From the NCBI GenBank assembly GCA_030704615.1, contig CM060732.1:55180001-55244000 (forward strand): 64,000 nt of DNA, read 5' to 3'. Below, one piece after another: positions 1-64,000 of this stretch. The notes beneath the pieces are model-generated. The model searched no databases and had not been told where the DNA came from. It saw only the letters and a list, made by a program, of their open reading frames with translations. A program made the translations under genes and the position numbers. This DNA comes from Takakia lepidozioides. Lineage: Eukaryota; Plantae; Bryophyta. Each line of letters starts with the position of its first letter. Position 1 is the first letter of the stretch.

Positions 1-359
1 GAAAGCCTCGCATGGGAAGTCGGCTGAGTTCAGGAAGAATGCTTCTTGTGTGAGGCCCAGCTGTACTATGGGCAACTGACAGTCATTTGCAAAATAGGGG
101 TTCCTTGTCTTGAGGCATTCAAGCAGTGCAGTCTCCCAGTCCCAGTGATGTTTTGATATTGGGCACCTTGCTTTGTCTGGTCGGCATTTTTTGGTTGGAT
201 CTTTGGCCTGCTTAATTTCCATTGGAATCCAAGACTGTGATTGAAACGTAACCTTGCCTACGGTTGGAGAGCTCTCCACTTCCTGCAATATTTTCCTCTT
301 ACCATCATGTAAGCTTGTTTTTCTTTTGTTGTAGGCCGTTGGACCAGACAGCAGGCCTG

Positions 360-1000
360 TAATGTGTAAAGCATATGAACTTTTCAGGGATGGAGGCCCA
401 GGTACCAAACAGGTTGGCAAAAAAGAAAACCATGGTCTGCATGTAGTCAGTTTGGAGACATGAGATCTGTGTTCTATCAAGATGTTGGTTGGCACCATTT
501 TGAGCACACTGGTCAGATCATCATGGCCTGTCTGGAGGGGAGCATTACTTTCAAGCTAAAAGTTAAACATTTTTGGGAGAAGCCTTGGAGCACTAATTCT
601 CGGAGGAAGTCCTTGCCTGTCACATCAATTGTCGTCCTCATATGGCTGAGTACTTAATCTCTGACACTGTTGTTGTTGACAGCTTCTGGCTGTTGGAAAT
701 GCCAATGGCATGATTAGTTTTACGCACATCTGTATGCAGGCTTGTTCCATGAATCTCAGGTGGCAATCAGTCCTTTCTCCGCTTCTACATTCACCATCAC
801 ATATTGACTTACAGTTTATTGTCGACAGGATTTGTTTTTTGACCACTAGTGATAAAACATAACACAACCCACAATTTTAGGGCAGTTTACCACCAGTGTC
901 AGCTGGCTGGGTGGCAAAGTTGCAGAAAAAATTGTTCATCTACCTGCTCTGATTAGTGTGCAGCTTTGGATGCAACACTCCAAATGGGTGATGTTCACAA
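360..1000 (+). pseudogene. Possible heavily degraded KDZ/Zisupton-like transposase relic
   Basis: Frameshifted, collinear peptide pieces TGQIIMACLEG..., AEYLISDT, FIVDRICF and VAEK/LFIYL loosely match the KDZ-type motif order CxxG ... xxxD ... VDRFH ... AEQLF. No intact ORF and no termini found. Confidence 0.3.
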
Positions 1001-4000
1001 GAAATTGATGAAAGTATTGCTGGGTTTGTTCTTACTTTTGCATTGCTGCTGAGTATGGACTGACACTGCAACTGCCAAGGAGGCCATGACTGCAGCCGTT
1101 TCCAGCCCTTACAGATCTAGGTGAGTCTCTTTCGCTCTCTCGTTTTCTTTTCGCCATGAGTACATCTAGGAGCTGTTAAATTGAATGAGGTGTTTGCTGT
1201 AGTTCGCGTACCTGTTATAGATCAAGTTTGAGAGATTGTAAGACAAGCATGGTAAGAGAGACAAAGGGTTTGTATACGGATTCATGTGTGACTGCCTGTT
1301 TATGATGTGGACAGGTCTGGTGACTACATGGCCATTCTTGCCAAGGTCCACTCTGCATGACGTGGTTGGCCAGTTGAAGAGCCGCTCAGCGCTATTTTGT
1401 GATCCATACCAGTGTTTGAATCTTCCACTGAATTTTATAGAGGTTGCAATGCTGGCCTGTCAGCGTCTTCTACCCAACAATGCTTTGGAAGGTCCCACAG
1501 TGTTACCTGCTCAATGAGCTGCTTAGACAGTTAGAATGGATGGATGAACCTGGAGATTATTGTAGGCCCAGTTGATTCCCAACCAACCCCATGAGTTGGG
1601 AGTTTGGCATGTATGGAGTCTGATATAAGGATTTGTCTATGGCACGCCGAAAGCAAGAGAAGAACACAACTGCAGGTTAGCCTGGCACCTGACTGGTCCT
1701 TGGAAAGTGGTGCCCCATGATAGCCCTTGAGAAGATGGCAATAGGAATTGAGCTTGTCAATGAAATTTGGCCCTTCCATCACCCACAGTATGCAACTAAA
1801 AGTTAGCCTTCCCGTCATAGGGATGTGGAGAAGGGTTGTGGAAACAATGTCTGTATATTTCTTGATTCCCACATGCAACCCTTCAACTAACTGTTCATTG
1901 ATTCAACTTCTAGTGTGCCAGCCACAGAAAGTGGCGGTTACAACCCAGTCAAAGATCCAATTCTTTCAGTCTGTCCATAGTCACATTTGTGTAGGTGAAT
2001 GAGTTGACATGAGCAATCACTCTCAGATATATAACGTGACCACTGCAATTCTGTGATACTGTGGATGAATCTCCATTTAGCAGATTATTTGACTTTATAC
2101 TACTTGGTAGAGAGAATTCTATACTTGTGAGGAACTGACAAAGAGAATGATTGATTTGACGTTTTAGTGGGCAAGTTTGTACTTTGCATGATAGAAGGGT
2201 GCATGTCTGTGAGTGGAGAAGGCTAACAAAGAGATGAAAGGGTGCAGACAGGGAAGGAGCAAAGGAGGGGCTGGGTGCACTAGATGCCTTTCTCATTGGT
2301 ATGAGGGAGGACAAGTGCACAAGATGTAGGTTTGGTTTCAGGTGTAAGGGAGTGGTGAAGGTTGAGAAGGAGTAGAGTGCTTTGAGGGGGTGGAGGTGCA
2401 AGGGATTGAAAAAGAAAAAAACCACTACTCTAGACTTAGCCTGAATGTTTCAGGCATGCGTTATATTGAAATAAAAGATTATAAAGTCTGTATAGTGGGT
2501 CATATACAATGCGACACAACTTAGAATGTGACCCATAAAAGGTAGCGGGCCAAAGAGGTCAACAAAGTGAGAGAACAAGACCTGTGAAAGCAGTGTTCTT
2601 TACAAGCTGGTTGTGTGCAGTTAGCACCATGGAATTCGAGGGCACAACTCCACACTCTTCATCGATCCATCACATCAGCCCAGCCAGTCTTTCCAGCTCA
2701 CTCATTCTTATTAATACAAGACTTCCATTGTGAGCTGCAATTACGCTGCAAGCTTGCTAAGTTTGAAATGCTTCGGCTGGTACCTTTTGGCAATAACATC
2801 ACTCTTCCATGAGCCTGCAACTTGGGAGATTCTGACCAAACAATCTGGTAGCCCTGGCTTACCAATGATATGGTCAATCAGCTTGAGGGGGCCAGCGGTG
2901 TATTCTAAAAGCTTTCAAAAAATATATTCAAGATAGCCAGCAACATATGACCTCTACACATTCAAGTAAAAGAATTGGAAGTGAACTCCGAAGTATATAC
3001 TGGAATGAGTTTCTAGACTACAATGCCCTTATTTGGAGGTCTGGGGGAACAGTCAATAGCACATTCTTCATTTTTCGATTGTCATGCTTCTCGGTCCCAT
3101 ATCAGTGCTCAGCTGGATTGGTTGAATTCTGGTTGGTAGGCTAGCCATGTCAAAAGTGATATGCAACTCCAGAGTTCGTAGATAATGAGCAAACAGGCTT
3201 GAGGACAGGGCTAAGGATATGAGTTCCACCTCTGGAATTTCAGTGCCCTTGGGAATCTCGGCCTCCTTGTCTTCGCCCTCTTCACCTTCCTCTCCTTCTG
3301 CCACTTCCTCATCTTCTAACCTACATAAATTGTAAACCATGTAGTGTATGTACTCAAAGAATAATTACACAATGGTGGTGAAGTCAGGCTGGATACAATC
3401 ACTCCGGACCTAAGGCTGCAGTAAATATGAGGATTGCACAATTCATTGTATACTAGTCACACGTGTGGACTATTATTCATGAACAACATATATGCAGGTG
3501 CCCACTATGTAGTAATGCATGAGGTGGAATATGCATCAAACTATGCTTTCTTCTGCAGTTTTCAGGTGTTATATGACATGAATCATAACTTTTTGACCTT
3601 TGCTTCTTCCTCTTCACCAGGGGTCAATTCATATGATTCATCATCTTCAGTAAATGCTTCTGTCGTGTCTTCCTGATCTGTTACTGGATCTGTTGTTTCT
3701 TCCTCGGTAGGGGTGCCCTCTTTTTCATCAGTGGGTGATGAAGCTGAAGGACCTCCCATCACTGCAGGTTCCACCTCTGCAACAAAAGGAGAGAACAAAC
3801 AGTGTACATGTCACAATGAAAATCACTTAGGGATTACTCTGATGCACTGTAGAAAAGAGGTTTTAAGACAAGATCTGATGTGAAAGTTCTACCTGTAGCT
3901 TCTATAGATGTTTGAACAAGTCTCAAGAAAAGCCCAAAACTAAGTTGAACTTCTTCAAGATTGGAGAGATAGAAGAGATAGAACGAATATAATGTCCAGG

Positions 4001-4119
4001 AACTTGCAGGCTTGTAAGAACCAGCCGAAATGGAAGGTGAAGTAATAAAGAGACATTAAAAAACGAAGTCTTCAAGGAAATAAACGACACTTTGCAGACC
4101 TGTGGAAAGATAAGAAATG

Positions 4120-4265
4120 ATATTTATACTGTCCACAGAAAGCTCAAAGAGCTTATGGGACAAGAGAAAGCATGGAACAAGAAAGAGAGATGAGCCCTTC
4201 ACAAGCAGCCCTAAAACAACTAGTTATTGCTCAAGGGATATTTGCCTCATGCATATATGCTGAAA
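4120..4265 (-). mobile_element. 3' end relic of the LINE family seen at 43877-44600
   Basis: agctcaaagagcttatgggaca...caagcagccctaaaacaacta at 4141 resembles 43289-43420 and the 3' UTR at 43920-43945. Confidence 0.5.
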
Positions 4266-5599
4266 GAAAGAAACTTCATACATCCACAGCAGGCCATCAT
4301 GCAGAAAAGTTTTTTAGGTTGGGGTTTTGGGATGACGATTTGCAACAATAAGTACTCTCATCAAAAGCAGACGGCTGTGGCGGCTCTGGGATAACAAAGA
4401 AGACATTGCTGGTGTCGCCTGTGAAGGGTCCTTTGCACTGTTTGCACAATTTATACCTCTCCTCTGTCATTGGTGCCTGCAGATCCAGCCACTTCACTCC
4501 ATCTTGGCTGCAATAATACACAGCCTACATCAGCAATAATTGGAGGATGTATTCTTACTTCCTTTGTTGCTCATGAGGGCCAAGGTTTGTCACATCCTGG
4601 CAAGCTCTGAATATAGGCTGTAGATTTCACTTAAGAAATATTTAGTGCCAATCGGGAGTTCATATTTCGTAGCCTGGGAACGCCCAGCAGAGGAGCCTGC
4701 CTTATGCATCAGAATATACAACAAGCCGTGTTGTACACACAATTCAGTATTTCAAATTGAATGGAAATTGAAATCCAAACTGCATCAACGCTTAACAACC
4801 GTATCGATCGGGGATTGTTGAATCTAATGGTTTATACTGTGGCTACAGACATCTGTGGATACTGGTTGAGGCTCAAGGTGGCATGCCTCAACGTCTGCCA
4901 TACTCATTGACAGTGAAAAGATACCATTCAAAAACTTTCATAGTATTAGGACCTGGATGACCCAGCCCCGGACCCAACACCGTCATGTGCACACGAATTC
5001 ATATAGAAGAGGTTTAGACATTACCTTCCCATCTCCTTGCAAAATTAGTTCATGAAGATTACATGTTACCTCAAACACCTCATGAATAGGCGTGTTGAGT
5101 ATCATTTGGGATATAAGGTACTAAGGTTATTCCATGCAAATGAATGCAGAGTCCCTGCTGAAGGCAGGGCCAACTAACTACCAAGACTATTTAGGTGGCC
5201 AGAGAAGTAGGCCCCGGACACGGAGGTAAGTATGTGGGTTGACAAGTATCCACAGTCTGAAGTCTGCACTACCGTGGGGCTGAGCAAGGGCCAGAAGGGG
5301 ATTGGTATCCTATGAGCAGCGTGAGCAGAAAAGGTGTGAGTACAGTGTGAGCAGGAAAAAAAATCTGCATGAGCACAATCCGCAAACGGAAATACAAATC
5401 ATAGGCGGACATAGGGTACCGACTGCCGACCGCCACCATTTTGTATTTTTCTTAACTCAGCAGATCCTCCCGTGACCGGAAAATTAAATCAGCTCATCAC
5501 AGACTCAGTTAAGGACCCAAGGACCCATCATGCATGCACAACTCAGATTTCTTTTTGTGGATTGGAGTTGACGCAGCCGCTTGGATACTGTCATTTGGA

Positions 5600-6035
5600 A
5601 GCGATCCTTCAGGATTTGGAAAGGTAAGTGTCATGATCAGGCATCGCATACAGAAATAGTCGAGGCTGGGAAGATTGCACCTTGCACTTGATCACGACAG
5701 GATGTGAGCAGTTCGGGCAAGTGCGGAAACAGTTCATGAAAGGACCAAGAATGTGCGTAGTGCGTTTAGTTCTGGGAATCCTTACCAGTTACCTGCTGGT
5801 CAAGCTTAAATGTCGATACTCTACACGTCTCGAGGTCCACATATGTACCTTGAATGTCTAAATGGTTCAGGAATCGCACGGCGCATGAGTCGAAGGAAGA
5901 GGATAGAAAGTTGATCAGGAAATTTTACATTCTCTGTAATCGATCGTGGTTAGAACGGGTCAACTGTGATTGACGACGAGCAATGGCCACTTGGCAATGC
6001 AAAAGCTCAACAACATGGTCCACTCCACTATCTAC
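5600..6035 (-). pseudogene. FANCL: Deleted, degraded duplicate of the 3' part of the FANCL locus
   Basis: Three collinear blocks match about 48440-48507, 49069-49209 (last RING exon plus intron) and 50268-50475 (GHCSLSITVDP exon plus introns). Confidence 0.8.
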
Positions 6036-8007
6036 CAATTGTATTAAGTACCTACTCTGGAACTTGGCAAGAATACATTGTGGTGTCTGCGCAGAACGTC
6101 TACCTCGTTCCCGACTCCGTCTCTAATGAGGTTGCATCGCAATTCTTCGTCAACCCCTGGACAGGTTTGTCTCTCTGTGTCCCAGGTAGGGGTGCAATTC
6201 TCTCTGCGGAAAATTTGCCGCCATTGCACCTTCGTTTCTGGTGCTGGAGTCTGGACAGATCGTGTCCAGTGCAGACTTGAAATGCAGGATAGTTAGTGAA
6301 GAGCTCTCCTGCACTCAAAAGTCTGTTTGCTCGAATGCTTGGTGCAAGCGTTAAATTCCCGCACTATCCTTCTCTGAAACTGTAGAACCTTACCGGAGTT
6401 ATGGCGCGCGTATACGTTCTTCTCAAAACAAAAGGAGCCTTTGTACATCATTCAGAGGCATTGCAGTTCACAAATATTGGAATCGATATCAATCTCCAAA
6501 GACCAACTTGTCTGCCATCCGCCACTGGGGTTTGGGTGGTTATAATTAATGTTCTCAATCAAATTCACCTTTATGTTAACATCTGTCTGTCGCAGGGGTT
6601 ATATATTGGCTATTTATAGAGATGTGGTAGATGTACAGACAGTAGTTCCCCCAGTCTGGAGGATTTATTTGAACCAATACTTACTATGCTTCCTACTGGT
6701 AAGAGTTATGGTGTGGAAGTATTCAGTTTGTAAATGTCGGGATTGGAGGCAGCCTACGCAATGGTGGAAGAGTTCAACGTGCTGGCCAAAGGGCAAGTAC
6801 CTGTTGCAGTCAGCTGCAGGATCAATGGTTGGACGCATGGTTATTCAACTGTCACGCCACAAAGGAGTTAAGGTAAGCTTTATTCCTTACTGATTCTATG
6901 TGATCTGGTTGAAATTACTGGCCTGCAGTCAGCACTTTCAATGCAAATTGCACACTTGGCGGAGTTCTCTCTACTTCTCCCCTAATACATTCTCGTAACC
7001 AAGCTTCTGTTACAGAAGGCTGAAATCTGTATTTTGTTTGGGTGGATCGTAGACTATAAATCTGGTACGCCGCAGTGACCAGATAGAAGAACTTAAAGCC
7101 ATTGGAGCAGATGAGGTGATCAACTACCGTAAGGAAAATGTTAAGGAGCGTGTGAAGGAAATAACAGGAGGTGACTTGGCCTATGCGGGCCTTGATTGCG
7201 TGGGTGCTGATGTCACCAAGGTCACTCCCTTCCTCACTGTTCTCAGTTTTCATTTTTCCTCAGGTGTACCCTGTGGTGCTCTCTATATTTGTCTGATTAT
7301 CTCCCTGTCCTCTAGGAAGCCTATTGACATTGGGTGGACTTGAAACGGGAGTACATTAATGTCTCTGTGACTAAATGCCGGCCTTGTGACCTCGTGTCCT
7401 TGTTTGTTTCGACCTGAAGCGCTTTGCTTCAGGTAAGGTAGTGCATTGGATTTAGTTGGAAAGCTTGGGGCCTTTCCCTCTTTAGAATATGCCTACACGG
7501 GCCATTCCCTGCAACTCCCTGGAGTGTGATCTCTGAATGGTAACAAGCGGACTCCTACCGCTTGGGGGCAGCCCCTCCGCCCAAATTGGGCAGTCGTATG
7601 CTCTGTCTAGCATACTCGGCACTTGGGCTCGGGTTGGTTCCTGTGCTTAAACTTATGGCCTGCGAAAACAATCAAAAATTTAGCTCCTATCAACATCAAC
7701 ACTCCTCAGGGTGATCCCTTGGAATTGGTTACTTACCAAATCTAGGGCTTCATGTGTAGTTTTTGGGGTGAATCCCAGGATGGACGATGTGTCCTTTAAA
7801 ACTACATGCTCTAGCTTAGGCTTGGATTTCATGGCTAATCTCAAAGAAGTTTGTCCCTTGACTGGCTGGACAGCGGTCTTAGACATTGGTGATTCAATGG
7901 GGCGCTCTAGGAAGACAACCAAGGGCAACAACTTCAACTTGAGAGTTTCTAATCGGTTTGATGCTCTGGATGAGGTTGAATCCAAACAGCCAGAAAGACA
8001 AGATGCC

Positions 8008-8350
8008 CCTAAGTGTACGGAACCTGAACGTCCTGAATCTGAAGGATTTGGTACTCTGAATGGTTTACCAATCCTCAAGGTTTACACAAGACGAACAAAT
8101 TCTATACACGGGGTAATTGTCCCCAAGCCGTCAGATGGACAATCTGTCCCTAAGTGTGCAAAGCGTGAACGTCGTGTAACTGAAGGATTTGGTACTCTAA
8201 ATGGTTTACCAATCCTCAAAGTCTACACAAGACGAGCAAAATCTATACACGGGGTAATTGTCCCCAAGCAGTCTGACGGACAATCTGCCCCTATGTGTGC
8301 GGAGCCTGTGCGTCGTGTAACTGAAAGATTTGGTACCCTGAATGGTTACC
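8008..8350 (+). repeat. 141-bp (47-aa) coding tandem repeat, about 2.4 copies, in the LINE 5' ORF
   Basis: Units start at 8008, 8149 and 8290 (PKC..ER...EGFGTLNGLPILKVYTRR..SIHGVIVPK.SDGQS). Confidence 0.95.
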
Positions 8351-8384
8351 TAGACGACAAACAATTCACACGCAAAGGGCTGGC

Positions 8385-9150
8385 TTGCAGCTGGCCACTT
8401 TCAACTTCTCAGGGTTGACCAACCAAAGGAAGCAACTTGAAGTGGGACAAGTTCTTCGGACTAATGATATTCATATCTGTGTTGGGCAAGAAACATGGGA
8501 AACGTCGGATAAACTGGTTGGAGATGTCATTGGTTATAAATGGGCAGGTAAGATGTGTACTCTCAAGGCAGCCTCTGCCAAACGCGGTCAAAAAGGGGTC
8601 GGATTCTTTGTCCGTGATTTCTTGTTTGACAATTGTGAAATTATCAACAAGGGTTTGAGGTACGAGCATAGTATCTGGCTAAAACTGAATTTGAAGGGCG
8701 GCATGAGTACAAAGGACCTCTTTGTTGGTTGTGTTTACATGCCCACAGAGGGGACCCTTAGTGCTGACGCAGACAAGGCCTTCGAAGATGTAAAGCTGGA
8801 CTGTGCTTTGTTCCTTGCCAAAGGTCAAGTGGTACTATTGGGGGACTTCAATGCCCGGGTGGGCAAAGGGATCCATCAGGACGATATCATGGACCTTTTG
8901 GTGAGGACGAGCTGAATTCTAATGGCAGACGGTTAATTAACTGTCTAGAAGAGCTTCAGCTTTTGACCTTGAATAACAGGACAAGTGGTGACCAAGTGCA
9001 GTGGACTCGTGAGAAATCCCAAACTGGGGGAACGTTCCATTGTGGACTATATCATAATGGACAAAATTTTGTTCCCCCAGTGTGCCAATGTGTTGATCGA
9101 CAGAACTGATATTGGTACCTCTGACCACTTCCTGGTTTGGACTGAGATCA
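8385..9150 (+). pseudogene. LINE apurinic-like endonuclease domain (frameshifted)
   Basis: TFNFSGL, QETW, VYMP, GDFNARVG, SIVDYI and SDHFLV motifs. Confidence 0.9.
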
Positions 9151-9231
9151 AAAGGTGTTTTCCCACCACCAAGAGATCTGTGAAACGTTCGATTCCACAA
9201 TGAGGAGGTCAAGGCTGAGTACGTCCAGGCC

Positions 9232-11942
9232 TTGCAAGAGGCTCTCCCTCATTTTGTCCAATCGCTCCAAGAACTTCAGTCACGCTCTGTTAACGCAAGA
9301 AATGAAGTCGAAAGAGCAGTGGACTCTTGGGAGAGTTTCATTTCCTCCGTGGCTGACAAGATCATTGGGAGGAAACTAATTGTCTGCGGTAGAGCAGTTA
9401 ATTGGTGGACTAATGAGATTAAACTCAAGATAGCTGAGAGACGAGCCCTCTATAAAGAGTGCTGCAATTTGGAAACCAACAGAGAATTGCGGGCGAGGTA
9501 CTACCAGCTCCGTAAAGATATCAATCAGCTTGTTAGGTCTCAGAAGAAATTATACTGGGACAAGTTATACAATGAAATAAACTCAAACCACCATGGTGGT
9601 AATGACAAAAAATGCTGGTTGGCCCTTCAACGTTTGTACAAGCCGAAAAACGGTCAGCAAGTACAAGCGCTGAAGACTACTAAAGGTGCAGTGGTGACTT
9701 CATCGGTTGACATTGTCAAAACCTTTGAAACTCACTACAGTATCCTTGGCAGAACTTCTAGGTCTAACAGTGAGGAGTCTTTTGCTGAATGGAGGGACAC
9801 AGTTGGAAAAACTGTTCCTATGATTCAAAACAGCCCTGATGAACTGGAGTATATTTCAATGGCTTATAATGCTCCCATTAGTTCTTCTGAGATTGTGGAA
9901 GCAATTGAACATTTAAATGGATATAAAGCTGGTGGACCTGATGGTATTGTCAACGAGCTTATCAAGCACGGTGGCGATCCCATGATAGAGGCCCTAGTTC
10001 TCCTCTTTAACCTTATCTGGAAGACTGAAATGATTTCCTTTCGCTGGCGACAGGGGGTCATTGTCAATCTATACAAGAAGGGTGACAGAGAAGAACCGGG
10101 GAACTACCGTGGCATCACGCTCCTCAATGTTGTTGGCAAGACATTCTGCAGAGTTATAAGTACTCGTCTCGAGGTTGATCTGGAGTCTAGAGGTTGTTTC
10201 CACGAAGGCCAAGCTGGCTTTCGGCGAAACAGGGGCTGTGTGGATCATATCTTCACTCTAAGCCAGATTATCCAGGGAAGGAAAAAAGAAGGGAAACCCA
10301 CTTATGTCTTTTTCCTGGATATCAAAAAGGCTTATGACACTGGCCTATGGTTCCGCCTCTGGTCTTGTGGGATCAAGGGAAAGATGTGGAGAGTTGTCCA
10401 CAACTTGTATGCTCACACCAAAAGCTGTGTCACTGTTAACGGACAGAAGTCCAACTTCTTTGACATAGACCAAGGTGTAGCTCAAGGATGTACTCTCTCC
10501 CCTCTGCTCTTCAATGTTTTCATCAATCAACTCCTCGAGGATGTGGAAAGTGAGGGATTTGGGTTAAGGGTGGGTGATACCACCATACCAGCCCTTATGT
10601 TTGCGGATGACTTCGCAGGCATAGGGAGACTCCAACCAATCTCCAGGAGTTGATTGATTGCGCGAAGAGATACTTTGATCTTTGGGGGCTAGAGGCTAAT
10701 GTCAGCAAATGTGCAGTGGTAGCATTCAACGACAGAGGAGAGGGAGGAAGTAATCTTAAGTGGCAGTGGGGTAGCCAAGAGATCCCGGTCCTCCCTTCCT
10801 ACACTTACCTGGGCGTTGAGTTCTCCTCCAATTGTAATTGGGATGCACATATCCGGAAAGTTGTTCAAACTGGCAAGGGCAAAGGTCTGGGGCTCACTAA
10901 ATTTTTCCACTGCAGAGGGGTCAACTCTGAGGTTTAGAAAACCATGCTTTGTCGCGTTATTAGACTTGCCTTGGAGTACGGATCTGCTATATGGGTTGAT
11001 AACTCCAACCAGGCTAAGTCTCTAGAATCCATTCAAGTGGGGGTGCTTAAGGAGTGTATGTCAGCATGCTCCAAAACAACCAATGTGGCTGTTCGGGGTG
11101 AGTTTGGCATTCCGTCCTTAAGCTCCCGACGAGATGGATTCAAGGTCAGATGGTGGGGTCAGCTGCAACATATGCCCAACACCAGATATCCTAAGTTAAT
11201 CGACTCTATATCTTGGAAACAGGACCGCCCTGTCGAACAAGCTAAGTCCTGGCAGAAGAGAGTAGAAGAGATCCTCAAGGACCTGGACCTAGATCCGCAA
11301 GTCTTGACCCTGCCGGATAAATCTGACTTAGAGGCTGTAGTGTCCTCCGCCATGTCTGTTGCCCTGAGATTGTCTGATGAAAATGAAGTTAGGCAGAAAA
11401 CTTCCCTGAACTTGTTTCCAGTCTGTGATATGGGGGAGGACATCTTGGATGACCTCAAGGGTCTACCCACTCTCGGCACTAGACTGAAATTTAAACTTAG
11501 GGCAGGAAGCCTACCTTTGAACAGCAAACAGAAGCAGAGAGGAAAGGGAGAGTGCAATTGCCCGTTGTGTGGGCAATCTGAAGACAGTATTCATTTTCTG
11601 ATACACTGTCCGGGGTTCTCTCACCAAAGAGACGCTCTCTTCAAATCTATTAAGGGAATTGTGCCTGTACCCCTGTTTACCAACTTTGAAAGTCTCGAGG
11701 CTGAGCCAAAAGCCCAGGCCCTCCTGAGGCCTAGATTTTGGGCAAATCACACACAGCAGATTGATGCTTGTGTGAAGGGATTTCTAGAGGATATCTGGAA
11801 AACCCGGATTAATTCTTTATATGGAGGTAAGTCTTACTACCAACGTCAGCCCCTGACAGAGGTAGGTTCTGTCCCTTTTGTTCCCGCTCAAACTGGGCGC
11901 GGGGTCAATGGCCACAAGGCTACGGCAAACAACGTCTTATGA
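9232..11942 (+). pseudogene. LINE reverse transcriptase and C-terminal zinc knuckle (frameshifts and a stop)
   Basis: KAGGPDG, NYRGITLL, QAGFR, FLDIKKAYD, GVAQGCTLSPLLF, FADD, YLGV and CPLC...HFLIHC motifs. Confidence 0.95.
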
Positions 11943-12706
11943 GTATAATATATTTGTCTGATGTTGCTATGGTTTTGTTTTCTCAAATGTAGAAGACATC
12001 GTTGTGTACATACTCACATCTTGTTGTTTTACAAGAGACACAGTCGGGCTGGATCATGAATTGTCCTTTAAGACAATCAGGGATCAAGCCATCTAGACAA
12101 TACATCACGTTTCTCATATTCCCACTGATTGAAATCAGGATGATGTCCTGATGATGTTTACTCACATATAGTGTCTTTTGGGGAAATTGATGCCATGTTC
12201 TCCCTTGTTGGGTTTTTATCCTCCCGATTGGTTCATGGTGGTAGCTCACAAGCCACCTTGCAGAAGAAGCAATCTCATCACATGTTAAAATATTGGTGTC
12301 CAGTGAATTTGTTCAACGACCTCGTTTAAATACGAGTACCAGGGCCGAGGGAAGAGGGGAGAGAAGGAGATACCCAGTGTCTGTGCTGAGTTCTGCATGT
12401 TGGTCATCAGCATGGAGGACTTAAGGGAGTGGTTGGGATGGTGGATGGCTTGGCATTGCAGACAGTTGTTGCTTCCGCAAGGAATGAAGGGACGGTATTT
12501 TCATATGGGCTTCTGGAAGCAGATGAGGCATGCGCTTCCATTCTAGATGTGTTGTTCCGTGAAATTCACGGCCCCCAGAGGTTATTTTTTCCTCTTGTAT
12601 CTTTTCTACATATTAATATATTTAGGGTCTCAGTCTGTGAAGCCATGATTCTGGCGCTATGGGTTTGTTCCCCTTCCTCTACCGGACTTAATCCTATCAG
12701 GGGGGA

Positions 12707-13272
12707 TGTAGTCGATAGATGGGCCTGGCAGAGAAGACGGAATCTCACGAAGAGGACGCAACAGAGTCGAACATCCAGAACGCATTCATCAACACACTCC
12801 AGCACCCCGTTACACCAAGCGCACACTCGCGTAAACCCAAAAGCCATAGAAAGAAGCCAGATCACCCAGATCCATCCTAATCTAATCCTAAACTAGCTAT
12901 TAGAATAAGACAGCACCTAATAAAGTCATAAGCTGTCGCCAGCTCATCCTCATTCGCAAGGTATAAGTTCATCCAGACTTCATCCCAGTTCCGTCCATCC
13001 TTAAATCATCGGGGGCACATCCCTCCTCCGTTCATCCAAGTCGAAAAAGAAGGTGAGAAAGAATCCCAGCTCCACATATGTGAAGCCTGCTGGGGCCACT
13101 AGAAACTGCGAGCTCCAGTGAGCGATGAGCTGAGGAAGAACAAAAACGAAGCCTAGCCAAAACAAACTACACACCCGGCACACAAAGGATGAGAAAACCT
13201 AGGGAAGAAAACCTCACCCTGCAAGCTAGGTGGAGGACAAAACATCCCATAGGAAAAACCCCAAGTGCTACA
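12707..13272 (+). repeat. LTR (566 bp) of a retrotransposon relic
   Basis: TGTAG...CTACA termini, polypurine agggggga immediately 5', PBS-like attggtgcag immediately 3'. A 51-bp piece recurs at 42797-42847. Confidence 0.7.
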
Positions 13273-13360
13273 ATTGGTGCAGAAAATTGTCACGAAAAAC
13301 TACTCTAAGAAGAAGATGTCAGGGTCAGATCACGAGCTGTCCGAGTTGTGGGGGTGAAGA

Positions 13361-14626
13361 TCACCTAACAAGTGAGGAGTAGAGGCATGCTGGGGGAGCA
13401 AGATATACTGCCTGCCATGGAAGAATATCAACGATAAGGTAAGGGTCATCAATCCGACGTTTGGCCTTAGATATCTGCTTACCAGGCTGAAGTCTGACAC
13501 AAACAGACTGACCTACCTTGAATGATTCAGAATACACAACACGTCTGTTATAATGTTTGGCCTGAGCAGCTTGGGCAAACACAATGTTAGATTTAGTTGT
13601 TCACGCAAACTACGTCGTCTAGCATCCATGGAAAGCAAAAAGACTTCCCAATTTTCAGGCTCAGTTGCGAATATCTGCAGCCAGGATCTGATATGCAAAG
13701 GAGTTCTACATTTCCGACCATACAAAAGTTCCAAAAAGAGAAATTTTGGTACTGGCATGAATAGAGGTTCGATAGGCAAACAGCAGGATAGGCACAGCAA
13801 TTTCTTATTCATCTATGAGTGATCCATTTTTCTCTAGCATCTGGCACATTGTCTTGTTACAACGCTCAGTCAATTGCACTGGGGGTTATAAGGCGCAGTC
13901 ACGGCATGTTTAGTGTTTAAATTAAACAATACAATCTCCATAAGCTGGTTGCAGAATTTTGTACCTTAATCCGTGAGGATCTCAAGGGGGAAACCATGGC
14001 AGAGAATCACCTTACCAAAGAAGAATTGTACCACCTCATCACTGTTCTTAACGACCAGAGGTCGGAGCTCAACCCATTTAGTCAGGTAATCTGTAGCAAC
14101 AGCAAGGTATGCATGGCCCTCAGATGTAGGTTTGAGGGGTCCAACAAGATCTAAGCCCACCCGGGCAAAAGATTCAGTAACCGGGATCGGTTGCAAAGGG
14201 AATGGTGCCTCGGTCCTAGGCGGGATGGTTTTGGCATAACAGGGTACACACCTTGCTGAAACGTCCTTAACTAAACATTTCCAGTGATACTATTCTTGGA
14301 GCCTTTTCACAGTCTTGGTAACCCCTAAATGACCATTATAAGTAGAAGCATGGTACAATTCTAGCAAGGCAGGGACAGCGGACCTAGGAGGAACTTCCAC
14401 AGTAAGATCACCTTCCAATGCATTCACTCTGAACAACCTCCCTTCACTTTCCCAGTGGGTGGGTAAGTGATAATTCACTTGCCTCATGTGGAGCCTGGAT
14501 ATTCCACTAAGGTGGGTGCCGGCTTTGCACCTGTGGAGTAGAGCATCGTAAAGAGGTTCATCCATGCCTACAACACTCATGGCCATACAATCAGCAGGTT
14601 AGTGCAGGTGAGAAGAAAGTGGCAGC
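13361..14626 (-). pseudogene. Degenerate Ty3/Gypsy integrase fragment
   Basis: H..GHLGVTKT zinc-binding region, RVGLDLVGPL, ATDYLTKWVE, EILTD and LLYGRKCRTP motifs, with stops and frameshifts. Confidence 0.9.
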
Positions 14627-15271
14627 TGTTACGAACATAGCCTAGAGGAACTTACCAGGAGTAAATACCAGAAGTTATCAAGTTATCATGTTACCGAAAG
14701 TTATCATAACTTACCATGATTTACCGTGATCTACCATGATTTACCACTATTTACCAAGTTACCGGAAGTTTACCAAATTATCAAGAGTAATTTGGGAAAC
14801 TATTCAGGAAGCTTGGAGGAAACTTCTCCATCAAGATACCTCATTTGTTTAAGGAAGCTTCTACATCAAAGAAACCTTTGTTTAATCTTTGAAACTTCTC
14901 CAGCAAGAAACCTCCATAGATGAAGCTTCTTGGGGAAGCTTATTAGTAGCCAGTATATATAGGAGGCGAGACTGGACACTCTTCAGTCTCGCCAACACAA
15001 GTTCAAGCTACTCTTGTTCCAAATCTAGTACTCCAGTTCAGCTTCCAGTATCCAGTCCAGTTTCCAGTATCTGGTATTCCAGTCCAGTTTCCAGCATTTC
15101 AGTATCCGAGTCAAGTTCCAGTATTTTGTACTCTTGTCCATTGTTATAAAGATCATCTTGATTCATGTTCACCTACCATGCATTCGGCCACGTCGACCTT
15201 GACTTCTTGTCTAGTTTTGTACCTCTAGTCTGATCTCTTGTTTGTGTTCTGTCATGTTCTCGTCCTTGACA
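14627..15271 (+). repeat. 5' LTR of the chromovirus
   Basis: TGTTA...TGACA termini, TATA near 14954, ttacc and tccagt microrepeats. The downstream gtttgacgagactaaag is imperfectly complementary to LTR 14981-14997. Confidence 0.8.
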
Positions 15272-15309
15272 GTTTGACGAGACTAAAGTTTATTCTTTAG
15301 TTAGTTAAG

Positions 15310-16350
15310 ATGGAAGGCACATTTGTGGAAATGGTCACCACATTGCAGAGTTTTCAGCTCCAGATGCAAGAACTTCGTACATCTACCGCCCAATTGCAAG
15401 CTGATCAGTCTCAAGATCTTGGCAACGCTCTCCACAATTTGCAACAACAAATTTCAGAGTTAAAAGAGTCGAACAATGGATCTTCAACCATACGAGTCCC
15501 TACTGCAACAGCTCCTACTGCAACGGTTCTTCTTCAACAGATTACGAGAGAACCAAAGATTAGCATGCCCGAGAAATTTGATGGGACGAAATCAAGATTT
15601 CGCGGTTTTTTTCAACAAGTATGACTGTTCCTACGACTACATCCACAACGGTATCCCGATAAAGGTATTGAAGTGGGATTCATGGGCACTCTTCTGTCAG
15701 GCACTGCCCTATCTTGGTTTCCACCGCTACTAGAAAAAAATTCGCATTTACTATACAATTTTGAAGCATTCATGTCTAAGTTCACTGCAACGTTTGGAGA
15801 AAATGATAGAGAGAGAGTTGCAGAAACAAAGATGCAAAATCTTCGACAAGGAGCACGTCTTGCTTCCGTTTATGCTGCCGAATTTCGACAACTTGCGTGC
15901 GACCTCGACTGGAATGATAAGAGTCTCATTAGTCAGTTTCGATGTGGACTAAAAGATGATGTAAAAGATTTGTTGCTGACAATGCCAAACGTGAGCACAC
16001 TGAGTGAATTCATCACCCAAGTCATTGCATGCGATAATCGTTTGTTCGAAAGACGTCAAAAGAAGCGATCTGGATGGTCTATGACGCATCATGTCACTGC
16101 TACTATGACACCAAACACAACGATCCATCAGACATCCAGTAGTGATCATATGCAGATTGATGTTGTCCGATTCAAGCCATTGACGCCACAAGAAAAACAA
16201 AGACGGCGCTCGAATGGATTATGCCTCTATTGCGGAGAAGAAGATCGCATAGCATTAAACTGCCCTAACAAAAGAAGATTCAAAGCTCGGGGCACAACTC
16301 AAGTGTTCGATACGAAGAGGTCGGAAAACGAAGATGTCCAGTCACAGTAG
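15310..16350 (+). pseudogene. gag: Chromovirus gag (one internal stop)
   Basis: PEKFDG, LSGTALSWF, LRQG..ASVYAAEF, GLKDDVKD and a degenerate zinc knuckle CLYCGEEDRIALNC. Confidence 0.9.
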
Positions 16351-16431
16351 GGACCATGCGGCTGGACACCACAAATTCCTTACCGAAAGGAGCTTCAGCT
16401 TGTTTTATAGACAAAAACTTTGCGAAGCAAA

Positions 16432-19400
16432 CACTACAACAGATGAGCGTTTTTATGACTGCACATATGACTATTTTTTCAGTCCTATATGCGATCATGA
16501 CTACATCACTCTGTAGTGAAAAAAACCCTGTCATAGCGATTAGTCTTTAGGACTGCATTTTGCAAGTCATAGCCGTGACTGCGTGCGTGGCACCTGGAGT
16601 CATGCATAAGAGAGTGATGTAGTTACAACTCTATGACTTACATATGACTAACTATATGACTACATTGTCTGATGAGCGATGCCTACATGGAGAGGCTTTA
16701 GAGGAACACGTGCACCACTGCATAAGTGACATGTCACGACACCTGTTGCACTTAGATGTGACATGTGGCACTTAGACATAATATATGACTAGCATATATG
16801 GCAGGGTTTATGCCACGTGTCATCAAGAATGTCTTTGAAAATAATTTAATAGTTATATTTGTAATTTTAAATTCTTAAATTTATATTTTATTTTTGAAAA
16901 CAGGGGATAGCAGTTTGGAAAATTTTAAATGGTATTATTGTTTAATTTAATAATATTATACAAATAAAAATAGATTAAATGATTTAAACTCTTCATTATA
17001 TGGTGAAATTCTGATATAAAAACAGGATGGACACCTCTTGCATACCAGCAACCACAAGGACATTCAAAATAGACAAGTACAGGGAAATACACACCGTGTA
17101 AATTATATTACAAAAATCCAAATAAGACCAATGTCCCAATGGACACCTCAAAGGCCACAATGTCCAAAAATCCATGCCTGAAGAGGTTCAGTAAGCAAAA
17201 AATAAGCAAGCTCACACATGGGCTGAATTGTTGTAATACTAGTTTGTTCTGGTGCTACTAGAATCAAGGACCCTGTTAAACAGTGCAATACTTACGGCCG
17301 ATTTGATAAGAGGGAAAAACAGGGTGAAATGTGTTGAAGAAGGTGCCTTGATTAACAGTGCCTAATTTGATCAATTGTGCTGCTGCTGCGGCTTCCAGTT
17401 GACCATCTACCCATGCAGGTTTCTTGTACCTATCCTTCCACATGGAATCATAGGTAATATGGAGCTTGAAATCCGGCCCTCTTGGATGAATCTGGACCCA
17501 CACATCTATCCCTGTTCCTTTAGCTATCCATGCCCCTGCACAAATCATGCATACATCCTCGCCTTGCTGCTAGCAGCTGACAATGACAGCCTAGAATTGC
17601 TTGAGCAAACACCCCAACCCTACTTATCACACTAGTTCATATGCTGACTTGCGTCTGCTTCCAACAGACATTCACCTTTTGCCTCGATTGTTCCACCATT
17701 GACTGAGGTCGGGAACGTATTCATCCTAGAGCTTCTCCTCGAGTCTCTGTTATATATTTATTGATACTTTCCTGTCGACCACATTGGCAGTAACATGTCA
17801 AAATCACTCCAAAACTACCATAGATCCACCAACGAGCTAACTTGTAGAATTCAACATTAAAATTTAGGGACGACTCTGATAGCAGGGGAAAACAAGGTGA
17901 AATATGTTGAAGAAGGTACCTTCATTAGCAGCGCCTTGTTTTATGAATTGTGCTGTTGCCGCTGCTGTTTCTAGTTGACCATCTACCCACTTGTAGCCGC
18001 TGTGAGCTATTGAAGAAGGTGCCCCCTTCCCCCATGATCATAGGTCTCCATACCATGTCCCTGCTCTGCATACCCTGCAAGCATCTCGTTCCATGACACC
18101 ACATCTTGTTCAACCATAGTGTTGAAAACTCCCTTCTCATCCTTAATGCACCCACATTTCGCATACATGTCCACCAGGGTAGTGTTCAGAATGACATCTG
18201 GTACAATTCCAGCTTTGATGATGTCACCATGGACCTCTTTCCCCTTTTCCAGAGGTCCCAGACTTGCACACACATTGCAAACACAAACAAACGTGATGTG
18301 GTTGGGCTTCACCCCTTCGTGCAACATTTGCTCATAGGTCTCCAAAGCATTCCTACCACACCCATGCTTGGTAAATCCTGCCAACATTATATTCCACGTG
18401 ATCAAAGATCATTGAGACATTATGTTGAAAACTTCGTGAGCATGCATGCATGATGCTCCTGCACTTAACATACATGTTTGCTCCTGCACCCACATTTTGC
18501 ATACATGTCCACCAGGGTATTGTTCAAAATGACATTTGGTACAATTCTAGCCCTGATGATGTCGCCATGGACCGCTTTGCAAGCCCTTTTCCAGAGCTGC
18601 CATGGCTGTGTTCAGAATGACATTTGGTACAATTCCAGCTTTGATGATGTCACCATTCACCTCTTTGCCATTTTCCAGGGCTGCCAAGCTTGCACAAGCA
18701 TTGCGAGTGCACACAAACGTGATGTGGTCGGGCTTCACCCCTTCGCACATCATTTGCTCATACGTCTCCAAAGCCTCCATCTCGCGCCCCTGTTGTGCAT
18801 TCATTGCGAGCATCGCACTCCACGACACCACATTTCGTTCAGCCATATTGTTGATCACTCCCTTTGCATCCTTGATGCTCCCACATTTGGCATACAAGTC
18901 CACCAGGGCAGTGTTCAGGATCACATCTGGTTCTCTCTCTCACACCCCCCTCTCTCTCTGTTCTGCTCTACATACAAAAGGGTCTATCTCTTGCCTGTAA
19001 GCGTCTAGCTCTGACGATGTCGCCATGCACCTCTTTGCCCTTTTCCAGGGCTGCCAGGCTTGCACACGCACAGCAAACGCTGTGATGTGGTCGGGCTTCA
19101 CCCCTTCCCCCATCATTTGCTGATAGGTCTCCAAAGCATTCCTACCACACCCATGCTTGGTAAATCCTCCCAACATTATATTCCACGTGATCAAAGACCA
19201 TTGAGGCATTCTGTTGAACACTTGGTGAGCATCCATGATGCTCCCGCACTTAACATACATGTTGACAAGGGTGTTGAGGAGAAAAACATTTGGCGTGAAT
19301 CCACTTTGGATAATGTGAGTTTGCACCTGCTTTTCAGCTTCCAGGCCTTTCACCTTGATGCACTTATGCAAGAGACATACATACGTATCTGAATCTGCTG

Positions 19401-22004
19401 AAATGCCTCCTTGGTTTAAAGTCTGTAGAGCCTCTGTTAGTCTGCCTGCCTCACAAAGCATCTTTACATGCCCATAAGTGCCAGAAGAGACATTATGGAC
19501 TCCCTCTCTATATCGGCTTCCAGAAGCTGTGGTCACGGTTCAGGTGCCTGGTTTTATCAATTGTGCTGCTGCAGCTGCTGCCTTCAGTTGACCATCTACC
19601 CATGCAGGTTTCTTGTGGCTATTGATCCACAAGGAATCATAGGTAATTTTGTGCTTGAAATCTGGCCCTCTTGGAAGAATCTGTACCCACTCTCTATCCC
19701 TGCTTCTTCAGCTATCCATGTTCTCATAAGGATAGAGGCCCACCTCTAGGCCATGGTCAGGACGGGGCTCGTCATTCAATGCCAAAGCATCCATCTGCAC
19801 CTTCACTGCATCCTCTGCTGTCAGCTGTACATAACCCACTACATCCGTTCAATGTCAGGAATGGGAGAGGGATGTACTCTTTACTGTCATGCTTGGCCAT
19901 TACATGGACGTCACAGCCTTTGAAATCCTTCACAGTGGGTGGCCTAAGTAAGGAAGTGCCATAGATCCTCCACTTTAATGACGCCCCATATAAGAATCAA
20001 TATTGATACTATATCTAGTTTGATATCCTAATGTGACATGAGGCCAATATGGAGAGATTACATCCCTAAGAATGCAGTGAGACACAGACAGAGAGAGACA
20101 GAGAGAGTCATGAGACATTAGGGAGAGAAAGAGAGAGAGAGAGAGAGAATGTACCATTGGATCAGGCTTCATTAGCGGTCCCGTGGCAGCTGCATCATTT
20201 CTTTCTACACTGAATGACGAGTAACCAAGTTACATACCATTGAAGTATGATGCCAGTAAAAACAACCAGACAAACTAATAAACGATAGCACAGATAGGGC
20301 AATGCTTATGATGCCTTGTTGGAGACAAATAGAAAGGCTGTCCGATTAACTCTTTGGCTTTATGTGGACATATAGTCCATTCTTCTTCTGTCTCTTCTAT
20401 CCTGCTTCTTGTAGCAAAGGCACCCACTACGATGCTCAGCTGGTCTTTTAGGGCCAAGAGCGTAACACTGTCGGGGAAAATTTGATAACTTCTATCTAAC
20501 TGCCGAAAATTGTAATCTTCTCAAATAGATGGTCCCTACATCCTCGTCGTTTCTCAAGTTTTTACATCTCAGCTGTCGATCTCCATGCTTCGTCCTCAAC
20601 ATCCCTCGCAACCCTCGCTACGCCAAAAAACAATGTCTCACCTGGCACCACTTGTATTGTCGGAAGCGAACAGCTTGAATCTACTTCTCTTACATTCTGG
20701 TACCGCAATCCCATGAGACCCAGTCGCGAGTTCCACATAAGAAATTCTCCTTTTAACAATCCTTGTAGATACTCTTACCCCAGAATGGTACAAGGATGCG
20801 GGCTGGGTCATGAGAAATACATGAAACTGGGCCATGGCTACGTACAAACAGAGAGGTCACTCTAAAACAAGTAATAACTGTAACACTATTCTATACTGAA
20901 AGTTCCAGCCTTTGGTTGCCACCATTAAAAACGGCCATGCTGAGATCATTCTGTTCACTAGAAACCTACTCTGGTGAATTCCTCATGGAACTCTTCGCGA
21001 ATCATCTCACATCAATCTTGATGAGTCTGAGTTGGTTGGCCATCTTGAAGCAAACTTTTGGGACGAGTCTGCATTTTGTGTGTGGCTACAACCCGCCAAG
21101 TGTGAAGGGAAGAGTTGGCGAAATCTACCCAACGACCTAACTTACAAAATTCAATATGCATCTTGTGGCCGAGTATGGTAAAAGGGCAACACAGGCTGAA
21201 ATAGGTTGAAGAAGAAGGTGCTCTACCACATTGTCCTTGACCTGTCCTGACCCATGGAGGATTTGACCGACCATCAACCTAAAAGGACCTCTTGTGTGTG
21301 CTGCTTGTGTCTGTAGTCAGGTAATGTCGGATTGGTCTGTGAGATCGAACCACTACGGCATAGCTGAGTAGTCAGAGATTGAAACACGTCTGCTAAGACC
21401 AAGCTGACTCTCCCAAGAACGGCGAGCTCGCTTCTCCTCGTCTCCTCTCCTCCTCCTCTTCTCCTTCGTGCATCATTTGCTCAACGCCTCCATCCCACGC
21501 CCCTGCATATCCTGCTATCATCGCGTTCCATCCCTCGGCTATGTGGTGTGGCGCAAGAGACAAAAAAAATGGCCAAGTCCCAGCCTTTCTTTCTGTTCAC
21601 GATTACCCTAATGGGCAACCTTATTAGCAACTTTTTAATTTTTTTAAACCTAATGGGTAACCTTATTTGCATTATATGTGCCTTCAAAATGACACGTGTA
21701 GTGATGTAGTCGTATAAATAAAGCTGTGAAACCATCTTCAGTCATGGAGTCATAAGATTCCCTGAAACGTCGTCCACTTGTAATCAAACATATCACACTA
21801 GTCATATAAACCATCCCTGTCATCATGGTCAACAATGTTTGACCAATGCTCCCTAACTTTTCGGAGTCATGTAGTGATATCCATTACTACAAAGTCATAA
21901 AACTATGACTGCAATGCATTTCAGCGCTCTGTAGTCATCTACCTAGTGCAGTTTTTATGACTCCGCCAAAGCCGTAGTCCTAAAAACGCTCATCGCTTGT
22001 AGTG
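16432..22004. mobile_element. Non-autonomous CACTA (En/Spm) element with captured gene fragments (Pack-CACTA)
   Basis: 29-bp TIRs cactacaacagatgagcgtttttatgact and its right-end counterpart (3 mismatches), 3-bp TSD aaa, atgact/agtcat subterminal repeats. Removing it restores the protease frame KNFAKQ|NNLTLVKK. Confidence 0.93.
18007..19536 (-). pseudogene. Rearranged PLS-class PPR gene fragments inside the CACTA
   Basis: LLNTLVNMYVKCG, ITWNIML and GVKPDHITF motifs. The N-terminus is homologous to the PPR at 45516. Frameshifts and partial duplications. Confidence 0.92.
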
Positions 22005-25000
22005 AAAACAATTTAACGCTCGTAAAGAAGAAACTTTCGGCCCCCGTTGAAGTCATCGATGGACGACCATTAGCATCAGGAAATGTGGACCATGAAACTC
22101 AACCACTTGAAGTGAAGCTTAAAGATCAAGCATCACATATTGTATTCAATGTCATCCAGTCTCCAACGAATCCTGTGATCCTTGGATTGGTTCGTACTTC
22201 ACAATCCCGACATCGACTAGCGATCGCGAAAAATTTCTGCAAGACAAAAATGTAGAAATATCAAAGGTATTCAACCCCTAGTCCTTGGAGCTAGAGCTTT
22301 CATGAGAGCTACCAAAAAGGAGGCGACATTTGCTTTATGCGACTTCGATCAAGACCACAACAGACAAATGTACGTCAACATTACCAGTTCAATATCAAGA
22401 TTTCAAAGATATCTTCGAAAAGAAAAATGCAGACATATTGCCAGAACATCGACCTTATGACTGTGCAATTGAGTTACAAGAAGGAGCCCAACCACCATTC
22501 GGCCCAATCTATAACTTATCCCAGATGGAGTTGGCTGCATTACGTGAATACATTGATGAAAATTTGTCGAAGCACTTCATCCGACATTCAAAATCACCCG
22601 CGGGGGCGCCTATCTTGTTTGTGAAAAAGAAGAACGGATCATTACGCATGTGTGTCGAGTATCGCGGTCTCAACAAAGTCACAATTAAGAATCGTTATCC
22701 GTTGCCGCTGATTTCTGGGCTTCTCGACCAGCTGGGAAAAACGAAGATTTTCACCAAAATCGACTTGAGATGAGCTTATAATCTTGTACGGATAAAAGAA
22801 GGAGACGAATGGAAAACAGCTTTTCGAACAAGGTATGGACATTTTGAATACAGTGTTATGCATTTCGGTCTTACAAATGCTCCAGCAATTTTCCAACATA
22901 TGATGAATGACATCTTTCGAGAATTTTTAGATGACTTTGTAGTCATCTTTTTGGACGACATTTTGATATTTTCACAGAATGAAGAAGAACATGGCCGCCA
23001 TGTACGCCTTGTCCTTGATAAATTACGAGAAAAATGATTATAGGCCAAGTTGGAAAAATGTCTTTTCCATCAATCTGAGGTCGAACTTCTGGCTACATTA
23101 TTTTCCGACAAATGCGTCTTTATAGATCAGAAGAAAATACAAACCATCATCGAGTGGATTAAATCAACTTCGGTCCGAGATGTACAATGTTTTCTGGGCT
23201 TTGCAAATTTCTATAGAATCTTTATCAATGACTACTCCAAAATTGCTGCACCATTGACACGACTCACAGGGAAGGACAAATTTGTATGGGACGAGAAGGC
23301 TGACCAGGCATTTGAAATGTTGAAGCAGACATTTACAACGGCTCCCATACTAGTACATGCAGACTCATCTAAACCATTCTTCTTAGAAATAGATACATCG
23401 GACTTTACACTTGGCGGGGTACTCTCTCAATACGGTACAGATGGCCGACTCCACCTTGTTGGTTTTCGTTCTCGCAAATTTTCCGCTGCAGAGATCAATT
23501 ATGAAATCCATGACAAAGAACTTCTAGCGATTATTGATTTTTTTGAGGAGTGACGACATCTATTGGAGGGAGCTAAACATCAGGTCACTGTCTATACCGA
23601 TCACAAAAACCTCGAATATTTATGAGTGCTCGTGTTTTGAATCGACGTCAAACGAGATGGAGTATGTCACTAGCAAGGTTTGATTTTGTTATTACCTACC
23701 GTCCTGGACATCTTCAAGGAAAACCAGATGCTCTTTCTTGACGATCGTATCTTGCGCCAAAAAAAATGGATGCAGCTTTTGACCAACAAAAATCCATCAT
23801 CATGAAACCAGCAAATCTCCAATTGAATATGTTATCCATGTCCACTTATGACAGATCATAAATGAGATTCAGGAAGCACTGAAGAGCGACCATTTTGCTA
23901 CGACACTACGAAGTCAACTAAATCAACCTTGAGACAACCCACATGTTACAAACGACTTCGAATTCAAAGATGACTTACTTTACTTCAAGGGACTTCTCTA
24001 TGTACCTCTAGGACCTACACGACTTTGAATTCTTCAAACATGTCATGATCTTCTGGCTGCAGGACATTTCGGCTTCAACAAAACATTGGAGTTGATATCC
24101 CGGGACTATTGGTGGCCGCAGATGTGGAAACTCGTGAAAGAACTTATAAAATCTTGCGACACGTGTCCTAGAGCGAAGGGACCACGACATCGACCTTACG
24201 ACCTTCTTTAACCATTACCCATTCCTAAGGGTCCATGGTCGTCCGTGTCTATGGACTTTATTATGGACCTTCCAATTTCCAAGACCACCGATTCAATCCT
24301 TGTTATTGTAGATCATTTTACGAAGATGACACATTTCATTCCATGTAATAAGACAGTTACCGGCGAGGAAACTGCAAGACTCTTCCTCAATAATATCTAC
24401 CACATTCATGGACTCCCGAAGGACATCATATCTGATCGAGGACCACAGTTCATATCAAATTTCTGGAGGGGATTATTTCATAGATTGGATACTAAGATCA
24501 ACCTCTCTACAGCTAATCATCCACAGATTGATAGTCAAACCGAATGTGTAAACCAGATTTTGGAACAGTATCTTCGCTGTACGATAAATTATCACCAAGA
24601 TAATTGGACGGACCTTCTGTCATTGACTGAGTTTGCCTACAACAACACTATACATTCTTCGACCAAGCGAACTCCATTTTTCTCCAATTATGGTCATCAT
24701 CCTCGAGCAAACCCTTTCCACATGAAAATTGTTGGAAGCTCTGCTGCAGAAAACCTTGCTATTCATCTTGCTACGATTCACAAGGAGCTTACATCCCACC
24801 TCGCAGAAGCTCAAAAACAATACAAGAAGTATGCAGATCAACGTCGCCAACTCCAACCCCAGTTCAAGGTCGGAGATCGTGTGTGGCTTCTTCGAAGCGA
24901 CATACAAACCTCGCCACCATCAAAGAAAATGGATTATCAACGCCTGGGACCATTCAAAATTATTCGACAAATAAATCCGGTCAGTTTGCGGCTTGAACTC

Positions 25001-25309
25001 CCATGAAGTATGCGCATCCGTCCAGTCTTTCATGTTTCACTATTGGAGTTGTATCATCCATCGAATATTCTAGGGAAAGTTTCCGTACCACCTCCACCAA
25101 TCGAAGTCAATCAGGAAATTGAGTATGAAGTCGATGAAGTCCTAGACTCTCGCATAAAGTATAAATGTCTTGAATATTTCGTACATTGGAAATGCTACGA
25201 CATCAGCAAACGAACGTGGGAACCTTCATCCAACCTCGTCAATGCCTCTGACAAAGTCCAAGAGTTTCATCAACGATATCCATCTAAGCCCCGAGCTACA
25301 CGTCAATGA
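22005..25309 (+). pseudogene. pol: Chromovirus pol remainder (PR C-part, RT, RNase H, integrase, chromodomain), many stops
   Basis: ORF pieces 22330-22773, 23050-23553, 24245-25006 and 25010-25309. Confidence 0.93.
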
Positions 25310-27935
25310 GACGTCACAACGATGATGTCAGCCAAGCTAGCTTCAAGGAGAAGACTCCACATTCAATGTACCTGATACACGCTAAGAAGGAAGAGCACCA
25401 CACATCAGTATATATAGCTACACTTTCAGCACTCTTGCATCTTGTATTGGCAGCATGGAGTCACAAAAACCAGATACATTGGAGTTATCGCTTACCCAAC
25501 TACTAGATTAGCCGTTCCGACTCTCACGACCTTCAACATCACGCCGACGCTATCGAGACGATGGGCCACCAATGCGACGCGTACTTCCTCGTCTGGACCC
25601 CGTACGACTATAAGTGGAGCCTACTCGAAGTCTGATAATTCTGTTGGAGGTTGAGGCTTCGGACCCAGAGGGCAACGAAATCATGTTTGAAGGCAGCTTT
25701 GAAAATCAGAATGCTCAAATTACTGCGTGGTCCCAAGTTCAAGGTGTTGGACACTATCGATGGTTATAGGGACCTATAAATCATTTGAGTCAAGAAAGAA
25801 GAGCCGAATACTTGGCAAGTACCACCGTCTTATGAGTACAATCTCACCCTTAGTTCCTCTCAGATTGTGGAAGCAATTGAGCATTTTCATGATGTGTAGG
25901 GTTTAGGGTAGGGTTTTGTGTAAAGCAGAGGTAGAGGCAGAACCGAGCAAGGTTTAGGGTAAATCTAAGTGAGTAAGAGGCTGGGGTGTATGGCGGAGGA
26001 ATGATCTTTGGAGTGATCAACTGATGGAGAAGGGAGTGTGTGGGGCTTGACTGAGAGTGAGGGAGAGGCTGGAGAATGGCTCATGAAATGTATATGCTTA
26101 CAGTGACTGATTGGTTTATATAACCAAGCCTATTACTAACTATGATTGGCTTGTGAACTTAAGGCATGAGTGGTTGATTGTTTCATTTCGAACCTGATAT
26201 GCTTTGAGCTTGGTTCCGGAGATTTATCTCCAGACCTGCAATCAGCTTTTGTGATGAGTTTACAATCTGCATATATGGTGATAAATGTTATATATCAAAC
26301 CTTGGTTCTTTCCTAAATGTGAATGACCTGGAAACTTTGTTAGAAAGATGAATGGCTTACGGGTTGGACTATGTATGGCTTGACTGCTGGATTAAATTTC
26401 AAAGGGTTAGAACATGTGTCAGGGTTTTAATACTGAATGGATGTGGGCCGGGACATTGCTAGGGCGCCAGAGCATGACATTCCATGCATTCACGCCATTG
26501 GATGCCAAACTTTTCTTGGCACATTGGGCCAAGGTTTGTATGCGTTCACGAACTGCCGACCTTGCTCGTTGCCCGGTTGGCCTTATTTTCCACCATTGCT
26601 AACTTTGTGGGGTGGAGGGGCTTGTGTTAGGCTGCATCAAACCGCGCAAAGGAAGGAGCACCTACTTGGCAGTAGCCCATGGCCCCTCCACAGACGACGA
26701 ATACGTGGTCATGGATTCCAAGTGGGTCCAATGGAGGACCCCAAGGAGCTTGGGTAGAAGGAGGTGCCCAAACTTGGGGCCCTCCATGCAACGCCGCTGG
26801 TGGGCAGTGGGTAGGCCCCTCTTTTAATGGTGCTGCTCCTCCATTCACCCCCCCTGCTGGTGATGATCAAGATTCCACACAGCAAGGGGATGTGGCGTCG
26901 CAAGCTGCAAACAAAAAAAGTCAATGAAACTGATGCGAAAGCCCGCAAATCTGTTGGGCTGAAGCCGCACAAGGTACAACTAAACTCTAAGGGGGAAGTA
27001 GACCAGGGGTGTGAGGGGAAGGATTACTGGCAGAGCTCCTTGCGGGGACTCTGCATCAGATATCTTGATCCTAGCATTTTGCTAGCAGACAAGCAGGAAC
27101 CCAGTGACATGGCCAAGGTTAAGGAATCCATGGACGCGGATTTTGAGTACTATCCTAGACTTATGAGTGTTGACAAGTTCCAGAAAGCATGTGGGAGAAT
27201 TATAAAAGTATACCGCCAAAAGTTAAAGCTGGTGTGGTTGGTTGGAGGTCCATGCCCTCCGAGTGTAGAGTCCTGCCATTGGGATGCATTGGTGAAGTAC
27301 TGGGATTTCCCCAAGGGCAAGAAAGAGAGTGAGAACATGAAGAGAGTACGATCCAATGTTACCAACCCATCGAGGGTTGGAAGAGCAGGGTTGGCTGGAC
27401 AGGCCCGACACTTGGTAATATGAATATATGCACCACATTTTAATATATGTATACATCTATATGTATGTACATATATACACATGTATGTGATGGAGTAGGA
27501 TACCATCTCTGCCCTGTGAGGTAGTTGCAAACTGTCACTACAATCATGCCTCTGTAAACGCCCCACTTGTTTGGATGAATAGGGGCCAATTTTTTTTTTG
27601 TTGTGGCCCTGGCAGAAGAAAGAGAGAGCATGAAGTCCAAGCATCACTGAGCTGGCACACGCATCGAAGGCGGACAAGGGTTTAGGCTCCCAGTCAATTG
27701 GAGGTGCACAGGTAAATGGCGTGTGGGTATTTTTTTTTTTGTTGCATTCATTTTGCTGGAGCAGTAGCCAGGCCATGCGGGCGGATTATGTGTCTTTCTT
27801 TGGTTGTATAGAGAGGGGGCAGTGCGATGCAGTCTTGACTGTCGTCCCTTGAGGGCAGTGTGCTTGCCTTGGCAGACGTTCAGATCCCGACGATTGAGGG
27901 CGAATTGGCCACTATAAAAGCAGAAGTTGCTAAGG

Positions 27936-28457
27936 TGTCGTGCGCATACATATCGCTACACAACTACATCGCTGTCCAAACCACACCACACATATATGCA
28001 CAATAAAGTAGTCTGCCACAATGATAGAAATCCAACGAACACACTGTTGACACAAAACATGAAAACCAAACCATCACTCTTAGAAATAGTAGTCGAGCCA
28101 GGGGCACCCCAAGCTATGGGGACTCCACCCCACAACAACATGTACCCCTACATAAGCACACTCAAATCTAAACACATGCAGGAGCTCGGTCGCGCAGGCT
28201 CAACTCGAGAAAGATGAGCCGCGCGACTGCCGCTCTCGTGAAGATAAGACGGACCAGGTGTCAAACTAAACTTGACACCTGATTTAACACTTGACCTAAA
28301 TCCAAGTGTTAAATACAAATAACTAGTTTTATTCTAGCTGTTTTCACACTGTGCTTATTTAACTTGACAGCTGTCGTGCGCATACATATCGCTACACAAC
28401 TACATCGCTGTCCAAACCACAGCACACATATATGCACAATAAAGTAGTCTGCCACAA
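27936..28457 (-). repeat. 3' terminal repeat block: A (27936-28021), B (28022-28369), gc, A (28372-28457)
   Basis: The 86-bp A copies differ at one site by eye. The 348-bp B is nearly identical to 39558-39905. PPT-like agggggg on the minus strand at 28461-28467. Confidence 0.95.
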
Positions 28458-28716
28458 TCGCCCCCCTAGCTGGTGGATAGGTCCCTCTACCTCCAGATAG
28501 CTACAAGATGTAATAGCCACAGCCGTACTAAGTCCTCTATCACTGTTCCTATTGTACTCAAACTCTATAGACCAAGAGGCCGGGTACAAGAGTAGCCCCA
28601 TCGTTAGTCGCCATCTTGCAATCTGTGAACTTGAGCCAAGACCTCGTGTGTTCAAGGTCTCCTAGTAGCTGGGCCTTGCGTTGCTTGTTAGCCTCCCATG
28701 GTTGTATCCACTCCCA

Positions 28717-29613
28717 CTATCCAATGCATTGTGGACATAACCAATCCCCATCTGGAACCATCTCAAGAGGTGGAGTCAAGCACCCCATATGCCAACCTCT
28801 AGAGCATCGATCACACACCAGCATGGTGGCTGCCCCTTTAGCAGACCCACACAACATGCACCTCAAACCTGCAGATACCACTGCCAGGTTTGGGTCAATC
28901 CTGCCATCGACATTCGGAAGGTGACATGGCGCACAATTACGCACATGGTCCTTCCAAGTTATGCCATCCCGACCCTCCAAGACCAAGACGCCTGAGGGCA
29001 AGACCTCTCGAACCCTCAAAATAACACGTCCTGCAGTCACATCCAGGGTCGTAGGAGCAGTCTGCTGCAGATAGACATAGTCACCAGGGTTGAATCTCCG
29101 AACCCCAGGACGATAGCCCCCACCACGTATGGTAGCATACCTCAACGTATCACGGTGTTGTGCAATGGCAAGGTTCTCGAAAGCCATGGTCATGACTCTC
29201 TTGAACAACTCTGCACGCTGCTCACATGCACGTGCCCACACGTCCGGATCGTCAAGGTTAAGAACTGTAGCAGCTTCTCTGCGAATGGATGTAGGCAAAT
29301 CCGGCTCTCGGCCAAAGAGAAGAAAGTATGGTGAGAAAGAGGCAAGTGATGCTTGCTTGCTGAACCTGTAGCCCATGGCTAACCAGGGTAACTGAAGGTC
29401 CCAATCTCCTAGGTGTCCCTTCTGCAAGCCATACTTGCGCAAACCCCTCTTTACTGTCTGAACAACTCTCTCTGCCAAGCCATCGGCTTCAGGATGATCC
29501 CGAGAAGTGGTGCGGTGGTCTATCAAGGCCTTGTCACACAAAGCCTGAAACTCCCCCAAGAACTCTCTCCCTTGGTCCGTGAGTACCTCAGCTGGAGCAC
29601 CGAACCGGCTAAG
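28717..29613 (-). CDS. Integrase core C-part plus C-terminal PHD finger (separated from its N-part by the inversion)
   Basis: LSRFGAPAEVLTDQGREF, HPEADGLAERVVQTVK and SPYFLLFGREP. C4HC3 finger CMLC...CDRC..GWHMGC...WLCPQC. Confidence 0.95.
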   Translation of the reverse strand, partial: LSRFGAPAEVLTDQGREFLGEFQALCDKALIDHRTTSRDHPEADGLAERVVQTVKRGLRKYGLQKGHLGDWDLQLPWLAMGYRFSKQASLASFSPYFLLFGREPDLPTSIRREAATVLNLDDPDVWARACEQRAELFKRVMTMAFENLAIAQHRDTLRYATIRGGGYRPGVRRFNPGDYVYLQQTAPTTLDVTAGRVILRVREVLPSGVLVLEGRDGITWKDHVRNCAPCHLPNVDGRIDPNLAVVSAGLRCMLCGSAKGAATMLVCDRCSRGWHMGCLTPPLEMVPDGDWLCPQCIG

Positions 29614-30113
29614 ATGCTTTTCGGGATGGTGGACCTGGCCTCTTGTGGGATGCTCAGTTGCAGCAGTTAGTGGAGCCTAATGCCGACGAGCGAGAGCGGG
29701 CTATGGGGTTTTCCACTGGGACCACGGCGGTGCCTTCTCTTTCTGAGGCATCACGTCGTCAGGTGTTGGGGCAAGCAATGGATCTCAATTGCTTGACCTG
29801 GATTGTCAGCTTGGCTATGGCTGAGCAACGTAGAGTGCGGAGTGCACTTCCCTTGACGGTCTCTCTGCCTACCGAGACGGTACAGGCAGCGAGTGGGGGC
29901 GAGCCGGTGAGGACCACGAGGTGTAGACATCCATGGCACATGTGGGAGGTGCTCGAGGTTCAGAGGGAGTTGGCAGCGAAGGCAGCTGTGATGGATGAGG
30001 TTGGGGATTCTGCTCGGGATGAGGAGGTTCTCAATGATGAGACGATGGGGCAGGATGAGGCCTTGTCATTGACTGAGCAGGAAGGGGGTACTTCTCAAGA
30101 GGTTGCAGCATAG
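29614..30113 (+). CDS. C-terminal part of the C5 DNA methyltransferase (motifs IX-X) plus linker, in the inverted segment
   Basis: AFRDGGPGLLWD, ERERAMGF (motif IX) and RRQVLGQAMD (motif X). Same frame as the RT ORF, separated by one TAG at 30111-30113. Confidence 0.88.
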
Positions 30114-30272
30114 CAACCACGGGACGCGTCCTCTACCTCTAAGCCCACTGGACTTAAGGTTGCAGTTACGGAGGACAATTGGGAGCCTGACATTGGACCC
30201 ATTGTCACCGGAGGAGAGAGACGACGTATACGGCGGTTCCTGAGGGCTTATAGGAATTGCTGTGCCTTCAGT

Positions 30273-32312
30273 TTGAAGGACTTGGGAGCACTGAAGGGTC
30301 AAGAGATCCGTATTGAGTTGGCCACTGACACGCCAATCTTTCGGAGACCCTATAGATACAGTGACATGGAGAGGTCTTTGATTCAGATGAGGACTCAAGA
30401 TCTCTGGGAGGCAGGTTTGGTGGAGCTCTCTGGTGGAGAGTATGCTTCAGCCACAGTGATGCCAGCTAAGAAGGATGTCTATGGCAATTGGACGGAGAGA
30501 CGTATGTGCGGTGATTACCGGCCTGTAAATCGTCAGACCAAGTCCGATAGGTATGCCATGCCAACACCAGAGGAGATCTTTGATGCCATTGGGCATTCCA
30601 AGGTCTTTAGCACGTTGGATTTACGATCCGGATATCACCAGTTGCCGATCAAGGAGGCGGATAAGCAAAAAACGGCATTCTGGGGGATCAACGAGCACGG
30701 GAAGGATTGCCTATACCAGTGGCGGTTCTTACCATTTGGGCTTAAAAACGCTCCCGCTGAGTTTCAAAGAGTCATGGACAGGATTCTAGCAGGGGTGGAG
30801 TTTGCTCGGTGCTACATAGATGACATCATCATCTTTAGTGCTACGGTGGAGGAGCATGAGAGACACCTTCAGGGGGTATTTGAGCGCTTGAGGACGCACG
30901 GATTGAAGTTACATCCGGGCAAGTGCAAGTTTTTCCACAACCAGATTGAGTATCTGGGTCACATGATATATCCTGGAGGATTGGGGGTACAGCAGACTAA
31001 GGTAGAGTCCATTGCACATGTTCCACGCCCCACGGATGTGAGCCGAGTTCGAGCTTTCATGGGGTTAGCAAACTATTACAGACGGTTTGTTAAGGGATTT
31101 AGTGCCATTGCAAAGGCTCTAACCAGGCTGACCAAGGTGGACCAGGAGTGGCAGTGGGAAGATGAGCAAGAACAAGCTTTTCAAGAGCTCAAGGCGAGGT
31201 TGACCTCGGCGCCCATCTTGAGACGACCTATCAGGGGGCGTCCTTTTCAGCTGCATACAGATTGGAGCATGCTGGGGCTTGGAGCGGTGCTCACACAGGT
31301 GGATGATGAGGGAAGAGAGTTCGTAGTGGCTTATGCTAGCCGCTCGAACAATGCTGCAGAGTCTAAGTATAGCTCATATGAGGGAGAATGCTTAGCTGCA
31401 GTGTGGGCCGTTGCACACTTCAGGTGCTATCTATACGGCAATCTCTTCACCCTTGTCACGGATCACCAACCACTCAAGTGGTTGATGGAGTCAAACAAGC
31501 TTACGGGGAAGTTTGCACGGTGGGCACTCATCCTTCAAGAGTATGACTTTCAGGTGGTGCATCGACCGGGTTTGGTCAATCGAAATGCAGATGGGTTGAG
31601 TCGCAATCCATGCACGAGCCAGCAGGATGACACTGGAGCTCGGTGGCATGGTGAGACAGACGAGGAGATGGTGCCCGGATGGCATGCATCTGCATTTCTG
31701 TGTATCTTGGCAGCGGAAGGCCAGGTTGGACCTACAACAGGGATGACTGTAGATCAAGTGTCTGAGGACCCTGAGGCCAGCAATGAGCAGGGTGGCGCCA
31801 AAGATATACATGAGGATTCAGTTGTGTTGGACTACCTCCGCAGTGGAGACACGGCAGCCACTATGACTGCCAAGGAGAGGGATCGGATCCTACAACGAGC
31901 CAAGAGGTTCAGGTGGGAGGGGACACACCTGCTCCGAGTGTGGGAGGATGGTCGAGTGAGGATTGTGCCTCACCCAACACAGCGGGCACGGTTAGTGCGG
32001 CATGCCCATGAGGAGTTGGGGCATTTTGGGGTGCGACGCACTCATAGTCTACTGCAGGGGCAGTATTGGTGGCGTGGTATGCACACAGAGATGCAACAAT
32101 TTGTGGCTAGGTGCATGGTGTGTGACAGGGTGCGTGCTTCATTCAACGCCCCTACGCCACAATTGCACCCTCTTCCGATCATGGGATTGGGCTACAGGTG
32201 GAGTCTTGACTTCGCAGGGCCGTTGCCACTGACCATGCGCCACAACAAGTACGTGTTGGTGATGGTGGAGCACTTCTCCAAATGGATTGAATTGGTTCCA
32301 TTGCCTAATAAG
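30273..32312 (+). CDS. pol: Gypsy RT, RNase H and integrase N-part (inverted segment)
   Basis: RMCGDYRPVN, STLDLRSGYHQ, PFGLKNAP, YIDDI, HTDWS, YEGECLA, TDHQPL, H..LGH...C..C and WSLDFAGPLP motifs. Confidence 0.97.
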
Positions 32313-33800
32313 GCTGATCCTGGGAAGCTGAGCAGTGTAGGTAATGCTGCTCGTGGTTGACCCACCCTGTTGACCACTGCCAAAGGCGAACGGTCATCGT
32401 GTCTCACACGTTGAGACTGCCTTCCTGTGTCCAAAATGTCATCCACGGTGAGGTGTGCTGGCCGCTGCACCCCATCAAATGCACGCTTGAGCAGTGCGGG
32501 TGGCATCAAGTTAGTCCACCATAGTCGTGGACGATGAGCCCGTGACCCCACTGCAGCTGCATCCAGCAACACTGCGGACCCAAGCCACGACCGGACTTGA
32601 TGCACACTGGCCATCACCCTGGCCCGAGAATCACCCATCAGTGGGACATTCTCCAAGATGTATGCTGGAGATACAGCTTGATGAAGCTGCAAGCAGCGTA
32701 AAATCCGCACCATCTCCCAAAACAGACCCGTCCTCGAGTCTCGCAATCCATTGCCATGCCCGGCTGATGAATGCCCTTGGCAGGGCCAACCTGCCACTAT
32801 TAGATCAATGGAGCCAACCTGCTCCAAATCTTGCGCCCCCAACAAGGAAATGTCTGCTGGCAAGGCTTGTTGGTATCCACGAACTGCAGACACAGGCAAC
32901 AAGTCAGGGTACTGTTGTACCAACTGAGCCACATGGCGCAGTGAGACACGTCGTGCAGTCTCATCCCTCTCCACATACAGGTAACGCCTTACCCGCACAC
33001 CTGCCTGTAGCACAGCAGCCAATCCGGTGCTGATCCCGCCAAACAAGTCCAGAAGGCAAATGCCTTCATCCGGCCGCTGCCACACAAGAGGTGTGGTGTC
33101 CAATGGCGACAACTGAGGTGGCCCTGGTGCAATCACCGCACTCTCCTCCTCCCCTGACGGTACAAAAGCTTCTTCCCAAGCTTGTTGCACCCGTCCATCA
33201 GCAGCTTGCTGCAAATCCTTGCTCGTACCCCACAACGGAGTGTGAGCAATCATGGCAGGCAACTCCGCCGTACCATGCATGTCATCCAGCTCTGCTGGAG
33301 GTGGCACATCCTCTGCATGGGCATTGCCTTCCAGCAACTCTCCAGGCCAACTAACGGCAGCTGTGAAGGCGGCTAGTGTTGGCATCTTGCCCCGCTGGGC
33401 AGCTGCAATACCCCCAATGAATGTCACAGGGAGCTGTGCACGGCGACCATCCCCCGACTGCCATCCAGGCCTGTAGGATGCTGACTCCTCCCAGAAATCC
33501 AGGGTGAAGCCCATGGGGTATAACACTGCCCCACCAACGAGGACATCGTAAGAGACCGCGTCTGTCACAATGGCCTTGGCTCGCATCACTGAGCCATCTA
33601 CAGGATGATCCGGCTGCAGTCTAATAGCCAACTGATGTCGTGTCATGCCGCGAGCCTGCTCTGATCCTCCCAGAGATGTCTGTATCTGGAAAGGACAAGG
33701 CTCCATATCCGCCTCCATGAGGCCCAAACCTGCAATAGCAGCACTGCCTAACATCAGTGGCTGAGCTCCTGAGTCCAACAAGACCCGGCCGGTACTTCTT
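32313..33800 (-). CDS. Aspartic protease followed by DNMT3-like C5 cytosine methyltransferase motifs I-VIII
   Basis: VLLDSGA...YDVLVG (retropepsin). LDLFGGISTG (I), YVERD (II), DI (III), DLIVAGWPCQGHS (IV, catalytic PC), YILENV (VI) and RAHRPRLWWTNL (VIII). Confidence 0.93.
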
Positions 33801-36009
33801 GCCTGCCGGTCCACTCAAAGTGAAAATGCCTCCCTGGTTGTCTAACAAGACAACTCCAGGTGTCACCATGGCGCGCTCAATGGTTGGCCTAGCTGGCAGC
33901 TCCGTCAACCTGGCAGCTGCAACTTGCCATGGCGCAGCTGTGGCAGTCTTGACCCTCAAATCCGAGGATCCCTCTGCCACTACACCTTCCACTAACTCCG
34001 CAGAAGATGAAGTGACCTCCCCACTCTCACAGAGTGTTGCTGCTAGTCTGAACACTGCAGCTGGTCTCACCCCCGGCGTCGCAATCATTGTTGCCGAGAA
34101 CAGTGGGGCCTGACACACAGAGGTGGCTGCCCCCAATAACACACCGGCCGCACTAGCCTTGGCAGCAGGAGTCAATGCTGCACGTGTGGCTCTCCCCAAT
34201 GGCATAGTAACCTCCGCCTCGGTAACAGTCGGGCGAGAACTAGGTGCCATGGATGGCGTCGACACAGTCTCCGCCAATGTGAATGACTGAGGAAGCCTTG
34301 CCTGACGGCTTGCCTCCCCACGCTGTGGATCCAATTCCACCTCTGCACCTCGTGGCTCAGGAACTCGTGCTGCTCCTCGAGTCACGGCTGCAGCAGACTC
34401 CACCTGCTCTAGTGGTAGTGCTGCTCCGCACATAAATCCCATGCCTCCCATATCTCCTCCCTCAGGAGCAGGAGGTGGACCATCCCGTCTGGGAGCCGGT
34501 ACCGCCTGAGCTATAGCCATGGCAGCGAGCCTCTGCTCTAGCTGCTGAAGCCGGTTGGCCATGCCTTGATCAACGCCCTGACCTCCGCGTCCTTGGCCAT
34601 GTTGAGCTTGCCCTTGGCCTGCACCTCGTGCCTGACCACCTCGTCCTCTCTGGGCTGGTCCACCTCGCCCCCGGCCACCATTGTTCCCTTGGAACTGGCC
34701 TGGGCGCAACTCAGGATGCAAGTCATAACACTGGGCATCTCCATGCCCATACTTGCCACAATGCCCACACTGCAACTGTGCAGGCTGTGCTTGTGCCGGC
34801 CTTCTGCCACTCTCTGGGCAATCTCTCTTGACATGGGGTCCTCCACATGTCCAACATATCACCCCTGGTTGCTGTTGGCCTGCAAAAGATGCCACGGGCC
34901 TCTGCACCTGAGGTCCCCTGTAAGCTCCATGGAACTTGGCTGGGCAACCTTGCCCCCCTGACCACGCTGTTGGGCAGTCCCTTGTGCTTGTGGGCTGACA
35001 GCTGTGCCCCGTACAGGCATGTCCTTGCCAAATCCAATTGTAACAACTCGCTCCTCTACCATGTTGAGCTCAATCCGCTCAGCCAACAAAAACACATCTG
35101 CTAATGTGGGTTGGGCTGCTTGTAACAGGGTTGCATCTCGCACCCTTCTCTTGAGCTCCTTGTCCAGAATTCCATACCAAAACTGGATTGCCTGAGCTTC
35201 AGTAACCCTTGGGTCACACTTATCAAGCGCCTCATACGAGTGTACGCCTCTCGCAGGCTCTCACTGGGTTTGCGCTGGAAGTCTTGCAAACTTCGCAGCT
35301 TCTCTGTCCGTACACCTTGGTAGTTCCTCCGCAACTCCTGGAAGAACTCCACCACCGGGTTGAATCTAGGCACATGTGTTGTAGTTGTGGCAGGAGGAGT
35401 AGTAGCACCTTTTGAACTGGTACCACCTGCAGAAGTACCAGCACTACCTGCTCCACTACTAGTGCTGGCAGTGGGAGCTATTGGTACTGATGCAGCTATT
35501 GGTCGCGTCGTGCCTCGAGTAATGGAGACGTAGTCAGGTGACCAATACATCCTCCACTCCTCAATCTCTGCTTCATGTCCTCGCCTGAACTCGTGGTAAT
35601 CGTCCATAGGCGGGCCTTCCAAATGCTGGAACAGTCCCTTCCACGCCATGAATGGGGTGAATAGCTGTGGATTGCGCATCTGCTGCAAATCACACCAGCT
35701 GTTGAACTCCTGGATAAAGTCATCCAACTCGATTGTGCCCACAGCTCCAGAGTACCTACGAGGCCCCTTGGTAGCTCCATACATCTCCTCCATGTCGTCC
35801 CACAACAATGGCGAATGAAAGTGCACACCTGTTGATGAAGCCTCCGAGTCTGTGTCTGACTCTACAGTAATTGAGGGTGGCGGTGAAGGTGGTCTGAACC
35901 GAATACCTCGTCTTGTGAACCCACTCTCACTGTTACTGCCTGTAGCCGTACTCCCCTCACCACCCTTGGGTAACTCCGTAATGACACTCACAATGTGCAC
36001 CTCCTCCAC
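33780..36009 (-). pseudogene. gag: Gag with two CCHC zinc knuckles, 2-3 frameshifts
   Basis: YSG...LDDFIQEF, FQRKPSESLREAYTRM, FWYGIL, CWTCGGPHVKRDC and CGHCGKYGHGDAQC, followed by an RGG-rich tract. Confidence 0.9.
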
Positions 36010-36530
36010 GTGACACTATAAGGCTCTAGTACTAATCTAATAGTGACACGGGTGGGCACCTGTTGCAGTTTTAAGGGTCATATCCCAATGGCTCAGGGCA
36101 CCTGCACCTGCATCCACCGCAAGAACTCATATGGTTGGCTGGTCATCAACCCAGCCTCACCATAGAAGAAACACTGGTGGTCTTGCTGGTCATCACTCCA
36201 GCCTCACCACCGACAGCATACTCTAGGATTGACCGGTGATCAAATCCGGCCTAATCCCTATGAAAGCAAGCGCCCACACAAAACCAACATGGCGCACAGT
36301 CAAGCATGCAGGTGTTGGGGGGGGATCCAAACACAAGAAATCAAAACATCAACACCCCCACACCAAAATCCAGCTGCAATGCTGATCCTGTAGAATATCC
36401 CAGCCCAAAACCCCGGACTGGCTGGCCTCCACCAAGAGAGGCTTTGGCAACTGCAAGTACAAGGTAATGAAAATAGTACAGAGATGGAGGGGAAGAATAG
36501 AAGCCCGACCAAGCAAGATCCAATCCTGAT

Positions 36531-37280
36531 CTATGCTATCAACTGCCAGACTTCTCTCAAAGTGCCTCGCTCTGCATGATGGTAAGGTGTAGGAGGTATA
36601 TCTATGTCCAGAAACCTGCCACTAACCTTGTCCCAAGCTACAGTAGCTCGCTCTAACCAACCCTCCTCCTCTTTCTGCCAGGTAGAGACAAAGCAATACT
36701 CCCCTATCTCCCGCTCACTGAACACTAAAGAAAACAAAGGTAGGGTCTGATAGTCTCTCAACTCGAAAGCTTTGAGACGGTTGCGGGTGTCCTCATTGCG
36801 AATGACTGCATCTCCTTCACGCACAACAAACATGTCATTGCTGATGAACCCCCGCTCGTGGTTGCCCTGTGTAGAGCGTATCCGGCTGCAACCATGTCTG
36901 ATTGCACAAACTTGTGTAGCTCCTGCTCCTCTGCTCCAGTACACCACGGCCTTGTGGCTGAACACCTTGGTCCCCGGGGCTGTCTTTGGCTGTGTTCCAA
37001 GCCTAGCTTTCACCCACTTTGGTATTTCACCTACAGCTGCAGAACTGCTGGCTCCAACAGAGTTCTGACTGTCCAAGGCGATATTGAGGCCCTCAATGCC
37101 AACTACAGCAGTCTGTTGTCTACTGCTAATGCCTGACTCCCAGTATGCAATCAACTCGTCCAACTGTTCTCCACTCAAATCAGTCTGAGTTCCTTGGGAA
37201 ACATAAATCCTGTCCCCTTGTGTGCACAGGCTAAGAGAAGAGACCTGCCCTTCAATTACGTCCTCATTTCCCCCAGCCAT
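36531..37280 (-). CDS. Orphan 249-aa ORF upstream of gag in the retrotransposon
   Basis: Intact ATG-to-stop ORF, co-oriented with gag, no recognised motif. Confidence 0.55.
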   Translation of the reverse strand: MAGGNEDVIEGQVSSLSLCTQGDRIYVSQGTQTDLSGEQLDELIAYWESGISSRQQTAVVGIEGLNIALDSQNSVGASSSAAVGEIPKWVKARLGTQPKTAPGTKVFSHKAVVYWSRGAGATQVCAIRHGCSRIRSTQGNHERGFISNDMFVVREGDAVIRNEDTRNRLKAFELRDYQTLPLFSLVFSEREIGEYCFVSTWQKEEEGWLERATVAWDKVSGRFLDIDIPPTPYHHAERGTLREVWQLIA

Positions 37281-37695
37281 GCAAGGAGTACATCCACAGA
37301 TTTGTCTCTCATATAGACCAGCACAGGTTCTAGAGACAGGATTGTGGATCTTTTATGGCACACTCACACTCTAAAAATTCCATAGATTTTTAACAGAGTC
37401 CCAAAAACTAAAACCAGGTCAAGATAGGTAGATTTCCCCTTTCTGCAGCTATCCCCCCAAAAACTGAGTCAAACAGAGTCCATTTGACAAAGATGTGACC
37501 AATTTGGCTCTAAATCATTTAAATTAGATCAAAAGACCAAACAAATACAAAGAAAACTTTTTTTTTTTAAAAAAAAAAAATATTTGTCTTGGTTCCCTGT
37601 TCCCTGGTTATCTTCGGGTTCCCAAACATGTTCATGTAGTTCTCACAGTCTGGATTCACCCCTCCTCTCGTTCTGTGCTCTTATGCTGTGGCAGT

Positions 37696-37820
37696 GCGTG
37701 GGATGTGAAGGTCGGTGATGCGGGTCTTGGCCTTTCTGTCAAGGAGAACGTGAGAAGGCTTCAGATCAGTACACCCTGTGCTCCGGGCACTCAGGATGCA
37801 GGTACGCCAATGCCCGTTGC
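37696..37820 (-). pseudogene. Receptor-like kinase fragment (subdomains VIa-VII)
   Basis: ALAYLHPECPEHRVY/DLKPSHVLLD..KTRITD, with a frameshift. Confidence 0.75.
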
Positions 37821-38124
37821 AGGAAAGCATGAGAGTGGGAGACTGTGAACTCACCAGGTGACACTTGATGTATGAGCGGGATATGAGCTGAAGGGATTGA
37901 CTCAACGTTGCCATCGGTGTGTACGGGCATTGACGCCCACAATTTCCAGGGCTTGCACTGAAGCATTTCTAAGCTGTTCTTAGGCCACTAACACACCCTG
38001 TGTAGCTGCAGAAATTGTTCCCACGGGACCCTATAGATTCACCTGTAAGGCTGCTCAACGCCTGAGCTTAGAGTATGGTTGGATCACTTGCTCATTAAAG
38101 GCCCACAGAATATCTACAAAAGGA

Positions 38125-38693
38125 CCCCAGCCTGACCACCACCTGCTTGTGCCAGCTTGTTCAAAGATTTGCCCAGGTACTTTCCTTGTCTCTCAGCAAC
38201 ACTCTTTGTTTGCGGTAGGGCTTCCATTAGTAACTGGATCAACTGCCAAGCTTCCACCAGGGCACTTCTTCACAGGTAAGGAGTGGACAAAGGAAGAAGA
38301 TCCAACACCCATTGATCAAACCAGCAGCCCGTATGGCACCTCCGTCCCATCCGTAAGCACTAATTTGTCTGGCAGAACATCCTTGACTACATCTTGCATC
38401 AGCTTTACCCCAGTCTGAAAACAGTTATGCGTTTAAGACCCTCCAGCTTATCCCTCCAAACCCTTGATCAGGTGCCTGGTCGCGTACTCCCGGAGTCGAA
38501 CATCGAAAGATGAAAAAAAAAAATCTCCTTTGCCTCAATAAGTGTGACATGGATAAAATCTTTCACATGGCCGAACTAGCCGTAGACGTCTCTCCTGATG
38601 AGTCACTGAGCTCACCACTGAGTTCCACCCCTGTAGGACCACCACCTACAACAACACAGTGTAGCAGTCTTGCCTTCTCATCTGCTGATATCC
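38125..38693 (-). pseudogene. NDA: Type II internal NADH dehydrogenase (NDA-type) gene fragments
   Basis: [31 protein letters not shown]...HVTLIEAKEI.SSFDVRLREYA, an intron-like spacer, then [28 protein letters not shown] and VAERQGKYL...AGGGQAG. Stops and frameshifts. Confidence 0.9.
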
Positions 38694-39544
38694 CTGCAAT
38701 CCATTTTGAAAAAAAAAAAAAACTGTCCAGGTACTGCATGCTGGATTGCCTTGTCGGTTGTTGGCTAGTCCCACCACTGCTGTATTTAGCCTTCTATCAC
38801 ATGAATCAAGTCGTCCACAGTGGTGTCTTCCCTAAACAGCACTTGCCACTACTGTCCTTGTCAATGGTGATTCAGTTAGAGTCACCCCTGAATCACGATA
38901 ACTTGCAGCCCCAAGTGACAACGTTCAGATGTGGACCCACTTTTGAGACCCACCAAATGTCATTTATGCCCAGTCCTCTGCCAAGTCACAGATACACACA
39001 ACTAGTTGGATCAGAGCCTTCTTCCGAGCAAAGCATTCTTTTCCGCGCTGCAGTGTCATCTGCTGCCAAAAATTTGGAAGACAAGCTTCCACCCACTGTT
39101 CCACATCATCATCATCGTTCGTTGTGACTTCAAGCTTCTGATTCTGCAAAGCCTGGACAGTCAAGCGGTTGTTCCTTTGAAAGAGGATCAGTGGTATGCA
39201 ATGAAGCCTTCAGACATGACACACAAGACCAGAAGAGCTCCTCTATAAGCTTACTGGTGAAACGATCATCCAGCTTCAAGGATCATGCATAGGTGCCAAC
39301 TAGCATTTGCTGCTGCATTTTTAAGTATCTCCTTGTGTGCCCCAAAGCCTCTAGTGACTTGGTAGCTTCAGCAACTGCAATAACAATGGCGGCTCTGGCA
39401 TCGTCATCCTCCAGGCGTTTCAGGGCACGCTGAATCTTGTGGTCACATTCAATGATATGCTTCTCAAACTAATCACTACTTATACGCAGGTAATCTTGCA
39501 AGTGCTAACCCTCAACTCCTACCTTGCACTCACAGGTAAGAGAG

Positions 39545-39557
39545 CATCTTTCTCGAG
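39545..39557 (-). promoter_or_regulatory. Self-priming primer binding site
   Basis: catctttctcgag is the exact reverse complement of 39740-39752 inside repeat B and abuts the repeat end. No TGG tRNA-type PBS is present. Confidence 0.8.
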
Positions 39558-39905
39558 TGATAGAAATCCAACGAACACACTGTTGACACAAAACATGAAA
39601 ACCAAACCATCACTCTTAGAAATAGTAGTCGAGCCAGGGGCACCCCAAGCTATGGGGACTCCACCCCACAACAACCTGTACCCCTACATAAGCACACTCA
39701 AATCTAAACACATGCAGGAGCTCGGTCGCGCAGGCTCAACTCGAGAAAGATGAGCCGCGCGACTGCCGCTCTCGTGAAGATAAGACGGACCAGGTGTCAA
39801 ACTAAACTTGACACCTGATTTAACAGTTGACCTAAATCCAAGTGTTAAATACAAATAACTAGTTTTATTCTAGCTGTTTTCACACTGTGCTTATTTAACT
39901 TGACA
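39558..39905 (-). repeat. 5' terminal repeat B (348 bp)
   Basis: Matches 28022-28369 with two mismatches seen by eye. TG...CA ends. Confidence 0.95.
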
Positions 39906-42900
39906 AAGGCTTCTGCGGACAATAGCAAAAAACTGGATGCATTGATGGCAATGATATTGGGAATGTCAGCAACCGCCCCTCCTCCAACTACTATCCCAAT
40001 ATGTACTGTTATTGAACCTTGCGATTCCGACACAGGCTTGGGAGGCAAGACTGCTACGGAGAAGGTGGTTTGTGCACCTTTACCCCAACTTATTTTTGTG
40101 GTTGTTATCCATTCAGTGTTAGTTGACTTTGAAGTTTACTGCTCTGGTATGTTTTGCTTGGGTGCAAGGAGAACCTCTTGAGGTTGGGGAAAAGCCAAAG
40201 TCGTCTGCCATTGAGGACTTTGTGGTGACCCAAGTAAAATTGGGGCGCAAGGGAATTCCTGATAAATTGCCACGTAAGAAGGGAGGTGGAGCTGGCGGGA
40301 CAACAATATTGGCTGCTGGTGAGGACGTCTGCTCCACCGAGAGTGCTGGTAAGGGTGACAGTAGGGGGTTGGCAGATCAGCATGTGAAGCCAACTTCCCC
40401 ACAGAAAGAGGTACGCCCTCAAAGACTTTGTCTTGGTTCTTGTCCTTGGGCTTTCTGTTTTTTACTCTGAAAACATTTCATGAATGATCTATTTATTGGT
40501 GTGTGCCATGAATTCTATGCATCAGGTATGGTAAGACGTACTCATGTACTATACCTTGTTGTTTTGTTGGCATGTAGAAGGGGACTAAATCAGATGACCC
40601 TACCCCAGCCATCGTGAAGGGAGCTGAGAAGAAGTACATACAAAAGGGAGAGCGTGTAACCAGAGCCACTACTGCCAAAGGCACAAAGTCCTTGACTGAT
40701 GCAAATGGTGACATAACACCAAGTTCTAGCGGGAGTAAGAGTCAGGTGGGCCTTCAGGAGGCACCTCTCCATGCAGCAGTTTCCGTACTAGAGGTGAGCA
40801 TGCATGCACCTGTTGGCTATCAGTTCTGTACAATGTGGCCATTTACATGTTGGGTACTTCAAACTATTAGTAGATGCATTGCTAAATGAAACTGCTAAGG
40901 GGTGTTGGGCGTGATGTTTGCAGGCTGAGAAAGTCGCTCTTGATACTGCCACTGATAGTGCACCAACTGCGGCGCCTTCAAAGGCAACCCCCAAATATCA
41001 ACCCCCTGCCACAGTGGCAGATATTCTTATGCTACCAAAAATACTCTACACTTTCAGTGATTGCTTATATTGGGCGGTCCTCATTATCTAGTTTTCAATG
41101 TACATGTATGTCTTCATGGGTTGATTAATGTGGATTTTATGGTGGGTGCTGTGTGCAGTTTAAGTTGAAGGACAAAATCAGCCTATATGATCCTCATTTA
41201 CCACGACACAGGGCTGCCAATGGAATTGTCACTGGTGTGCCTGGCAAAGATACATATCACTGCCATGTTATACCTGAGGGATTGTGGCGGGTTGAGGTGA
41301 ATGATATCTATATTGCCAATTGTGTCTTGCCTCACCCTAACGAGGAAGAGGTCCCACCGCAAACAATGTTGGAGGATGTCGTTGGTCTGAATTGTCTTTG
41401 GCCAGAGAAGAACATGAAGAGGGCTTAGATTTCGTTCGCCCGGGCATAGACATTGCTGGCAGTGAGAAGAAGGCATGAAAGCAGTTCAGTGTTCCTAGCA
41501 TGCATGCGGAGACGCCGTGTACAAGTTAGGCTTAGTGCGTTTATCATGGCTGGATTTTGTTGACAGTGTTCCAGCACTTAACTCTCTGGGATTCTATTCT
41601 ATTTTGTGGAGCTTGAATCCCCAATGGTACTTCTTTAAACACTACACTAGTGGTATGTGTTCCTCTAGTCATGTTCATAATCACTTGCACATCACTGTAA
41701 TAATGGTATAATTTAAAATTGTGGGAGTAGCCAAATGCACACAATTGCCTACATTACCACTTGTATAGTGGTATAAGTAGTCACATATATATTACTGTAC
41801 TAGTGGTATGAATTCCTCCAGTGGTATTCCTAATCACTTACACACCACTCTGTTGGTAATGACTCCAATCCATAGTTCCCACTCAGAGAGACACCATGAA
41901 TGACTCAAATAGCTTATATACCACTCTGTGGGTAATCATTCCAATGACCTGCGGAGAGACGACAACCACTCACATAACCACTCTATGAGTGATATTGTAT
42001 ATTCTCAGTTTTCATAGAATGACTCTATGAGTCATTTTGTGGTCACTCAACAAGTGGTTTTGGAAGTCATTGAATTTTTCACTCCATCCATTTCGTAGCA
42101 CTGACACACGACACGTGTCCATGCTGAGAGTGTCGCCACGTGTCGACATAATCTCCAATATCATCCACGGACCACCGACTTACAAGTCTCCACTACAAAA
42201 CGGAAGTGGGTACTTTACCACTATGACACGTCAGTTTACCACTGTGACACGTCATAAGTGGTTGCTTTACCTCAGTGACACGTCATTGACATGTCACAGT
42301 GGTTAATTTACCACTGTGACACGTCAGCTAACAGGTGGACCCGGACGTGAGTGGTTCGAACCACTGTCCTTAACCATCGGTGCCACGTAATGTTTTTTAT
42401 CACTCACTTGTCCTAATGCACTGGTTCTTCATCACTCTGGGGCCAGAGTGGTTTAGTGTCTTTTACCACTCAAAATGAGTGGTTAACAGAGTGGTTATTC
42501 CGCGTTTTTCTTCTAGTGGGAATACCAGTGATGAGCTCTTCCCAAGTGGATCCCGGGTAGGGGCTGGTGGAACTCGAGGCCTCAAATTAGCAAGCAAGAT
42601 CGATGTACCCCCTTTAACCAGTTCCCACAATCGTAGAGGGCTCGACTTGTCAGGAGGCAGGAAGCTCTCAAGCTCTACACCCAATTCTGAGGGTGTGTCC
42701 AGCGGGAGCTCAGGCCATGGGATGGTTTCTTTCTCCGGTCAATCAACAAACATCAGCTGCTCAGGTAATAGGTTGCATGCAAGCTCACAAATGTAGCTCC
42801 GTTCATCCAAGTCGAAGAAGAAGGTGAGAAGGAATCCCAGCTCCACAAGTCCCTTTGCGCAAATAAATTTATTAAAAAAAAAAAAAAAAAAAAAAAAACA

Positions 42901-43249
42901 AAGCACTTGAAGAGTAACCTTGTGAATTGTCATCAGGGTGATAGTCCCTAACAGTGTTAGGCAGCCCATGACACATGCACTAGTGAGTCTTTCTTGGTCC
43001 CCTGCAGACTAACAAGTGAGTCTAAACAAAAAGAAGGCTTCCAGACATGGGAGATATGTCTCACCGTCTGAAGACTGAACCAGTACCACCCTGAAAACTA
43101 GCAGCAGGTTAATCCTTCAACGTTTTCAGTAAAAAGGCTCCAAATGTAAAACCCTGTACTAGGTATTTGTCACTGCATCTCATTTTTATGAAAGCTGAAC
43201 ATCGTACCACACATTTCTATGCATCAATGGTTGGTGTAGTTGGTGATGT

Positions 43250-43470
43250 GAGAAACAAAGAAAGAAAGATCATATAAAATCCTGGTGAAGCTCAAGGAGC
43301 TTATGGGACAGTAGGAATTATAGAAGAAAGAGAACGATGAAGTCCTCAACAAGCAGCCCAAAAACAACTATTTATCAACTAAGATGTAACGCCCCCCCAT
43401 GCAGATACGCTGCCAAGCATTCGTTTGAGAGAAATGAGGGCACAGAACTTGGAGGCCAGATAGAATCGCT
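43250..43470 (-). mobile_element. Older 3' relic of the same LINE family as 43877-44600
   Basis: Shares agctca..gagcttatgggaca and gctgccaagcatt motifs. Confidence 0.55.
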
Positions 43471-43876
43471 GTCCGCTTATGTACTATTAAAGCAATTTCG
43501 TCAGTGCACTGCATGACCCAAGGTCAGCTTTTTGGCAATTCTTTGCACATTCTCAGATCTATAGAAACAAACCATGGAATTATTCTTCTATCTCCACATA
43601 AGATGATGGTGTGGATTGCTGCGGGTACCTGGCGTGGCAATGCCGGACCCTACATCCTCGCAAGGGTTTGCAAGTAAGCCCTTTGGATCTCTAAAGAAAG
43701 GCACTGATATGGGTCTCGTTGCATGTATTTTGGGTGAATGTATTTGGGACTGGTAACTGTGTCTACCTCAGTCAGGCATCTCGATTGTCCAATCGAGAAT
43801 TTATTTTATACACACCACTGCAGTCATGCATCTCGACATACGTTGTGTGTGTATGTGTGAGGGAGAGAGAGAGAGA

Positions 43877-44600
43877 AATGAAATGAAACGAAATGAAATG
43901 GTGCTTTATAACGTCCGCGGAAAGCTCATAGAGCTTATGGGACAAAATGGAAAGAAAAAACATGAGAGAGGAAACAGAAAACCGGAGCCAGAAATAAGAA
44001 CACTATTGTTCGAGTGATTGTCTAAGGGTGAGTGCCTCGTGCAGGAAAGCTGCCAAGCATTTCCGATCTTCATAGTGAAAGACTTCAATGAGAGATTGGG
44101 TTCCACGGTGGAATCTCCCACGGATCTCATAGTGTAGAGGGCAATAGAAGAAGTGTTCTTCAGTTTCGATTTCCTGGTTGCGCCCTGTGCAAGCTGGACA
44201 TAGGCGGTCCTCCCGTTGCAGGTTTTCCCATCTGCCAGTCTCTATCCGTAGGTTGTGGGAGCCCACCCTGAACCGCCCCAATGCCCTCAGGAGAGAAGGA
44301 GATAAAGGTGCCGAAAGGTAGTTGGGCCGCAAGATTCTATCATCTCGGAGAACCAAGAATGTTTCTCGATAGAAATGGAGCTTTGTCGTGAGGTTGGGTA
44401 ACTTCCAAGTTATCCTGACATGTAGTTCCATAAGTTCCCGTCTAATGAGTCTGTTGCGGTCATGCTTGGATGTGATGTCCACCCATTCTGGATTCACTGG
44501 CAATAGTGAAGTAATAGAGAGTCCATGACGTTCAAAAAAGGTATCCACGCGAGCATACCAGGATTGTTTGAAACCTGCATTTTTGAGCGTAATAGATGTT
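43877..44600 (-). mobile_element. 5'-truncated LINE (second family) with a (CATTT)n tail
   Basis: ORF 44003-44548 has RFRVGSHNLRIETGRW...RLCPAC...ETEEHFFYC. The aaatg repeats at 43876-43900 abut a (GA)n tract. Confidence 0.88.
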
Positions 44601-45515
44601 GAGAGAGGGGTGTGGGGGGTTTAACCTATTGGACAACCTACACAAAGCATTTGTCAGGAAGTCTCCACTTGAAAATGTATCGTTTTTACCCTCGTCTGTC
44701 AGACTTCACAGGTCTGACAATGCAAGAGACGACAGACACCCCAACTCGGTTCTTTCTCTGAAGCAATCAGGAGCTGCTAATGATCTGTATTTGAGTAGTG
44801 TTTGCGTGCAGGCCAATTGGTGAACATAGAATGGATTGGGCATGAGTTCATGTCATATCCTTCACAGTGGTGGGACGACATGCTAAAGTGTTGTATATTG
44901 GCTCATGTATTCAATTCTGGTTACTGCAAGGACGATCTTTGTCTATCTCACCTGCAAGAGTGTTGGCTCAGTCAGGAGTTAATCCACCATAGTGTTGAAG
45001 TTGGTTTCTTTAAAGTTATGACTTGGTGTTTGAAGCCATGCTTGTGAACATTTGGTGGTTGTAGCCTGGTCTACTCGAAGCTGCGGCACAAGTTATGAAT
45101 GCTCAGCTCCTCACTCTGATTTCTCGGAAAAGAACAAGATCACCAGACTTGAGAAGTAAGAGCACCAAGGAGGTCATTTGGATTCAGAATTGGTTGAACC
45201 CTGCTTGGTTGAAAGCAGGACTGGCTTCCATGTCACATGGTCCAGTAGAATCTGATGATGGACGCAATGTGGAGGGACATCATGGAGCTCCACGCCGAAA
45301 ATACAACAGGTATTATTTTGATGACGATACAGGTGTTCCGCCCCAAACAGAAAGAATCACTACACTGTATTCTCAAGGTAGATGACTGCAATGGTTTCTT
45401 AATCCTGTTACTTGTGTAGCAAGAAGGATGCCCTCATGAAGAGATATAGGGGCTTGAGATGCGTGATATGATTGAGTGTAAGGGATTGTAACTCCGGAGT
45501 TTTGACACATGCAGG

Positions 45516-48155
45516 ATGACAGGGCCCAATCCTCCACAGGTGTTAGTTGGACATGAGACTCGCGGCAGGGGCAGCATCTCCACCATGACCACTGCTTTGG
45601 AAAGAGGACCAAGGGAGGGAGTAAACAATATCTCCACTGGCACTTGTTGGGATGCGAGGACACTATGTAAGGCAGGACGACCTAAGGAGGTGCTGCATAT
45701 TTTGAACCAGCGAGGCGTTCGGGCTGACTCCGAAACATACGTGTGTCTCTTGCAGGAGTGCATCAACATGAAAGACCTAGAAGAGGGAAAGCAGGTGCAC
45801 AACCACATTCTCCATAGTGGATTCAAACCAGACATATTTCTACTCAACACCATTGTCAACATGTATACAAAGTGCAGGAGCTTGGTGGATGCACGTCATG
45901 TGTTTGACCAAATGCCTGAACGGACTTTGATTACATGGAACATAATGATTGCAGGATATGCCAGGCATGGGTGTGGTAGGGAGGCTTTCAAGTTTTATAA
46001 GCAGATGCAATGGGAAGGGGTGACACCAGACAGGGTCACATTCATTTGTGTTCTCAATGCATGTGCCAGCCTAGGAGCCTTGGAAATGGGCAGGGAGGTT
46101 CATGCCGACATCATTAGAGTTGGAATAACCTCATGTATAACTCTGGAGAATACCCTTGTTGGTATGTACGCCAAATGTGCAAGCATGAAGGATGCGCATC
46201 AAGTGTTCGATTGTATGGCCAAACGAGACGTGGTCTCATGGAATGTCATGATCGCTAGATATGCTCAGCATGGATGTAGTAGGGAGGCTTTCAAGATCTA
46301 TGAGCGAATGCAAGGGGAAGGGGTAATGCCTGACAGGGTCACATTCATTAGTGTTCTCAGTGCCTGTGCAAGCCTAGGAGCCCTGGAAAAGGGCAAAGCG
46401 GTGCATGCTGACATCATCAAGGCTGGAGTCTTGTCATATATAAATTTGCAGAATACCCTTTTGGACATGTATGCCAAATGTGGAAGTATGAAGGATTCAC
46501 GGCAAGTGTTCGACAATATGGCTAAACGTGATGTGGTCTCGTGGAATGCCATGATAGCAGGATATGCTCAGCGTGGTTGTAATAGGGAGGCTTTCAATCT
46601 CTATGAGGTAATGCAACAGGAAGGGATAACGCCTGACAAAGTCACGTTCATTTGCGTTCTCAATGCTTGTGCCAATGCAGAATCCCTGGAAAAGGGTAAA
46701 GAGATTCATACTGATATCATGACAGCTGGAATCACATCAGATATGATTCTCGAGACCGCCCTTGCCGCAATGTATGCCAAATGTGGGAGCATGAAGGATG
46801 CATGTCAAGTGTTCAACCACATGGCTACACGAAATGTGGTCTCCTGGACCACAATGATTGCAGGATATGCTTTGCATGGCTGTGGTAAGGAGGCTCTGGA
46901 AATGTACGAGCAAATGCAACAGGATGGGATGAAGCCTGACAGGGTCATGTTCATTTCCGTTCTTAATGCATGTGCCAGCCTAGGAGCTCTGCAGAAGGGC
47001 AGAGAGGTTCATGCTGCCATCATCAGAACTGGGATTCCGTCATACTTAAATTTGGAAAATTCTCTCATCGATATGTATGCTAAATGCAGGAACATGAAGA
47101 GTGCGCGTCAAGTGTTTGACAACATGACTCGGCGAGATGTGATCTCATGGAACGCCATGATCACAGGATATGCTGAGGACGGGTGTGGTAGGGAAGCTTT
47201 GAGGATGTACGAGGAAATGCAATCGGAAGAGGTGACACCAGACATGGTCACATATACTTGTGTCCTCAATGCATGTGCCAGCCTAGGAGCCCTGGAAAAG
47301 GGCAAACAGGTCCATGCTGACATCATCATAACTGGAATCTCGTCATACGTAAATTTGGAGAATGCCCTTGTGGACATGTATGCCAAATGCGGGCGCATGA
47401 ACTATGCGCATCAAGTATTCAACAATATTGCTCAAAGAAATGTGGTCTCCTGGAATACCATGATTGCAGGATATGCCCAGCAAGGTTGTGGTAGGGAGGC
47501 TTGCCAGATCTATAAAGAAATGCAGCGGGAAGGGGTGATGCCTGATGGAATCACACTAGTTTGCATTCTCAACGTGTGTGCACGCCTAGGGGCCCTGGAA
47601 AAGGGCAAAGAGGTCCATTGTGACGCAATTGAGGCTGGAATTGCATCATATATTAATTTGGAGAATACCCTTATTGACATGTATTCCAAATGTGGGAGCA
47701 TGAAGGATGCCCGTGAAGTGTTCGACAATATGGCTCAACGAGACTCTATCTCCTGGAGTGCGATGATTGCTGGATGTGCCCAGCATGGGTGTGGTAGAGA
47801 GGCCCTGCAACTATTTGAACAAATGCAACTTCAAGGCTTGAAGCCCGACGGTATTACTTTAACATCTATTCTCTCTGCGTGTAGCCGTGTGGGTCTAGTA
47901 GATGAAGGTTGTCACTACTTTGGTTTCATGAGTCGGAAACTTGGCCTCAGTCCTACCGTGGAGCATTTCAGCTGCATGGTGGACCTTCTTGGCCGTGCAG
48001 GAAGATTGGATGAAGCAGAGGACATCATTAGGAAAATGCCAATCGAACCAGATCCTGGGGTGTGGGGGGCCTTGCTGGGTGCTTGTAGAATGCACGGCAA
48101 GGTTGAGCTTGCAGAATGTGTGGCAAAAAGGCATATGACTCTTGGACACACATAA
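45516..48155 (+). CDS. PLS-class pentatricopeptide repeat protein, intronless, truncated in the E domain, no DYW
   Basis: Seven MYxKC motifs at a 303-nt period from 45861. HFSCMVDLLGRAGRL and VWGALLGACRMHG are followed by an early stop. Confidence 0.95.
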   Translation: MTGPNPPQVLVGHETRGRGSISTMTTALERGPREGVNNISTGTCWDARTLCKAGRPKEVLHILNQRGVRADSETYVCLLQECINMKDLEEGKQVHNHILHSGFKPDIFLLNTIVNMYTKCRSLVDARHVFDQMPERTLITWNIMIAGYARHGCGREAFKFYKQMQWEGVTPDRVTFICVLNACASLGALEMGREVHADIIRVGITSCITLENTLVGMYAKCASMKDAHQVFDCMAKRDVVSWNVMIARYAQHGCSREAFKIYERMQGEGVMPDRVTFISVLSACASLGALEKGKAVHADIIKAGVLSYINLQNTLLDMYAKCGSMKDSRQVFDNMAKRDVVSWNAMIAGYAQRGCNREAFNLYEVMQQEGITPDKVTFICVLNACANAESLEKGKEIHTDIMTAGITSDMILETALAAMYAKCGSMKDACQVFNHMATRNVVSWTTMIAGYALHGCGKEALEMYEQMQQDGMKPDRVMFISVLNACASLGALQKGREVHAAIIRTGIPSYLNLENSLIDMYAKCRNMKSARQVFDNMTRRDVISWNAMITGYAEDGCGREALRMYEEMQSEEVTPDMVTYTCVLNACASLGALEKGKQVHADIIITGISSYVNLENALVDMYAKCGRMNYAHQVFNNIAQRNVVSWNTMIAGYAQQGCGREACQIYKEMQREGVMPDGITLVCILNVCARLGALEKGKEVHCDAIEAGIASYINLENTLIDMYSKCGSMKDAREVFDNMAQRDSISWSAMIAGCAQHGCGREALQLFEQMQLQGLKPDGITLTSILSACSRVGLVDEGCHYFGFMSRKLGLSPTVEHFSCMVDLLGRAGRLDEAEDIIRKMPIEPDPGVWGALLGACRMHGKVELAECVAKRHMTLGHT

Positions 48156-49059
48156 TCAGGACCAGAACCAGACTAACTCTTAGACATGTAGACGTGGCAC
48201 TAAGCAGTCAGCCTCAATTTAGCTTTCGTACTTTGTCTGGCTGCCTTGCGCTGGGAGTGAAGAGAAACATGTTCCTAGACCCCCAGCGAGGATCCTATAA
48301 CTGGAGACAGCATCTCTTCCCTAATGCCACTCAACAATCGAATAAGCTCATGTGACAGAGGTCTGATGGCAATCATGCAGGAACAAATCAGATGTTTTTT
48401 CTTGGATTTCCCTTGCAGCTGGTAAATCTTTACACAATAGTTCAGGATTAGGAAACACATAACTGTCATGATCACATAAAAATAGTCCAGGGTGGGAAGA
48501 TTGCATCACTTTGCGCTTGTTGAATGCCACTTTTGGCAAACCAAGTGTCATTTGCACATGCCAAAACCAAGACAGTGCTGAAGTGACAAAGATTTAAGGA
48601 GAGTACAATTCCCGTCTTCAGTGAGGAACCTACAAGAGGTTACAACAATGTTTGGCCAATGCCACCCATTGCAGGCCTAACCTGTCGCTTGGTCGGAACT
48701 TCCATGGTATTGTCTGTCATGACAAAGCATATGGCACAATATCTAATTAAAACATCACCTCTTGCTGCCCTCTTGGAGCCTCCCAGTCTTTGACTGAAGC
48801 CTTCTGCATTGAGGACCAGATCGGCCTGGCAGCTTACCAGCATTGGGAATTGGGCTTTTGCCTTTTGCTGTGGGTTTTCTTGTTCTTGTACTTTGTCCAT
48901 GGGCTCGCAGGGCCCATGGGTGTCATACAACTTCTGGTCTTTCTTTCACCCTTGCAGTGATCTCTCCAGAGCCATCTAGCACCGGCAGTACACACTAATT
49001 TGAATGTCCACTGACTCCTAGTTCAGGGCTTACCAGGCCGGACACCCAATCCTCCAAAC

Positions 49060-52000
49060 CTACTTAGGACTGCACTTGATCATTATCGGATGTGAGCAGT
49101 GCGGGCAAGTGCCAAACAGTACATCAAAGGACCTGCAAGCATGCAAGAGTGTACTGCGTTAGTGCTAAGATTCCATACGAGTTACCTACTGGTCAAGCTT
49201 GAATGTCGAAATGCATATACACTCCACACAAGGGACAAGGGACTGTCCAATGTGTGAGTGCTTGAATGACGATTTCAAGTCAAACCGTGGGACAAATCTT
49301 ATACAAGACAGGGAGTGACAATGCAAGAAGCTTCAGAGATGGATGACTCACCTACGAGTAGTTGGGACAGCCTGGAACCACTCAATGAGACAGGCACTGT
49401 GAAATGGACGCCCACAGCTGCCATTGTCACACACGCGGTCTGGGACGCTGCCTTCCTTGCCAGCATCACCACCATGTCCTGTACCTACTTCATGTTCCCC
49501 ATTGATCCAGATTATAAATTTGGGGATTGAAGAGAGGAGATCTGGGGTAGATAGAGAGGAAAAGTATACCAGCCGTGATAACACCAGTATGAAATTTGAG
49601 TGTTAGTTCTGACTACAACTGAAATCTGACTGTTCTATTGAGAAAATTAGATTTGCACCTGCGTCAGGCCAAGCATTGGGTATGCTTTCCTCCAAGCGAT
49701 ATGCATATTTGTGTGCATGTATGAAGTCATTATTCCTGGCTAGAGGAGGCTGCCCAGTCGCGTTTTAATCTGGGGTCTAGTCAGAATTGAATTAATATGA
49801 GGTTCAGGCAAAAAAAAACGGGAGGGAAGATGCGGCTACCGTCAGGCAAGCGATAAGTATAGCAAACGATGCAGTTGGCACTGATATCCTCCTGGTCAGT
49901 ATCTTGTGGGGATGGGAATGTGAGCTCCAACACCTCTTCCAAATTCACACGCACTAGCCTCTCCACCTTCCTGTGATGGTTTCAGAAACATGTTCACGTC
50001 CCATGTACTAAAAGCACTTAAATTTATGCTCTCTCTACTCTCCCTTCCCCCTTCCCCACCTCTTTCCCTTGAGTAATACTCCTTACGACCAAGCATCACA
50101 GATACGATGCAAGGGGAAAGAGAGACAACATACCAGCGTCCCATGTTGGTGTCCAAGTGTTTCCTTAAGGGTGCAATTGCCATGTCTGAACCAAAAAACC
50201 GGCACCTGCAAACCTTGGGGAAACACAGGAACCCATGTCATAAGAGAAACGGTCAAATTGGTCTAGACCCACATATAGACAGGAAACGTACTTTGAATGT
50301 CTAATTCAGGAATCATGAGGCTTGCACGCATGAGTAGAAGGAAGACGATACAGAAATTCATGAGATAAAATACCTACTCTGGCATGGATCGTGGCGACAA
50401 GGGGTCAACTGTGATTGACAATGAGCAATGGCCACCTGGCAATGCAAAAGCTCAACATCAAGGTCCACTCTATTATGCTCTGCACAACTGAGCTTGAGCA
50501 AAGCATGTTCAAAAGAACCTATTCTGCATAGATGAGGACTGTTCATATTACAAGAGTGTCCAGTGACGGAATCAGATTCTAACGAGCCACCCTGAAGCTG
50601 ACTACTAGCTAAGGTAAGTACCAAGAGCCTGCTCTGGCAGTTCTCACAGTGAAGTACCAGTACCCAATATACTCAAAATGCTACAGTTCTGTGACTAAAA
50701 AGGTTTAACCTGAAAGAACTCAGCTGACTCCAAAACAGCACTTCTGAATAGCAGTACAAATCATCACATCACAAACTGGTGGTTACATTTGAGTGCTTCA
50801 AATAGGAACGATGAAGATTGAGCACAATACACCTACCCAGTGCGATACGGCGGAAGCTATTGGCACGTGAAGGGTGTTCTGGTTCCATCACCCAGACATG
50901 CTTGTCAATGTCCTCCATTACAGTCCAAAAATCTTGGTAACGGGCCACCGCCTACATCAACACAGGCTACGAAGCACATCAACAAGCGGCCCTGATATAA
51001 TTTGGACTTCTTATACTTATCAAAGTTGACCTTAATTTTATCCTGGCTCCTCATGCAATTCAATGCATTGGGTCGAGTATTGGGTGGACCAAGATGGTCA
51101 GTCCAACTTAAAAGACCTGGCCATTGTGCCATACCACAAACAGGTGAAGGCCTCCATTGCTGCTCTACTTCATTCATCAAATGCCCACTCACAATCACAA
51201 TTTTTCATGTGACTGAGTAAACTAGGTTTGAACTGTTTCTCATACAGACCTCATGTAACCTGCCCAGCATGTGTTTGTAGAAGGTTCATCATGAATGTCT
51301 CCAATATCAAGCTCAATACAGAGTGACCATTGAAAAAGACCATTGCCCATTGCCCAAAGTCAACAAACAAAAATCCTTGGAATTTGAAAATGGAATGAGA
51401 CTGACAAGTTTGAATTGGGAGAGAACATCCTTCAGGCTCCCCCCTGGTCGCCACCTCAGCTCCACTGCAATAGGGAGGTCCTGTGAAAGTACCAGTATCA
51501 CATGAAAAGGAATAATTACCCCCCATGCTGCAGTGAAAACAATAAATGACCAAAATTGCCAAAGACAGAAACCTTTGATCGTCTCCACTCTGGCCCACAG
51601 TCTACAAGTTAGTCACCCAGCTTTACTATGAATGAGAACCATGCTTATGTGCTTGGCCTGTTCTAGCAGCTTCTCATATATCTCCTCACTGAGCTGCAGT
51701 GTGCGGCTCAGAACCTGTCAAATTGAAAACATCACGAGCCATTCAGCCTTCACAAATATGCCACTTTTCAATTAAAAACTCGTGACAAGCAGAAAAGGAC
51801 TCACAGCGGTGGCCAAGGGCTCTTTTTCTGGGTAATCAGATGTCATGTCTATCTGCACAAGATGTTCCCGCCCACCTTGGTCACTGCATCAACCAAAAAG
51901 CATGCATGAATGGTCAATATTTACAATACCCAACATACAAATGCCAATTTCTGGCCAGCAGAGAAAAACTCAATCCAACGACCATTCCAGAGTGTTTCTG

Positions 52001-53839
52001 TGGGATGCCTCTCTTCCAGTGTATGACTCTCCTTCATTTTGTTCTCCTGTGAGGTAGTTGACTCTATAAGCTGCATTGCTGTAATGTTGTCTAATTTTGC
52101 TACAGCTTTTGTGTATTAGAGACCTTCAAGCAGTCATTGATTAGTACTACAAAGGGAGGAATAACTTACAAAATTCGTAGATGGAGAGACATTAGGTCAG
52201 GTGCTAGCACCGCTATTTGCTCCCAGCCAATTGTTTCTATCTGGACAATGCCAACACCAAAATGCTTGTGGACGGTTAAAGCGAGAAATTTGAAGTCACT
52301 TCTGCATAACAGAAACGCACAGGGATAAACTTTCTCCTCTTTTAAGAATTGTGCAAACAAGTCCAACAAAAAACTATCATCGGGATTGAGGATGCTTCAG
52401 TATGAGGGCTAAGTGTTTCCCTCTGACAACCCATGAGAATGCTTGTTCATAGACACAAATCAAGTTCAGGCTGATTAGAAGATTACCTGCACTGAGACTG
52501 TTATGCTGATAGCACAATCTACTGGCCTGAATGCTTATCATAACCTTTTGTAGGGTGGCAACAAGGAAACTAATGACTTACCTCTGACCAAAGATGAATA
52601 TAGAAGGATGCCGGTGGTAATGTCGCCCGTGGTTGAGCTCGAACTATACTTTCCTGATACACACAGTTTTTAGTCTTACCTTGCACAACCAAAAGCCGAA
52701 ACATGAAAGGAGATGACATTGCAATATGCTCACAGTAAATATGAATCACCAAACCACATGCAAACTCACCAGAATATCCTGGAGTTCCTCCATGAATGTT
52801 GCCACATCCGTACTTTGATTTAGTCGCTGTCAAGTGCCCCCGGGAAGAAACTCAGCATCTTATTTCAGCAATGAACCTCAGTAATTTTTAATCCCCTTCT
52901 GCATAACCCAATGGCTGTCATATTTTACTGTAGGGGCATGAAGGCATGGACCCTCCCATGTCCTAGGACACTTGGTTCAATGCCAAATTTCAGCTAGAAT
53001 CTGTTTGTGCAATCTGATTGGCATCCACCCCGCAGTTTAGTGCAACCATGTGGTGGCAGGATTCGGTCTGCAGGGCTTGACGCCAGGGAAAGTGAAATAA
53101 ACTGATTGACCGTCAAATCTGAACGTTGGCTAGAATTGAACCTTCCGATATCGTGATATAGCCCTCCTACCAGCGAAACAATTTCGGGTCCAGGACACTC
53201 ACTCTAGTTACTAACCTCAAGAGCTCCAGGACATGAGCATAATCTCTACAGTACATAGGAATCAAGACAGCGATCCAACCTCTTGCAAGACATGTTCAAA
53301 CCCTTTCAACATCGCACGAAGCTCGGAATCGCAGTCCAGCTTCGCATCGCGCAGTGAAACCTTTCCCGCAACCTTGAGGGAGGGCACGTTGCGCACCCCG
53401 AAAGCAAATTCCCGACCCTGTACGAGAAGTGGACGATGAACGGGGAGACTGACCGTATTCACTTGATCCACCCAAACATAACTCGTTGCTGTGAACTGTT
53501 TTTTCCACAATCTTTTTGGAGAGCAACGCCAACAACCATATGAATTCCAGTCTGTCCTGTACTGGCAGTAGTCCTACTGAACGAGAACTCAAATCAGATC
53601 GCGACCCAAATGCCTCCCTCTCACCAGACCTCTTGAAGGTCTAGCCAGATAAATTCCCAACTCCCCCATCCTGCAGTCTCCTCTACTCCAGTCATACTAG
53701 ACATCACTCGCAGCTCAGAGTGGGTCCGTTCACAACAAGAGACATACAGACTCAAGAGGTGCTAGAGACCTACCTGAAGAGGGAGGAGCACACGATACGC
53801 AGTGAAGTCAGGATTAAGAGGCAGCAGCGTGGGCGCCAT
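49060..53839 (-). CDS. FANCL: E3 ubiquitin ligase FANCL, about 12 exons
   Basis: Exons 53839-53774 (MAPTLLPLNPDFTAY), 53417-53280 (GREFAF...), 52826-52770 (RLNQSTDVATFMEEL), then IGWEQI, GREHLV..DYP, YQDFW..MEDID..WVMEPEHPSR..RRIALG, CRFFGSD and the RING CIVCYTY...CDN..C.RPFH..CLIEW..SFDVLFGTCPHC. GT-AG introns. Confidence 0.95.
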
Positions 53840-53920
53840 CGCTGCAGCTCAACCCTTCGCTTTCCTTTCTCTCTGTGCTCCTCTCTCGAACCTTGCGTTC
53901 TTGTTTTCCTTCTTGAAAGC

Positions 53921-54484
53921 CTCAGAATTTTGTGTGGCCTCGTCGTAATGAGGCCGCATGGTGCAGAGGGGACATGGACCTGATAGCGGGCCCCGCTACA
54001 TTAAAACGATCCCTATTCCCCGTTTCTCTTATATATGAAAAAATCTAGAGGGCTTTGGCATGGTGGAGGTTATGGTCTGGTGGTAGGTCGATGGCGATGT
54101 GGCGATGAATGTCTCGGGTTCCATTCCTTGAACGTGGTTCCCAGTGGTAGGTGCTATCTACAACCACCTCTATGGGAGGTGTGCAGTGTGGGTATATAAC
54201 TATTCTCGTGCAGATAGTTTCAGCTTGGTGGGTTGTGCAATACCTTTATGTAAAAAATCCTAAGACTACCTGCATGGAGGTAGTTACATACCCACACCTC
54301 CCATAGAGGTGATTAGATAGCACCTACCACTGGAACCACGTTCAAGGAAGTAGTTGTAAATTTCATATGCCAAAAAAAATTCTAAGTCCTTGCTGCATGA
54401 AGGTAGTTTGCTCGTATATTAATGAGACGGCGGGCCCCATCGTCTGACCAGCCTCATTACGACGAGGCCACACAAAATTCTGAG
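53921..54484. repeat. Nested inverted repeats (foldback/MITE-like) directly upstream of FANCL
   Basis: Perfect 34-bp IR at 53921-53954 and 54451-54484. Inner IR of about 58 bp at 54124-54183 and 54293-54349. Confidence 0.85.
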
Positions 54485-55313
54485 CCTGAATGAAACAGTC
54501 AAATGGCAGCTATGGAAATCGAGGTACTGCTTAGCTTTGATGGTTGCTTCGATGGTTGCTTCTCGGAATGAGATCCGGTGTGGCAGAGTTTGCATTGTAG
54601 AGCAAAGTCATGAGGGAGCTTTCTGCAAGTTTGTCTCGGGTGCAAGAGAGATGGAGGAGTTGGTTGGACAGAGAGAGATTGGCACATGCCTTACCTCCTA
54701 GTTCTTTGCCGAGCTCAAGAAGGGGAGGCCATTGTAGGGTTATTAACGAATGCTATGGAGTTGATCATGAGACAGATGAGCTTGAAAGTGGAGAGACATG
54801 TAATCACATCTATGCAGCTCAGCAGTAGTGAACAATGTGGTGTGAAACAACTGCTCGCAAATTTCTGAATGAAAGTGATCTTGGAGAGAGAAGCATTAGG
54901 TAGCTTGCATGGGGGAGTGAAATGAAGCATCAGAATTTACTGTTGTCGAAGGATCTGCTGCTTTGATGGTAGGACTTGTACCTGTAGTGATGTGTTGTTG
55001 CTCGAAGATGGCATAAAACAGCCAACTATCAGACAGCTCAACTCCACAGCAGAGGGCCTTTATTTGGGCTTTGAAAAGAATGTTAGGGTACACACAAACA
55101 CAGACTATACACAGTAAATCTGACAGGGATCATCTACAATAACCATCTACACAAGGTGAGCAGATTGCCCCCGCAAAAGCCGGACACGCTCCAAATTCTG
55201 GAGTGGAATGGGAGGATGTTCCCTGCTTCCTTTCTCCTCCGTCCCACCTTCCTGTTGTCCTCTCACTGCATGTAAACACACGCTGGGCTGATTCGCTACT
55301 CCCTGCAGATATA

Positions 55314-58300
55314 CTATACTGTCTCGATAGCTGCAGGTGCTGCTTCCTGCCAAGAACTGAAGAACTTAAAGCGATCCTTCATTGCATCGGCATTGCTCCC
55401 ATACTCTTTAAAATTGTAGTCAAATTGATTCACATTAGAGGGGACCTTCCCTTCACTATAGCAAATGGCACAGAGGTTGAAACTGGCGGTTATTTCCTTG
55501 AATCGGGGTCCGATGATAGGATAGTCACAAGCAGCACACATAACTCCACTATGGCGCACCTGATCGCTCATCTCCAGTTTCACCAATGTGTTCATTATAC
55601 CAAACCCCCAGTTTGGTTCATCAAACATCTCCAGAAACTCTGGGTATGATATTTGTGCCTTGTCATCCTCTCCGTGAAGCTCTGCCAGCTCACTTGTCCC
55701 CTGCATGATTGAGTTCATCACCAAGCAGTTAAAAAAACAGTGGTGGTAGTTGCATTGAATGAGAAAGGCATTACATATTCTCAACAGCCGTCCCAAACCT
55801 ATCAAGACATGACAAACCCTCTTGCCATCCTGAACAACCCTCTCCAAGAGGTGTCAATTTCTTCATCAAATCGGAGAGAACAAAAACAGCGAGAGAAACC
55901 AATAACTGATAGAATGTACCCATGAGACGTTTACAGTAGCCTTGACTCCAGTGGTGGGACTTACCTTGGTATAAACAATTGGTTCAGGCTTGTAGATGAT
56001 CATAGGACTATCTATCCTCTAGAAAGCCCTTCACACAAGCATCAACCTGCTGTGTCAGCAATTACACCCAACAGGGCCAGGGCTCTAGGCTCAGCCTCGA
56101 GTTTTGAAAGTAGGTGCAGGAACTATGTTCTGGATGGTCCTGAAGAGGTTGCTCTCTGATGAGAATACCCCGGACATTGTATCTGAAAATGGATATTGTC
56201 TTCAGGCCGCCTGCGCATCAGGCATTTACCATCTCCCTTTCCTCTCTGCATCTGTTTATTGTTGAAAGGTAGACTCCTGGCCCAGAGTTTAAATTGCATA
56301 GTGCCGAGGGTAGGTAGGCCCTTCAGATCATCCTTAAGGTCCTCACCCATGGCAAAAACTGGAAAATTGATAGAGGACGTACTCATAAGATGTTTGCCGT
56401 AGCCTTGTGGCCATAGAACCAGCGCACAGTTTGGGTGGAACAAAAGGAACAGATACTACCTTCATGAGGGGCTCAATCTCTGGTCTCTGGTCTCTCTCTC
56501 TCTCTCTCTCTCTCAGTATCAGATATCCTAAGTTAATCGACTCTAGATCTTGGAAGCAGGATCACCCTGTCAAACAGGCTGTCCTGGCAGAAGAGAGTAG
56601 AAGAGAGTCTCAAGGATCTGAATCTAACCCCGCAAGTCTTGACCTAGTGGATAACTCTGACTTAGGCTGTAGTGTCTGAAGCCATGTCTGTTGCCAGGAA
56701 ATTGTCTGATGAAAATGAAGTTCCGCAAAAAACTTCCCTGAACTTGTTTCCAGTCTGTGACACGGGAGAGGCCATCATGGATGACCTCAGGGTTTACCCA
56801 CCCTCGGCACTAGACTGAAATTTAAACTCAGGGCGGGAAGCCTACCTTTGAACAGCAAACCGATGCAGAGAGGAAAGAGGGATGGCAATTGCCCGCTGTG
56901 TGGGCAACCTGAAGACAATATTCATTTTCTGATTCATTGTCCGGGGTACTCTCACGAGAGAGACGCCCTCTTCAAATCCATCAAGGGAATTGTGCCTGAA
57001 CCTCTGTTTACGAACTTTGAAAGTCTCGAGGCTGAGCCAAAAGCCCAGGCCCTTTTGGGGCCTAGTTATTGGGCAATTCACACACAGCAGATTGATGCTT
57101 GAGTGAAGGGATTTCTAGAGGATATCTGGAAAACACAGATTAATTGTCGGTTCCAAGGTAAGTCATACTACTGGCGTCGGCCCCGGACAAAGGTAGTTCT
57201 CTCTCTCAGTTTATTTGTGTTCAGCTCAAACTGAGCGCGGCGTCAATGGCCACAAGGCTACGGCAAACAACATCTTATAGTACATTCTCTCTCAATTTAT
57301 CAAGGTAAGTCGCACTACCGGAGATACTCACCCCCGACTCCTCCCAGGAGCCATTGCCCTTATATCTTCTCTATTCAAGAAGGTAGAATGCTTCAACAAC
57401 AAGTACACACATGTGGCACTACTAAACCCATTCGCCAGAATTTCTGAGGCCAGGACAAGCAGGCTACATGAAAAAAACTGCATTTTATACGACTATTCCT
57501 GATGGAGAAAGATGCTCGTGGATGACATTTTTTTGGCTCTACTTACATTATAGGATGATTTGGAGGCTACTATAGAAGATTCACATCGGCTTCTCATGAA
57601 ACCGTAACATAACTTTCACCATTCCGAATAACAACAAGCAGTACATGAGAAACCTTCTGATTGAGGCCCCACCTGGCTGACTCCTGGACAGACAGCAAAG
57701 TTCGTGGGCTATACACCTCTGGTTTGGCGACTCATTAACAATGCCGTACCACGCTTGTTAGTGTCATGGACACAATTAGACTTAGAGGACTAGGTTCTGG
57801 CATTCTGGGGCTACTGCCTTTTGCAGTTTGATGTGGGCTTGTTTTTATCATCTGGAGTGGTAAGCTTGACCCAATTCAGTTTGCACAATTTTGCTCTGAG
57901 TGGCATCTGCTTTTACTTACCTAAGAATATAGGGGAGAGAGAGAAAGAGAGCTGAAATCAGACAGATTAAGTGTGGGACAGTACCTGGGAGGGCAAATAA
58001 ATGGCCCGCAAGTATTTTATGAAATGCTTGGCATCCGAGTTGGGAATTACGCCTTCACTTGCAGCTGAGCCTCGCAACCGCAGCACATCAAACACCAAAC
58101 GTTTCCTTTTATCGGGTGAGCCCCCACACACAGGAGCCAACACTGCGAGGAACATACCAATGTCAACGCGCCCTGACCCACTGCGGTCCAGGACCGCCAA
58201 AACCCGTTCATTTACAGCCCTCACCGCCCCCTGGAACAAGTATGCACAATGGGTCAGTTGTTGTAGTTTTCTTACAAACAAAAATCCTCACCTGCTGTGC

Positions 58301-61300
58301 GTGCCACTATCCATATACCAGCTCAAGACAATCTGCTTGTTGCGTGGAACTCTCCCTAGTAACCCACCGCATCTTCCTCTCTAATCGAGTGATAACACAG
58401 CCACTAAAAAGGCATACCACCTCATCACTTAGCTGCCCCATTGACCCACCCAGTGGTCAAAACTGTTCCTTGATGTGTGTCATTAGAACAGCGCTTCCAT
58501 AAGTACATGCCATCAAAAGCATAGTAGCCATGGTGTGATGGTTTAGTTCCTGACCACTTCACGACCATATTTTTGGAGGCCAGAGAAGGTAAAGAGGTGA
58601 AGTATCATATTGTTGACTTCTCAGGATTTCTAAGTGGAGTTACAACACTCCAACTATTCAAGCATGACCTAACCTGGAATGTCTCGGGGGTCAGGAACCC
58701 AAGGAGCTTCCGCAATATCTTCTCAAGCTGTGCCTTGCGCACCAATTTGTCGCCTGGAGCAGGGGGTCCCCTGCCAGTCTTGGAAACCCCTGGAAGATTG
58801 CTGCTGTCTTCCACCACCTTCCTCAAGGTACCAATGTCACAACGACTGAGCCGTGTGTGCTTTTGGAAGTTACGAATGTTGATGCCACATGCCAGCCATT
58901 CACGAGGTGTTGTCTTGCTAGTAGCCCGTCGAAATCTGGAGTTTTCCACCACAACAAATCCTGTGCCAGCATCTGGGTAGAAAAAGACATGATGCTGGTG
59001 TTAGAAGTAGGTATAGGTAGTCACTTGCACTTTCAGACCACTTTCCCTCCCCCCAGACCCACTATCATGTAACAAAGTGCCTCCTTTTCTGACTTAGCTG
59101 GTCATTTCACAATGTGACTGGCAGGCTAGAAAATACCAACATGAACTCAGTATACTAAAACAGCAGTAAAAACCTTGATAAACATTCAAAGTCTATGGCT
59201 GGGTGTCGTTATCTTAATGAGTTTTGCAAGCAAGTGATATCATGGCACCTGTTAGTTATGTGATTGTTTGCTAGGGACCTGTCTCAGCACTCACCTGCAA
59301 CACTGCTGTGTCGACCTGTAGTACTCTCCTCAGCACTTGCAATGGCAGTAGTGAGACCCTTTGGCCTCTTCTGCATCTGCTTCAAATGTGTGATAGCATC
59401 ATAGAGTTCCACACGATTCGTCATCTTGAACGCTTCCTTGAAAGCCTTTGTGGCTTCGTCGTAGTCTCCAGCACCCAGAAGCGACACTGCTCGATTGAGC
59501 TGGGCCTGCCATTGCCGTGGCTTTATGGCCAGAACCTTTGCGTACATCTCGGAAGCTCTCTCATACCTGCCAAATGAGGCCTTCCAGTAAGATCCACATA
59601 AAGCATGAAGTGATGTTACCCTTATGTCCACATCCGAAGAAAATCCTGTTGAGATGAGGCACAGTAAGTGAAAAAACCCTCCACCTCCCTACCTTCACTC
59701 CGTGAAAGGAAGCACAGATGTGAAGACAATTTCTGACTTTCCAATGCCTGGATTTTCTCTCTCTTCAATAACCTTGACAGAGTTTCAGGTACTTCCGCCA
59801 ACAAGCTTGACAGAACTCTTGAAGCACTTCTGGCAATGTGAAGATGTAAGAGTAAGGGAGCTGAACTACCCTTGTGTGGTTAATGAGAATGTGGACTCTT
59901 GCCGAAGTAAGCGGAGCTTGTGGTGTCACTTGACCCCGAAGGGCTACTGCCTTCCGATGCGAGGCTGGACACCTTTATACACTCATGTGGTTTTGAACCC
60001 ACCACCACTACTGAAACAGTATTATGACCTAAGCACTGGGCTATCTATTGGATGTGGGTAATGAGACATGAGGTGGAGACTGCTTTTCCTCCAAACGGTA
60101 CGGTGCAGCTAAATTAGTTTTGAAGGGCTAAGAAAGTGTCAGGGTTTAGATCCTTGTAAGGAATGGGAAAACAGCTGAGACTATTCGAAAATTCTTTATG
60201 TTTCTTCTAACCTGATGCTCTCTCTTCCTTGCTGGCCCAACAAAAAAAGTGTGAAATATATCCTCACCTGCCCGAGTCTTTCAACAATCCCCCAAGGTTA
60301 TAAAGTGCATCCAAATGGTCAGGCTTCAAATCAATTGCTTTCTGAAACTCCAAAATTGCCTTCTCATCATCATGAACTGCATGTAGAGCTGATCCAAGGT
60401 CACAGTGAGCATCAGCATAATCAGGTTTCAAAAATACGGCTTCTTCCAGAGCCTTCTCAGCTGCACGGTATTCACCCACACCATAGAGGGCGCTCCCTAA
60501 AAGCTTGAGTGCCCGATAGTGGGCAGGATTGAGAATTGCAGCCTCACGGTAATGCTCAGATGCACACAATAGCATCCCCTCTCCCTCCAACGCAATTCCC
60601 AGATTCACGTGTACCTGTGATATATAAATCCACTCATGATTTCCCCATCTTGAATGTGTACACGGTGCCACTAATCCCTAGAATACTGATAGAATCGTAG
60701 AAATAATGAATGATGAAGAATAGTCAATAGAGAACAGAAGATGTGACCTTCTACATTGTAGAATTCAGATTCAAAAGGGAAATAGTAACACGTCACCACA
60801 GTAGGGCAGCAGCAAAATCACTCCAGCCAGTGGTGCAGAGATCATTATTACAAAACTAAATACAGGGGTTGGATTTTGATTGGGGTTGATTCAAGTTGAG
60901 TATCCATGCATCACTGCTCAGCACTTACACTGCCCTATTGCGGCGACTAGGATTGAGAGGGTGCCATCAACCCATACCAGAACCCTTTGTTATTTTGGAC
61001 CATAGACAGAGTACAAAACCATATGTGAATGTTTGCATAGCCCTTGCAGAGTAGTAGTGGCAACACTTGTGTGAGTATTGTTTTTCTGCTTTGCTTGACA
61101 GTGGCAGATATAAAGACCCAGGTCTCCAAAAATACAGTAGAGCTATTGAACAACCTTACTAGCAAGGGTTAGGACAGCTTGTTGCAGGATATTGATATAG
61201 TCCCTAAGCGTACTTGTTGTGGACTAGACTCTGTGCATGGTTTGGGCTGAGCAGACAATGTGCTTAAGAAGGGGAAGATTAAAAATACAGTAGAGCTATT

Positions 61301-62703
61301 GAGCAACCTTACTAGCGAGGGTTAGGACAGCTTGTTGCAGGATATTGATATAGTCCCTAAGCGTACTTGTTGTGGTCTAGACTCTGTGCATGGTTTGGGC
61401 TGAGCAGACAATGTGCTTAAGAAGGGGAAGATCAAGCCAGGCAGCAGAACTTACATTTGTCAATAAAGATGCTGACTTTCTCAATTTTCTTCGGAAAGCT
61501 GTTAATTGTGGCATCTTGATGTGAAAAAAACGCTCAGACTTCAGACTAGGAGGGGACTTTCACCATTGTCTGGCAATCTCCAATGGAGCAAAACAGAGCA
61601 TCTGTTTTCATTGTAGTTGTGAGATGTGGTTGTTCCTTAATCATTGACTTAGACCAGAGACACAAGCATTGGAGTGGCTCATGACTACTGTGTACCTGAG
61701 GAAGAAGACTTGACCATTGCTGCATATCAGCCTCCCCTGCATCAAGTGCCTTCACATAGGCGTCTCGTGCTTCTGTACATTTCCCAAGAGAGTAGAGTGT
61801 ATTCCCTGCCAGAAAGTGGGGGCGGACATCTGTCGGTTTGAGCTCCACTGCACGCCTGAAACTTATTAAAGCTTCCTCATGCCACCGGTGTTCAAAAAGC
61901 GATCGTCCCATGGCAATATGTCCATCAAAAGCATTTTCTGGTGAACGTGCCCCATCAGCCTTCCGCCGAAGCTCGTTGAGTGATTTCTTGAATGGCGCAT
62001 ACTCGGATCCTAGTTCTTCCTCTCCCCTTCTCCCTCCAAGCCCCTCCCCTTTCTCTGTTCCATCTGAGCTGCTTGCACCGATATCCCTGGCTGACCAATC
62101 AAAGTCCCCTGCTGCATCTATACCATTCAGACCTCCCCCTCTCTTCTCCTCTCTCTGCTTCCGCTTGTCCTCAATTTTCACATCCAGTCTTCTCAAGAGT
62201 ATCTCTAGGTCCTCTATCAAGTTCCAAGTCTCCTCATAAGCAATGCCGTTATTGGGAGACATGGCCCAAGCACCTACAATGGGCCTCTTCCTAGCCACAT
62301 TGGCTGCACTTTCATCTGTTATGGATGCTACTGCAGGCCTCCCTGCCGAACTGCTTGCCTCCCTTACCCCTGGCCCCTCTCCCTCTCCCTCTGGCTCATC
62401 TAAGTGCAGGCCGAGTGCATCAAAATCTCTGTCAACGTCTCCAGCCCCATCATCATAAGTTCGTAAAAGACCCTGAAAGCTTAAGCCTTTGGGACCATCA
62501 ATGTACTCTCCATAAGTTCGGAAAACTTCATCAAGGATTGCAGTGATTTGCTCCTCACTGAATTTGACGCGTGGATTAACAGCAATAACCAATGATGCCA
62601 TCTCACCTCGGCTGAGACAGCCATCCGTGTTAACATCAAATTGCTGAAAGATCTTCAGCACTTTCTGTGCCCGTATACTCAAGGCCTGCCCATTCTGTTC
62701 CAT
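55314..62703 (-). CDS. EF-hand/TPR/ZZ-finger protein (At1g05150-like calcium-binding TPR protein), 6 exons
   Basis: Exons 62703-61696, 60614-60268, 59566-59295, 58972-58674, 58230-57985 and 55700-55314, with GT-AG boundaries. EF-hand FDVNTDGCLSRGE, TPR repeats, and ZZ finger HSGVMCAAC..PIIGPRFKE..FNLC..C. Confidence 0.95.
55916..56465 (-). mobile_element. Two tandem 5'-truncated copies of the 7298-11948 LINE family
   Basis: DDLKGLPTLGT..FKL homology. 3' termini at about 56379 and 55916. Confidence 0.85.
56520..57283 (+). mobile_element. 5'-truncated copy of the 7298-11948 LINE family
   Basis: Collinear with about 11183-11945, including ggccacaaggctacggcaaacaac.tcttat. Confidence 0.93.
61128..61432. 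repeat. 153-bp tandem duplication (2 copies) in a TPR gene intron
   Basis: Units start at 61128 and 61281, with about 3 mismatches. Confidence 0.95.
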
Positions 62704-64000
62704 TTTTGTCGGGATGCAAAACAGCCGCAGACCAAGACTGTATAATCCTACGAAAAAGTGTTCCCTGGTTGTTTTCTCGCCTCAACAAGAAGATGGCAGC
62801 ACTTGGTGATGTATACTATATGGATGGAGAATGTAGTACACAATTGGATTGGGAAACTGCAATTCCATAGTAGATCAAGACAACAGTATCAAAAAATCGT
62901 GATATCGATTGCCCAGGCGACTGTCTGAAGCAAAAGGCTCACTGAACATGGGCCTGTGTGATACACCGAAGAGACAAGAATCAGAAAGCTCTTCACAGAC
63001 TATGGCAGACAGACGTGATACACAGGAGAAGACATGGAGCAAAATCGCCTACTGTTATCAGAATAACTACAGTCGGTAAAGACCTGTGTATGATATTAGA
63101 ACTGTATCTTAGAGTAAGGAATCTCCCTTCTCGCAGAGGATCAACGAGAAAGAACCTTTGGAGTCCCAGATCAGGGAAGACCTCATGTTAAAATGGAGCC
63201 ACGTACCGAGACACATGCGAAATGGGAGCGGATGGAAGAGAGAGATTACACTGGAGAAAAAACACACAAAAGTAACTAGCCTACATGCCCCAAGTTACAG
63301 GGTCCGTCATAACCTAGCATTGTACGAGACACCAGCTACTATACAAGTGGGATTTCTTATACTGCTTCGAAAGAAAGAGGACGGAAAAGCAGATAGAGAT
63401 TAAATACATGCAAGCGAGATAGGAATAAAATGGCGGAATCTCATATCGGACATTGGTCAAGGCATGACGCCGTAAAGCCACGATCCAAGGCCTTGTTCTT
63501 GCCACTTTGCTCTAACAGCCTGGCAGAGAGAAACATAAACACACGATTCCAGAGTTTTGCCAAAGCTAAAGTCCGCGATCTATGCAGTGAGGTCTTGAGG
63601 AACAGTATACGATCCCACACGCCGTCTCAGCACTATGGTGTCCTAACAACAGCGGAAGCTTACAATGCTACACCAGAGGAAAACGAGCGAGAAACACACA
63701 CGAGCGCAATCAAACAGCTCAAGTATCAAGATACCGGGTTCAATCCACTCTGCAGTAGAGATCCCATAGCTTCTCAGCACCCTCATATGGTGAGTATGAA
63801 AGCTTCAATGACTCCGACTTTTACACGCAAAACACGGAGTTGCTGGTAGCAAAAAATTGATATACAAAACAAGAAATCCAATGCAGTACCACACCTTCTC
63901 AAAGCCGCACGCAACTCGACGACCATGGAAGCTCCAATCCCTTCGTCGCTGAAGAATAAAGAAGAGAGAATGCGCGAGAGAAAAAAGAGAGCGAGAGATA

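Follow-up and report, generated by a model that had tools for sequence, protein, structure and literature searches.

A predicted DNMT3-type cytosine methyltransferase on the Gag-protease frame of a moss Ty3/Gypsy retrotransposon family

The window, a 64,000-nucleotide stretch of the genome of the moss Takakia lepidozioides, contains a dead copy of a Ty3/Gypsy element (Table 1) in which the Gag-protease frame ends in a methyltransferase (DNMT) domain. In the preferred reading, which seems somewhat better than an even bet, this enzyme would methylate the element's cDNA in the particle, and reverse transcriptase (RT) and integrase would be made by readthrough of the stop codon behind it. The copy belongs to a multi-copy moss family, with previously unrecognised relatives in the genomes of liverworts and mosses, and appears to be a land-plant counterpart to KnitGypsy-Dnmt3 from the alga Klebsormidium nitens. 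Why would a transposon keep its own silencing enzyme? The puzzle dates from 2018, and its examples so far come only from algae that are hard to engineer; 18 of the 35 longer homologues found here are from Marchantia polymorpha (the rest comprise 1 from Calypogeia, 2 from Sphagnum and 14 others), which makes the puzzle testable in a model plant. Inventories of bryophyte DNMT3 may have to include these element-borne genes.

Table 1. Coordinates of the element and its parts in the window
Feature	Position	Strand	Remarks
Ty3/Gypsy element, whole	27936-39905	-	11,970 bp; moss (land plant) host
Target-site duplication, left, 4 bp	27932..27935	+	identical bases at 39906-39909
Target-site duplication, right	39906..39909	+	matches left copy
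Repeat B2, element 3' end	27936..28021	-	ends ...CACGACA; 1 difference/86 vs B1
Repeat A2, 348 bp	28022..28369	-	TG...CA; 2 differences/348 vs A1
Palindrome GACA-GC-TGTC, B1/A2 border	28366..28375	.	intact copy of two joined element ends
Repeat B1, 86 bp	28372..28457	-	repeat comparison
Polypurine-tract-like G run	28458..28468	-	directly precedes B1
Second half of integrase core, plus C-terminal PHD finger	28717..29613	-	rve E 1e-3; PHD E 3.7e-11
Inverted segment	29614..32315	+	other copies join 29614 to 32316
Methyltransferase motifs IX-X	29614..29810	+	86% identity over 65 aa to Marchantia P0004 and Calypogeia P0003
Conserved stop TAG + CAA CCA (CAR YYA)	30111..30119	+	predicted readthrough signal
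RT, RNase H, integrase zinc finger, integrase core first half	30114..32315	+	RVT_1 1.9e-32; RT_RNaseH 1.2e-35; Integrase_H2C2 8e-16
Methyltransferase motifs I-VIII	32316..33064	-	catalytic Cys codon 32780-32782
Aspartic protease, DSG motif	33460..33790	-	aligns with homologues matching Asp_protease_2
Gag region, two zinc knuckles	33790..36015	-	Retrotrans_gag E 0.004
Extra ORF upstream of gag	36531..37352	-	249 aa from first Met; 2 homologues, 37-38% identity
Low-copy stretch in 5' region	37748..39455	.	absent from most copies
Primer-binding site	39545..39558	-	14 nt complementary to 39739-39752 in A1; predicted Tf1-like self-priming
Repeat A1, element 5' end	39558..39905	-	starts TGTC; repeat comparison

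Permuted ends and a damaged copy

TG...CA termini and a 4-bp target duplication, within the 4-6 bp range of Ty3/Gypsy elements, delimit the element, and the domain order gag-PR-RT-RH-IN, with a DDE integrase, is read from unbroken relatives together with the window's two pieces. DIRS and PAT elements carry a tyrosine recombinase and lack target duplications; here there are an rve integrase and a 4-bp duplication. The integrase end gives no Chromo match and bears a PHD finger instead, which is retained in the chlorophyte-type architecture too. The duplication is perfect in six of the eight elements that have both ends; L075 has none, and L017 matches at 3 of 4 bases. Contigs of runs X1, X4 and X6 show the empty site as a joint of 27931 to 39906, at which four letters fit either side; together with repeats that differ at 2 of 348 positions (A) and 1 of 86 (B), it supports the recent insertion proposed in an earlier, sequence-only reading.

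The near-identity of the terminal repeats, noticed in that reading, holds as well, but these are not ordinary LTRs. The layout is A-internal-B-A-B in the window, L055, L068 and L075, the internal region does not lie between two whole LTRs, and the repeats are read as one LTR permuted at its internal palindrome. The point at which A2 directly adjoins B2 is read as an LTR-LTR junction, and the same abutment occurs in L031, L034, L055, L068, L075 and L080. B never precedes the 5' A (0 of 25 5' A copies, at 20 sites), the G run stands before B in other loci that contain the 3' end, and the palindrome with its 2-bp spacer is found in the window and nine loci, some of whose members share only ~33% protein identity. 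Such ends may explain why searches that require an LTR on either flank as well as a target duplication (e.g. REXdb) would overlook the family. Five loci (L009, L013, L023, L027 and L041) have B alone at the end; L013 and L034 have a common flank.

The window copy is dead, carrying a 2.7-kb inversion and three further frameshifts (indels relative to other copies, near 33786, 34937 and 35205) that break Gag, which is uninterrupted in the intact locus L039. The inversion had been recognised from the sequence and its start at 29614 is confirmed; its end, placed at 32312, shifts to ~32315 according to contigs of other copies, in which 29614 is joined to 32316 (14, 6 and 3 contigs in X1, X4 and X6, respectively). 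Two methyltransferase bases and 36 integrase-core bases are missing at the breaks, and other copies carry the 36. Among the copies examined the inversion is seen in this one alone, and wherever a locus contains both pieces, they share one orientation. The inversion may be an assembly artefact, since none of the contigs listed bridges the window's own inversion joints.

The methyltransferase and its relatives

Motifs I-VIII follow the protease in frame on the minus strand (ORF 32192-33814), and motifs IX-X run on the plus strand in the reading frame of RT, from which a single TAG (30111-30113) divides them, both as the sequence-only reading had described. The PF00145 profile that it suggested as a check matches with E 3.5e-13, better than the curated cut-off, and the catalytic residues are intact (the Cys codon, ENV and AHRPR). 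The motifs keep the canonical order, with FxG (I) first, followed by the catalytic Cys (IV), ENV (VI) and RxR (VIII), unlike the circularly permuted motifs of plant DRM enzymes. As judged by best-match ranks in sequence and fold, the domain is a predicted DNMT3-type cytosine methyltransferase, in line with the original proposal: the best solved relatives are DNMT3A (E 8e-10) and DNMT3B (3e-7), followed by DRM-type enzymes (3e-5 to 2e-3) and HhaI (6e-4), and the naturally intact L003 domain, when modelled (pLDDT 85), finds its best fold matches in DNMT3A/B/C (TM ~0.7). While motif order and best matches are common to this domain and the mammalian DNMT3A/3B catalytic domain, identity in structural alignments is ~21%, and the element lacks PWWP and ADD domains and carries insertions behind motif II and within the target-recognition region.

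The domain is a family feature in a land plant. A one-off capture is ruled out by the 35 homologues, by 80 metagenome loci (collected via methyltransferase motifs, so that copies without the domain could not appear) and by other copies in the same organism, whose contigs carry the domain joint unbroken; the DNMT tree and the RT tree, the latter with 130 aa from a chromovirus in the window on a long branch as its only outgroup, recover the same groups. An unrooted quick tree places the window's domain among bryophyte sequences and not with the weakly placed P0297. This K. nitens protein, GAQ93235.1 (zinc knuckle, protease and DNMT; possibly a published copy), is 36% identical over motifs I-VIII.

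KnitGypsy-Dnmt3, as described in the available text of PMC5890265 (de Mendoza et al. 2018), shares with the moss element its Ty3/Gypsy domains, an intronless unpermuted Dnmt3-type domain, DIRS-like A-coding-B-A-B repeats and purifying selection. It differs in that its DNMT, according to its authors, shares an ORF with RT, whereas a conserved stop separates the two in the bryophyte element, whose host is a land plant; a PHD finger, a self-priming site, a target duplication and a palindrome are not described for it in that text. SymbioDIRS-Dnmt3 of Symbiodinium likewise combines a Dnmt3-type domain with split repeats, and methylates CG de novo in yeast, but has a tyrosine recombinase in place of a DDE integrase, an unrelated RT and its DNMT in Pol (PMC5890265). 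A search of the open-access literature, which for PMC5890265 and PMC12344493 did not extend to supplementary figures, found no publication on DNMT-bearing Gypsy elements of land plants, and land-plant members are not named in the available text of PMC12344493, PMC5784723, PMC11244446 or PMC6317226.

Is the domain maintained? A dN/dS check, also proposed at the outset, indicates purifying selection, with ratios of 0.11 (L039-L040) and 0.13 (L039-L062) in unsaturated pairs. Between the window and 65 loci, median pS is 0.75 (saturated) and pN is 0.24 for motifs I-VIII and 0.15 for motifs IX-X; pN for RT is 0.17 (42 loci). Within the organism, the 40 of 71 variants listed include 8 silent and 3 replacing changes in motifs IX-X and 8 and 16, respectively, in the linker between DNMT and RT, which offers no segment alignable for dN/dS. 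The catalytic motif is missing, by motif pattern, in 13 of 65 loci, and close moss pairs decay neutrally (L004-L012, dN/dS 1.2). Whole domains are found in 7 loci by tblastn, and in 4 by an overly strict motif pattern. It is most improbable that the domain is folded and conserved but catalytically silent, a DNA- or RNA-binding module of the particle. The K. nitens domain did produce no methylation in yeast, a result that its authors call inconclusive, but human DNMT3B failed in the same assay (PMC5890265), and the catalytic Cys, Glu and Arg motifs are preserved across deeply diverged lineages.

The stop codon before RT

The sequence-only reading had the methyltransferase built into Pol; this part has to be revised. 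(That reading also did not include the three further frameshifts, the PHD finger, the permutation of the repeats or the conserved setting of the TAG.) The domain lies upstream of a conserved stop, on the Gag-protease frame, and the regions for RT, RNase H, integrase and PHD come after this stop. In 41 of 45 near-clade loci, from five diverged lineages, a stop with CAR-YY directly behind it is found shortly before RT, although most of the 41 represent one redundant moss family, whose hexamer ends in C rather than the consensus A, and full CARYYA occurs in 4 of 45; the background of this context is 6 of 728 codon starts. The contexts are CAACCA, CAACCC, CAACTC, CAGTTA and CAATCA, and the stop is TAA in 13 loci. 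A stop of any context is kept in 44 of 45, thus the DNMT is not in the ORF of RT. This conservation rejects the TAG as a lesion, and none of the 40 of 71 variants listed falls between 30094 and 30190; intact L039 has 1369 codons, TAG CAGTTA and a further 1047 codons. Because the TAG is conserved with a readthrough-type context, the methyltransferase is assigned to the frame of Gag and protease, and the RT-integrase-PHD protein is likely a minor readthrough product.

The UAG CAR YYA signal was defined for tobacco mosaic virus (TMV; PMC2754532). The window and L003 have TAG CAA CCA, L039/L040 have TAG CAG TTA and L062 has TAG CAA TCA; unlike the viral signal, the element's stop sits after Gag-protease-DNMT and before RT, the moss hexamer ends in C, and readthrough at this stop is predicted. 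No conserved RNA structure 3' of the stop was supported (z -0.6 to -1.6, 7 sequences). Quite probably, most ribosomes would halt at the TAG, making Gag-protease-DNMT, and a few would read through, so that the DNMT would be packaged at the level of Gag. With the stop codon, the DNMT dose expected for a particle rises from a few molecules to the number of Gag molecules. In a distant clade, 7 of 10 loci are open and have no such stop (P0027, P0186 and P0215 are single frames); therefore, Gag-level dosage is not required by the whole superfamily.

Alternatively, the stop could be a true one, with RT-integrase translated from a spliced or separately initiated mRNA, as an in-frame ATG two codons past the stop in the moss family and a Met at residue 14 in L062 might suggest. 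This is quite unlikely: no Met occurs from the stop to the RT start in the window, L003 or L039, the two frames stay in register, and CAR-YY is kept though adjacent codons vary. Even then, the DNMT would remain part of the Gag frame.

A proposed replication cycle

In the favoured scheme, transcription is predicted to begin inside repeat A near 39752 (a sigma-70 scan of A was set aside as inapplicable to a plant), and the RNA 5' end would, with high probability, prime its own reverse transcription, by analogy with Tf1. The primer complement is 14, 17 and 15 nt long in three lineages, with different, co-varying letters; its pairing probability in folds is near 1, and a self-complementary site (at least 10 nt) lies at a constant per-clade distance in 17 of 25 5' A rows. 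Priming by tRNA is disfavoured, as the site does not start with TGG. In the self-priming chromoviruses Tf1, sushi and Tcn1, too, the primer site right after the repeat complements a stretch within the repeat (PMC7175516, PMC6317226); this element differs from them in its PHD finger in place of a chromodomain, its permuted LTR and its DNMT.

B-GC-A would then be the true LTR, between the polypurine tract and the primer site. How could such an LTR yield the observed ends? A route slightly favoured here is that the cDNA ends join into a two-LTR circle, which integrase would open at the palindrome in the 5' LTR, the predicted cut site, leaving A-internal-B-A-B; palindromic two-LTR junctions are cleaved by retroviral integrases (PMC1905944, PMC1180852). 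This model predicts the five B-only ends only if these loci have been collapsed or have recombined. Should circle opening be the normal route, this would be an LTR element with a two-LTR circle as an obligate precursor.

For the last step, methylation by the DNMT of cytosines, probably CG, on naked cDNA before insertion, the chances appear even; a copy would thus arrive already marked. CpG observed/expected is 0.50 in the element, equal to that of the window (0.48), hence no sign of extra self-methylation. The enzyme might instead do a narrower job, marking or binding the CG of CACGACA beside the cut site so that only one circle palindrome is opened. CACGACA is kept at the border in lineages 33% identical, the same permutation is found at all 25 5' ends, and DNMT and split repeats co-occur both here and in KnitGypsy-Dnmt3; however, opening the other palindrome would give a copy that lacks R at its 3' end, so the bias could be due to selection or decay, and the CG has been lost by transition at three of the borders shown (L055, L080 and the L027 end), which leaves this job unlikely.

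Equally unlikely is an enzyme that the PHD finger directs to host chromatin at the time of insertion or later, where it would methylate the target site or host DNA instead of cDNA. The integrase does end in a PHD finger, here and in the chlorophyte type, and its residues may resemble those of proteins that recognise H3K4 in its unmethylated state, as the ADD domain of DNMT3A does. Yet, because of the stop, most DNMT would be part of a protein that has neither integrase nor PHD, and the protease is expected to separate the two. Methylation of particle cDNA is preferred for this family; its extension to a Ty3/Gypsy superfamily across the green lineage, with an active DNMT at capsid level via a leaky stop, cDNA self-methylation and circle opening at the palindrome as the normal route, is doubtful.

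Two regions lie outside this scheme. The protease, which has no Pfam match in the window, and Gag are preceded by the extra ORF, for which Pfam and tblastn against the 80 loci gave no match, Atlas matches were below 0.9 with low recognition, and a single-sequence model (pLDDT 35) was uninformative. Further toward the 5' end, the low-copy stretch has a summed contig depth in X1, a measure that is not copy number, of ~1,000-7,400, compared to 0.1-1.2 million elsewhere in the element.

The methyltransferase domain and its inversion

The DNMT encoded in this Ty3/Gypsy element is real. Motifs I-VIII lie in one minus-strand frame downstream of the protease (PF00145 E 3.5e-13, Pfam profile, window); the plus strand carries motifs IX-X, which share the RT reading frame across one TAG. 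The sequence-only reading had placed both sets of motifs in this way and called the domain DNMT3-like, and both points hold: among solved structures, DNMT3A is closest in sequence, followed by DNMT3B, DRM, and HhaI, and DNMT3A/B/C are the top structural matches to the predicted model (pLDDT 85) of a naturally whole DNMT from the metagenome locus L003. Why does one domain occupy two strands? Because contigs of other copies (sequencing runs X1, X4, and X6) join the two pieces directly and keep 36 integrase bases absent from the window copy, the split is an inversion; together with three frameshifts in gag-protease, it marks the window copy, judged from its sequence, as dead.

Features of the window
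Feature	Position	Strand	Detail
LINE	8325-11942	+	endonuclease-like and RT frames
Chromodomain-bearing Ty3/Gypsy pieces	15625-16350 and 22200-25309	+	Chromo E 1e-12; gag E 1e-14
Decayed inverted paralogue of PPR gene	18043-19547	-	
Weak En/Spm-type transposase match	26815-27423	+	PF03004 E 1e-4
Element	39905 to 27936	-	A-internal-B-A-B; 4-bp target duplication
Inversion	29614 to about 32315		
Extra ORF upstream of gag	36531-37352	-	two homologues, 37-38% identity, conserved blocks
Low-copy stretch inside element	37748-39455		near-unchanged in runs that also have the empty site
Strand-switch joints in low-copy stretch	37809-37921		
Partial LINE 3'-end copies	56013-57278, 44003-44620 (-)		
Intronless PPR gene	45492-48155	+	303-bp period, PLS-type
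Host TPR gene	61546-62781		

The extra ORF has no family match and no usable structure model, and the low-copy stretch is possibly captured host DNA. Since the En/Spm-type match lies about 500 bp from the insertion, the element likely entered another transposon. CpG o/e is 0.95 in the 22.2-25.3 kb Ty3/Gypsy part vs. 0.48 in the whole window.

A stop codon between DNMT and RT

The window TAG was compared with 55 loci spanning DNMT to RT, 45 in a near and 10 in a far clade. In 41/45 near-clade loci, CAR-YY comes right after a TAG or TAA that is in frame and lies 18-25 codons upstream of the first conserved RT motif; three others have another stop and one has none. In the far clade, 7/10 loci lack a stop and three have TAG in a different context. 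Mostly, the 41 loci come from one moss family; the CAR-YY stop is nevertheless shared by five lineages whose silent distances are high or saturated (the window, L003, the moss family, L039/L040, and L062). L039 is intact, with 1369 codons, TAG CAG TTA, and 1047 codons, and annotated proteins, including those of Marchantia and Calypogeia, stop 78-116 residues past motif X. The readthrough signal of TMV is UAG CAR YYA (PMC2754532); the conserved stop is thus probably read through to give RT-integrase. With or without readthrough, DNMT goes with the Gag frame, not with RT-integrase. An initial view of the domain as built into Pol is therefore right about its position between protease and RT but not about its frame, in which respect the element also differs from KnitGypsy-Dnmt3 of Klebsormidium nitens as described in PMC5890265.

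Permuted ends and priming

The empty insertion site is found in three runs. The A-internal-B-A-B layout (A, 348 bp; B, 86 bp) is shared with K. nitens elements (Fig. 4 legend, PMC5890265). Flanked by a G-rich tract and, at the element's 5' end, by the primer site, B-GC-A behaves as a single LTR. Where its B meets A lies a palindrome composed of the two element ends with a 2-bp spacer in the window and nine loci (damaged in L058/L059), B precedes 0/25 5' A copies, and the 4-bp duplication is perfect in 6/8 elements with both ends present. How could such a layout arise? Palindromic junctions are cleavable by retroviral integrases (PMC1905944; PMC1180852), and we slightly favor a route in which a two-LTR circle is opened at the palindrome inside its 5' LTR, which would give exactly A-internal-B-A-B. 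B stands alone at the end of five loci; because L013 and L034 have the same flank but not the same ending, collapse or B-B recombination is the likely explanation, with one-LTR circles as a less likely alternative. As in Tf1, the primer site pairs with the element's own repeat: it is complementary to 14, 17, or 15 nt inside A, the letters differing among three lineages. The element thus probably primes its own reverse transcription.

Spread, selection, and possible role

DNMT-bearing Gypsy elements of this kind are already published; the 96-genome table of that paper includes Physcomitrella and Selaginella, with Marchantia and Sphagnum absent (PMC5890265). We found no published account of such elements in land plants, of readthrough at the stop, or of integration via the palindrome, although supplements and subscription journals may contain one. 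Among 35 longer homologues, 18 are from Marchantia polymorpha, one from Calypogeia fissa, and two from Sphagnum. The host TPR gene, a single gene informative at clade level, forms a deep branch with Ceratodon and one further row (support 100/99; 29 rows), which makes an early-diverging moss the likely host. Relative to its flanks, the element has a contig depth several hundred times higher, a ratio that is not a copy number.

A metagenome scan yielded 80 loci from 461 confirmed stretches, with gag-PR-DNMT-RT-RH-IN-PHD order wherever the parts are present. A profile that included some flanking columns besides DNMT retrieved 578 clusters (E 1e-30 or better), K. nitens, Closterium, and Scenedesmus (RT-RH-DNMT-IN-PHD) among them; in the best 150, DNMT follows RT or RNase H (64), precedes integrase (18), follows PR (14), precedes RT (7), or stands alone (47). 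The proteins P0218, P0226, P0251 (Scenedesmus), P0029, and P0030 represent a large sister clade with DNMT between RNase H and integrase and the PHD finger retained, an order not met in the text of PMC5890265. Quick, unrooted DNMT (45 rows) and RT (29 rows) trees agree: the window groups with bryophyte rows, L039/L062 come next, and the second architecture is separate. One locus, L072, holds a tandem pair of far-clade elements (772-4843 and 7431-11552; 82% identical).

The dN/dS comparison proposed from the sequence points to constraint in intact copies. Among the 65/80 loci with most of motifs I-VIII, all collected through DNMT motifs so that members lacking DNMT fall outside the sample, median pS is 0.75 (silent sites saturated) and pN 0.24, as against 0.75 and 0.17 for RT (42 loci); dN/dS is 0.11-0.13 in unsaturated intact pairs and 1.2 between two closely related, decayed moss copies. 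The catalytic motif, by the search pattern used, is retained in 52/65.

What might the enzyme do? Because the domain belongs to the de novo type, is expected to be abundant in the particle, and has Dnmt3 counterparts in Symbiodinium retrotransposons with CG-methylating activity in yeast (PMC5890265), the best reading, held at about even confidence, is that it would methylate new cDNA inside the particle. The K. nitens domain gave no such methylation in yeast (PMC5890265), and no CpG loss beyond host background was found in the element; a non-catalytic role is one alternative to cDNA methylation, and others are that DNMT controls the cut site or, together with the PHD finger, methylates target chromatin.
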